Positions 1 to 64,000 of a stretch of 64,000 nt of DNA are shown piece by piece (within the stretch, counting starts at the first letter, position 1; each line of letters starts with the position of its first letter). The translations under genes and the position numbers were made by a program. The notes under the pieces were generated by a model. It was not told the DNA's origin. It did no database searches and saw only the letters and a program-made list of their open reading frames with translations. Source of the DNA: Lophium mytilinum (taxonomy: Eukaryota); the NCBI GenBank assembly GCA_010093605.1, contig MU004194.1, positions 68,156-132,155 on the forward strand, given 5' to 3'.

Positions 1-246
1 TCACCTAAAGTACCATCACGCCAATGCCAGCTGTACAGACGCGGAGATTTAGGAAGATTCACATCTATGTCCTACATTTCATATCACGTTCTCATCCGTA
101 CGCCCTATACTAGCACCTTCCTCTCTGAACGAAGTTCTGAGTCACCATCCTACTGGTGCGTCATTCTCACTTCAAATATTCCTATTTTTTCAACCTTCAC
201 ATTCGCAATCCCTCTTTCAAGATATTGCTAATTTAATCCTGCAACC

Positions 247-1021
247 ATGCCTCTCGAACTCGCCCCCCTCACAGCCGAAGATGTCGACGCCTACATGGCA
301 ATCCGTCAAGCCGCATTCGGTGACAACGTCTTCCGCATCCTCTTCTCCCGCCCTGATGGCCCATCACCGGAGGTCTACGCGCAGATTCGCGACAGCGTCC
401 GCGACCTAATCGCCAACGACAAGCATGCCTTCTTCCTGAAAGTTACGGACACTGACACCGGCGAGATCATCGCGGGTGCAAAGTGGAAAGTGTTCAGGAC
501 CGAGAAAGAGATACTAGAAGAACTAGAACTTCCGCCGCCCACATCGGATTCAGATCCCGAGTGCTGGAATCCATTTATGAAGTTGCTGAGCGATGCGAAG
601 AAGGAGATTATGGCGCTGAGGCCTTATTGGAGTGGGTTCCTGCTTTCTTATTGCCTTTTATATCTCGGGGATGGGCTCTAGGGAAGGTCTAGTGAGTATG
701 TAGCTGATTGATTGTAGTGCTTGACGCCCTTTCAACGCATCCGGCGCATCATCGACGTGGAGCTGGGGCGATCCTGACGCAGTGGGGGTTGGAACGGGCG
801 GACAACGAAGGGCTAGAAACGTACCTTGAGGCTTCGACGATGGGTCAGCCGTTGTATGAAAAGTATGGGTTCAGACCTATCAAGACCTTGAGTTTTGACT
901 TGGGGGAGTTTGGGGGGGAGGGGGTGCAGGAGTTCCAGGTATGAGCTTAGACCCCAATGAAATTAGAGGGCTCGTGCTAATGCGTGTCTAGTCCATGGTA
1001 AGGCCAAAGAAGTCTTCTTGA
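247..1021 (+). CDS. GNAT-family N-acetyltransferase (3 exons; introns ~632-717, 939-991)
   Basis: Spliced ORFs join RPYW|MLDALSTHPAHHRRGAG (acetyl-CoA motif A) ...YLEASTMGQPLYEKYGF (motif B). GT-AG introns have CTGAT/CTAAT branch-like sites. The last exon reads SMVRPKKSS*. Confidence 0.9.
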
Positions 1022-1339
1022 TCTCGGACGGTTACAGGTTAGTCACCTTCTTAGAAGAAAAATTCAGATGTGCGAGAAGCGTTTTGTCCCACATTCTCCC
1101 TGCCAATCCTGAGTAGCTCGTCTACTCCTCGAAAGTTTTTGCAAACTTTCGAAGCTCCAAGCTAGGATAGTTCTCCGAACCTCTGCTGTCTTAGAGTCTG
1201 AAACATGGCAGCTAGACGTCGAGAAAGATAATATGTCTACTTGAAGGAGTGTGTGGAGCATATGATCCACGGCGAACTGTGCCTGTCTAGAGTTGAGTCC
1301 TGTATATTAACTCCAGGTGTGCCGCATGTGACTCTTATT

Positions 1340-3652
1340 CTACACCTCGTGAATATCCTCGGTCTCGCTAACGCCCCCCTGCGACCCCCCCGGACTTTCG
1401 AGGATGTTGAGAGCTCTCGCCATCCGCTGAAAGGGGTGTGGAATTATCCATCTAATAATGATCCAGAGGAAGAGCCAACCTACAGACAACATCAGAATAG
1501 AGAAAACTATTCTAAATGACAAATCAAGAGTATGTCGAGACCATATCATCGCCAGCGGGAAAGGAAAATGCCAAAACTTAGAACAATACTAATACCCTTC
1601 GTCCCTTTATTAAAAGGGATCCACCTCATCACATGAGCCACTCCGTTTGGAAGGTTAGTAATGGCCCACTTTAGAGCGGCTCGGGTTGGAACATTATCCC
1701 CGGGCTGAAGGCCCGCATCTCTTCTAGCTCTGTCGAAGGCACCCTGTAATGTTCGAATCGTCGGTCTGCTTCGTACCACAAGTCGCACGCTATAGGATAA
1801 AAGAACCACCACGGCTGCAGCTACGAAAAAGGCATATAAAGGAACACCGTCCCTCAATTCTTTGACTTGCATACTGAAGATGCTAGCTGAGAAGCTCAGG
1901 GGAACGAAAACGAAGGCCAGCTCGGTAACCTTAGTCACGCTTTCAGCAGATGCAATTCCTCGGCGATTTTCGATGATTGAAATGTCTGCTCGGAGATCAT
2001 TTTGAAGTCTACTAGCCTCTTCCAAGGTTTTCTTGATATTGGCGACGGTATGGTCCGCAAGAGACCGCACCGGCAGAGGAACACTCTCTGGGTATGCGAA
2101 CTGCATGAAGGTTTCAAGGTTTTCTTCTAGCTTTGGGAGGATGATGTCCATGGGTGCGATGAAGCTTCGCCAGTGATCTACACTTTGTTGAATAGCATGA
2201 TCGTTTGCATTGTTTCTATTCAGGCGGATATCGTCCAACGACATGCGCAGAGAACCTAATAGGCTCGTCGAGTCATTAAAGACAACCTGTAATAATGCTA
2301 AAACGGGGTCCGGGTCTTGACTCATGGGAGCATTGCTAGGACGGAGCCACGAAATAATATCTTCAAGTGCACAGGATGGCAAGTCGATGGAAGAGTTGAT
2401 TTTCTTTAGATCTGTGTGATTCATGTCCATGGAAATTGTATTTCGCAAACACTGTCTTGGTTGTAGTGGGCGGAACAAAGGGATCTGAGTGTTGTCGACA
2501 GCCTCAAAGTGCTCGATCCCATACTGGCGCTCCGGTGCTTTTGTCAATTCAACTTTCGGAAGCGGGTCCAGGAGCATAAAAACTGCCGCATGTCAATGAA
2601 ATGTCGACTTCATGTTTCTACATTGGGGTTTAAGTACCATTTCTTTGAGGAGCGCTTTCGGTCATGTCAATGTGTTTGATCAATGTGATCTTTTCTTCCC
2701 AGGCGAGGATCGAGCGTGTGTTTGCATGAGGGGTTTTGGAAAACGCCGGGTCCCGTGCGAACTTCCAAGCGCGGCGGATTATGTTCGGCGTGAATCGATG
2801 TGAATAGGTATATTTCCGCGTAACAAGTCCTTCGCCTTCACGCTCGCGCCAAGTTGGAAATGATGGATGTAGCTTAGGTAGAGTTTCATCGTCTCCGCTG
2901 TCGTGGTATTCGATTTCATCGTAAGACGAAGCGAGCTGCCATGTTACAGGTCTATACCAGGTCATGGACATGTGCTGCTTATCCATGCTCGCAGTGGACC
3001 ATTTGGCCGGATGCACAGGTCTCTTTGCTGAATATTGAGCCCCATACAGATGCTCTTCGAAAGCCTCCGGACTGAGATTGAACGTGCTACTAAGCTCTTG
3101 CATAAGACTCGGTGATAAATCCTCAACTAGAAACACCCTGACAAGATGGTTTGGCTGAATCTCGTCCGCCCTCGAACCTTCCGTATGATGAAGGGACCAA
3201 TCTCCGTTAGAAAAGCTCGAAACAAGTTTCGGTGCTTCGCTCTTTGAGAAGATGTCGAAGCGCTGAATCCGACCGGAATCCCGATTTCGAGATAGTTGTC
3301 CTGTCTGGACAAGATGGCGGACCCCTAGATCGGAAATGCAGCCGAAGATAGTTTCAGAAATCCGAGTTTCCCTATCTGCAGCGCGTTCTAGCTCGTTCAT
3401 CTCCGCATCTATATCGGCGATATTTTGTTTGAGCCGCCCGATTTCAGCATTCTCCGCTTTGAGCCTTTCTCCAAGCTCGTGGACTTTACCCTCCGCTATT
3501 TGTTCATCGCTCCTGGCAACGTCTCGTCTTATAGCTGTCACAGGCGTTTTATCCTCAACCGCAACCTCGCACGACGAAACTTCTAGTTCAGGTCCTCCTA
3601 TCATCGCGTGAGGTGAGACCGATCGTGGGGAGGAGAATGTGGGTCGTTCCAT
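1340..3652 (-). CDS. CorA-like Mg2+ transporter domain membrane protein, fungal type (intron 2583-2637; apparent frameshift at ~1555-1565, possible pseudogene)
   Basis: Contains VFLVEDLS...FEEHL in the N-terminal part and ESVTKVTELAFVFVPLSFSASIFSMQVKEL (variant of the CorA TM1 / GMN region), followed by a TM helix. The C-terminal TM segment (PLAMIWSRHTLDLSFRIVFS) continues in another frame. Confidence 0.75.
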
Positions 3653-4093
3653 GTTGTACTTGTCGCCTAGTATCCTGGATCTCCCCGTGGCAGTATGGCG
3701 TCTGAAGCTGCATGAACAGGTGCGGAGTAAAGTTGATAGAGATTTGCCGGAAAAGAGCCAGGACTACGAGCTTTTAATGATTGTGCCCTCCTTCAGCGAT
3801 GAATACGTTACATGCAACGTTTCATGAATGGCTAGGTACGCTCTGTGATACGTGGAACCGAACACTAATGGTTTGCCTCGACCAATGGAGTTCATCGTAA
3901 GACACGTTGAGATACAATGAAAAAAGGTGAAACCGAACTACAAGACACAAGGCACAGCATACCTCCTTTCGCGGGGTCACGGCAATCTACAAATTGGGCC
4001 GTAAGCCATTCAAGTCCTGATCATATTGACTCACCTCTCAAAAAACGTAATGATCAACGCCATTCCCAAGCCGACCGAGATCTAAGTATTCAA

Positions 4094-5060
4094 ATGAAAA
4101 CACTCCCGAGGCTTTTGCGACGTTTTCGCCATCGCTGTAAGGCAACCGTAGAAGGGGGCGGCCACAGAGCTGACCAATTGCAGCCCGCTTGAAGCTTTAC
4201 CAAATCCTCATGATAATGACTGCTATTTCGATCGCAATTCAAAGTAAGTATGGAGACCAAAAAAAGGACATACCGAATTTTGAACACAAGTCATTAGTTG
4301 TTCTATTACTGGGTTGTTTACCAAACTCCACGCACTCCCTCCAGAGAATATATATCCTTTCGATGTCCTATCAAAGACACTCAATCAAAGGCTTTGCAGC
4401 TCAATTCGACGCCACGCTCGCTGCTATAGTCACGAATAGAACCGCGACTACACAGCTTAAGGTCCAAGTTGGATACTTTGGGCTTTGTGTCAGCAAGCAC
4501 CCTTCGGCAATGAGAGAGTGTGGCAAGGGAAGGAGCGCGTTTCGTGACCGTGTCTCGATTGCGGAGGATCCATTGGATCTCATTGGTATAATGGACCACT
4601 TCAAGAGCGATGTGCTATTTCCGGGCTTGATGTAAGCTTATACTTCGAACATGTCTTCAATCCTTCAGATATTAAGCAATATTGAAGCTTTATATCTTCG
4701 CCCTCTTCCATCATAACGTTATTCGGTGTAGCGAAGGCCCGTCACCGCTGGGAACACCATCCTTCGCAAACTATCGAGAGTCATACCTGGATCTACCGAG
4801 CTTCCGTGGGGCTCCTACTGGTGTCCGCAACGTTATCATCCGTATCTTCGCTTACGGCAGCGCTGTGGCAGCAAATAGCAGCAGGAGTGCCTGGCACAGC
4901 GGATATTTTGCAATTCATTACATTCGATACTGTGAAAGCGGAGGTTGGGTATATCGCTGTCACTCTGGTTTGGCTAAGCTGTGCAATTTCTGCGTTCGTA
5001 ACTTATCATGTGCTCCGGCTGTGGTGGCGCAATTCTACTCAGTGGCAAGCTGGAGAATAG
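4094..5060 (+). CDS. Fig1-family (SUR7/claudin-like) Ca2+-influx / membrane-fusion protein, 4 exons
   Basis: Motifs VLLLGC...IYILSMSY, LKVQVGYFGLCV (claudin-like GxxxxC), DPLDLIGIMDHFKSDVLFP and TAALWQQIAA. GTAAGG/GTAAGT/GTAAGC donors are present. The start codon is approximate. Confidence 0.75.
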
Positions 5061-5430
5061 CATGTCTGCTAGTTCTGGGTATCCTAGTGCGGGTGGTTAC
5101 TGTCAGGAAGCCCCTTGACGGTATGAAGATGCCACACGGCCTGTGCAACACCTTTCTCCTCCTCTTTCCAAAAGACTCGCCATTATAATCATCCCTCAAT
5201 ATAGCATCATTCAATACAAGGACTACAACACTCCTATTCCCCGAAACGAATGCTAAGTAACATCCGACTCTCAATCATCTCGCCCCTACAATTCTTCAAT
5301 ATCACACCAAATCATCATATTACTCAAAGACATCAGTAGACGCTGTACATGTCTCATTACCCTACTCAAATCAGTATAGCTATCACGCACCATCACAGTC
5401 CGCGCAAACCCATCCTACCCCTCCCACCTC

Positions 5431-7494
5431 TCACACCTTCTCCCCATGATGAATCACGTGCCCCTCCCCCGTATCCACCGCCCCATGCAAATGCGCCCCC
5501 TCCTCCAGCTTAATATCCACCTTCCGCGTCATCAAATGGTCCACATTCGCCGTAAAGCACACCGCCAGCGTGCCCAGCACTCCGAACGCAATCGTCACGA
5601 GATACACCACCCTAAACGCATGCGCGAAACTCTCCTTCACCCCATAAATCCCGATTCCCAGCTGGGCCGGGGTGAGGGTAGCGAGGGCCTCCAGCCCCGT
5701 GCCGGTGGTTAGCGCGCCGATGACCGCGGGCAGCGACGCGGGCGCGACGCCGGCGAGGGCGAGCGGCAGCGCGAGGTACTTGGGGATGAAGGCGATGAGC
5801 TTGTTTTTGAGGATCGAGGTGTAGATGGCCGTGGCGACGGAGCCGCCGACGCTGCGGGCGGTGGTGATGAGGGCGGTGGCGACCTGTAGAGGGTATGTTA
5901 GGAGATAGGGTGGGTCAAAGGGGGGTGAAAGGGGGGTGAAAGGGGGGTGAAAGGGGGGCTTACGCCGATATACTCGTGGGAGACGGTCAGCTGGACGATG
6001 GTGACTTGGAAGACGTTGGCGCTGGAGAGGAAGCCACCGATTAGGTAGACGAGGATGGTTGAGGCGATGTGGGAGCCCGGGGCTGGGTGGGCGGTTAGTA
6101 TTCTAATTGTAAGGGAGTGTTGGAAGGCAAGATGCGTATACGTACTGACGATTGCTTGGAGACCGCAGCAGAGACCCATGGTCCCCACGGCAATAGTGAC
6201 GAGGATCCGAGCGTGTCCAACGTTTTTGAAGACGTAACCGCAAATTGGCCCGAAGGTCATTCCGCCGAAACCTGTTGCTGATGCATACCAGCCAATCTTG
6301 AGGGGGTCTGTCGTGTAAAGAGCACCGACTTGTTCGGCCCAAAGCACGGCAGTGGCGTAGTAGATCATGCCGACCAGGAACACGCTGATCAAGACGACGG
6401 TGAAGCCACGGACGAGTTTGAAGATGGCGGGCGGGAAGATGGGATATGTGATGTCGGCGTACGCTTCGTAGAATCCAAGGATGACGAGAAGGACGAAGCC
6501 GATGCACAAGGGGGCCAGTGTGCCGGCGGATACCCAGGGGAACTGGCTGCCTCCGAAGGTGATGCCTAGGAGGAAGAGGACGAGTCCTGAGATGAGGAGG
6601 AAAGTGCCGATCCAGTCGAGGGCGAGGGCTTGCTGCCAAACCGTCTTGCCTTCTTCTCGGATGTACTGATTGACGGGATGGTAGAAGAAGAAGACCAAGG
6701 AGCCTGCGAAGAAGTTCATGGCGAAAGGAAGCCAATAGGCAGCTCTCCACGATGCATATTTAACCATGACGGTGCCTGTGTACGTTAGTTAGTGCTGAAC
6801 TGCAATCATTTCGGCTGGCTTGAAGCGCTCTAGGCGGTGACAGTACAGTGCACAAATGGAGACGAATACTTACCGATTACAGGACCAAAAGCTTGTGCCA
6901 GCGCGAGAGTAGATTCAAAAATCCCCGACGCAACCGATCGATAATTTTTCGGGACGACTTCAGCCAGACAAGCCCACGCAGTTTGATGAAGGCCGCTGCC
7001 GACACCAATCAACACGGAGCCGCCGATGACAGTGTTGATGTTGTCTGCTGTCGCTGCGATTGCACACCCAATGAAGCCTAGAACGTTACCTGCGAGAAGG
7101 AAATTTCGTCGACCAAAGATATCAGACATGCGTCCGACTAAAGGCGAGACGACTGCAGCTCCTAGAGTGGGCGTGATTGCGACCCAGGTGTAGTTTGGGT
7201 TTGGGCCGATGCTGCGATTGATGTCTTGTAGGATGGTGGAGCTCATTATAATAACAAATACATCTGCCATATAGCCTTGTTGGAATGCCTACTTTCAAGT
7301 TAGGTTGTGGTTCTCCTGAGGGGGGCACAATGAATGGAGATTCCGGGAGTGGTGCTTACCAGCGTAGCAAGGAACTTGCCAAACGTGAACTTGTAATCTT
7401 CATCTTCTGTCCTCACTCTCCTCAAATCGTTATCGACGTTTTCAGTTGTACTGATCTCCCCCTTCTCATTAGCAGAGAAGCTATGGTCCGACAT
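5431..7494 (-). CDS. MFS transporter, Tri12/DHA2-like (fungal trichothecene efflux pump family), multi-exon
   Basis: MFS motif A VGRMSDIFGRRNF, plus SWRAAYW, LDWIGTFL, GGSQFPWVSA and the C-terminal AHAFRVVYLVTIAFG...DHLMTRKVDIKL typical of Tri12-like proteins. Confidence 0.88.
5918..5958. repeat. Intronic 11-bp tandem repeat (aaaggggggtg)n, ~3.5 copies
   Basis: Directly visible G-run repeat inside an intron of the MFS gene. Confidence 0.85.
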
Positions 7495-7743
7495 GCTGAT
7501 GATCTGAAGGAGTTGTGTACTCCGTTGACAGTAGCCCAGTTATCGAACAAGTGCACAGGATGGACAAAGTCCGAATTAAAAAGAGGAGAAAAGACGTTCG
7601 AGCTGGGGGTTTCACGATGCCCCACAACGACGGGACCGAGGAAGATATAGTCGATAACACGAAGCCAATATTATACAATCATCCGATAGCCCGAAAGCGA
7701 CTCTGTGGGCACTTTTAGAGCCAACACCACGGCGTGGTATTAC

Positions 7744-7927
7744 CCCCAGGGATCTAGACCCAGCAATGTGGAGTAGACCCCAGATTCCATCCCCGCAAAT
7801 ATTTGATCGCGGAGATGATCAATGCATCTTGGGTTGCACGGGCCAATCCCCGCATTACCCAGGTACCAGGAATGGGCTAGCTGTCCCATAAATGTCCCTG
7901 CACCAGGGTTGGTACTGGGTGCTGGGG
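7744..7927. promoter_or_regulatory. Cluster of six SYGGRG (CreA/Mig1-type) motifs upstream of the MFS transporter
   Basis: CCCCAG at 7744 and 7778, CCCCGC at 7791 and 7848, GCGGAG at 7809, CTGGGG at 7922; 250-430 bp upstream of the ATG. Confidence 0.5.
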
Positions 7928-9596
7928 GCTGGGAGTCTAGGCATTGAGATGTTGCTAACTTTGAGGGGGGATCACTGGTTTATCTCTGACTGTATGCCAA
8001 GTCTTATGCTAAGGAACGAGCATACCGGAATGTTGATTGGAAGCTGAAGTGAACGTGCGAGGTGGAATGATGGTTTAGTTCCGGTGTTGAGATAAAGCCA
8101 TCTAACCCCACGTCTGTTCCATTGGCAAAGGAAGAGACGATGTACCGATACTGGATTCCTGAGCAGTCTTCAACCGTGTCAGAGAGGAGGAGACGAAATA
8201 AGAACGTCCTCCAAGTGTGCATGAAATTGCTTCATAATATTCCGCATCGGGTTAGCGCTTTAAATTAGCGCATATTCTGGGGGGCATATTGAGACCACAA
8301 AGGTATTCCGGCGTAGACCCGGTATCTGGAATCGGGAATCAGATCCATCTCTGTAATGTTGCCGTCTGTGATGGTGGTGTTGGAGGGGAAAGAGGAGTAG
8401 CAAGATTCGGAAACGGAAGTTCAGTTCCGGTGTTGCAAGTGCGGTCTGCGCGACGACGGTGAAGGCGCCGCGATGGCGTCGTGGGGGAGGCTCAACCCTA
8501 GGTGCTTTTGATCAGATTCGAAGGCGTACGTATGCGGAAGAAGCCGAGTTAGTAAGTGCCAAGTGTGAGGACAAGATCTTGGAGTTCATCATGCGTTCGC
8601 ACAAGAGATATCCGCAGTGTTCTTTGCCTGCGCAGATGTTGAACATCAGAAAGTAGATCGAAGCTGGAAAGTGGGCCTTTGGCGGGCTTCAGTTCTACTT
8701 TATATTTCCTAAACAATGCCCAGTCAACGGTAATATGAGCATCCGATGTATGCATTTACAAGGGTCGCGGAGTTCGGCACATTTCTCAACGGCGTCATCC
8801 GCTCACAAGGTCTCTTATATTGGGACTCAGCCTTACTGTCACTATCGCAGTAAGCTTAACGTGTATCACTTACTAAAATGGGCGCCTTGACGTTACACAA
8901 CATATCTTCCATACCCATACCACCCTGTATCCACCGATCTTTCGGCGGGTCTCACTAACAGGCAGGAGACTCTTCTGACGACGTGCCGGAGAGGAGCTGT
9001 ATGCACATTCGTCTTGAAGGCTGTGCCCATAGGTCCTGCAATCCTCCACCAAAATGCAAACAAGGGTTCCTGCAACCAGTGGTAGTCTTCCTGTTCCTTT
9101 TGACCGCGCGGAAACCTAAGCGATACGTTCTAGAGCTGTTAGCATTGCAGCGTTTCGAAACTTGTCATGGCCACTTTACCCTTTAATTGCGCTGGCGCGG
9201 TTCTCGAGTCTCCTAGAATCATAGCTCACAAGTTTACTAGGATAGCAAACCCCACTGCATGATACTACATTAGACTGAACAACTGGAATGAACAAAACAG
9301 CGTATATCACAACCCGGCAGACACCACATGCAGCGGTAGAAGCGCGCATAGAAGTTTACCGCAAGGCATCTTACACTGGCCATTACTCATTCGAAGGGGG
9401 GGCTAGTGGTCAATATTTTATTTCATGAAATTACCACGAGGAACTAGCAGCACAGCGGACACTGATAAAGTCCAGCCAGAGGGTTTCAACAGATAGAGAC
9501 AAAAAGCAAAAAGAAAAATTTCAACAGTAGGACTCCAATCCGCTGTTGCCCTGGCCCTGAGAGAGTAAGGAAATGACAAGAGAACTTTTCATCATT

Positions 9597-12500
9597 TCAA
9601 CCTTGTGTTCGCTTGAACATGCCTGGTCGGTACTTCCCATCGCTCGAAGCCTGTGGTGGCGGCAGAGGAGCTTCCCTAGGTTCGTCGGCTTCCCGACCCT
9701 CTTGTCGTCCGCGAAGCGCTGGGGCCGTGAACTTGCCAGCGGTGGCAGGGCTCTGTGTTCGGTTCCGGTCGCCACTATCCCTGAAACTACCTCTCGCTGC
9801 GCTCGGCGCGAAGCGACTGCCTGCTGCTGGTGACTCGTAGCGGCCTCCAACGGCGGGAGACTCATCTCGAGGCTCGCGGCCGCGACCGCTACCTTCCCGA
9901 GCACGCCAGCCGCCACCTGGTGCGCCAGGCGGAGCTGGGCTACCGTCCTCGCCACGGCGAAGGGCAGGTGGCACGAAGGCACCGGGTCGCCTCGCTGGTG
10001 GCGCTGCTGCCGCTGGTGCTTCTGACTCGACGGGAGCCTGAGACTGTGATGAGGATGCTTTCGCAGCCTCACGCTCTCGCCAAGAAGGTTTGTTGCCTGA
10101 CAGTACTAATGGTGCCCGACCAGAAGAGCCAATGGCAGGTGGTGCCCGGTCGGAAGGCAAATCGCGAGAGACGGGACGTTCTGGAGCCAAACCCTTCTTC
10201 TTGGCCAAAAGCTTGGCCTCTGCTTCCTCCTCGCGTTGACGTTGGAGAGCTGCCTTCTCGTCGAGATGCCTGTAAATAGTTAGCAGCAGATTCAATGAAC
10301 GATTTGCTTGGTGCACAACATACTTTCTCTCTTCGTCTCTCTTGGCCTTGATTTCGGCCAACTGTTGTCGCCTCTCTTCCTCTGCTGTTGCCTTTGCCTC
10401 AGCCTCTGCTCGTTCCTTCTCCTCGGCCTCCCTCTCCATCCTCTCCTGTTCTTCCCTCGCCTTCTTCTCTCTTGCTCGCGTCTCCTTGACTTCCTTGACG
10501 CGTGCGGCCATCTTGGCCTGTAGCTCCTTCTCGGCAGCCCTCCTGCGCTTTTCGAACTCGGTTTTCCTCTGCTCGCGCACGTCGTTTATGAATGTCTGGT
10601 ATACAGGCACGAGACGTGAAAGACGGTGCTTGAGCGCAACGTCCTCGGTGTGCTTCTGCTCAGACTCTCTGAGCTCCTCGGCCTTGGCTTTCTCATACGC
10701 AGCCTGATCGCGCTTCTTCTGCTCATCGTAATCCTTTTGCAGATGCTTGACTTCTTCCCGTCGATACGCGCGCTCCAGATGGTCAATACGCTTTCCTGCA
10801 ATACGGAGCTGTTCACCGAGGATGTTCTTTTCCTTCTCTAGCGCAGCAAGTTTCATGGCGCGGATGCGAGTAGAGTCGAGCTCAGAGATATCGGTAGGGA
10901 TGTCGATGTCAATCTTGGTCCCCTTCTTGAGTTCATCAAGCTGCTTTTCAATTTCTGCGCGTTGCACCCGTTGTTGTTCGGCCAGTAGCCTCTTCTTCTC
11001 ACGCTCACGCTGTTCTTCAGCAAGACGATTTGTCTCCGCCTCGAGAACTTGCTGGGCGCGGATGCGCTTGCGAGTGGCCTCCTCCTTCTCCTTCGCTGCC
11101 AGGGCGTTCGAAGCGGCTTCCTTTTTGCGATGAATGATGTCGCGACGGGCCAAAGTTTCCTGGTGCTCCTGTTCGGCACCCTCGGCAGTTCTGAGGAGGG
11201 CGGCTTCCTTAGCCTTGATACGCTCTTCATTAAACGCGGGGTCGACATATTGGCAGGTAACATAGAGCGCCTTTGCTAGACGTGTGAGCTGAGAGCGAAC
11301 GATCTCAGCAGGTGTGCTTTGAAGTCGCTGCACAGAACTCTTGTCGCTTTCGGCAGAACCAGCGCTAGTTCCCGGATGCATGGCCTTTGCGGAAGAGAAA
11401 ACATCTGAGTCGAAGGTGAGAATGCCCGCGGCGTGATCCACGCGAATAGCCAGGTCGCCCTTCTTGCAGCCGTTCATGATGAACTTTTCGATCATGCCGG
11501 TAGTGACCTGGAATGGGTCTGGGAATTGAGCAAGATCGAGCACAAACTGGATCTGCACCGAGTCGTAGACTTGCGAAAGTTGCTGGAACAGGCGGGTGAG
11601 GATGACCTGCTGGAGCGGGCCAACATACTTCTTCATCTCCTCATCGGCTCCAATTTTGGCGAGGATAGGGGATATCTTTTTGCAGATGGAGAGGGGATGG
11701 AAATCAACCTCGAGGATGTTGTACAGCTCCCGAATTTCTTCCCGAGCTCTGCTCAACAGACCTTTGCTAAGGGCGTCTTTGAACAGAATAGCACGGGTTG
11801 GCGCTTGCGACATGCCAAGTAGGTTGGTGAGACGCGAGTTCTTGTTCTTCCTCGCTTCATCCACGTCTACTAGAGCGCCACGAGATCGCGAAGTGCTGAT
11901 GACCGGGATGGACAGGGCAGAAAGCAGGACGTACGAGGCGGCCTTTGTCATGTCGGCCTCGGTAACGGAGGGGTTGTCCTTCTTCAGGCTCTGTCCAGAG
12001 GCTACAGCCGCAGCAGACTGGCGCAGCAGGTTGTAGTATCTACTCCAGGCAGCGGCATGGAAGAGGTAGTTCTCGCTGACGAGGAAAATCCGTGTCAACT
12101 TCTCGAAGTAATTGGCCATCATGATGTTCTTCGCAGGCCGCTTGCTGAGATTGAGGAGGGTGTGGATGTCTTCTACACTTCGGAAGGCCTCCTGCCAGAG
12201 CTCCAGCTCGACGGCGACGTTCAGCTGCTGGAAGCGAGTGTCGAGATGGCGCTGGAGGGTGTCTGGGTCGCTGAGATTGATGGCGTGCATCTGCGACGAG
12301 AACTTGGCGGCATTCTGAAGATGGTTTCGGAGCAGCTCACATAGACGGCGGAACTCGGTCTTTCGCGCGTACTTGGAACAGAACTGGAAGGCCTGGTGGG
12401 CGGTGGTCTGGTACATGATTTCTAGCCGAGCATTGTTCTTGAAGATGTCCAGCACGGTGCGGTATGTCTCCCACAGGAATTTGAGCCATGGCGTTACGAT

Positions 12501-13124
12501 GGCGCGGTCAGTACGGTCTCGCGATTGCTCGCCCGAGACGGTGGAGAGGAGGATGGATTCGGGGGTTTCTGAGGCTTCCAGGTCGTCGACATTCTGGGCA
12601 TCGCCGGGCTCCAGGGTGGACTGGATCTCGTCGGCCTTGGCCTGGGCTTCGGTGACCTTGGCCTCAGCCAGCGAGATGAACTTTTTGAAAACAAGCTGTG
12701 AAAATTTATTGTCAGATGCTGCCTGCCGAACAATGGAACCGGGGGGCTGCATACCTCAATCGTCCCGACATTTGTGTTCTGCGCTGTGTTCTTGTATTGG
12801 TACAGGCCATCCTTTGCGAGCTTGCCCTTGCGGAGATTGACGCAGAGCTCGACGAACAGCAGCATCACCGGCTCGAGAGCGGCGATGGGGCTGTTGCGGG
12901 TCCGCTTGGAGACGACATGCTCGTGGAGCAGCGACAAGGCCGCTGAGCTTTGGCCGACGCCGATGAGTTCTTGGGCACGTTTCTGGGGCAGTCAGCTAGA
13001 TGTCATCGTCGATTTTTCTGGCTTCTGCACGGCGGCGCTGGGGGCTTGCCGCATCCGGCACAGAGGGCGATCAAAGGAGGCTCACGAAGGTATTCTCGGG
13101 CTTCGAGCCCGGCGGAGGCGCCAT
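9597..13124 (-). CDS. tif32: Eukaryotic translation initiation factor 3 subunit A (4 exons)
   Basis: Spliced N-terminus [62 protein letters not shown] domain; long charged coiled coil; RG/P-rich tail. Introns at ~12987-13085, ~12698-12753, ~10272-10322. Confidence 0.97.
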
Positions 13125-13969
13125 ATTTGCGGGCGGAGAGTGCGAGCGCCTGTCTGCTCAAAGTGCAGAGGGCGGAAGCAGCGGGGTGGTGGCGGGTGTG
13201 GGAAAAAGTGCGGTTGTGGTGGCGGTGTCTTTAAGCCGTGGTGTTGAGGTTTGGCAGAGGTCGTCGAATTCAAAACGCCAAGAAAGTGCGTAAAGTGCGG
13301 CCGATGATTCGGAGTTAATCTAATGCCCCCGTTTCTCCATGCCCCGCGCGCTCTGATGGGTAGGTGAAACTAGACTCTTCCACCCGCCGTCCATTGTCCC
13401 GCAACGCATCCATGCTGCAGCGTGCAGAGCGGCACTCGACATGCTGTAGGGTCCTAAGGCACATCAGAGACATCAACAGCACACTCGGCCTGTGACGCAA
13501 GCTGCAGCGTCGCATCCATCCATCCTCCTCTGGCCGCTCCAGCTGCTGCGAATCAGAGGCTCGCCAAAATTGAGCCGTTGCTTTCGGCCTAGCGCACGCT
13601 CCACGATTCTAGGGCGTCGGGCGGACAACCTCCTCTCCTGCTCCTGGTCGTGTTCTCCCCCAGCAGCACTTCACTACTCCATCCTCCACACCCTCAACTT
13701 CCATCACCGGACGGAGGCCCTCCAATTGCCCCAGGCGCTGCCGAAGCCGTCGCTCTCTCTACGGGCGCGCACCTCCCGACCTACCGGCCAGCCTCGCTCC
13801 TTCGGGCTGCCTCCCCCTCTCTTCGCTGCAGCGGCCTCACGTCGCACCATCACCGCCTGCCCTCCTCACGTCCGCATACTCACACTCTCGCAATCGACTC
13901 ATCTCGGACTCACACCTTACGTCCTGATCACCGACTGCCACCGAGTCCGCTGCCCTATCGCGCCTCACC

Positions 13970-14355
13970 ATGTCTGCACCCTATGAAATCCGCGCCGGTG
14001 GAGATGGGAAGAGCAAGAAGCAGAGCATGGCCGAGCTCAAGCTGCGCCGTCTAACAGAGCTGAATGCGAGGCTCAAGGAGGATCTGGACCGTCGCCGGAT
14101 ACCCGTCTCGGAGGCATCGATGGAGTAGGCGACCCATCCGACTGCAATAACTCTGGGCATCATCGCTAACAAATCTCTACAGCCTCATTGCATTCACGGA
14201 CAAGGAGCCCAAGGACTGGATGGTGCCATCACGATGGGGCACAGTACGTACTCTTCCATATCGCGCGCAAAACAAAGCTAACCTCTTGCCAGATTGACAA
14301 GCGCGAAGACCCGTACGCCCCGCAACAGTCCAACGGCTGCTGCGTCGTCATGTGA
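13970..14355 (+). CDS. gpgA: Heterotrimeric G-protein gamma subunit (3 exons; not in ORF track)
   Basis: Spliced translation MSAPYEIRAGGDGKSKKQSMAELKLRRLTELNARLKEDLDRRRIPVSEASMSLIAFTDKEPKDWMVPSRWGTIDKREDPYAPQQSNGCCVVM*, ending in a CCaaX prenylation/palmitoylation motif. Two GT-AG introns with GCTAAC branch sites. Confidence 0.95.
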
Positions 14356-15746
14356 AGACGGCCAGCGGCGGCGATGTGCGACTGCAACGGCGTTTACGCG
14401 ATTTCGATTTACTGATGCGAGTTTCTTACCTTTCATGGTCGATAATACCCAGAGCAGTTTCCTGGGCTTTCACTAGGGACATTGTATTTTCCGGGAACTG
14501 TAAGATAGGGCAAAAAGTGGTCATGTTGCCTGCCTTCCGGCTCAATGGGAGGCTTCTGTTTTGTGCTCGACGGCATTCAATGCAATTCTTGGTGGATGGA
14601 CGATTTGGGTCAACGGTCGGATATCTTGACAGCAATGCATTTCCTCGTGTTATTTCTCACGAGCGTCTACTACACACACGCAGCATCATGGTGACAGACA
14701 GTGACATGATCGCCGCGTTCAGATTCATGGCATCGCCACCTCTGGCGGCCGTCTGGCACTGACATGGCAAACAGGGCTCAACACCGAGTATGGGGCTGCC
14801 TAGTGACCTGGGCGGAGGGCTCGTCGAAAGTATGCGTCAGGGCGTGCATCGAAACGAAATTAGGGCCGGAGCGTGCGCACAAAGGGCCTTTCGCTGCCAG
14901 TGCGCCCACATCCGAAGCATGGGACCTCGAAGCGGAGGAGGGTCATGTTTACCTGAGGCCATCGCGGTCCTTATCATCAAACGAGCGACAGGTACAGATG
15001 CATGTTTGACGGGACAAGACAGCGACAGCATCCCGACACAGCGGGTCCTTGCCGACCGTTATGTCGAATTCGTCTCGCGCTCTTCGGACGGGCCGAATGC
15101 TGCCCCTGATTGGAGGACTGGCGGCTGTGAGGCGCGCGATGGATGCTCGGCGGGGAGAGCAGATTCAGCTGCAGAACATGCCGCCTGCCATGACCGACGG
15201 CCAAATCTCACAGCGGCATCGCGCCGTTTCAGCGTGTCAGTTCGGGACGAGGCAGCTGATCATCAAGGCTTCGAGAAGTCTCGGGCTGGCGAGGGTGTGA
15301 GGACAGGAGATGCCGTGCCGAGTGACAGCGATTGGCCGCCGAGTCTTCCCGAACACCACACGGGCTCTGGAGAAAGTGGGAGCGTTATCTAACTCCGTGG
15401 GGTCCAAGCATGCATCTCCCGGCCGCCCTCCCAGCCTGCGTATGGCTGTCCATACTCCAGCTGCATGAGCGAGTGCATGAGGCCCTTCGTATCTGAGTCT
15501 TGATAGTAGGCTGCCCCGCAACGCCTTGCGCCGCAACAGCTAGTATTGAGCCACATCGACTATGGTGTGTTGACAGTCAGTCCCACGCATCGCCAATTGC
15601 CCACTACGTAAATGAATGTACCGAGAGGGCACCACTGCTAGTTTCCGACGGCCCCACCATCGCAGAGGAAAAGCAACAAGCCTAGTCGTCGGAGGCTGGC
15701 GAACAACCTCCTCCTCCTCCATCACGACCGATTTCGAGACCAAACC

Positions 15747-18002
15747 ATGGAGAACGAGACAGACCCCCCGCCGTGGTCGTCTGCCGACCAGTACGACCCC
15801 ATGTCGGCGCCCTTCAACGACCTGATCGACTTTGGCGAGCTGGACATCGAAAACATCAACTTTGGAGATACCGTCTTCGAGCCGGACCACAGCCAAAACG
15901 ACTCCAACCACCAGCTGTCCAACGAGCTGGCCGACTCGCTGAAAGCCCAGCATCTCCAGCAATTCAGCCCGCCTGTGCCTCATAGTAATCGCCATGCGCC
16001 CCCCAGCACCCCAGATCCGTCGCAAACTCCCCATGTCGGCTGCGAGATGGCCCACGCGAATACCTTCTACGATTTCGACATGTCGGCCTTCAATCAGACC
16101 ACGCAGGCCCAGGTGTCCTTCTCCGCCGCTCAAGAGCCCATCTTCCATTCGCACACAGGTGTCCCACCGACTCCAAACAGCGTCGAAATGCATGGCGACG
16201 CAGCGCGATATCTCCAGCACATAGACCCCCAAACGCGCGCTTTCATAGAGCAACGGTATCAGTTGCGGAAAGAGGAGGTAATCTATAAAGATGCCAAACT
16301 TTAAGACTCTGCTAATATTTCGAAGGCTGCTTTCACTCCCCTAGTCTCCCCCGCCGTCACCCCACATGATATCCGCTATCAGATGCCCGAGTACACGACA
16401 GTGCCCGGCCCATACTTCAGTCCACTCACATCTCCCGCATTGAGAGCTCAGAGCCAGCAAGAGCGGGACGCATACCAGCGCAGTCAATACGGGACGTCGG
16501 GGAGCTCGGCAGGGACGTCTCCAATGGAATTCGATGTTGATATGCTAGGGGAAGCAGCGACGTCACAGCCGGATGCCGGCAGACGACTCAGAAGCAACAA
16601 GAAAACTGGAAATAGGTCAGCCGCTGCATCGGCGCGTGTGCGACAGTCGCCTATTGTCAAACCTTCTACCAGACGCAAAGCAACACTCTCATCGGTCATC
16701 CCACCCAAGGAAGTCAGTGACCTGTTGGAAGAGGTACAGAAAGCGAAGCATACGCAGTCAAACTTCAACACACTCCCACCACCTCGAAGCCAGGATGCTT
16801 CTGAGGCAGAGTCGATTTCCCCGGAGCCGTTGTCAGAGATGCGCCCACCCCCAAGACCTGGTTCCGTCACACATTCCCCCGCTATATCTGCCAAGGGTGG
16901 TAACGCCTTTTCCCCTATGCACGGCGCAGCACAAGGTCTCCATCCTGCAACCCCCGCCTCTTTAATGCGACTCCAGCAATCGCCCAGTTTCTCGCCAAAT
17001 CTCTCGCATCATCAGGAGATGTCGCCGCTCCTCGAGGAGCTAACGCTACCGGAGTCAGCGACAACAACCTCACGTCCATCTATCGCGCGCTTAGAAACTT
17101 CATTCCTGGCTCACGATGAGGACCAGAGCACGCCACGTTTACCGGCACGGAAAACCCCGAAGCTCAATCCGTCGAGCACGCCTGGGAGTATTTCTCTGTC
17201 TCTGGCTCCAAGTCCGCTGATGAGTGCCATATCGTCTCCGACGAGTCCAGGATTTGCACTCAACGGCGCGAGAAGGATCGAAGCTAAAGGACCCCGAAAT
17301 AGCAAAAAGCGAAACAGCACAAGCTCGGCACTTGTGAGTCCAGCTTTGAGACCGAAGATATCGCCGAGCATCAAGCCTCTTTTGCCTGATGGGGGTATGT
17401 TTTTTTCTTCCTTGGAGCCAATCTTGCTCTGCTGTTTCTCGAGAAGCAACTAACAGTTTGCAGCAACCTCAGATGAGACGCACGCACTTCTCCTCGCCTC
17501 GAAATCAAACTATCAAAACATCCTAGACGGAACAACTGTTCCTGGGGTCAATTATCCATCCTCGTTGTCAACGAATTTGACATCGAAACGCACCTCTCAC
17601 AAAATCGCAGAGCAAGGTCGGCGAAACCGCATCAACACAGCACTCCTAGAAATGCAAACTCTCCTTCCATCTCCTCAAATCAAAGCTAAAGATGCAAGCG
17701 ATTCGAAGAGCCCAGAGGGCAATGGCAGTGGCGGTAGCGCTGGCAGTGTGAAAGCGGCGCCCGCTGTTCAGAGCAACAGCTCCAAGGCCGCGACTGTCGA
17801 AACCGCGATCGAGTACATCAGGAAGCTTCAAAAGGCCCAGCAAGAGAAGGAGGAAATTATCAACAAAAAAGACGAGGAAGTCGAAGCGCTGAGGCGCGAG
17901 CTAGCCCAGCTACGGCGAAGAAGCTCGACATCGACGCCGGGTGTGGTCGAAGAGCCCAAAAAGGAGGCCGACTCCGGGACAGAAATGGTGGATGCCACGT
18001 GA
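15747..18002 (+). CDS. palcA: bHLH phosphate-acquisition transcription factor (PalcA/NUC-1/Pho4 family), 3 exons
   Basis: VPPTPNSVEMHG, FTPLVSPAVTP, YFSPLTSPAL, VSPALRPKISPSIKPLLP, LLASKSNYQNILDG and the bHLH basic region TSKRTSHKIAEQGRRNRINTAL...SKAATVETAIEYIRKL. Confidence 0.93.
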
Positions 18003-18449
18003 ATCGCGCACTAATGCTACTTTTTCAACCTATCAAATCCTACGAGGTGTGCTTCGGACGGCAGCAGAACTGGACGCGGCAATCACCATGCGACACGCAA
18101 CACTCCAATATCACGATCCAAGTATACGGCTGACAAGTCCTTTACCACGCATATTGATCTCTTGACTATGAGCGAGGGGATAAACCGAACGGCGTACAAA
18201 GACTGCAGCTTCTTCGCTGATGCTGTTGGCCACGCCAAGGGAGGGTTAGCTCGCGTTTGCCACGCTCACGATATCATGTTCATCTTTGCAACATATCCAA
18301 AAGTGTGTATCATGGTATTGCAATGCGTTCCTGCAGGCTCAGCGTGTCGGTGAACGACCCAGCTTGATGTCACTTTTCGAATATCTATATTTGCCTAGGT
18401 AGACCTATCTACTAGCCGAAATGGCCCGCAAGAAGTTCAATCAAGATGA

Positions 18450-21400
18450 AGTCTCCCCAGGCCGTAGGTCTACTGCATAGTGTCTGGCTCTGCCTTTCAT
18501 AAAACTTCCATCGCAGACTCGTGCGTCCTCTTATTACCAACTTCTTCCTCCATCAACTCTCCTATTCTCAGTCTTCCTAGTGCCACTTGAAATCCCAATC
18601 CGATCCCCCCAATCCCACCCCGTCCACCTCCTCCTCCACCATCTCCACCACTCGCCGTCCCTCCCTCCGATACCGCCCTATCCATTCCTACCCTTCCCTC
18701 ACCGCTCCCCCATTACTCTCCGCGCCCGCAACTTCTACAACCAACCACACGCCGCCAACTCCTCCATCCTCCGAGCGGCGCGCTTCCCTCGTCGGCATCT
18801 TCCCTGTCCGTGTGCCCCCTGCTCTCTCTCAACACCGTCACAACACCCCGCTTACAACCACGCACGCTCTCCTATGTAGCCCCCCTCCTGAGCTCCCCCT
18901 CCCCCCCTCTCCCGTTCCCGCCCCGCTCACCTCCTATTCGCCCCCTCCCATCACACCCCTCTCACATGCCTCCGTTCTCCGGCGGACTCTCCCGATCCCA
19001 CCAGCGCATCGACCCACGTGCGCCCACTCACGGGGCACACCGGTATCGGCATCGGAAGCTTGTGGTCGGCGGCGCGGGTGATGCGTTGGCGGAGGGTCGG
19101 AAGCATGTGAGAGGAGGGGGGTTGGGGGAGGTATATAGGAAGGGGGAGGGACGCTGTTTGGAGGGCAGAGGGGAGAGGTGGAAGTAGGAGAAGGAGAGGG
19201 TTGGGGAGGTGGTTGGGTGCGAAAAACGTGTACTTCGGCTCTGGATGTGGGTGTGGTGGTTGTTGGAGGGAGGGTCTTGAAACATCCTGGCAATCGGTGG
19301 TGATGGCTGGTGTGGTCAATTCTGTGCCATAACATCAAGCCATGGGTGGGTTCGTCGAAAGAAAAAAGAGATTTAAAGAGGAAGAATGGGTGTGTGGACT
19401 TGGTGCCCGGGCTTGGAAGTCAACCTGGATGTGGGAAGACCTTAATGGCTGGGAGGTGGGGAGGTGTCGTGGGGAAGCCGGACGCTGCGACGTGTTCCAA
19501 AACGTGACTGGGGATGCCGGGATGTTGTGGGTGTGCGTCCCATTACTTCAGCAACCAAAAAAGCGGAATGGTTTGGCGGAGTCGGTCCCTGGCTAAAATT
19601 GGCTAAGCAACCTGTGTAATGGGGAGTTTGTCCGCTTGTTTGGGAGGGATTTGATGTGAAAGACGAGTCAACACAGAAAAGCGGAAAGCTTTATGGCGAA
19701 TTTCTTCCTGAGTCTTTCAACAATTCGCCAAGACAATGCGGATGGCGCTGCCTGCTTTCCGGGTCTCTGAACAATTGGCATGGGAGTGACCTATGTTGGT
19801 GCTGGGGTATCGAGCATCTCAGAGCCGCCACATTGATGTCGTCGACACCATCGAAGAGTTCGATAGTTGGGCATGTCTTGTGTGCCAAAGTGGCATTTCC
19901 AAAGAGGTTATGAGCCGTTTCGGTCAACATTCCCTCCTTTTTCGTCTAAGGGTTTATCTCTCTGCCTCTGCCACTGAAAAGCAGACCACAGCACCTGATG
20001 GAGCTGTGCTGCTCTGGTTCTTTCGTGCATATCAAAAGGCAGCGGATGGTTATACACTATGTCCGGTGCCAGAACCAAGACAAGAATATTGCCATGAGCA
20101 GTCGAGGCTTTCTTCACAGGTCGATGGAATTATGAATGGAGCATTCATTGACTTGTTGATTGCTAAGCCATCATGTCAGCAACCATGTGGCTGTCATGGA
20201 GCGGTGCTCCTGCGATCTGCCAAAAGCGTATCAGGAGAAAAGACATGATCAGCTCATATCCAGCGCCTATGTATCTTCGCCGAAGTGCACGATAGGTAGC
20301 TGTGCATTCGCCATCAATACGAGAGGGGAGTATTGGACGATGGAGCTCTCTTCTGTCTCGTTGATCAACCAGCAAAACGGTACCTCTATGTTTTGCCCTT
20401 GCGGTCCTCTCGGGGCGTGTAAAAATGCATTTACAAAGCACATGATGTCCGGTGCGATCATCAGAAAGTCCTGGTCTAGAATGGACATGTGTCCGTCTCA
20501 ATTCATGAGACCGAACAGGAGGGTATCTCCTTCCCATCAATCAGTAGCCCATACGGGATACGATGTGGTGGAGCGTTGCTCCTCCGGTTCTTGTGAGGTA
20601 TATCACAATCATTTGCAATCACGACATGCCTGGTGCCAAAATCACTCTCACCATTCAAGCATAACGGAGGCTTTGATTCACATTCCAAAACTTTGGGTTC
20701 ACTTTACGATGGCGGAGGAGTGCTCCTGCGGCTCTTCCTGGGCTTGTCAAGACTGCTTTGCAACGAGTCATGCTCGAACGCAATGTCCGGTGCCAAATGG
20801 TTTCCAATATAGTCTCATGGTACCTGGCTGCCTGCCATCAAATCAAGTTCAGCGATCCCAGTAATGGAGGCTTTTTCTAAGTTGACAATCTCCAGTAGGC
20901 TATGTGACGGCAGAGTGGTGTTTCTGTCGTCCTTTCGGGGGCGTAAGCATGTCGCGAGCATTGCCACGATATGTCCAACGCAAAAACAATCGCAGTTACA
21001 GAAAGCTCATGGAGTATCTTTTCCTTCGCCATCTGATTGAGCTTGACGCGATGGAGGCTCTGCCCGCGTCGATAAAACACCACATAGATATATGATGGCA
21101 AAGTGGTGCTCCTGTCGCTCTTCCGAGTCAGATAAAGTAGCTCCTACGACTGTGACTATGTCCGGTGTTAAGACAATGGAATATGCAAAGCTGTTATGAA
21201 AAACTAGCCGCTTGCCATCGCGCTTATCGCATAGTACTAGGAGTCCTTATATTGCGTCGGTCAACAGACTCAAGACGAGGATTGAGACAGGCAGCTACGG
21301 TTCTCTTGAGGTATGAAGCATAGACGGGAAAGCTCTTCCATGTCTGGTCCCGTTCTGCCAAACTGCAGACCTTTTATAGGAGGCTAGTTGTCGTTTGCCC

Positions 21401-24400
21401 AAAATCCACGTCGACGCTCGCTATGGACTCTTTTGCTGCTCGTCGAATATAAGAACGAGGTGAAATTGATGGCAGAGCAGTGTTGCTGTAGTTATATAAA
21501 GACGATAAGGAACCTTCTCACGTCGGGCGCCAGCATATACCGACTCCCCAATTTATTGGAGACTGAGCGAGCAGACGGAGCATGGAGAATCGCTATCTCG
21601 ATCTACAAAATCCTTAGGCGTCGACGCCATGGTGTCGTGGTACTCTTGTGATACTTCCAAGTGTATCAAGGCCTACAAGATGTTCGTAATGCCTAGTTCC
21701 AAACTCTTCGACCCTGAACTCGATGGGCAGCTGTCTGGCCATTTTTCGATAAATATGCAACTCTTCACTTACATGGAGGGATGATCTGCCCCGTCGGCCA
21801 ATAAAGTAGACTGGACGTCGCCATGGCTCTTCCGGGAGGAACCAAACCGATACGGTACCATGCTCATGTCTGGTCCTGTTCTGCGGTTCAGCGGACCTTG
21901 CACGGTCGCTAGTTTTGCAAGCACAAAAGCCAAGCATTCACGGTAATCTTGCTGTCTCGTCTTTCAGAAGAAGCAAAATAAAGAGCATTTATGACTTCAT
22001 GAAGCGGTGCTCCGGTGGTCTTTCTGGAGAGTACGAAGGTTTTCTACCATTTTTCCCCATGGGTGACAGCATAATGTCATTTCGAGGCATTGTATGGGGA
22101 GCTGTCGACGCAAATATTCGATGCTCAGATACGATGGAGCTTTTGTTGTTCTGTCGATCAAAAGGCTATCGTTTGTGAAGTCCCTATGGTGGGACGGCAC
22201 TCCTGAGACTTTTCGAGGTGTATCGATCTAAACACCCAAGTGAAACGTTTGTGCAGGCGGATGATCCGCAGCGCTTTCAATAGATCATCAGAATGGGCGT
22301 ATGAGATCAAGCTAAACATTGTCTTGGCCTATGAGCCAGCATATCAACACTTCGCTACTATAACACGTTTTCGCACTCCTATGATGGGGGCCGGACTTTG
22401 GCAGTCTTTCGCGAAACACCTGGAAGACCCAGAATGAGAAAACCTCGAAGACGAGGAATGACAAAACCTTGGCGACAAACTCTTCATGCAGTAGCGATTG
22501 TAAAATCTTTGGCGTATGGACGCCGCATGGAAAAGCAGATGCCCCGTACGGAATGAGAAAAGTGCAACATACCCATCCATGGGTTTCACCCCTCCGGCCG
22601 CAGGGAACGCGCTCGGATCCAATAGTTCGAACGGCAAGCATCGATGGCAAAGTGAGAATGAGTGACTGTATGCTACAACTTGAAAGTCAAAGACATTCAG
22701 GAGCATGTCCCCACCCTTCTCTTGATGCTCTAAGCGGAGTCAACTTATCCGGAACGCTGTGGCCATGGCGCTGTCTGTAAAGCGCATAAGTAACGGAAGC
22801 GTGATGGGAGTAGATGTGGAGGAGCTGGAGATCGCTACCCGGGGGCGCCACATGTCGTGATCGAGAAGTACTGCTCCGAGGAAGTGATGGTATCGTCAAT
22901 ACCCACATACTCATTGTATGACCAGTGGTTTCAGGGCCTTTGAACTGGTCCCTTATGAGTGTGTCGTCGAATGTCTTTGCTCGATTTTTCTTCGGTCAAT
23001 CAATCCTCCCATGGGGATATCTAGACATCGGAGCCAACACACTATCGTGTTCCTGAAAGACAGGGCTTGGGGGTAATTTGGGCGTGAGTTCGAGGGTCTC
23101 CCAGAACTACGCGGAATACATGCAGAGCCTTCTCGTGCTTTCAACCCCCTTGACAAGGAAAACCAAAACTCTGATCTGAGAGTAACGCAGGAAGCCTGCG
23201 GACCATGCTGACCTGTACACACGCTATAGGAAGCTCCATGACTTCTGGAGATCGTGCAAACTCCCTGTGCACTACAAATTATGGCTGCGGAGAACCCTTT
23301 GGTAGCTCTAAGCTGAGCACCGATACTTTGACTAGGCCGTGCTACGGTTGAAAACCTGAATCGTGATCACAGAACTTCTCCATGACTTCGGGAAAGACGT
23401 ATTCGAACTAGGCCATTCTTCGATCTCATGGCCATTGCCTCCCTGGCTGGCCCCGCTAGATCATTTGGAAGGATGGATGCCTTGGGTCCATGGACTAGCT
23501 TTCGTATTCTGGTCGCCACAGTCGATGTAAGGAGCTAGCTTCGACCCTAATTCTTATACAGTTACAAACAAGCTTCATACACACACTCGATGCGCAAATC
23601 AGAACGGGCTGCTGTGGTGTTCGATGTTGCTAGCAGAACAGATTGTAGCGGTGGAGGGTTGCAACTTATATGAGCGGCTTGAACGCTACTAAACATTAAC
23701 TTCGGCTACCATCCATGAGTCGTCACTTGCTCCAAACACCAAAAACGACGTTATTCCTAGCTTATGGGGACAGTCCCAGAGCTCGTGCTCCCTCACTCAC
23801 AACGATGGAGCTTGGTTCTGGATGTTTGCTCCGCTCTGTCGGAAACGACGTTGCCAGTTGATAACACTGAGAGATACACGAACTTATGAGTTTGCTAGCG
23901 GAGATCACCTTATTTTAGCTTAGATCTGATGTGGGCTCGGAACAGGAATGTATCGACGAGAATCGCGTCATCAGCAACGCCATGTCTGAGTCACCTTCGC
24001 ATCAACATTGACCTTGATGCTCGCTGCGACTTTGAATCTGTGTGGTAGAAAGCAAGATATGTTTCCAGTACATCCAACAGTTTTCACGATTCGAGGAACA
24101 AGTATGAAGGCAAGCATGAAAGAGTGAATCCTCGACGACTTGCCATGGTCCAGAAAACGTTGCATTCTACTTCTTCCATGGGACCATCCGCTTTTGGTAT
24201 TAGACATATGAGAAGTCGGCCAGAGTAAAGAGCGTGCACCACAGTGGGCAATAGGAAAGCCTCTGTTATTAAGTTGTATGATTTTTGAGGATTTGCACCC
24301 TCGAAACATGTGTCCGAAAGCCAGGCTATGCGGTGAGATAATCGGCGACATCCTTGCGCCGCTGCGAGGACAGTTAGGTCTACGAAAAAATACTCCCATA

Positions 24401-25400
24401 CCCCTCTGAACATGCCGAAAAATTGGATAGATTGGAAAGAAATGGCTGGGAAGCTTGGTGTCAAATTTTTCATGGCAGCGCTCTACGACTGATCGGGCCA
24501 GTAGAAAGTCCCAGTATATCACCCTCCAACGCCAGACTCACTCCATGCCCGGTTCCCACTCGCAAAGACTAGGTTCCGTCTCGAGCTATGCGCGGAGAAG
24601 TGAGAATTCTATCGCATGGCGCATGATGGAGAAAGCCTCGAGACGCTGCTGCCCATCAACTGGCTGATCGAAGTCAAGTGTGTCGAACTGGGGGGACATG
24701 ACTCCGGATGTCCCTGGTCAGCTCAGTCCATTTGGATAATACAATCCGATCGAGATTGGGGATGTATGTGCTGGGGCGCACTTCGGCAGACACACCACCA
24801 TGCACAGTCAACGATCGCTGCGGTATTCATCGTTCGTCACGCACAAGAAAACTAAGACAATGACTGCTGTTATGGAGTTTGTCCAGCCAAAACTTTGTCA
24901 GCCGACACTCATGCAGCTGCCCGGCTCGTAGCGCCAAAAGCCCATGCCTTTCGATAAACAGCGCGCTCAAGACAGTGATATGGAGCCCCTCGATCAAAGA
25001 CATTAGAGCAGCTACCGATGTTGCCAATTTCCGTATCATAGCATACAATGCAGCTTCCGCGTGGATCGGCCTCAGCAGTCAGCAAGTTCGGAACAAACGT
25101 GTCTGGTTAGATGTAAGATCTAGCCTACCTTCGATGTCCAAACCAGGTGTGTTCTGAAAACCTGGATCCGCGGAAGAGCTATGGAAAGCTGAGGTTGCGA
25201 CTTCGAGTAGAGAAGCCTTGTCATCGACTTTCAAAAAGAAGCTCTGTGTCGACTGTCTTGGAAAGGCAAACTTCAAGGATGATGATCCAGGACTTGAAGG
25301 CTTCCTCAGTCTGTGGCTGATGAGTCCTCCAGTCTTACATTTGTACATATAGCATCTTACGGGTCCTCGTGTCAGCCTTGACTAGACTCCGGTCTCCAAC
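18450..25400. pseudogene. Tract of decayed coding-like sequence (several probable gene relics)
   Basis: About 7 kb of roughly coding-like composition containing protein-like fragments broken by stops or frame changes (e.g. HLEDPE*ENLEDEE*QNLGDKL at ~22420-22490). No intact recognisable ORF. Confidence 0.35.
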
Positions 25401-25856
25401 TATATTTAAGCTGTGGCGCCCGCTATTAGCGTAACCACCAGAGCTTACCTAGGAGAGGCTGTGCCCAGCTAGCCTTGCAGATCATCTCGCGCCTTCCATC
25501 CGAAAGGGGCAATCTTCTCAAGAACGCTTAGTACGCCAGATCGTCATCGCGTTATCTTTGTAGTCTCCGTTCTAAATGTCCCTTCTTTTCTTTGGCTCCA
25601 AGGTTCGCCACGACTTCAAATGCGGTTCTTTGTTGCGCTCAAACGACAATGTAGCTCGACTCAGCCTTGCAAGCCCTTACGGCTCGCAAATCCTCCGCGG
25701 GCTTTACTGTGAAGCGCCAAGGTCTATAAAGACATGCCTCCACGTAATCTACCACTCCACTAAAATCAATTCTACAATTCACCAAGCCTCGGAATAGCCG
25801 ACTAGTCTCCAACCGATCTTCTACCCTCCAACTACGAACTACCCCTCTCTATAACC

Positions 25857-26075
25857 ATGTGCTTCAGCTCCAAGCTAAATTATGACGACACAGCAGGCAT
25901 GCCAGCGACCAAAGTAAACCCACGTATCAAGCCCCCACAGACAAAGAGAGCGAAAAGAACATACGAGGAGGATATCCGGAACTACGGATTGGACGTTGCG
26001 CAAGGGAATTGGGAACGTAGGAGGAGATTGACCATTGCTAGAGGGGCTGGTGCGGCCGCTGGGGGGGCAGTGTAG
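25857..26075 (+). CDS. Small basic orphan protein (72 aa)
   Basis: TATAAA at ~25725, CT/CA-rich leader, strong start context (ataaccATG), and an MCF-type N-terminus with a GAGAAAGGAV tail. Confidence 0.6.
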   Translation: MCFSSKLNYDDTAGMPATKVNPRIKPPQTKRAKRTYEEDIRNYGLDVAQGNWERRRRLTIARGAGAAAGGAV

Positions 26076-26122
26076 GTTTGGATCTGTTCTTATAAGACCT
26101 TCGTCAAGCTGATAGTGTGGCT

Positions 26123-26336
26123 TGCAGATGCTGAACCACGTTTCAGATGTCGTGGGTTTAGACTTATTTGTACACCCTTGATCTAGATACGGGCCACTCC
26201 CGACGGCATCGACCAATAGTACACTCTGCTGCAGATGCTGAAACACGTCTCAGAGGCCGTGGGTTTAGGATTATATGTACGCCCCTGGTCTCGATATAGG
26301 CCACTCCCGACGGCGTCAACCAATAGTGAACTCTCC
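26123..26336. repeat. Diverged tandem duplication, 107-bp unit x2
   Basis: tgcagatgctgaa...ggccactcccgacggc.tc.accaatagt..actct starts at 26123 and again at 26230. Confidence 0.9.
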
Positions 26337-26450
26337 CTCTCCCGCCGCAATCTCCGCATTATATTAGCCACTGAAGAAAATTAACTCCTGAAACCCCCAT
26401 CCGAACTTTCCCCTAAACTCCCTAGAAAGACACCGCGCCGTGAAGACCCT

Positions 26451-27146
26451 TCAGATAGTAAGCTCGTCAATACTGTCGATAGTATCGTCTGCCTCTCGAT
26501 CCGGGTCCAAATGTGGACATTTCGGCGGTGGTGACGACCGTCGACGAGGCGTCGCTGACGGTCTCAGACCTTTATCCAGCGCTTCTGTCTTCAGCTCTGA
26601 CTGATGTACTTCGGAACGCGGCGAGACACGACTACCCGTTCTAGGGCCGATATGGAATACGGCTGGGGCAACTGGACTGCTCGGCCTCGAGTTCTCGAGC
26701 TCTTCGAGTCGAATTCTTGCTTCAGCAGCACTTTCGGGTTGCATATGTATGACAATCAGTGGCGTGGCTCCAGCTGTACCGGTCCCATGCCCGCCCAGCT
26801 TCCGCGCCTTCGCCGCCTTTCCCTCCTTCTTCTTGGTAGGACTGAGCTTTCCAAGAGCCCCACAAAGTGCAGTGAAGCACCCGGCCTGCTTCTCCTCTTC
26901 CTCTACAGTCTCCCTGGCCGGCGCAGACGTCTCGGCGGCGCCGTTTTCATCTACTTCAACCACCTCAATGCTCACGCCCTCCGGCTCCGCGGTTGTTGGC
27001 TCCTGCTGGGAGACCCTCGCTCTACTCGTTCCAGCATTTGTGGACATCTCGTCGACCTCGTCTTCGTAAATGGAACTCGGGCTCGAGGCCGAGATGATGG
27101 GGCGCTCGGCGAAGCGGACGCTGTGCGGGGAGGAAGCGGACGGCAT
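26451..27146 (-). CDS. Orphan, largely disordered protein (~230 aa)
   Basis: Intronless ORF (MPSASSPHSVRFAERP...), S/P/E-rich, with TATAAA on the minus strand at ~27343-27348 and a pyrimidine-rich leader. An upstream in-frame ATG lies at 27173. Confidence 0.65.
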   Translation of the reverse strand: MPSASSPHSVRFAERPIISASSPSSIYEDEVDEMSTNAGTSRARVSQQEPTTAEPEGVSIEVVEVDENGAAETSAPARETVEEEEKQAGCFTALCGALGKLSPTKKKEGKAAKARKLGGHGTGTAGATPLIVIHMQPESAAEARIRLEELENSRPSSPVAPAVFHIGPRTGSRVSPRSEVHQSELKTEALDKGLRPSATPRRRSSPPPKCPHLDPDREADDTIDSIDELTI

Positions 27147-28099
27147 GTCTGGTGGTGTCGTAGTACCGTACATCGTCCTCTCGCGATGATGGAGAGTGCT
27201 TGAGATGTTGAGAGAACGAAGAGATGGTGGCGATGAGTCTTTCCCTGAAGCAAGGCCTCTATGGCGCGGTTAGGGGGAGAGGTGGCGGTGGTAGAGGTGG
27301 TTGAAGACCCAGGTTACTAGACTGAAAGAACGGTGTTGATGTTTATAGCTGTGTTATATGGGCGCTGAAGGAGTACGCCGGCCAAGTTACGATTCACTGA
27401 ACGCGTTACCTAGGGAACGGAGGTGGTAAACGGAAAGGAGCACGCTGATGACATCAGTGACATGACGCGCTTCGTGAGGAGGACTGCGTCGTGCGTGCTG
27501 CTTTTGTTGTCAGTGTCACGCGGAGCTGTAGACCGTCTAGACTCACGTGCCTACGGTGCTCGCTCGTGCAGCTGAGCGTGGTTCGAGCCATTGAATAGCG
27601 CGTAAAGAATAGAGCAAGTCAAAACTGCTTTGGCCTTTCTAGATCTGATAACGCATCGAAGAACATTGATAGATATCAAAGCTACCAATGTCGGTGGCGC
27701 GCGGAGTCTTTTGATTTACGACGTCGTAATGTTCACATCTTGTTCGGAACTCGCGAACCTCTCGAGGTGCCTGCGACAGCGCGGAGATGTAGCAGAGTTA
27801 GACCCTCGTTCAAACAGGAGGGAACTTCTCATCTTGTCAGGATCGTTATTGAAGATCCGTAACAGCTGCGTACCATGTCAGTGTCCGATCTAATATCTAG
27901 AGCAGATTGATATCCTGCAGTGATGATGATCATACGCTCTCCAAAGAACTATGGCCCTATGGAACGGCTTCAAGCAATAGTATATGTAGGGCAGCGGCCC
28001 AGTACAGCGTACAGCGCCTTACAGTTTGATTGGATTGACATGTTTTGAAGATGACGAAGCACTGTAATGGGATATTCGCTTACCATCTAAGGCATATGC

Positions 28100-28450
28100 A
28101 CCGGTCTCTAACTTTGGGAGTGCTCTATAGGCGCTTATCTCCTATAAGAGATAGGGCTTACAATTATGTATAATCTTATTGTCTCTAAGCTAGCCCTATT
28201 GTATTATACTTATCAAGGACTACCTATATTAATTTAGATACAGCTTATAATTTAAAGACGCAATATTCTTGCGGAGCAAGGGACGCTAGGTCTCTTAGGT
28301 AGTCTTTTTGGTAGATGTGATAAGGAAGAGGTTAGCACAGCTATGAATTATTTGGTGAGGCTCGCCAGGGGCATCACATGATATTGAATATTTGATAAGA
28401 TATAAGAGATGTTTCAGATTAAAGAATTGCATTCAAATCTGTACAAGAGG
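28100..28450. other. AT-rich, TpA-rich patch resembling a RIP-mutated repeat remnant
   Basis: Abrupt AT enrichment with dense TA/TAG/CTA/TAA (e.g. ttatgtataatcttatt, ctatattaatttagata) in otherwise ~50% GC sequence. Confidence 0.45.
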
Positions 28451-28589
28451 CTTCCCTTTCGCGCGACCTAAAGAAAGAGGAACTGCGGTCCCCTTTGATG
28501 TCCAAGAACGCTAATCGGTAGAAAGAGACGCAGTACTCTACCAGGATACCATTACATTCTCCTTGTACACCAGATCAGGAACTTATCGC

Positions 28590-29837
28590 TTACTTCTGCT
28601 CCTTCCCATGCGGCTCGAGTTGGACGCCCGGCTTTTTGGGTATGACCAAGTCTCGGTCGCCCCTCTTCAAAGTCTCGAGAAGATTCCCTGGTTGGTTCTT
28701 ACGAAACTTGGCAGCTTCTGCTGGTGTGATGTATTTACCCTCGGGAATACCCACGGGGCAAGTCAGGGTATATGCAGGAGAAGCTTGGAAGGCATAATCT
28801 GGGCTCCCGTCTTCGGTTCGTCGGAGTGCACCCGTGCGCGGCTGTGGTGGCGGCGGCATGGTCGGTGACCAGACGGTTCCAACAGTCCCTTTTGCTTGGG
28901 CAGCAAAAAGGGATAACTCGTAGTCGAGACTGGGGTCCGGATTCTCTTCAACAGTCTGCAGCTTGGGTGATGAAGCTTCCGGCTTGGGGTTTGACTCAGT
29001 CAGTAGCTTTGATTCCTCAACGCAGGCCTTGCAATCTTCGAAGTACTTATCGTAGACTGTTTTCTGTCCTTCAAATCTGAGGAGCAGGGTGTTGTAGTAG
29101 TCTGAGTCGAATGAAAAAGCATCTGCACAGGTATGTTCAGGTCCCAAGATATCATATTCCTCGTCCAGGATTGGACCCTCGTAAAGAGAGTCTGCGGGAT
29201 TGTCTAACGGGCCATCGATTTCCTCGCTGGTACCCTCGTCAAAATGGCCAAGGTTGTTGTCAGCGCCTTGGTCTTCTGCTGCTGCTGCAATCAACTTGCC
29301 CGCGGCATCCGCACAGATCTCACAGACGTAGAAGTCGTCAGTGTCTGTTTGCGGTGATCTGCCAGGACAATTGGCTGCGCAGCTGGATCCACACGGAATT
29401 GCATGGAAGGACTCATCATAATAAGGGTGGCCACAGTCTAAGGTGTGGAAGAACTGAAGATTCGACGGCTCGTAATCTAAGGCCAAACCGTGTTCCGTAA
29501 GTCCAGAAGTGGCCTCAATATCTATCTTGGAGAGGTATTCTAGGTCCTCGGGAGCGACACCGAGAGCGAACTGGGAGGCGTAGTCTACGAGCTCATCTGA
29601 GGATCTGTCGAAGTTCGATGTATCATCATCCGTGGCCAAACCACCTTCCACAGTTTCCGAAGCAGCTTTGAGAGCCAAGTCCGTTAGGCTGTCCGCAATC
29701 TCATCCACAGGCCCACCTATGTTCATTCTGTCCACCTGGTCGGTGAAATCTTCCATGTTGGGAGAGAACTCGGAATGATCTTTGGAGTTGACTGATGGGC
29801 CAGAAGATGAGGAAGACGAGGTGCGATTTGGGTTCAT
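28590..29837 (-). CDS. Acidic orphan protein (415 aa) with one Cys/His putative zinc-binding module
   Basis: Long intronless ORF with a TATA (ctatataaa, minus strand, ~30022-30030). Contains HTLDCGHPYYDESFHAIPCGSSCAANC...FYVCEIC. Confidence 0.8.
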   Translation of the reverse strand: MNPNRTSSSSSSGPSVNSKDHSEFSPNMEDFTDQVDRMNIGGPVDEIADSLTDLALKAASETVEGGLATDDDTSNFDRSSDELVDYASQFALGVAPEDLEYLSKIDIEATSGLTEHGLALDYEPSNLQFFHTLDCGHPYYDESFHAIPCGSSCAANCPGRSPQTDTDDFYVCEICADAAGKLIAAAAEDQGADNNLGHFDEGTSEEIDGPLDNPADSLYEGPILDEEYDILGPEHTCADAFSFDSDYYNTLLLRFEGQKTVYDKYFEDCKACVEESKLLTESNPKPEASSPKLQTVEENPDPSLDYELSLFAAQAKGTVGTVWSPTMPPPPQPRTGALRRTEDGSPDYAFQASPAYTLTCPVGIPEGKYITPAEAAKFRKNQPGNLLETLKRGDRDLVIPKKPGVQLEPHGKEQK

Positions 29838-30772
29838 TTTGTACAGATTCGGTGCTGAGAGGATGCGGGGTGGTGGCCGCTTCAGTTGTTGAGAAGTTGG
29901 TGAGGAGGAAGTGCTTTATGGGATTGGTGTTTGTTGTGGTGGTCGGAAAGCTGGTGTGTGGTGGTTGCTTTATGGGATCAGTGGTGTTGTGGTAAAAACG
30001 TAAGAGGAGAAAAATAGGTGGTTTATATAGTAGAGGTGTGCGTTGTCTACATTCACTGTAACCCGTCCAGGGAGGAATCCGTGAGGTGGCCCTGCTCGTG
30101 CCAAAGTTACAGACCGCGCCTCCGCAGTGGTGAATTTCCTGGCCTTGAGTGTCCGGCTGCATGTTTCATTGCCTCTTTCGGTGATTTCTTGGGGTGCCTC
30201 CATGGGTTTCCAGAGCTTCGAACACGACGTCAAGGGGGGTACAGTGGAAAGCGGGCTTCCTTTTGACTGATCAGCTATCTGCTCGTCAGGCCACTCCTCA
30301 CGGTAGTGTCCAATAAGCAAGAATAGAGTGCGAACAGTATGATATCCGTGTGCTCAAAGCTATGGTCCCGTGCCGTAGCGGAAATATAACGCAAAGGTTG
30401 ATACACTGAATATTAGGTTGCTTCATAGCTGGATGGATGCTTACTAGTCGAGCTACCCCTTACAGTGGTATCCAGTTAGCAAGATTAAAGTCCGTACAAG
30501 CTTAAAGCCGTGTATTCTGTGTTATGATCCAGTGCTGCACATAAACAAGTTAGTACTTTTGAGTCAAATGAAGAAACGATGTAGAACTGAGAGTCGGGTC
30601 ACGGAGGAAAGTAATAACACAATAAGGGAAAGTAGGATCTTGTATTTGATTCCTTGTGAAGGCTTTACTGATTGTAATGCCCGTACAGGAACAGCAACTA
30701 GGCGGTCAAGTAAGAGAATTGTCTTTACCACCTCGAAGACATAGCATCTATCGCCAAGCGAACATCTACGCA

Positions 30773-31675
30773 CTAGATGCCCATCGTTTCCACCCCCGCT
30801 AGCGCGCGTTCCATCTCGTACATGCACGTATTGCATTCGAATCTGCCGGCTGGTCGGGTGTTTGCAAGGGGGATGTTGCCACAGCGAGCACTGCAGTTCT
30901 CGCAACAATTTGTCAACACATGCGTAATTATCTGGTGCCCGCATTGGAGAAGATGGCTCTCAGACACCGCGTAGGAAGCCCGTGACTGACCTCCGACAGA
31001 AATTGCTCCGAAATTTTGTGCCATCTCTTCCATTGTGATATCTTGGGGGGAGAAGTACACACAGTTGCGTGGCGTACGGTAGCCATGAACGGGGTCGATC
31101 GGAGTACCAGTAGCAAGGCATGCTGAGCACTCGAACACTCCGTCACAATCTGTGTTCGGGCCCGCACAGTTGCAAGCACAGCTAGCAGGATCGCCAGGTG
31201 GGACCTTCACTGTGTGTCCACACTCAAGGATGTGGTAAGGGGAAGGCACGCCATGGTGGATGTGTAGGCAGGGAAGGATGCGTCCAGCAAGCAAGGTCGT
31301 CCGGGTGTTTGACATCGGTGATTCTTGGAGCTTCAAGATCGTCGCCTCTTCGTACTTGAAGCAATGTCGCATGACAAGCTTTTGCATCCGCAAACTGACG
31401 TTGCGCAGAACGTAAGCGTGCGTAGATCCTCCTCCTTCTTCCACACATTTTTTGCACAGGAATTCTTCGTCCGCGAGCTTCGTAGAAATTTGATCACGCT
31501 CAGAGGTCGGCTGAGGTGCCATTGCGGGCATAAGGCAGTTGCTGGCGCATGGCTCGACCGTCGGTGTGGCGACGATGTGTTTGCAAAATAGCTGGTGGAA
31601 GTGGGTGTTGTCGCAGCATTCGACTGGGCTTCGTAGGCGATACGTGGCCCAGAAAGACGTCGGCGTGTTTTCCAT
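30773..31675 (-). CDS. Cys/His-rich orphan protein (300 aa) with three tandem putative zinc-binding modules
   Basis: Intronless ORF with three copies of HxLxC[GK]H-x9-11-CxxNC-x9-26-FxCxxC. Confidence 0.8.
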   Translation of the reverse strand: MENTPTSFWATYRLRSPVECCDNTHFHQLFCKHIVATPTVEPCASNCLMPAMAPQPTSERDQISTKLADEEFLCKKCVEEGGGSTHAYVLRNVSLRMQKLVMRHCFKYEEATILKLQESPMSNTRTTLLAGRILPCLHIHHGVPSPYHILECGHTVKVPPGDPASCACNCAGPNTDCDGVFECSACLATGTPIDPVHGYRTPRNCVYFSPQDITMEEMAQNFGAISVGGQSRASYAVSESHLLQCGHQIITHVLTNCCENCSARCGNIPLANTRPAGRFECNTCMYEMERALAGVETMGI

Positions 31676-33163
31676 TGTGTAGGGCTATGAGAAGGGGTGG
31701 TGGTATGAAGGCGAGAGAAGATGAAACAAAGTGAAAACCAGAAGGACTGCCACGAGTAGGTCGTCTATAAGTACGAAGAAGTGACAGACCGTTCCTGCCT
31801 GGAAGCGACAAATTGTACGCCAATGCTGGTGGAAGTTTCTAGTGAAGTTCTGGGGTGAAGGCGAAGAAGTGATTGACGGCTAGAACCTAAAATTCTGCGC
31901 AGTGAGCGTGAAATTCTACCCAGTGAAGGTAAACCCTTTCATAACGAAAGGCAGACCTGCTACTGAGGCTTGTTCAAAGCATCTGCTTTGAAGAGCTGAA
32001 ATATGTGATTGAAAGCGATGGGTAATGTAATACGACATCTTTTACAAGGTCTTCAATGAGTGCTGCCTAAGGCAGTGCCTCGGTGACTTCAATGATTGAT
32101 CGGTTATTTGGAAGCTGGCCTACTCTTAGAAGCGGTGATTGAATGCTACTATAGCAAGGGTGTAGTTGTTTAATCTAGTTAAAACCAACTTAAATTCTGG
32201 CTCCAGGCTGGCACCGTCTGTGGCGCTACAACGATCTCGTGAGAACTAGAATAAGATGTAACAAACATCACGGCGTAATTCAAGATCGGAGAGAGATCAG
32301 TGTGCGATATGCCCATAAAGAAGGTAGTTTTCCAACCTAGATAGATCGGAATGTGATTGTGCCTCCTTGACGGCGCCGTTTGAGGTACTCCGACTATCTA
32401 GAAAAGTCGTAAGGAGACTTTAGAGATCTAGGCGTGTAATTCAACCTTATGAAAGCATAGTACTCGCAGAAGGCGGACAACGTCCATGATGTCCGATCCT
32501 CCGTAGACGATCTCCAGGGAAGCACATGTTGATGATGACTGCGCGTCTAGACCGCGAGGATGTCCAATCTAAGATGATCAAGCTTCGGAGCGTCGTAGAG
32601 GCCGAAGCTCGAGATGTTGGAGGTCAGGCTTCATGGTGTTGCTGTCGTCGGACATGCCACATGGAAATATTCGTATCTCTTCCCCCGAGGGACCCAATAC
32701 GAAGGACGCCATCGGCATACCACCGTGGGGTAGCCAGACGTCACGGCTGTATCCTGGCTACGATCTCCCCGATGAGCAATCCTCCCGTCCCAAGTGCGGT
32801 GTGGAAAAGCCTCGTAACGCCGTCGGGCGTCGTTTCTTTCGACGTCCGCGATGCCGACTGGCCCATGGAGCAGACGAAGCTGTATGTTTGGCCCCTGTTT
32901 CCGCGAGAGTTGGTGCAAGTGGATGTACATCATTACATCCAGAAGCCATGGGTTGGATAAGCCGTCGACCCCTCGTGGGAAGCCTAACACCTAGACCTGC
33001 GGAATATAGCAAGACGCCGACGCCTCTATATAAATACCCAAATCCTCAAGAGCTTACTTTCTATCACCAAACCTACCTCACAAACTCCAATTGACCAAAC
33101 CAACTCAACTCAAAGCAAGACATCTCGGTCAACTACTCAACTTCCCTTCCCCTCACAACCAAA

Positions 33164-33721
33164 ATGGCAAACACCACAGACGAGCAAGCCGCCATGCAAG
33201 CAATGGAGATGCCCCGCGTCCCCGTCAACCTCGTCACCGCAACCCAAGGCGAGATCCTCAAGCTCGGCCACATAACCTGCCGCATCCAAGAAGACGGTTC
33301 CCGCACAGGTACCACCCCCATCCTCCCTCCTCCCCTCCCACCACTAACACTCCCAGACAACCGCATCGGCTCCGCAACCTTCACCCTGCCCCCCCGCACC
33401 GCCGGCCCGCCCGCCCACTGGCACGAAATGCACGACGAGACCTTCCTCGTCACCAAAGGCGTCGTGCGCTTCCACGCCCCAGACGGCGCGGTCATCGACG
33501 CGGGCGTCGGCGACTACGTGACCGTGCCCATCCGCGCGCCGCACACCTTCTCGAACCCGTTTGACGAGGAGGCCGAGTTCTTCAATACTTATACGCCCGC
33601 GTTTTATATTAACTATTTTAAGATGCTGGCGAAGATGCAGGAGGGCGAGCAGAAGATGAGTGCGGAGAAGAATTTGCAGGCTATGGCGCATTTTGCGACG
33701 ATGCCGGCGAAGGGGATGTAG
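33164..33721 (+). CDS. RmlC-like cupin-domain protein
   Basis: Cupin metal motifs GPPAHWHEMHDETF and VPIRAPHTFSNP; TATA (ctatataaat) at ~33026. Confidence 0.92.
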   Translation: MANTTDEQAAMQAMEMPRVPVNLVTATQGEILKLGHITCRIQEDGSRTGTTPILPPPLPPLTLPDNRIGSATFTLPPRTAGPPAHWHEMHDETFLVTKGVVRFHAPDGAVIDAGVGDYVTVPIRAPHTFSNPFDEEAEFFNTYTPAFYINYFKMLAKMQEGEQKMSAEKNLQAMAHFATMPAKGM

Positions 33722-34300
33722 GAGGTGAGAGGGAATACTGAGGGGAGGGGTGTGGGGAGGGTTTGAGGAGGGGGCGGATCGAGAGGTTCTTGCTGAGGTT
33801 TTATGGAATGGCTGTGTTGTGTACCGGTAGGAGCATGGACAGCTTCAGGGTTAGTAACGTGGAATTTCTTATGAAGCGTGTAGTTATGGGCGAACGTGAG
33901 ACATGAAACTCCTCTCTTAAAAGCTATCATTAGTGCATTTGTTTATTTGTTTATCCGCTTCAAATTCTGTCCGAATACATGTAACCTGTGGCTGTGATCA
34001 TACGACCGGAATCTTTACGTCTTCCAGATCCCCAGGCATGTCAGGGGGAATACTCATTGTTGAACATCCGGCGAATCTGTCACCCAATGGAAGTCACATG
34101 ATATCGTGGACCCTGAAATGCTCAAGATTGATGAAATATATCCTCATACATATTAATATGCCACTAGCTAGGGAGCGACGTCCCAATCATTCAACTCCAT
34201 AATCATAGACAGGTATCATATCCAAAAAGCCCAACCAACCATCGCGTATCCAAAACCAACCCTAAACTCCATATCCCGCCTTTCTTCCCTCCTCACTGCA

Positions 34301-34938
34301 TTACAGATACCCATTCCACGCCACAACCGCCACCACAAATGCCACACATATCACAACCCCGACCACAATCACCCGAGCAACCCACTCCTCAACCGTCATG
34401 CTCAAGCTCCCAACCTCCTCCCCATACACCATCATCGCTGTCTCTTCGTCCGGCTGCTGGTGCTGCGCCGCATAGTACGCGGGCGGAATCCGCGAGATGA
34501 GTGTATTGGGATACGACGCAGCCACCGACGCGTGGTAGCTAGGCGGGGCGTCGTCGGATGAAGGGTGCGGGTTGCTATAGTCAAGAGAGGGGGTGTCCTG
34601 GTATGGGGGGAGAGGGAGCCGAGCAGGCGGGTCATCGTGGTACTTTGGGGGCGGGAGATGCGTGGCTTGGTGGATGTTCAAAGTGGTGGGATCGTCTGTG
34701 TATGGTTCGTGTTCATGGCGGTGTTGGTGGTACTCGTGTTGGGAGTCTGTGAACGGCTCGTACTCTGGGGGAGTGGACTATTGGGGGGTGTTAGTGGGAG
34801 TTTGTGGCTCGATGGAAAGTTGGGAGGGTATTTTAGTATGCAGGGAAAGTTTGAGGAACTAAGGCAACGTGAACGGAACGTGTTTGCCACGAGGTGGGAG
34901 TTCGAGAAGGCGGGACAGAGTCGGGAGGATTGACGCAT
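34301..34938 (-). CDS. Small tail-anchored membrane protein with multiple PPxY motifs (5' exon uncertain)
   Basis: The frame is open upstream to an acceptor (CTAAC...AATAG, ~34779): STPPEYEPFTD...PPPKY...LPPY...PPSY...PPAY, followed by the C-terminal TM VIVVGVVICVAFVVAVVAW. Confidence 0.6.
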
Positions 34939-35887
34939 GAGAGGGTGTGGCTGGAACTGAGGCGCGGGAATGGGAGGATAATTACCGGACTCGACAGGGA
35001 ACTCATGGCGCCGCGTGATGACCTCCTTTTCTTCTTCTCAGGGCGCAACGTGCCGTTGTTGCGAATTCAGAGCTCACGGCGGGTATGGGAAGAGGAGCTC
35101 AGGAGAAGAAGCCCAGACAGCGAGACGGGAGTCGCAGCATGACAGCTCCACGCAGGAGCTCTCCATTATCATGATTGCGACCTGTGCCTTATCTGCCGGA
35201 TAGATTTGATGGAGGCTGGGGGCGATAGAGCTCCTCCGGAAAGGAACGATTCGCTACGATAGTGGCTGGAAGGAGGTGGCACAGCGGTGGCTGGGAGCTC
35301 GGTAAGGTTGGGGCCGGGCTCCACCCCCATGCTATCTCCGCCTCTTCTCTCTTCTCCAGATTGAGCATCAGATTCCTTAAATAAACACTGGCTTTCCGAC
35401 GTCTGTGGGAGATCAGTCAGTGCAAAGCCGCCGTGCCGCTCCCGCACTCCCTCCCGCCAACCGACAACCACGAGGTGCCACCAGAGCTGCAGCATGGCCC
35501 CCATGCATGGATAACGGGTCCCATGAAACATCAGGGCTCCATTCCGCCCTCAACGGACATTTGTGAACCTTGATCCCGCAGCAGCGCCGTCGACTGGCTG
35601 CGGGAGGCGCCAACAACGCACTGTACCACCGTCCACGACCCACAGGGAATGACGATCAACTCGCATAGGCAGTATGACTAGCGATAAGGTTTTTGTCGGA
35701 CACTGGAGAAGATGACTGCCTTGAAGCACTCTCTATGCCCAGCAGAGTTAATCTCGCCCGTTGGGCAATGAATTCAAGTTCAACATAGAGCGCCCAGAGT
35801 CTCATAAAATACCCAGATGTATAATTCTACGCCGTTCCAATCGTCAATGTTGCAACCAAACCGGCAGCTCCTTGCAACCCGAAAGGC

Positions 35888-37230
35888 TCATTGCCGTATC
35901 CTGTCCTCGGATGTGACATGGACGTCCACGACTTTCGTGATCTGGCCTGCAGGGTGCTCCAACGACCAGGGATCCCGTCCGGCACCATCCTCACCGTCTG
36001 AGCGGGAAGACACAGTCGGGACCATTTCGAAGTTATCGTTCGATGCAGCGGCTGAGCTTGTATCACGTTGCCCCGCAGCAGGCACCTGCGTCGACATGAT
36101 CTGGCTCTCTTCGTCAAATGGCTCAGTCCCGGAACGGGTTGTGCGGCTCGATTTGAAATATTTCCGCTGATTGCTGGATCTTGACTGCGAGGACCTGTGG
36201 ATAGAGAGTCGGACGGCCTGCGCGGCTTGACGCATTAAAGGCCTCAATGTGGCGAGCGATCCCGCTGCGATTCCTGCTCCCGCTTCGACTGTTGCGTAGA
36301 TGGCAACGTATGATGCGTTTGCTGTGTTTGTTAGTACATATCAATATCCAGATCTGATCAGGTAGTGTTGTATTACCAAAGAAGTCCGGGCCGAATATGA
36401 TTCCCTTCATGTAGATTATCCGAAGTATGCTTCCCACGCTCCCACTGCGCTTTCTGTTAGCTTCATTGTCCAACCATTGTCCCAACGGTGAGGACAAACT
36501 TACACAGCGCCCAAAGCCATGATTATCCCGACGGAGAACTTCGTCTTGCGGTCCATATTTGCGGTACTGAGCATGACTAGCGGAATTAAGACGAAGGTCC
36601 AGTCGGCGACAGTATTTATGCTCGAATAGAGGTATCCAGCTGTGAGAAGGAAAGCATCGGGAAGGCATGTGTCAGTAATGACATGGATGAACAAGTCTTT
36701 AGGATCTTTGCACTGAAAGATAACCACAAAGACGTATAGGCATCCGTACACGGATGAAATGGCCAGTATGACATAGAATGTCCGCCGTTGCCAGATTTTC
36801 GTGAGGATTCGAAGGAAGAAGAGTCCCAGTGCGATCTTCAGTGCTGTGGTCGCTAAGACGTAAAAGCTTTCGGCGAGTAGAACATACTGCGAGCATGTTA
36901 GCAATAGGATGGGCTAAGTTTAGTGGCAGCACTTACATTTATTGTTTTGACAACCTTGGAGGATACTGGGAGATGATCAAATCCTCCATTGTAGATAATA
37001 AGTAGAATGAATGTAGAATAGCATGTGAATAAGACCTTTCAGAGTCAGTCAATTTCTATTAGCGGTATATAGACAGCAAAACGAACCAGAGATAGTAGCA
37101 TGAAGCCATCATCCCAACCAAGAGATTTTGTCATCCGCCCTCTGACCCAAAAGCGAAGTGAAACGGTGAGCCATGCTAGAATAAGAAGAACTATAGTGAG
37201 AATCGTTTCAACACGACCCAGGAGCGACAT
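35888..37230 (-). CDS. PTH11-like / fungal rhodopsin-domain integral membrane protein (no CFEM), multi-exon
   Basis: VSLRFWVR...LGWDDGFM, LKIALGLFFLRI, FQCKDP, DWTFVLIP, TKFSVGIIMALG and IAATLRPL are hallmarks of the family. Confidence 0.9.
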
Positions 37231-39732
37231 TGTACGGCATAGAGATAGCAAGATAGTAACGACAAGGCCAGGGACGGCTCTGTGGGCTCGTGGACGCGCA
37301 CGGTATGTATATGGGGGAGTAGGCCGTCCCGTCATCCGCATACGCAGTGGCTGCGACCATCCGCCGTGGCTCGCCTAGTATGCTCTCCAGGGCTAAGGGT
37401 GCATGAAGAGTAACGCAAGTTGGACTTTCTAACGAAGCCCGAAAAGGGACACATCAGCGTCCTTTGGCTTGTGGATGGTCAGATTCACGCGAGCATATCA
37501 GCGGGAGGGAGCCCAGCCGGGCGATCTTGGAGGGGCGATCCGATGCGGAAGAAAGGCACATGGGAGACGATTTCCATGTCTCACTTCCAGAAATTAGTGA
37601 ATTGCCAGGGGTGCTGACGTCCAAAATCAGCCCCTGTGCGGTCATGGTTGGTCGCTGCCCCAACTCACACAATAATGATCGTCCTGGCTAAGAGCGAGCT
37701 GTCTGGCCAATCATATAGCAGCAAGCGTCACTTGAAAACTCCGCAAGGCCGAGTAGTAGCCGCTGCAGGTACTCGGATGGAGGCTGCGCGGACAAGCTTC
37801 GGTCCCAAACTCTGTTCCTGCCGGTAGTTGTGAGACATTGGCATAGCAACATAAAAAGACCTCAGGAGTAGAAAGGAGACGTTACATTCTGAAGTAGGTA
37901 GGAAAGAAGCGTCTCGGGATGGTGATGGACTGGCACAAACCGAAAGGTTGCATATTTGCATCGTTGACCTTGTCAGTGGAGGGAAACAAAAATAACGGTC
38001 CACTCAGAGAGCTCTTGGGACCCGTTGTATGCGGTGACGCCTGACGCCTGATCTTAGGGCCTCCTACCAGAACCAGCAATGCAGTGGAGGTATCACACTC
38101 TTGTCACGCGTTGGATGTGAACTGGATGTTTCTCTTGCAGCTCCCCAGGGGATTCGGGGAGGGTCAACCCAGCACAATGTAGATATGCCTAACACCGTTG
38201 AATTTGCGAGACTGTCTCACGCCAGTCATCATGCACAAGCGTTGTATAACTCCGGTAAACTGCCTCAATAATGCCTGCGAAGACGAAAGAAAGACAGCTA
38301 ATTCGTCGACTTTGCTTTTGTTTCCAATATTGGTGAGGTAGACGAGCTATTGGCTGTGATTGGCTACGCTCGCTAGTGGGGCCACGGACCGATTCCTTCC
38401 GACACAGAAGAAAACCTCAAAGTTTCTTCTGCCATCTCTTCCTCCAACATCGTCAGTTCGTCCAATTATTCATCACCCTCCCATCACATCAGCGCATGCA
38501 TGCCTCTTGCAGGCTGATGCCAGCACGTATTTCAATGCGCCACAGCTTCGTAGTCAACGCCTCAATGTGAACTTCTGGCACTTAAGTCTTCGGGCTGCGC
38601 TCTGTTCACTAGCTTGCTGCACTCTGGCGATCTGCATGGAATTCGAGACCTCGCTTTGAGCCTACTCACAGGCAATAATTCGCGTGCTCGGCCAGGCGTC
38701 TCCTGGCTTGTTGCTCGCGATTTTTCGAGCGAACTCACTCTTCGTCCAGTCCGTAATGTCTCGTGGAGAGGCTAATTAACCTACTACCGTCTTTCAGACC
38801 ATGGTCACTCGCACATGATCCCAATCTGAGGAACACGGAAATCTGAACTCTTTTGGTCTTGACGGTGCCTGCACAGCGAAGGACTACAAAGGTACGCTCT
38901 ATCCATTTCTTCCCCTTAAATACATTGTGATGAATACAAGCGAATACACAGACCTGTTCCGAAAACACTATGTGGAGTATTCTTGGAGACCTTCTGAACC
39001 GATATCTTTTGTTTCACTTTTGCCAAATTTTTCCGTTGGAACCACAGCTGACCGATTGTTCAAGCAGTACTCGTAACCACACCTTCCGCTTCCCATCTAA
39101 CAGCTTTGCTGGTGTGCCGCGCAAGTTCGAGTCGCTTCTCGACATAGTAATACGTGCTCATCATACTATACTTGACATCATCGATATTATAACACGGCAT
39201 TGAGTTGTATGGGCTTATTCCCAAAAATGAGAAGATGCTGTTCACGAATACGAGACATAGATACTTGCCATGCTTGAAGCATCAGCCAAAGTCTGTGTAT
39301 GTATGGTAGCTAACACGCTATCACTAATGACGCTGCGTTGCCTCTCATGGGGTTCTCTTCGAGTACGTTCGAACATAAACCAACATGCTTGCTTTGTTCC
39401 CATTGTCCTCGAGTTTTGTGAAGGCATTCGCCTCCTTGCTTTCGAAATGTCTTTGTTCGAGGCTACGGAGGATACGCTTCTTTGTTAACAAAATGACAAT
39501 GATATTATTGGAACAACAATCTCTTTTTCTCTAAACAAAGCTGCTGTCTTTGACGGCTAAAATATCATGGCTGTATAGCTTTAGAAGTGACCGTCCCCCG
39601 TCAGGTCCTCTCTCCTACAATCCCCTCGAGACTGAACTGGACAGCGATCTTAAATCCCAACGCAGGTGCAAAAAACAAAGTTCCGAGTTAATCATCGATA
39701 TCAGCCGCGCAACGCCTTTGCAAGCTACAATC

Positions 39733-42282
39733 ATGTCTTCGCGACGTTCTAGTTCGCGCAATCCCAGTATAGTCCCCAGGCGAAATTCTTCGATCCGTCT
39801 TGATGAGTCCACAAATCCTATTCGATACCCTAGCTTCTCCGCAAATGCTGACTGGACATTTGAGGCACCACCTGGACAACAGGACGTCGACTGGAGCAAT
39901 GTGAATTTCGATGACCCGGCATTTTCTGGGTACAATGGAGTTGACCAGCAACCCTCCACTGATTTGCTCTTAGACAGTCTCTCATACTTGGAACCTGAAC
40001 AGCAGGTAAATGCGGCCAAGAGCCGCCGAGCTTCTGTCCAAATGATGAACAGGCCTCTGGCTGCAGTGCCTGGCCTGGAGATTCCACAGTCGTATGATCT
40101 GCCCACCAACTTTAGCGTCGACCCTTCGATTCTAAACTCAGACTACCAGAATTCCACTTACGGCTTTCAGTCCGAAGCGAATGCACCCTACTTCACTGAC
40201 GATTTCGGACTGCAACCGCAAGTTTATGACGGATTTGTGCCAGCTCCGCAGGATATCGGTACGGCGGCAAATTTGTATGACAATGACCTGCGAGCCTCGC
40301 CGAGGACACGAAAACGTTCACGCGAAGATCCAGCATACCAAGAACGTCCAGAGAAACGTACTCGTGGAGAAGAACCGTACCGCAGACGCTCTCCGAAGTC
40401 TCGACGCAGCTCGGGCAATTCGAGCGAGTTGAGCGAGACAACATCTCTAAGAAAGAGCCGGAAGGCAACCACAAAGGTCACGAGAGCGGTCTACGAACCC
40501 GAGAAGCCAGAGACGGATAAGGACAAGCACTGGATCAGGATAAACCAGACTACCGAAGGAAAAACCAGCCGGACGGGAAAGATCAATCATTACAAGGCTG
40601 AAGAGATGTATAACCACAACCTCACCCATACTATTGGCGACTGGCAGGGTAGCAAGACACTCTTCCAGTACGATAGGAACGGCGAGCTCCAACAGAGGAC
40701 TTACAGTGCCAAAGAAATTCGCGAGTTCTTGTATGAGCACCCACGAACTAGAGATTGTAAGTTGAAGCTTTGGATTCAAAAGTCCCCTGCAGACAGCGCT
40801 CGACGTTACCCACAGGAACACTCCTCGAAATGCCGGTTCCGATGCTGTCCGATCCAAGCTCACTTCAAGGGAACTATCCTCCACGGTCACTACCGTGTTG
40901 CCTTTGATGAGAAGTGGCACAAGCATCGCGAAAACGCCGACCCGTTCCACGTGGCTGCGTATGTCCATCTGTACTGCCTAGAGCGCTTCCTCGACTTCCC
41001 CGATATCTGCAACAAGCTTGAGATTGCGGTTGACGACCGACGACTGCGAAATGAGCCAAAGGGGAAATTCCTTGCCAGCCTTGGAAACTCTATTGAGGGT
41101 GGCATCGCCCACAAGTTCATCGAGGACTGCAGGAATGGCCAGCTTGACCACGAGTATCCCGACTACCCCATCCACGGATACTACCGCCACGGGGAACCTA
41201 AACCACATGTGCATACCCTTACATATGCGTTGAACAAAGGTAAGACTGAAACGCGACCGCCTGCGCAGATCCGGCAGTTCGAGGAGCGCGGCCTGTCCAG
41301 CTCTCACATCTTGGTCCACATGGGTGATCTGGAGAAGTTTGTCAAAGCAAGACTGGACAAGAAGAAAGCAGCTAAGCGTAGGAAGCGTGGTGAGCCGAGC
41401 GAGGACGAGGCAAGTGATTCAGAACCCGAAGCCGTTCAACGAACTGCTCGTCCCCGCACAACAGCCACCCCGAAGGCTGAACAAGCTTCTACTCAACGTC
41501 CTTCCCGTTCTCATGCGTCTTCGGAGGCACGCCGACGCAGCCCCCGCAATAAGGAGCGCATCAGCTACGCAGACATGGACGCCGAGCACTCCGACGCCAG
41601 CGGCGGTGAAGACACGCTCTTCATCCCCGAAGCCGCCGAGCACGAGCGCCAGCTCCTCGACGACCGCCCCTACAACCACCCCCAAGCCTACTACCCCAAC
41701 CCCCAAGACTACTTCTCCCATGCCGCCTCCCCCCAGAAGCAACTCCAACCCCGCCGCTCCTCCCTCGCCCAATACCCCCGCCCCGACCGCCTCCGCCGCG
41801 TCTCCTGGGCGCCAGACCCCAAGTACGACCATCCAGCGTACCAACCCGAGCAGCAAACGCCCTGGCCACAGCAGCACCCGCAACAGCAGCAGCACTACCT
41901 CCCCCCGCAACCTCCGCTCGAGCCCGACTACACCAACCTAACCACCCGCAAGCCCAGCGCCGGCTTCACGCAGCTCCTCGACTCCATCCAGTCATACGAG
42001 CTGGACCCGGCAGCCCAGTTCCTCGCCTTCGACGACAGCCTGCTCTTCGACGACTTCACCGCCGGCGGCGTTTTCGCGCAGCCGACGTCGCCGGCGAGGC
42101 GAGGGTCGAGTCCGCTGCGGCGGCGGTCGGCGGAGTGGAAGGTGGTTAGCGGGGAGCGGAGGGGAAGTAAGGGGAGTCCGAGGGAGCAGCAGCGGCGGCA
42201 TAGTATGCGGCTTAGGAGTCGGGGGAGTAGTTTGGGGAGTCTGTTTGGGGGGTCGCCGAGTCCGCCGGGGACGGGATCGTGA
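39733..42282 (+). CDS. Large uncharacterised protein (~850 aa), probably nuclear, with a central globular Cys/His domain
   Basis: The first in-frame ATG is at 39733 (the track start is TTG). Disordered termini, basic NLS-like stretches (KKKAAKRRKRG) and a central domain LWIQKSPADSARRYP...CRFRCCP...HYRVAFDE...HLYCLERF. Confidence 0.85.
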   Translation: MSSRRSSSRNPSIVPRRNSSIRLDESTNPIRYPSFSANADWTFEAPPGQQDVDWSNVNFDDPAFSGYNGVDQQPSTDLLLDSLSYLEPEQQVNAAKSRRASVQMMNRPLAAVPGLEIPQSYDLPTNFSVDPSILNSDYQNSTYGFQSEANAPYFTDDFGLQPQVYDGFVPAPQDIGTAANLYDNDLRASPRTRKRSREDPAYQERPEKRTRGEEPYRRRSPKSRRSSGNSSELSETTSLRKSRKATTKVTRAVYEPEKPETDKDKHWIRINQTTEGKTSRTGKINHYKAEEMYNHNLTHTIGDWQGSKTLFQYDRNGELQQRTYSAKEIREFLYEHPRTRDCKLKLWIQKSPADSARRYPQEHSSKCRFRCCPIQAHFKGTILHGHYRVAFDEKWHKHRENADPFHVAAYVHLYCLERFLDFPDICNKLEIAVDDRRLRNEPKGKFLASLGNSIEGGIAHKFIEDCRNGQLDHEYPDYPIHGYYRHGEPKPHVHTLTYALNKGKTETRPPAQIRQFEERGLSSSHILVHMGDLEKFVKARLDKKKAAKRRKRGEPSEDEASDSEPEAVQRTARPRTTATPKAEQASTQRPSRSHASSEARRRSPRNKERISYADMDAEHSDASGGEDTLFIPEAAEHERQLLDDRPYNHPQAYYPNPQDYFSHAASPQKQLQPRRSSLAQYPRPDRLRRVSWAPDPKYDHPAYQPEQQTPWPQQHPQQQQHYLPPQPPLEPDYTNLTTRKPSAGFTQLLDSIQSYELDPAAQFLAFDDSLLFDDFTAGGVFAQPTSPARRGSSPLRRRSAEWKVVSGERRGSKGSPREQQRRHSMRLRSRGSSLGSLFGGSPSPPGTGS

Positions 42283-43184
42283 GGGGTTGAGTTGATTGGT
42301 TTTGGGTCTTGGGAGAGGCGCTGGATTGGTTCTTTTTTCTTTCTTTCTTGTTGTAAAGGTTTTCTTTTGTTGTTGCAAGCATAGCATTGGCAAGCGCTGC
42401 GGGCGGCGTTTGAGATGAAAAGCAGGGTTTGTGTAGGTAGCAGTTTAGTTTGAGATGGAATCCGATCATGGACTTGTAGATTAGAGAGAGCACGTTGATC
42501 GTGCCCTTGAGTATATAAAATGAACATTACAAACGCCTGGTGCTGATTTCAATGACTGTGTCGGGCTTATTATCGGCCCGGCTGACTAATGCTGGAAAGG
42601 GCTACATTGCCACTGCATCTTTATATAGACTAATTACTCAATACACACGACAGTTTGCTCCACCTATATTTCGCTGCTATTCCGTTTACGTATATACTGC
42701 CGCTCAACTGTTCAGTAGTTCTCTTTTAATCTAGAAGGGCCGGGTTTCTTCGTAGCTTTATCTTCCGTGGTTTGAAACGACATCTTTTATGTTCGATTGA
42801 AGTACTGATGCCCAATTGACCTATTTGTGCGCAATTGAACTGCAAAAGGGCATGCGGCATGTTACGAGAGGGTCACGTGAAAGCTTATATAAGCCATGTC
42901 CCAAGTCTGAAGGGTTAGAACCTCACTACAGTGAAGATATCGTGAAGATGTTTGATTTATGGAATTGTCTCATTGCTATGAGTGGTATCGATGTTCTACA
43001 CCCCACAGAAGACGCCCAAAATCCTATAGCTCAAAAATAAAGAATGGTGATATCCGTCGTCTATCCGCTAAATGTCCTGATAAGATGTTCCCTTAGTAGA
43101 TTTTCTGCCAATAGAAATGCCCCAAATATTGCTAAGATGCAAATAAGACCGCTCCAATAAGTACTCAACACATGGCTCGTAGTT

Positions 43185-44201
43185 TCATGGCACCTGGATG
43201 GGCTCCACGGCACTCAACTCCAAGCTGATTTCTACCCCCCGCACTCGTTTGAATCGTGTTCTCGCGTCGCCCTGCTTATCGAGTATCAAGTCGTCCGGAT
43301 ATGAACGTGCCAGCGTCCGCACATCCTGTCGCAGAAGCCGCTGGATAGCAACGATTTTCACTTCTGCATCGTGCGTTTTGCCCTGCAGCGACAGCACCAA
43401 GTTCTCGAGCCCCTGGTCCCGGTCCCAGCGATAGAAGCGGTCAATGAGATGCGCAGCACCAGCATTGTGGACCACGGCAGGCGGATTTGCGCCGCCTGGT
43501 GGACCGGGAGGAGGTGGCGGGACCGGGATCTGATTCCCAGGCTGATTACCCGGCTGATTACCAGGCTGGTTCTGGTGTTGATGCTGAGGTGGAAACGGAT
43601 TTTGCCAATTCGGCTGCTGCGCCGCCCACTGAATTGCTGGGAACATCATTGCAGGAGAACCCCACGACCCGCAGCGCAGGAAGATCCACAGGCTCTTCAG
43701 CCTGGGCAGGTCGGCGTGCAAGCTCCGCGTCTCGCTCGAGCTGCTCAGGTACGAGATCCAGAGACGCAGGTCCTTCTCGCGGATGCGGAAGCACACGCTG
43801 GTGATGTGCTCGCTGCAGGGCGACGCGACGACGCGGAACATATTGCAGTCGGAGGGATGGGTGAAGAGGAACTTGTTGGAGCTGTAGAGAACCGGGGCGG
43901 CCTCGGCGTACACTTGACGCGAGGTGAGGAGCAGGTTGGGCTCAATGTTGTGGTCCGTCGTGGGATTTGGGTACCAGAATGGGGACGCGGAGGTCAGAGC
44001 GAAGGTGTATATGCGGTCGCGGAGCTCGCGAGGGAGGGCTAGCAGCTGCGATGGCATTGTGGGCGGAGCGGCCCGTGGAGTGGGTGTAGGGAGGGGAGGA
44101 TGGGATTCCCGCGGCGAGTAGGAGGAGGTGTCGGGGGAATCCGTCATGACAGTGTCTTCGGAGGACGACTGGAGCGGGGTGGAGGGGTCGGACGATGGCA
44201 T
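43185..44201 (-). CDS. F-box-like N-terminal motif protein (Dothideomycete LPRELRDxIY family)
   Basis: LLALPRELRDRIYTFAL and LLLTSRQVYAEAAPVLYSSNKFLF; internal NQPG repeats. The likely start is MPSSDP at 44201. Confidence 0.8.
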   Translation of the reverse strand: MPSSDPSTPLQSSSEDTVMTDSPDTSSYSPRESHPPLPTPTPRAAPPTMPSQLLALPRELRDRIYTFALTSASPFWYPNPTTDHNIEPNLLLTSRQVYAEAAPVLYSSNKFLFTHPSDCNMFRVVASPCSEHITSVCFRIREKDLRLWISYLSSSSETRSLHADLPRLKSLWIFLRCGSWGSPAMMFPAIQWAAQQPNWQNPFPPQHQHQNQPGNQPGNQPGNQIPVPPPPPGPPGGANPPAVVHNAGAAHLIDRFYRWDRDQGLENLVLSLQGKTHDAEVKIVAIQRLLRQDVRTLARSYPDDLILDKQGDARTRFKRVRGVEISLELSAVEPIQVP

Positions 44202-45143
44202 CGTGGGTGGATGTGGCGGCGGAGGCTGAAGGGTGCGGAAGAAGGGGCACCAGACACAGCAACTTATAAACGAGTGAATGTATATGTCAGCTTCCCAGCG
44301 GCGTGGTCGACGCTGTTTGTGCTGGAGTCGTCCCACTTGTGTTTGCATCACCGAGACGGCCCGCTGCTTGGCAGAGTCTACATCCGGCCTAGGCGCAGAA
44401 GATCCATCTTGATGTCCAGATGGCGACCCGAGCCTCACCATTTCTCCAGCCGTCACCATCCAACAGCAACGCATGCTGCTTCCTCCCGTCCATGTGTGCA
44501 ATTCGATCACAATGCTTCTAGTTCTATCCCCTCTGAGAGCTTTCACCGAGTCTGAGGAGCTCCTTGTTCTATTACGCCTTGTTCCTCTGCCACAGTCTCG
44601 GACACTGTCTTAACAGCCTGTATTCAGCTACAGTCGGGTACGCAGCTGGATCTTTATCTTTTACATCCACTTCATGTGCATATGGTCTATCGCATTGCGC
44701 TGGTACCTCTCCATACCATAGCTGGACCTTCCGCAAAGTCATGTCCAAATTGCAGGTCGCAAGAAGAAAACTACGGAGCAAGGGCACTTTCCAATTTTGC
44801 CAAGCGGATGTTACCAAGCTTATCGCTCATAGGCGGTATCGAGGAACTCGTTCTTTGTTCCAGTCAAATGTATACAATGCATAGCACGCTGCCTAACTAT
44901 TCGTCGAAGTGTGATGGTCAACAATACCATTGTCCTTCTCGTCTTTGGCTTTATCTGCCCCACGGGCCAATGAGAAAGCGTTCGAACCTCATTGGTTCGT
45001 GGGGCAGATACACTATTGTATATAAAATAAGCACGCCGTCCCCATTCTGACATCAACTCATACCACCATCACAATCATCGCAGCCATCACAAGATACAAC
45101 CCCGACTGTCCAATAAATCAAAAAACTCAGAAGATCTACAACG

Positions 45144-47303
45144 ATGGCTTATAGACCAAGGAAACCTTCTACCCTCCATGTGGTTACCGGAGTAAACGAC
45201 ACTGAACAGAGAGATATCGAAATGGAAGGTTTGATGATCAGAGACTTCGATATGGGTGTTGTCCCGAATGGAGCTAGATCTCCTACTTGGGACGAGATAA
45301 ATCTCGTCATGAGTACGGCCATGCCTGATTTCTCCAAGATCCACAGGACCTCCCTTTTTGACTTGGATTACACTAGCATTGCCAGTTCGACACCCAGCGC
45401 CGACGAGCTTGACCCCATCACAGAAATGGAAGAGGATGCCCCTATAGAAATGGAAGTGGATCCCGCTACAGAAACGGCGATTGCCCACATTACGGAGTTG
45501 GAAGAGAACCCTATCACAGTAACAGCAGAGCGGGATCTGGAAGCGGTGCTAGAAGACATCTTGCATCCTCCAGTCAACGCGTTCTTCTCACAGCGAAGAC
45601 AACAGATCCACAAAATGCTCAACAGTGGGGGTACATGCGACTTAACAAGAGTTTGGTTCGGAAAGAACCATCGCGGGCACTTTACAGCACAGGGAATCTT
45701 ACGCACCAAGTCGGTTCTTCGGGACTTGCAAATAAGTGAAAAGGTGATTCCCGGACCATACTGGAATTGGCTTCTGCACCGAGATGCCGACCCGCCTCAG
45801 TTACAGATACCTGGTTCTGTTCGCAGGAACGCCCGGTTCAAGTTTATTGGAAACATCGAAAAATGCCGTACCACTATAAAGAGCAGTTCGAGCCAGGCAA
45901 ACACTATATTCAAACTGGGCTCAGATTCATACACTACTCAGTTCATCACCGACGATGAGATTGTTTTACCCAGTCCGGTCGCGTCTCCATTCACTCCTCC
46001 TCCTAATTTGATTAACATAGCTGCTCCACTACGGACCCCAGGGATATCTTCTAAATTCGGCTTGATCTTGTCGCTTGAGGATAATCCAGACCCTCCAAAC
46101 ATCATATATGTGCTTCGGGAGCCCCCTCTCGGCGCCTTCATAGTTGCGCCAGGTGATAAGTTATCTGGCGAAATGTCACGAGAGTGGTTGCTCGAACAGT
46201 CTCCTACCCATTTCGAAAGGGAACAGAACGGAAACATCGTCATGAAAAAAGGAGGCGAGCTACATCGCTGGGCTCTCCAAGGCTTCGAGAAGTTGCAGAT
46301 TGATGAAGATTATTGGCACTGGTTAGTGGACGGTCCTACGGTCGCTAGGCCGCACGTACCCATACTTCACGAATCTTCCCTCCGCCAATGTCTAATGACC
46401 ACCACTCCATCAGCCGCATTCCAAGAAAGCCGACCCACCGTTCAATTTGAGCCAGATGTGAGTCCCTTGAAGGTTCACAAAACCCCCATGTTTCGGATGG
46501 GGCCGCCGCTAGAGGTTCGTGAGCTCATAGATTACCTCAATTATCCCCGGGATGCAAGGGGCAAGAAAGCTTTCCTTGCATCTGGCAAGCTGAATCGGGA
46601 ATGGATTGTGTTTCTTTTCCCCAAGTACTTCAGCAAGGGTACCAATTACGGCGTGAAAGGCACGGTCGCGCTTCAACACTTCTCTGGATGGGACCTGGAT
46701 ATGGACTATGCTTACTATAGCTGGCTCGGTAACACAGCACTGGATTATCAACCTTACTTCCCTGGAACCACATCCAAGTTTCCTACGAAGCAGTATTTTG
46801 AGGAAAAAGTGGAGCAAAAGCGTAAAGCACTGGACAAAATGCTGGAGGAAGTCAAGCAGGAACTGACCAGCCAACCTCAACCCGCAACGGAGGATGTTGA
46901 GATGGAAGACGCTACGCCGCCTCTGTCCGCCAGTGCGCCGCCCGCAAATGAGGATGTTGAGATGACAGATGCGCAGCTGGCCGGCCTAGCCGGGCCAACA
47001 CGCAGCAAACTGTACAACAAGGTCTACCACACTGTCGGTAAATCTTTACGGCTTTGGGTTGCAGACATGAACGCCATGTATAGTGATAAGATCAACCTGG
47101 ATCCGAAGGAAAAAGGTTGGTTAACGAAGGAACTTTTCCGACTAATCTGCGGGAGACTGAAGGAACTTCGCAATATGGATGACGCTACTATTAGAGAGGT
47201 CACCAAGCGGGTTCGTGGTGAGGTCGAGACCCATGGCTGGATTGAGCTAGCAGAGCATTGCCGTCGTCGCGATGGGCCTATTCAATTCTCGATAAGGTGG
47301 TGA
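45144..47303 (+). CDS. Orphan protein (719 aa) with three internal Trp-rich repeats
   Basis: Long intronless ORF; TATATAAAA at ~45019; CA-rich leader; repeats described in findings. Confidence 0.82.
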   Translation: MAYRPRKPSTLHVVTGVNDTEQRDIEMEGLMIRDFDMGVVPNGARSPTWDEINLVMSTAMPDFSKIHRTSLFDLDYTSIASSTPSADELDPITEMEEDAPIEMEVDPATETAIAHITELEENPITVTAERDLEAVLEDILHPPVNAFFSQRRQQIHKMLNSGGTCDLTRVWFGKNHRGHFTAQGILRTKSVLRDLQISEKVIPGPYWNWLLHRDADPPQLQIPGSVRRNARFKFIGNIEKCRTTIKSSSSQANTIFKLGSDSYTTQFITDDEIVLPSPVASPFTPPPNLINIAAPLRTPGISSKFGLILSLEDNPDPPNIIYVLREPPLGAFIVAPGDKLSGEMSREWLLEQSPTHFEREQNGNIVMKKGGELHRWALQGFEKLQIDEDYWHWLVDGPTVARPHVPILHESSLRQCLMTTTPSAAFQESRPTVQFEPDVSPLKVHKTPMFRMGPPLEVRELIDYLNYPRDARGKKAFLASGKLNREWIVFLFPKYFSKGTNYGVKGTVALQHFSGWDLDMDYAYYSWLGNTALDYQPYFPGTTSKFPTKQYFEEKVEQKRKALDKMLEEVKQELTSQPQPATEDVEMEDATPPLSASAPPANEDVEMTDAQLAGLAGPTRSKLYNKVYHTVGKSLRLWVADMNAMYSDKINLDPKEKGWLTKELFRLICGRLKELRNMDDATIREVTKRVRGEVETHGWIELAEHCRRRDGPIQFSIRW

Positions 47304-47531
47304 GTACTAAGACCGGCAGCCCTCATTCAGGTACGTTAGGAACCCGCAAGAGAGAAGGCAAAGTAAGGAACCGAGGCTCCATCAAGTTCCCTCAGCCTAC
47401 AGCGGTAAGTTCAAAAGCTCGTCAGTAGACATGCCTTGGTAAGATTCCCCCTCATTCTTGACCTGGATCGCATTCAAACATCCAAGCCATGGTCATCATG
47501 AAATGTAGGATCCTCCCAGACCTCCATCCTG

Positions 47532-47614
47532 ATAGGTAAGTTCTTTCCTTGTATTGTCATAGGTAAGTCTTCCTCCTCTATTGTCATAGGTAACTCCTTT
47601 TCCTTTGTATCATA
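47532..47614. repeat. 27-bp imperfect tandem repeat x3
   Basis: ataggtaag/ataggtaac...tattgtc units at ~47532, 47559 and 47586. Confidence 0.8.
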
Positions 47615-48036
47615 GCCCTTTTTCCAATTTATCCATTTTTCCCAAAGCCTGAGCATCATTTCCTCCACCTCAACAGTCCTTTACTTGCTCAGCTTATGTG
47701 ATGTCCATGCCATGAAGAAAGAGTCAAAACAGCACTGTTCTACAGCTACTTCTTCTCCTATTAACAATATCGAAGTAAGGCGTACCGCGGCGTAGTATAT
47801 GCTGTCGATCGCTTCGCTGGCGCCATCATCCTTGGCATTAGCGATTCCCCTACTTACCTACTCATAACTGTAAAGCTGCCGTTGCGTTTCAGAGTGCGAT
47901 AAGGAAAGCTCACGGCGGAAGGATACAGTTTGAGGCATTTAGAGCCACATAGACTTACGAATCCATATGTTGCGAGATTTTCGCCATCTATATGCGGGGC
48001 GATAGAGGGCTGGCAGTGGTGGGCAACCAGTGAAAG

Positions 48037-48620
48037 GCATTCACTCGCCAAGGGCCGCCTCCCAGCCCGTGCCAAACCGCTGCTCCACCCCCAAGATGGC
48101 CTGACAGGCGCTAGAAGGCCGCTACTGCATGGAAGCATTCTGCCGCAGACAGAAGCAGGGGCTGGCGGCGTGATCGGGCGTTCCGCAGGTGACGAAGGAT
48201 GGATGGATTTGATGTTGTTGTGGTTGGCGCTAGGGAAAATCGGTAAGTGCTCGGCACCCGGGTAAGGCATTCACCTGTAAAAGCCCCAGCCGTCCAATCC
48301 GCTGCTCCACCCCCAAGACAGCCTGACAGGCGCTAGAAGCCCGCTACTGCATGGAAGGAAAGTGACAAGAGACGGACGGTGTTGGTGTTTCGGTTGGCGG
48401 TAGGGGAGATCAGTGAGCGGTAGGCACCCAGTAACCCGGTGAACGTACAGTATTCACTCGCCAAGGTTCCCACAGCCAGGGCCAATCGGCGGCTCCACCC
48501 AACCCCAATCGGCGGCTCCACTCACTCCTAATCAGCGGCTCCACCCCCAAAAGATGGCTGACGGCCCAGTCTGCGCCAGAAGGCCACTACTGCATGGAAG
48601 CATTCTAGCCGGAAGCAGGG
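48037..48620. repeat. Three diverged ~180-230 bp direct repeats with a nested 22-bp microrepeat
   Basis: Units start at 48037, 48267 and 48450 and share attcac..., gctccaccccca, gcgc.agaag.cc.ctactgcatggaag. The third unit contains (c.aatc.gcggctccac)x3. Confidence 0.9.
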
Positions 48621-49928
48621 ACCTCGATGCGCGCAGGCAGCGAGGGCTGTCGGTGGAGCCAGCAACGGGGTGGTGGGCTGTCGGTGGCCAATTGCAGCCA
48701 CAGTCGCGTGCCTCCAGTGGCTCTATCGACGGATAATGTTATCACCTGCCTGATATCGGCGCCCACTGCCAGCATTGCCCCATCCTGCGCATCGCGTCCT
48801 CCGCGCGGCGGATACAGCTGGGATACACCTTCCGAAACGAAACGATCGCCGACAGGACCGACACGGCGGATTTGGGTCCCATGGCTGGACCTACTGAGAA
48901 GACGTGAGATGCCTTTCGGCCAAGGCGCTGTGTGTCAGGCGATGTGCCCATTTGGTATGGAAGAAAAGTCACGGGGAAATATAATATTTATTGGAAAGAG
49001 GCATGTCAATGCTCCCGTAGGTTTTACGTTGCGTCTGGGTTATGCTCTTCTATACGGGTACTGGTCAAAGACGTTGGCAGCACTGCTGTTTGCTGGCACG
49101 ACGGCGGGTGTACGAACGCCCCTGACGTGACGCGCCTGAGCATGCATGGATTATGCATTAGCGCATCGTATTGAAAAGTAAGGTATCGTATCTTGCGCTG
49201 GTGCAAGCTCGGATTAGCTTGAGGTGGGCGCCCCGGCTATCAGCATTCTGGAAGCTCTGATAGCCTAGCATGGAAATTGAGGCGATTGCTGTGAAGCTCC
49301 CTTTCTGGGCTATTAACGAGCAGGCTTACCTTCAATAGCTAGACAGCTGTTATCCCTCCCTAAAGGGTCCGGAATCGTCACCTCAAACGGCACTTTTATG
49401 GCTTGGCTTGGACGCTGGGTCACCGGACGGAGTAGGGCTCGGCCAAGCTTTGAGGCGCCTATTACGTTCCCGTCTTTGTTATCGGTAGTCGGATCTGCCG
49501 TCAACTTCTTATAACGGTATCGTGGTGGTGAGCATCAGGCATAGATCGGCCGTGACCATGGCGCCACCTTCGTCGCCTACAGCCGCTCGACCATACAGGT
49601 GGCCAGCGTTCCCCCCCCACACCCCTCAATTTCCGCTGAACCCTGGATCCCGGATCCACCGTAAGCCGCCACCAACCATGTCACCTTCCCCAATTAGTTA
49701 ATATGCGGATTGCGCGGAGGCGAGTGTGATTTGCTCGTCGCCAACCCCTCACAAATGGGACAGACGAACCTTATCTTTGATTTGCCGTATCTAGGGCACA
49801 GCCCGAGAGTCCGTGGGGCCGGGTACTCACGGCGCTACTGATGGGGTCGTACAAAGGTAGCTATCTATCCAACCCATCGATCAAGCCTGGTCGCATCCTC
49901 TCTTCATTCTCTCCCCCCCGCCGCAAAC

Positions 49929-51960
49929 ATGAGTCTGAAGCACAACGAACTCGATAATGGAGGTTTTGGTGAGAAACATGTCGCTGCTCCGGAGTTCGGC
50001 AGCGACCCAGAAAGCGGTGCCGTCGAGTCTGGCGAGAACAAGCTGCACCAGGACCTGAAGGGCAGACACATGCAGATGATTGCCATGCAAGTTCCCCACT
50101 CCCTCCTCCGTCGTCGTCTGCTGTGTACTAATTTGTGCTTTTAGTGGTGGTGCAATTGGCGCTGGTCTGTTCGTTGGTTCGGGCAGTGCTTTCCAGACTG
50201 GCGGCCCTGGTTCCGTGCTGCTTGGTTTCATGATTGTTGGTACGTCATACCCGCTATTCGAATTGCGACGCGGTAACTAACATGCTTTTAGGTGGCATGA
50301 TGTAGGCGCATTTGATACGGAAACGCTTTGTCACTATCTAACTCGGTCATTTAGCTACCTCGTGATGCAAGCGCTCGCAGAAATGGCAGTCATGTACCCG
50401 GTCAACGGAGCCTTCACCATGTACATCTGCCGCTTCGTTGATCCGTCCTGGGGATTCGCCTGCGGCTGGCAGTATGCTATCAGCTGGCTCACCGTCCTTC
50501 CTTTTGAGATCTCGGCTGCTTGCAACATCATCCACTACTGGCCCGGATCCAACGGCATCAACAACGCTGCTTGGATCGTCCCACTGCTTTTCGCTTTGGT
50601 TGTCATCCAGTTCTTCGGCGTGAAGGGCTATGGCGAGGTTGAGTTTTTCCTCAGTGTTCTCAAGATCACCGCTTGCACGGGCTTCATTATCCTCGGAATA
50701 ATCATTAACTGCGGCGGCGTTCCCACGGACCACAGAGGCTATATTGGCGCCAAATACTGGTATGCTCAAATCTTTCCTGTGTCTGCCTGCAAGGCTAATA
50801 ACGCAACATAGGCACGACCCTGGTGCATTCCTCAACGGCTTCCACGGCTTTTGCACTGTTTTCGTGACAGCCTCATTCGCCTATACTGGAACTGAACTCA
50901 CTGGTCTGGCTGCGGCCGAGACTGCCAACCCCGCAAAGGAAATTCCCAGAGCTTCCAAGCAAGTTGTTTGGCGTATCGGCTTTTTCTACATCGTCACCCT
51001 CTTCCTTATTGGGTTGAACGTGCCAGCCAACAGCCCCTTGTACTCCGGCGACGGTGCCGAATCCCGTTTCTCACCTTTCGTCATCGCCATTAAGCTCGCC
51101 AACATCAAGGCCCTCCCCTCGATTTTCAACGCTGTTATCTTGATATCCGTCATGAGTGTCGCCAACTCGTGCACTTTCGGCTCCACGCGCACGATGCAGG
51201 CTCTGGCCGCAAATGGTGCGTACACCATTCCACAAATTCTACATAAAAACTAACCTATTACTCAGGCATGGGTCCTAAGCTGTTTGCCTACGTTGACAAG
51301 AAGGGCCGTCCCCTCTCCGTGGTCATCCTCCAACTCCTCTTCGGCTGCATCGCCTTCGTCAACTTGGCACCGAACGGTGGCGATGTTTTCACCTGGCTGC
51401 TATCTTTGTCCGGTCTTTCCATCCTCTTCATCTACGGCAGCATTGCGTTGGCCCACATCCGTTTCCGCCTCGCCTGGTAAGCTCCCCTCCGCACTTTCGG
51501 CTCGCAACTCCCTTACTAACAGATTCGCAGGAAAGCGAACGGTCACTCGCTCGACGAACTTCCCTTCAAAGCCGCCTTCGGCGTCTGGGGCTCCTATCTC
51601 TGCCTGCTCATCAACATCCTCTGCCTGATCGCCCAATTCTACGTCGCGCTGTACCCCGTCGGCGGGCCCAACCTGGATCCCAAGACGTTCTTCGAGCTCT
51701 ACCTCGCCGGCCCGTTCCTCATCGTCCTCTACCTCATGTGGAAGGTCTACAGCTGGTTCGTCCGCCCATCGGACCGCCCGCTATGGGTTGCGGTCAAGGA
51801 CATCGATATCTACTCCGGCATGCGCGAGACGCAGCGCGGTGTCAGCGGTGTGGGTATCTCGGACGAGCAGAGGCGCGCTAGCATCACGGAAATGCAGGGG
51901 GAGAAGAAGAAGAAGGGGCCCGTGGATTACCTGAAGGCGGGCTTCAGGAGTCTCATCTAA
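49929..51960 (+). CDS. Amino-acid permease (APC/YAT, Gap1-like), multi-exon
   Basis: LHQDLKGRHMQMIAI|GGAIGAGLFVGSG, ALAEMAVMYPVNGAF, GYGEVEF, FAYTGTELTGLAAAET, SPFVIA and AHIRFRLAW. Confidence 0.95.
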
Positions 51961-53878
51961 ATTGTTTAGCGAGAATAGTCATCTTTTGCGGAGGCTTGGA
52001 AAGAGGGGTGAGGACGATGATGGGGACTGCCGTTGAGAGAGGCGTCCTCTAGTTAGAGGTGGTCTGGAGCCATAGAGTAGCCACTTGCCTTGGCAGCAGG
52101 GCTTGTAGGGGCTTATATCTCAATGCATTGGTAATAATATTACTATTGTTTTTGTTCTGGTTGGCTGGTGTAGCTCCTGTTCGGTTGGTGTGGTTCCTGT
52201 TAGGGTCTATGCCGCGATGTCCTCTGGGCTAATTTGTAAGGGAAACGCGTTCGCTACCTCGCAATGCTCGGTGAATGCTCGTCTTCCGCGGTGGATGAAA
52301 GCCGTTGCGCGCGCGGCTGCTGAGGGACGCGTAGTAGCTCTATGAACCAAATACGGAACACGCCATCATCCTGGATCTGTCCGGGGTTCGGGTTCGTATA
52401 TGTGCGTCCTCCTAAGTGCGGGCCGTGTCGATTCTGGGGTCCGGGGTAAGCGTGAGGGCACGTGTGTTGCTATTACACATTGTACGTAATATATTAAGCA
52501 AGCTCGATCACGGTGCTCTGTGCATACGAAGTACCCATGAAAGGGATCTTCGTAGAAAGGTGCGGAGGCGGCAACGGATCGAAATTTTAGAGTTGCCCTG
52601 GGTTGCCTAGGGTCACACCACGTGACTGAAATTACATAATGGAGGCATTCGACGTACGATGCGCCTGAGTTGCTCCATGTTGAAGTATTTCTCTGTGATT
52701 TTTCTAGTCATGGGTTGCGCTACTCGATTCAGGGACTGACACTTAGTGAGTGTCTTCAACGTTTCTAATGTGACGTAGGTATTCACTATTATTGTCCGTC
52801 ACGTGCCCAAAGCTCGGACGACTTCCTTCCAAGCATCGGAACCAACCAAACCATCAAGCTCTCGCCAAAACATCCATTCTCAATATTACATCACCTAGTA
52901 TGCCCAGATCCGTATTGTGTAGAGACAACTGAAAAGCATAGCCGAGAGCTGAAAGATCAAGAAGAAATCACGCAAGAGCCTAACCGCCACGTTTGAACCA
53001 CCAAGTCAAGGAACTCCCCCATCTCTATGAGAATGGTGCATCACAGAGCCCAAAACATCGCCCTCAGGGCCATCCCTCGGCGCCATCCTATTCCTAAGCA
53101 ACCCCTCACATTCCTAATAGTCAACCCTATCCCTCGTCTCCTCTTCTCCCCCCATCCCGTTCCCTCCATCCACCCCAAATTAGTCAAGACCTCACCCGTC
53201 TACAATCCTATAACCACCATCTCGCTCTATATCTCGCGCCCAGACCCCCCCCTTGTAAACCTCGCCATCTCCACCCTTTGTCACTCGTTTCGGGCCGCAT
53301 GTTCATCGACCTTTAGGCAGGCACGACATTCGCAGACGAGAGCGGTGATGGGTGGCCCAAGGGCTTCATGGAACCTACCAATCTGGCCGGGTTCGGAGGG
53401 GTGTTTGACCCCGAGATAAGGGTAACCAACGTTTTAATGAATTTGTAGTGGGCAAACTGTGAGGCATGCGTATGTAGCCTGCCTTTCCCCCGTTAGATTT
53501 TGATTACCGCAGTCATCATGACGCAGCGTATAAAACAATCCAACATGGCTTCCCCTCGTATCATAACGAATCCTCCTCCCCTCTCGTCCCATCTCAAACG
53601 CACAACATCACTCACAGGAGAGCACACCCATCATAGAGGATATCAAAAACCCTGGCATTACGCTAGAAAGAAAAGCCTAAGAATCCAGGAACTCCCCCTC
53701 CCTGACCCAGAAACCCAGCCGCCCACATACATGCGCCCGCCATCCCCAATCTCGCGCTCTGAGAGATCCGGGGATGAAATGCATTAAACCACAAACGAGA
53801 AGCTTACGCCTACTCCAATGAGCCACAAGTATCCGTATCCTACAGCAACGCCCCAAACCCACGAGGTCCATCAGAACA

Positions 53879-56800
53879 TCAGCGCCACACGCTCTTCGAC
53901 CCGCCCGTTAAGCTACCCCTGACAGTAGAGCTATTGTTGATGCTGCTGAGACGCATAGGACCCCCGCCACGCAGCGATGCGCCCTCCTTCATGTGGCCTT
54001 CAGGCCCAGCCATCGTGGTGCGCCGCAACGCGCCCTTCATGATAGGCGCGGTGCGTGGGCTCAGCACGCTGCCCTTCCAGTCGCCTTCGCGGTCGCTCTT
54101 GACCATGCGCCGCGCGTGAGAGGCTGTGAAAAGGTTTTCGTTTGGCGGGCTGCCCGAGCTCGCGGCGGTTGGGCTGCGGCGGCGATGGGCGCGGCTCATT
54201 CCACCTTGGCTGGAGAGGGAGTGGCGTTTGATGGCGGAGCGGATCTGGCTTGCCTCCGACTGGTCGACTGTCCATTTCTCCTCGTCCGAGGAGGAGCTGT
54301 TGCCGCCGTTCTCGGTGCGTGCGTTGTCTGAGGAGGCGTTCTCGACCATGTGAAGGGATGAGCGATGGGGTGCGGCGTTTCCGTTCACCTCACGCAATGG
54401 CGAGGAATCATCGTCCGAGGAAGACAATCCGGTGGCTTTCGGGGGTGGAGGCGATCCGTCGTGCTTCTTCAACAAGAAGCCGGTTTGGAAGCGGCTGGAG
54501 CGGGGTTTGGCAACCTCGAGGGTCGATTGTGGTGGTGTCGGGATTGGCGACGAGCTGTGCTGCTCCGGATCTGTCACAAAACTAGGGAGGGTAGGAACTG
54601 GGAGGTCGATAGAGGAGTTGGTAGGAGTGTCTTCGAGCGGTTTTGGTGTAGCTTCAAATTCCTCGAGAGTTCCATCTTCTGTGTCATCTCGCCATCGGAC
54701 TCCTCGCTTCAGACCTTTGCCGGGAGATTTCTTCTTTGGCGTGAATTGGATGGCCTTCTTAGCACCACCAAGCTTCCGGCGTCGCGGGGATGCTTTCATT
54801 GGTGATGACATAACGTGAGGCGCTGCCTCGACGACAGCAGTTAGAGCAATTGGGCGCATAGGCGACGGGCCCATGATATTCACAGGCCTCCTCCTCTTCG
54901 GCGTACCATGCCGCGAAGGAGGAAAAGCTTCCGTGCCTGGAAGCCCACCGTCGGGCTTGATTACTTGAGATGTTGCGTCAGAACAGGCCGCAATCACCTT
55001 CCCTAACACCTTTTTCGCCGATTGTACTGCTTCTTCCTCGTCCATAGTAGCAATCTGGGTGAGTATGGCGACCGTTTCGAAGTGGGCCTGTAAAAGGACT
55101 TGGATGATCGCCGCATCTCCGCCCTTCTCTTGTTCCATGACACTCAGATAGGCTTCTCTGTCGGCATTGGACTTCAGGAGTTCGGCCTCCCGCGTCAAGC
55201 TTGCGATGTCACTTCCTTCTTCGATACCGTCAACTTCGTGCAGCTGTCGTAAGCCAACCTGCAGCGCAGTGTCAAGCGCTCGTTCCCAGTTATTCTTTGT
55301 TAGTCGTTGATGGTAGTGCTGTCGGCTGCCTTCGAGCTCCGCTTGGATCCCTGTTGCTGTCTTGCGCATCGCCACCAGGCCTCGAGGAGGCTCTTCTTCG
55401 TCTCTATTTGCACAAACTGCGTCGAATCCCGCAATCCATGCCTGAATCATGCAGATGCGCCGCTCGATCTGTCGCTGCTTCCTCATCATGTTTGCCCGCT
55501 CCTGTCGTTCGGCCGCTGAATGATCATAAGCGGCTCGTATGCGAATAATAGATTCCCGAGCCAGAGCCTCCCGCTTCTCAGCCACCTTCTTGAACTTCGT
55601 CATTGCACCTGCCTCATAATCCTTTTGTTGGTTCATTAACTCGTCTATCAAGGCGCGCTGCTCGTCGATTTTCTTGAGGTAATCCTTCACGTGGCGATTG
55701 ACGTTGAAAACATTCTTAGTGACCTTGGTTTGGATGTTCTTTGCCCGGTTGGCATATCGCAGGGTGTTCTGGGTCTCATCAAAATGCGCGCTCGAGGGAC
55801 TCACGCAAACGATCATGACTGTGCGACAATTCCCTCCGAGAGAAAACTTGAGAAGCCGGGTAAGTTTCGAGTTCCGGTACGGGACATGGTTTCGTTTTCG
55901 TGGGTCGCATAGTGCGTTGATGCAACTTCCTAAAGCGAGCAGGGACTTGTTGATGTTTGCGCCCTCAAGAAGCCTCTCTCCACGGTTCTTCGTTGCGCTC
56001 GCACGCTCGCTTCCCGCAAGGTCTATTATGCTTAAGGTCGCCATGGTGTGTGGTTCGTTGACGGCAGCGTTGCGGTCTTTGGACGAGACATTGATTTGAA
56101 GGACGGCGTGGGAACGAGATGAGGTCGCGTTGGCTTCTGTGGGCGACATAGTTCGGAACTCGTTGCCTCTCACGATCATGTCCATGACCTCTTGGACCTT
56201 GGTGACTGTCAGCAACCGCCTTTCAGTATAGACAAAGCATACTCACATTCTGAGGCCGATGGCTAGAGAGGCCTGCCACAGAGACGGCCTGATTGGCATC
56301 TTCTCGAAGCATCAACCCCTGTTTGCTTCCACCTGGTACCAGTAGATCGCGGATGGTCTCGTTGTAAATTTCCAGGTACGACAGAGTAACCTCCGTAACT
56401 CGTTGCTCAGACACCTCGCCAATTTTCTCGAAAAGTTCCTGCATAGTCAGAAAGATGATGCCAGGCTGCTGTGACGTTCCGCTATCATTCTGGTCAGCAT
56501 CAGCGCGAAGCAAGATATGGGCCTCCTACTCACGTGATCGTATGCGTCTTTCCACAGCCTGTAGCACCATACGCAAATACGGTGCAGTTGTATCCATCTA
56601 TTACGCTGTCCAGGAGGCCCCTGGTGGTAGCTTCGTAAACATCGCCCTGAGTTGTGTTGTCATCGAAAACGCGGTCGAAGGCAAAGGTCTGGTCCTTGAC
56701 CCTCTTGCCCGTTGGTCCGCCTTGCCTCGAGAATCTTTGCACCGGATTGTCTTCTGGGGGGTCAAAAATCCTATTTCACATGTTAGTTTCAGTGCCCAGG

Positions 56801-57024
56801 TCGGGACGTGATGGGGGTGCGTACAGGCATTTCTCGTCGACCACCTTCAGAACGGGCTTGATTCCTTTCTGGTGGAGCTTTGGTGTAGGGGCGGCGGCGA
56901 GTGATCCATCTCCGAGGAATAATGTCTGGTCGTCGGTCTTCGATAATTGCGCTGCTTCCCTGATGGTAAACGGCCGAACTCGTACGGTGACGGAGATGGA
57001 GGACGCGCCGTCGCTGACGGCCAT
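53879..57024 (-). CDS. kipB: Kinesin-8 family motor (KipB/Kip3/Klp5-6), multi-exon
   Basis: SISVTVRVRPF, P-loop FAYGATGCGKTHT, ANATSSRSHAV, IIDLAGSERASAT, HVPYRNSKLTRLLKFSLGGNC and NTLRYANRAKNI, with the kinesin-8-type neck NVNRHVKDY. Confidence 0.93.
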
Positions 57025-57157
57025 AGTGGTCGCAATTAAATGATGGGATCCGTGTATGTAGCTGGACGTGCTCCAAGTATCGTCGAAGCTCGTTTTGTAG
57101 TGTGGTTAGTGAGTGGTGGGTGCCGGTGTTGGGGAGCTCCTGCTTTCTCGGAGAAAC

Positions 57158-57230
57158 GTAAACATCGGGAAAATAACAGACTGTAGATTTTGGCTAGGCG
57201 CGCCAAGGCTTATCGCTATCACCACGTGAC
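57158..57230. promoter_or_regulatory. Forkhead (GTAAACA) and CACGTGAC motifs upstream of kinesin-8
   Basis: GTAAACA at ~57158 and CACGTGAC at ~57223, 130-200 bp upstream of the ATG. Consistent with, but not proof of, cell-cycle regulation. Confidence 0.35.
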
Positions 57231-57849
57231 TGTTTCAGATCCCCTGTCGTGCTCAAAGCCCGCCTGCCAGACTGCCCACCACAAAACTCTTCGTCCATCT
57301 TCACTATTCAGTGTGAATATACGTCAATAGCCAGATCTGTCATTGCTTATTAGATCATGTAGAATCAATCTCGCCAGATTTGCCATTGAGAGCACTGTAC
57401 AAGGACGAGTGAATCGCCAATGGACATGCGTTGTTGCAGTGTAGGAAACGAGTCCGTACTAGTGAATCCCTGTCTTATTGTTGTTTCTGTTCCCTGAGGT
57501 CTCTTTTCCTCTCGCGTGTATGACATCTATGAAAACTGGGCACAACCTTTGAGCTAGAAACTTGATAACAAAGGATTACTTCACGGCCAGGGCAACGCGT
57601 TCAGAGTGCTTCAAGCAAGTTATATATATATATGTATGAAGAATGTACACATCAGCCACCTTAAGCACCCGCTCGGCTTCATTCTTCCATTGGCACTTCC
57701 TGCCCAATTCTGTGCAACGTAAAGCTGAGGTTGGCACTGATCCGGTCCGACGGCCTGAACCCACACCTGCAACCCGACACAAGGTTCCAGACCATATCGA
57801 CACGATTGCAGCCCTCCAGAAACATGTCATGAATCAATTTAAGGGAAGC

Positions 57850-58566
57850 CTATGCCGTGCAAGTCTGCCAGCCGACATAGACGACCTGCAAAAACTTGGC
57901 ATCAAGGGAGTCCGTAGTCAGGAGGCCCGAGGACGAGGAGTTGGTGCTGGTCAGGCGGACCTGGGAGTTGATGTTGAGCATGCCCTCGGCTCCGCATGGC
58001 GACCAGATGACTGAAGTGCTGTCGGCCTCGTCGTGCTTCAAGTAGTCGCCATTCACTGGGCCCACGAAGTCGTATTCTGTACTAGTCTGGTCATTGGTCA
58101 GCTTGGGAACATCATTTCACCCTGTTGAGAGAAAGTTATGTGTTGCGAAGGAGGGGGATGTTACCTGCTGAGTTTGGCCGGAAAAGTAGTAGGTTGATTT
58201 GAGAACACCGGTTATACCCTTGTCAATCGCAGCGTACCCACGATAGTCCGCGCTGAACACCGAATATTGAAATCCTCCGGGATAAGTGATGTCGACGTTC
58301 AGTTGGCAGTTCTTTCGTTGCTCGATAACTGCAATGCCAGGCCCAATTGATGCGACTTACTCATCGAAGATCAGAGTGACGGTGGTTCTATCATCGGAGA
58401 TAACATAATCAAGAGATCCTTGAGGGCAGCCGGTTCCACCATAGGTAATTGCCTTGATGTGAACCTCGGTTGGATCTGGAGTGCCTGAAGTAACATCTCC
58501 AAGGCTAGGGTTCGTTGGCGCTGCAGCGGCAAGAGGAAGAAGAGCAAGGGCGCGGTAGAACTTCAT
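57850..58566 (-). CDS. Secreted DUF4360-family protein, interrupted by an in-frame TAA (possible pseudogene)
   Basis: Signal peptide MKFYRALALLPLAAAAP; YGGTGCPQGS, TLIFDE*VASIGPG, RKNCQLNV, YRGYA, STYYFSGQ, WSPCG, LNINSQVRL and WQTC. One intron at ~58087-58144. Confidence 0.88.
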
Positions 58567-60688
58567 GATAGTGATTTGAATGGACGGTTCGTTCAATGAG
58601 TAATCGCGTGTCTGAGTTGAGTTGCAGATCGATGAAGTCAGTGTTGCGGATTGAGAGAAGATCGTCCATTGACCATAGGCCTTATATAGGTAAGTCGCTC
58701 CCCATGCCGTGGTGTCTGCTTGATAGCATCTTCGTGTTGAGTCTCCGATAGTTCGACGTCTTGGCGTAGTCTGGACCTGATACCACCTGCCTGTCTTCTT
58801 CACCGTATGCTGTATAATGGGCCCGGCGGGCCGATAATGCTCACAGAAGGAAGCGAAATGCAGGGCTTAGGTGAGTCGCGTGTCTGATATGGAAGTGCCG
58901 GTCTGAGCGTCGACGTCTCCAGGATCTCCATGGAAATCGCAGTTGAAGACCGGGATCGGATGGGTGGACGATTGTGATCTGTCACTGAGAGTTCGTAGAT
59001 CTCCAATCCAAGGATGAAGCCATGCTTTTCTGACGAGGGCTAGGTTATATCGCCCGGGTCTCTGGTGTCCAACTAGATAGGTCATAGGGATGATTCTAAA
59101 TCTTAGTAGGCGAAGAAGCCTCCGCCGCACTAAATCGGCTGTTTCCACGAATGGAAGTCGTAAAATCCAACACGAACAGTGATAGTGTGGAGCAGAGTAG
59201 TAGCCTGTCGAAAGGACACGGATAATATCATATAACTTTGGACGATGGGAAATCGTGCATGTGTTGCTCAGCGCCCGCCATCGATAATTTACTGTGAGTA
59301 ATAAGTTTGGTTCTTGTAAATTGAGATAGATTTGGATGAACACATGGGACTTAGCATTAGAGCCTGTAAATAGAAACAATATGCGCGACTACCGAGCCAG
59401 TGTGCACTACTATCGCAGTAAGGGCCCTTTGATCTTACCAAAGCTCATCAATGCCACTCGTATGTGCAGGATGATATATTTTACAGATTGCTAAAAAGCT
59501 GTATATACCTCGCTAGTAAATTAAAGCACGAGATCCAGAGGTTAGATGGCCAGTTCTCCTAACCCCGGTCGTACATCAAAATGGGGTTGCGTATATTGAT
59601 CTTGAAATTAACCTTAAATTAATGCCTGCCACTTCACCACCAGAAGACCCTCTCAGGGCCCAGATCATCGCTAAGGGGCAGGTCCCATGCAAGGGCAATC
59701 TGAGAGATCTGGCCTGGAAACTAAAAATAACTTCGCTGCGTGTACATACACACCTTCCGCAGGCGCGCATAGTTCCGGGATGTGGGTCTCATTGAGCCCA
59801 AGCGAGGTGGATCTATGTATTAAAGAGTCACAATATGGCGAGTCCAGACCACTGCGGAAGGGTATATCAACAAGCGAGCTCCCTCTACCAAGTGAGTGTG
59901 ATAGATTGCTGTTTCATTGCGTCTGGTATTTCTCGGTCAAGGCGGATGTAAGCAAGCCGAAGGTCGTGTTAGAGCTTCAGATCTTTCAGTACCGATGATC
60001 AAATATAGAGAAGACAGACAAAGGAAGACTCAAGAATGGAGTAGGACGAGGGTTATCAATGATTATTCGAACCAGGTGAAAACACCAAGAATGGTAAATA
60101 AGTCAAAGCGATGTTTCCAATGAATTCGGCAATCCAGTCGATACAGCGATCTAGCCGATAACAGAGCACATGCGGATTCTGAAGGTGTTTGAAAACTCGG
60201 GACCTGAAGCCTTTGAAGTTTGGAAGGAAGTAACGGGCATGCGATCAAGCGCGATATGGAATCATCTTGCTAAGGAAGGAGAGGAAGAGATCCTGAAGGG
60301 ACCGCTCGCGATGAGGGCTGCGGCGAGTGGGACGACTCGCTGATTCCAAAGGCATGTAGGGTAGTCTGCTCGAAGTCCAGCCGTCAACATGCTGACTTGC
60401 GTAGACGAGAGGTTGAAGAGTGAGGCTGAGAGTTGATTCGGAATCTTTCGGTGGCGCAAGCTCCGCCTCGGACCGATTTGTCAACCCCCCGAGTGACGCA
60501 GTGGATCTGGGACCTCACAACGCCATCAACATCTCAAATAACGAGTTCCCTATAAAACATATATCCCTTTGATCGCGCATCCTCTGAGAACTCCATTCAA
60601 CAACTAACTTCAACAAACATCCCCTCAAACCGTCACAGTGAAGCTCTTCTTCGCTGCCGTTGTTTTAGTCTTCACAAGTTACCTCTCT

Positions 60689-61388
60689 ATGTCCTTTATC
60701 TCTCGACTTATTCGACCATTCAGCGCAATGTCTACACCACCCACCCCACAGACCTACCCGGCTGGGTCGCAGACAGCTACTATAGCTGCGGGATGTTTCT
60801 GGGGCGTCGAGCACATCTATCGGAAGACGTTCGCTAGCAAGGGCTTGATTGACGCGAGAGTGGGATACATCGGCGGCGACACCAAGGACCCAAGCTACAG
60901 GAGTGTATGCAGCGGTCGGACAGGACGTAAGTATTACTTATCCAACTATTTGGGTTGCACACACTAACACACAATCTATCAGATGCCGAAGCTCTCCAAG
61001 TTATATATGACCCGGAGAAAGTCACTTATCGCCAATTGCTCGAGTTCTTCTACAAGATGCACGATCCCACCACCGCAAACCGGCAAGGCCCAGACGTCGG
61101 ATCCCAGTACCGGAGTGCTATATTCTACAACAACGAAGAGCAAGAGAAAGTCGCCAAGGACGTGACCTCCAAGGTGAACAAGGAGTGGTGGAAAGGGAAG
61201 GTCGCCACCGAGGTCCTCCCTGCAGGAGAGTGGTGGGATGCGGAGAAGTATCACCAGCGGTATTTGGACATGAGTAAGTCGCCTCATAGTAAAAAAGAAA
61301 TAGAATTATTGCTAATATATGTATAGATCCTTCGGGTTACGAGTGTCCATCCCATTTCATTCGCAAGTTCCCTGCGCTTTCCGAGTGA
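60689..61388 (+). CDS. msrA: Peptide methionine sulfoxide reductase A (3 exons)
   Basis: Catalytic AAGCFWG, plus [43 protein letters not shown] and GYECPSH. Confidence 0.96.
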
Positions 61389-61730
61389 GGATTTACCTCA
61401 GTCTCTGCGTATTTCAATTAGCGATAAAGTTATTACCACAGCTCTTCCGTCCCAATTCTTACCTCAGTGATCACATGAGCCTGGGCTTGGTCTATCATGA
61501 ATTGTTCATCCTGGAGCTAGTTCATTTTATCATTCTAAGATCCATGCTTTTTCCTAACAGTAATAATCGTACCCTACTTCAATCATGCTAGCCCACTATC
61601 CAGCCAAATTCCTTCAATACCGCCATCTTACTCTACTACTGCAAACTTACATCATTCCTACGACCCCCAAATTCCTAAACTTCCAACGCCTCGCTCTCAA
61701 CTCCCCCGCATCCACGCCGTTGCCTACAAT

Positions 61731-62303
61731 CTACTCCTCAGGCGGCATAGTCTCAAACGTCGTCGCAACCTCCTTCTCCCACGACATCTTCGCCTTCCCA
61801 AAGATCTCAGCAGCAACGCCGTTGTTCCTGAGCTTAGGCAGCAGCACGGTACGGAGGATGTACTTGTCACCGAGGATAGTCTGGTGATGGTAGACGTGGG
61901 TAGTGCAGTTAGGGCAGTAGTAGCAGTGCACCGGCTTGCCTATCAAACAAACACGTGTTAGAGCTGGTTTAACAGGGCGAGCGAAAAAGCGGGATGCGAG
62001 GCATAAGATGCATGACTTACCAGACTCGCCGTAGTAGGTGTATGCCTTCAGCGCATCACCGCCTTTCCCGAGCTTGAGAGCGGAAGCGGGAATAATTTGG
62101 TTCATAGTGAACGCGCCGCCGGAGAGGTATTTGCATGTGTCGCAATGGCTAGGGAGTCACACTCAGCCTGTGTTCTCGTCTTCAGAAGATTTACTGGAAG
62201 CCGTGGGAGGCGCGTACCAAAGAACATGCTCGGTCTGGTCCTTCTCCAATTTGGCAGTCCACTCCGTCTGGCCGCAAAGGCAGCTTCCTTCATAAGTCGT
62301 CAT
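61731..62303 (-). CDS. GFA / CENP-V (Mss4-like) zinc-binding protein, 3 exons
   Basis: Spliced MTTYEGSCLCG...HVL|CHCDTCKYLSGG...ESG|KPVHCYYCPNCTT gives the CxC, CHCxxC and CxxC pattern. Confidence 0.92.
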
Positions 62304-63697
62304 ACTGTCAAGTCTCGAAATTCAAAAGCTGTGAAATGTTCAATTGATCTTTCAGTACTTTCGAAGTGCATAGAGGGTGTTAGAGCAACTTAAATACCTC
62401 CACCACCCCGCATTCCTTTATCTTGACCCATCCTTCTAACAAAGCTCTAAACCACCGTTCTGAGCTAGGAACTAACTCACCCCGCTTGGCCTCAACAACA
62501 CCCAATGATATTGGACTTTAAAGTTAAACTAACCACTCCTCCGCCCTCTTACATCACGCCCTACTCATCATCGCGCGGCGAGATCCGCCCTACCGGGATG
62601 ACGACATATGTTTTACAGTAGAGCTAGACCCACACTCATATAGAACTTTATATCCAGTAAAGCATGCAAGGCTAGATTGGGCTCCGCGGAAGGAGCGTGG
62701 TTTGGCCTCGGCGGTGATTAGCGCAAAACGTCGATGATGGCTCCGTGGAGATGGATATTGCACCAATTGGGTGCGATCTGCGGATACCTATTCCTTTCGA
62801 AAGTAAGGTATTTGAAATATCACGTCTGAGGGAGCTGGATCTGGGCTGTCAAGGGATAGTAGGTAGTCGGTCACGGCTCTTCGTGCGCGGCTCCGATCCT
62901 TGCGGGACGGCGTGTAAAGTGGCATGTAGCTAGCTTCCAGATAAGCAAGTAGATTCTTGTATTTGGAATAGGGAATGTATAAGACAACTGCTGGGTTTAG
63001 TGGGATGTGGGGCTTTGGGTACAGCTTGCTGATTCGTGTAGCATGCATCCTTGCTCTAGACATCAGATTAGGGCTCCAGTCCGCTAAGCTTGAATGGAAG
63101 CATCGTTCTACTAGGATTCTACAACCTTGTTCTGCTTGATAAGAGAGTTACCAATGAAGCCCCTAAATGCGAGAGCTTGTTAATAAGCAAGAAGGAACAA
63201 CAGTCTCTGTTACAAAGGTAGTCTCTAGAGTCTTAGAAAAACTTGACTCGCCACTTCAGACAAGAATTTCACAGCTAACTACACATGATGCAGTGATTTT
63301 ACACAAATTAGTCACTGGCACGAGGAGCAAGTTCTTGTTGTTGAATCTTTATTATTGAAGTATTCTTCAGGTGATTTGAGTCGCTACGTTACTTAGGAGA
63401 GTCAAGTGAATGATCCCCGTAGAGTGCGCAGTATTAGACATTCCCAGCGATCAGCTAGAAAGCGTCAATGTGCACACTATACGCCACGCAGCATGTAGAG
63501 ACACAGAGGTCCGATTAATCATCCACTGCTCATGCACCCCCATTCAATACACACGTAAGTTAATTCTCCACTGCATCGAAGTCTCAGCTAGAAACATACC
63601 CTCAAACTGGAACTCATGCCATTGTCCAAGTGACCTCATCGACATGTGTATGAGTGGACGCCCCGTCGTGATCGCATGTTTGAACTGGAAAAGCTGC

Positions 63698-64000
63698 CTA
63701 GTCATCATCATCTACAACACCTCGGTCTCGCATCTCCAGATTCTGCTTGACCTTGGTAGACGCACGAACAGTTCGGCCGCGCGAGGTAACTTGCTGATCC
63801 GCAGTACCGGAATTCGGGCTGACTTTGGGAGTGGCTGAGGCCTTGGAGCCTGCGACAGAAGAGCGAGTCCTGGTACTAGCCGCGGCTTTGGAGGCAGCTG
63901 GAGCAGGTGGAGTAGCTGGAACCTCAGCACCGAAGGCAGAAGAGCGAGTTCTCTTATTGGAGGTGGTTTTGGGAGCGACGAAAGCGGCGAAAGCAGTGGG
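63698..64000 (-). CDS. 3' end of a basic, low-complexity protein truncated by the window edge
   Basis: Open frame ...KTTSNKRTRSSAFGAEVPATPPAPAASKAAASTRTRSS...TSRGRTVRASTKVKQNLEMRDRGVVDDD*. Confidence 0.4.
   Translation of the reverse strand, partial: PTAFAAFVAPKTTSNKRTRSSAFGAEVPATPPAPAASKAAASTRTRSSVAGSKASATPKVSPNSGTADQQVTSRGRTVRASTKVKQNLEMRDRGVVDDDD

Follow-up and report, generated by a model that had tools for sequence, protein, structure and literature searches.

The locus examined here, in a window of 64,000 nucleotides of Lophium mytilinum (the whole stretch of DNA that was analysed), raises the question of whether two neighbouring open reading frames (ORFs) sharing a Cys/His-rich module are genuine genes, and if so, whether the module belongs to any described family and what it would bind. 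The two ORFs are as follows.

30773..31675, minus strand: ORF A, 300 aa, intronless, with three Cys/His modules, 24 Cys and 14 His.
28590..29837, minus strand: ORF B, 415 aa, with one full module, the remainder probably disordered.

From our analysis of the window, both ORFs were found as the first-pass annotation had described them, and the acidity it had ascribed to ORF B was borne out by the residue counts (77 D+E vs. 30 K+R, a net charge of about -47). The ORFs are adjacent and co-oriented, separated by a spacer of 935 nt, and the sequence of each has an identical protein entry in NCBI/UniRef. The annotated frame attained the highest codon score of all six frames for ORF A and for ORF B. 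The same annotation had placed the pair in an accessory island, a description that is not supported here, as the pair is flanked by genes encoding eIF3a (9597-12755), a bHLH protein, a cupin (33164-33721), and a kinesin (53879-56242), and its GC content is even (0.49-0.50), inside the range of the 64-kb window (0.48-0.60). Non-coding RNA was not detected, either as an Rfam family (27500-33000) or as a tRNA (whole window).

In our regular-expression scan, the pattern H-x3-C-x-H-x(9-15)-C-x3-C-x(11-26)-C-x2-C was found three times in ORF A and once in ORF B, at exactly the positions originally assigned to the four modules. These are listed below with a tentative half-module and two copies of a linker motif.

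31445..31597, minus strand: module A1, residues 27-77, HQLFCKH-x9-CASNC-x26-CKKC; the conserved upstream C20/C21 are candidates for the eighth ligand.
31118..31234, minus strand: module A2, residues 148-186, HILECGH-x11-CACNC-x12-CSAC; the conserved upstream C136 is a candidate eighth ligand.
30824..30955, minus strand: module A3, residues 241-284, HLLQCGH-x9-C-x3-C-x3-C-x15-CNTC; eight putative ligands within the module.
29313..29447, minus strand: module B1, residues 131-175, HTLDCGH-x11-C-x3-C-x3-C-x14-CEIC; eight putative ligands within the module.
29007..29135, minus strand: possible degenerate half-module of ORF B, H235-x-C237 ... F-E-D-C269-K-A-C272-V-E-E, from a reading of the sequence.
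30995..31033, minus strand: linker motif M-E-E-M-A-Q-N-F-G-A-I-S-V, conserved, preceding module A3.
29718..29756, minus strand: ORF B copy of the linker motif, M-E-D-F-T-D-Q-V-D-R-M-N-I.

A relaxed pattern (H-x-[LIFV]-x-C-[GK]-H ... C-x3-C ... C-x2-C), scanned over six frames of the 64-kb window, returned only these four sites. Similarly, an HMM of the module searched against 1633 six-frame segments of >=25 aa retrieved only ORF A (three domains) and ORF B (one domain and a weak terminal knuckle); E was 0.32 for the best of the others. The weak domain of ORF B (residues 263-277, score 2.8) falls in the half-module and may be compared with F-L-C-K-K-C-V-E-E of ORF A. Smith-Waterman scores of module against module were 46-86 in all six pairs, against shuffle nulls of about 24-28 (sd about 5), and for every pair 0/500 composition-preserving shuffles reached the observed score. 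The members of the tandem pair are paralogues; ORF A and ORF B are genuine genes without introns, a tandem duplicate pair in the genome of a Dothideomycete close to Mytilinidion.

Alignments of five and of seven module copies show seven invariant positions (H, C, H, C, C, C, C). The consensus drawn up in the first-pass annotation stands in its seven Cys/His; the L of its HxL element is F in one relative. Its CxxNC element fares less well: the register is ambiguous in module A3, ORF B, and P0013 (a relative described below), because the run C-x3-C-x3-C is present there, and an eighth conserved Cys of variable position has to be added.

The searches for relatives, made over billions of proteins, found only P0002, P0013, and P0014/P0015 besides ORF A and ORF B. 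P0002 is the Mytilinidion resinicola orthologue of ORF A (81% identity), P0014 is a JGI orthologue of ORF A (51% identity), and P0013 is a 134-aa Logan fragment carrying the module. When 1.84 billion representatives were searched exhaustively with phmmer, 12 matches resulted, three of them real (ORF A itself, P0002, and P0013) and nine plakin artefacts, and the profile search gave 5 proteins among 172 candidates. The plakin (plectin) repeat matches, P0004-P0012, involve only residues 180-207 of ORF A, and Pfam Plectin is not matched; in eight of the nine giant proteins (a single stretch in P0008) the scores add up 6-11 repeats, and the matches were rejected as an effect of this repeat summation. 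No further protein of the L. mytilinum genome was retrieved by the profile and phmmer searches, no orthologue of ORF B was found in the protein collections searched, and a scan of metagenome contigs with the family alignment gave no match. The sole contig matched with P0014 as query (L001, 1238 nt) was a chance match with unrelated ORFs.

A lineage-specific family whose homologues, once searched for with an HMM or profile, would keep the Cys/His pattern had been anticipated, and the narrow set retrieved agrees on both counts. In P0014, 21/21 core ligands, 21/24 Cys, and 8/14 His of ORF A are kept, against 122/259 of the other residues (Fisher p = 0.0008). C20/C21 and C136 are kept in 3/3 orthologues, and C257 is common to ORF A and P0014 (P0002 stops short of module 3); C168 in module A2 is not conserved. 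The start codon context and the length of ORF A are also conserved in the orthologues. The linker motif recurs with one copy in ORF B, two in P0013, and one in P0014, its pattern having been defined post hoc from sequences already seen. As judged from these sequences, the Cys and His positions of the module are evidently under purifying selection and the module evidently occurs in no more than a few related sources, although the narrow distribution may be apparent, as short, fast-evolving modules escape sequence searches; ORF A and ORF B both pointed weakly to one and the same Ascomycota cluster of the ESM Atlas.

Conceivably, one or both ORFs, and ORF B especially, could be non-functional, through misannotation or the decay of a duplicate. 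For ORF B no orthologue was found, its second module is degenerate, and it scores 0.10 per codon, a weak value beside the 0.21-0.41 of the reference genes, which are also the training set of the score. However, the frame of ORF B runs without stops over 441 codons and scores best among the six, its module has 8/8 putative ligands intact and a Smith-Waterman score of 86 against A2 (null 28, sd 5.7), and ORF A is clearly constrained in the comparison with P0014. We consider this reading extremely unlikely.

The CxxNC and leading His of the module had been judged at the outset to fit no RING, IBR, or PHD pattern, and our searches concur in placing the module in no described family. No Pfam family, including the IBR/RBR and PHD (C6HC, C4HC3) models, matched the two proteins, seven isolated module pieces, or three relatives, and no PDB sequence matched at E below about 0.1, save the MSL2 RING for the ORF B module at E = 0.096. 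Among sub-threshold Pfam matches, YPEH2ZP (PF14976; 11.4 bits for ORF A vs. a 27-bit gathering cut-off, and one of the seven module pieces at E = 0.018), DUF6104, and Ribosomal_L29 were rejected. A literature search on a few terms found no description of the module. The two genes represent a new protein family that is genuine but of narrow range and that matches no described one.

Could the module nevertheless be a highly divergent RING-type cross-brace finger, making A and B E3 ubiquitin- or SUMO-ligase-like proteins or pseudo-ligase relatives? In the RING consensus, a first C-x2-C pair stands 9-39 residues ahead of C-x-H, and 2-3 residues separate ligand 4 (His) from ligand 5. The module shares with RING and SP-RING fingers an L-x-C-x-H element (here L-x-C-G-H) and a terminal C-x2-C (here F-x-C-x2-C) followed by a helix, resembling RING ligands 3-4 and 7-8, as well as about eight Cys/His in 40-60 residues once the variable Cys is counted, in an order that would allow an interleaved, cross-braced arrangement of two zincs. 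The best PDB match of the ORF B module is, moreover, a RING chain (MSL2, 4b7y_C), but the C-G-H of ORF B lies opposite no ligand in that alignment, so that the match is driven by flanking residues. Neither the RING-family Pfam models (over the two proteins, seven module pieces, and three relatives) nor the RING chains in the PDB (with the module profile) gave a match up to E 10. The first C-x2-C pair of RING is absent from every copy: upstream, module 1 has CC, module 2 a lone C, and module 3, ORF B, and P0013 have nothing, and in place of the pair stands a single His four residues ahead of C-x-H. The pair that follows C-x-H is C-x2-C at 2-3 residues in RING, whereas in the module it is C-x3-C at 9-15 residues in 10/10 copies. 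A RING-type finger is, in our estimate, improbable.

Rather less likely still is a TAZ-like HCCC helical zinc site, which would make the proteins carriers of interaction domains of the transcription-cofactor type. TAZ HCCC sites have a Cys pair spaced C-x4-C. The module resembles those of CBP/p300 TAZ1 and TAZ2 in having H-x3-C and, about 10-17 residues on, a close Cys pair, but this pair is C-x3-C, and the extra invariant His and the C-x2-C of each unit have no TAZ counterpart. A preprint (bioRxiv 10.1101/2020.07.21.214338) describes TAZ2 as having three HCCC clusters in four helices, a number of sites equal to that of the modules in ORF A; the modules, however, are set 60-90 residues apart and behave as separate units, each with its own H-x3-C and Cys pair, and a low-confidence AF2 model has H-x3-C-x-H in a hairpin and not in a helix. 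In the ESM Atlas, an Ascomycota cluster named 'TAZ-type domain-containing protein' ranked 2 for ORF A (0.83) and 1 for ORF B residues 105-290 (0.87, 177/256 features), but both scores fall short of the bar of 0.9, a level that a third of shuffled proteins reach as well, and the cluster, named automatically, has no common Pfam family. The zf-TAZ model was unmatched up to E 10, and no CBP/p300 or TAZ chain appeared in the PDB profile search. In the low-confidence AF2 model, the module would resemble treble-clef fingers in a knuckle placed in a beta-hairpin turn and two ligands at a helix N-terminus; it differs from them in its C-x-H knuckle, where they have C-x2-C, and in the second, unclassified site interposed in the predicted fold.

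We favour, at somewhat better than an even chance, the reading that these tandem, intronless Dothideomycete genes share a module of 40-60 residues folded around two Zn(II) ions. The module is probably zinc-binding, and an eighth Cys, always present at a varying position, suggests two metal ions per module. Each copy would thus offer eight putative ligands, seven of them fixed (H-x3-C-x-H ... C-x3-C ... C-x2-C) and the eighth a Cys that would have moved, lying upstream in modules 1 and 2 and within the C-x3-C-x3-C run in module 3, ORF B, and P0013. Site one would be treble-clef-like, formed by C-x-H in a beta-hairpin turn and the C-x2-C that opens the last helix, and site two would be formed by the leading His, the C-x3-C of a middle helix, and the variable Cys, the two being interleaved as in cross-brace fingers. 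Because the position of the eighth ligand shifts between copies, some of them may have a single metal and a half site.

This two-site topology is a guess from spacing because confidence was low in both AlphaFold models (mean pLDDT 27.9 and 49.9). The model of module A2 (pLDDT 49.9) has a hairpin (20-22/28-30) with C-G-H in the turn and then two helices, one over C-x3-C and one from C-x2-C. The ESM Atlas model of ORF B has a pLDDT of 0.37, and a complex prediction for full-length A with B residues 105-290 and four Zn scored 0.00 in both runs, an outcome that speaks neither for nor against binding, with the alignment unused and the partner fold uncertain.

A module without any metal is conceivable. 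Cys/His patterns alone do not distinguish zinc from Fe-S, and the runs of C-x3-C-x3-C and the pairing of C-x-H with C-x2-C would also suit proteins that hold an Fe-S cluster or perform redox or thiol chemistry in place of structural zinc. However, no Fe-S family model matched the module, and the matches of its profile in the PDB were rubredoxin knuckles alone, all at E above 1. Structural zinc modules typically occur as repeated beads on a string and in acidic disordered proteins; the ORF A protein would be such a string of three beads, and the ORF B protein a long, acidic, disordered chain with a single bead and a vestigial knuckle. An Fe-S or redox function is very unlikely, about as much so as a TAZ site, and structural zinc remains our preferred reading.

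Signal peptides, membrane segments, and basic surfaces are absent from both proteins. Their likeliest role, arrived at by exclusion of such features, is therefore that of an intracellular, zinc-stabilised scaffold for protein-protein interaction, an enzyme or a DNA binder being less likely. The family would have arisen through internal duplication and tandem duplication. A bolder form of the two-zinc reading, which we regard as unlikely, is that the module is a new two-metal fold, neither RING, TAZ, PHD, nor LIM, that arose or diverged beyond recognition in one wood-inhabiting order of Dothideomycetes and spread by internal triplication (A) and tandem duplication (B) with its eighth ligand migrating. 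Were this so, the locus would be a traceable case of the birth and remodelling of a zinc-binding domain. If the module does bind two zincs in a fold of its own, it would be a new addition to the known zinc-finger domains and a compact system (about ten copies, few genomes, and one shifting ligand) for studying how metal sites are rebuilt in domain duplication. For the present it counts as a further family of restricted taxonomic range with no assigned function.

The adjacency and common orientation of A and B, together with the module and linker motif they have in common, may also bring to mind an obligate two-gene system, either a heteromer or an antagonistic pair (e.g., killer/antidote, drive, or non-self recognition). 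Tandem duplication, however, is enough to explain why the genes are neighbours, with no functional link needed; the protein collections yielded no B-type partner for any orthologue of ORF A, and no polymorphism, repeat, or transposon signatures were seen around the pair. Nor is a shared promoter element significant, as the best ungapped stretch shared by the upstream regions of A and B was equalled or beaten in 8/60 shuffles, and co-regulation on that basis was rejected. An obligate pair is given a very small probability. The 13-mer CGGTCTGT[AC]ACTT was likewise rejected as a co-regulation element: it occurs three times in the window vs. 0.11 expected, but it was derived post hoc. One further element was noted in the A-B spacer.

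30022..30029, minus strand: TATATAAA box, ~185-192 nt 5' of the ORF B ATG, a consensus match only, with the sequence read directly.

The same spacer also carries a dispersed repeat of ~45 nt, which touches neither ORF.

The Cys/His module shared by two adjacent genes, ORF A (three copies, A1 to A3) and ORF B (one copy, B1), is repeated, selectively maintained and narrowly distributed, and it matches no assigned family. The two ORFs are co-oriented with a 935-nt spacer between them, and each carries one copy of a linker motif:

30773-31675, minus strand: ORF A, 300 aa, standard code
28590-29837, minus strand: ORF B, 415 aa, standard code
30995-31033 (in A) and 29718-29756 (in B), minus strand: linker motif, M-E-E/D-hydrophobic-A/T-x-x-hydrophobic-x-x-hydrophobic-x-hydrophobic

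Proteins identical to A and to B are present in NCBI/UniRef, so annotators had called the same intron-free ORFs. For both genes the annotated frame scored best of the six on codon usage, with scores below those of the housekeeping reference genes, which were also the training set. A regular-expression scan placed the four module copies exactly where the first-pass annotation had them, and a relaxed pattern run over six frames of the 64-kb window matched only those four sites. Pairwise module scores were 46-86 in 6/6 comparisons against shuffle nulls of ∼24-28 (sd ∼5), and none of 500 shuffles attained the observed score for any pair. Searched against 1633 six-frame segments, the module HMM retrieved nothing but A, with three domains, and B, with one domain and a weak terminal knuckle, the next-best segment standing at E = 0.32. 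The seven potential ligands proposed earlier as conserved (H, C, H, C, C, C, C) were invariant in the five-copy and seven-copy alignments. The original observation of the module is confirmed and its interpretation partly supported; judged from sequence, the module is zinc-finger-like, real and conserved, yet narrow in distribution, and its function is putative.

In ten copies, the module consists of H-x3-C-x-H, 9-15 residues, C-x3-C, 11-26 residues and C-x2-C, with a helix-like segment next. Every copy offers an eighth Cys, at a varying position: the candidates of module 1 (C20/C21) and module 2 (C136) lie upstream and are kept in all three orthologues, while in module 3, B and P0013 (a Logan protein) a third Cys gives C-x3-C-x3-C. 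Residues C168, C177 and C258 of A, along with six His, are not conserved. We infer that the module would bind two Zn through eight ligands, probably interleaved; one rival reading is Fe-S or redox chemistry in place of Zn. AlphaFold2 gave a mean pLDDT of 27.9 for full-length A (three sequences) and 49.9 for module 2 (seven-row module alignment), the best-scored parts of the latter being a beta-hairpin with C-G-H in the turn, a helix across C-x3-C and a helix from C-x2-C. This model hints at a treble-clef-like site, made of the C-x-H knuckle and the helix-start C-x2-C, and at a second site in which the leading His and the variable Cys join the helix bearing C-x3-C. Foldseek and VIA-align searches with the module 2 model found nothing.

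The earlier description of an unassigned Cys/His unit holds, as no above-threshold Pfam match was obtained for A, B, the module pieces or the relatives. B had no match at all; the sole match of A, YPEH2ZP, was rejected (11.4 bits, below the cut-off of 27), and the same family appeared on one of seven isolated module pieces, with nothing else. The relatives P0014, P0013 and P0002 gave sub-threshold matches only. Against PDB sequences, all matches of A had E > 2, and the module profile met rubredoxin and GATA knuckles at E > 1. Conceivably, the module could be a very divergent RING. The RING consensus, however, has a first C-x2-C pair and 2-3 residues after C-x-H, whereas the module has no such pair and 9-15 residues there, and no RING sequence model matched it, a mismatch with RING on three counts. 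B did match the MSL2 RING chain (E = 1.1 with full-length B as query, 0.096 with its module), which we attribute to chance because the C-G-H of B faces no ligand in the alignment. A TAZ-like HCCC unit is the other candidate identity: ESM Atlas searches with A (best score 0.83) and B residues 105-290 (0.87), both under the 0.9 bar, pointed to one Ascomycota cluster auto-named 'TAZ-type domain-containing protein'. The module differs from the TAZ consensus in Cys-pair spacing, and no TAZ sequence model matched it; as to helicity, the low-confidence model of module 2 places a hairpin at H-x3-C-x-H. TAZ2 is described as three HCCC clusters in four helices (bioRxiv 10.1101/2020.07.21.214338), and TAZ-type fingers appear among fungal transcription-factor domains (PMC5415576). 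No description of the module was met in literature listings.

An exhaustive phmmer search of 1.84 billion representatives returned 12 proteins. Nine of these, giant plakin-repeat proteins with E-values of 1.7e-9 to 8e-5, were rejected as repeat summation, as they match A residues 180-207 alone, repeatedly in all but one. This segment (31055-31138, minus strand; ...ATGTPIDPVHGYRTPRN..., kept in P0014 and P0002) resembles the plakin/plectin repeat core ATGGIIDPVHSHRVP; Pfam Plectin gave no match, and the likeness probably reflects chance over a short stretch, its score raised by adding up repeats. The exhaustive and profile searches gave a few narrowly distributed relatives, in line with the lineage specificity claimed at first. 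P0002 from Mytilinidion resinicola (BDZ99DRAFT_127167) is 81% identical to A. At the N-terminus its gene model adds 105 unrelated residues, without counterpart in A or P0014, and it ends after module 2 at ...PRN, while A and P0014 run on into the third module; by this comparison the deposited model seems wrong at both ends. P0014 (JGI/IMG) is a full-length orthologue of A, 51% identical with all three modules present, accompanied by a near-identical second member, P0015, and P0013 (134 aa) has one module tail, two linker motifs and one full module. The Cys/His pattern is kept in P0014, core ligands of A and P0014 being identical at 21/21 positions. Identity extends to 21/24 Cys and 8/14 His, vs 122/259 other aligned residues (Fisher p = 0.0008); A is therefore under purifying selection, centred on Cys/His.

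The module of B is intact and has A module 2 as its nearest copy (score 86). A second unit of B, H235-x-C237 ... F-E-D-C-K-A-C-V-E-E, is vestigial and similar to F-L-C-K-K-C-V-E-E of A. The pair probably came from tandem duplication, at the time of internal triplication or later. A would be a three-module scaffold and B, which is strongly acidic (D+E 77 vs K+R 30), one module carried by a long disordered chain of acidic character. Since neither has a signal peptide, membrane segment or basic surface, the likeliest role is in protein interactions inside the cell, putatively and with low confidence. Two further rival readings are that A and B form an obligate system and that B has no function; a word-indexed search for a B orthologue, which scored 8000 candidates sharing most words, returned B alone. 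The linker motif, a pattern devised after the sequences were seen, has one copy in each of A, B and P0014 and two in P0013. Its spacing, hydrophobic-x3-hydrophobic-x2-hydrophobic-x-hydrophobic (MAQNFGAISV, FTDQVDRMNI, MTERLGAMEV, ...), makes it a candidate only for a leucine-rich nuclear export signal, whose class-1a consensus it fits; amphipathic helices often show spacing of this kind. Within the acidic region of B, E-E-Y-D-I-L (residues 226-231; 29145-29162, minus strand) fits the Atg8/LC3-interacting pattern acidic-acidic-aromatic-x-x-aliphatic, as a single short candidate motif.

The neighbours of the pair were as follows:

5898-6788: TRI12-like transporter fragment
9597-12755: eIF3a
17454-18002: bHLH protein
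33164-33721: cupin, divergent from A
43185-44609: DUF7730 protein
53879-56242: kinesin

The proposal of an accessory island is not supported, because the neighbours are ordinary genes, the locus GC (0.49-0.50) is within the window range (0.48-0.60), and repeats are limited to one short dispersed element within the A-B spacer. This repeat of ∼45 nt (30438-30490 and 30285-30322) recurs at 80-90% identity in at least seven further contigs of a source-like DNA run (X1) and in two of a second run guessed to be RNA (X3); it had no Rfam or tRNA match and may be a small interspersed element. The motif CGGTCTGT[AC]ACTT is found upstream of A (∼-110; 31779-31791, minus), upstream of B (∼-270; 30104-30116, minus) and downstream of B (28102-28114, plus), three occurrences vs 0.11 expected for a pattern picked post hoc. 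When the upstream regions of A and B were compared for a shared stretch, shuffling showed no significance. At 1546-2592, minus strand, there is a CorA-like Mg2+ transporter match under the Pfam cut-off (22.6 bits vs 27). Two stop-free plus-strand frames, 39535-42282 (915 codons) and 45117-47303 (728 codons), had no Pfam match at E <= 0.001, and with several shorter unassigned ORFs at 18-27 kb too, they show a region rich in unannotatable genes.
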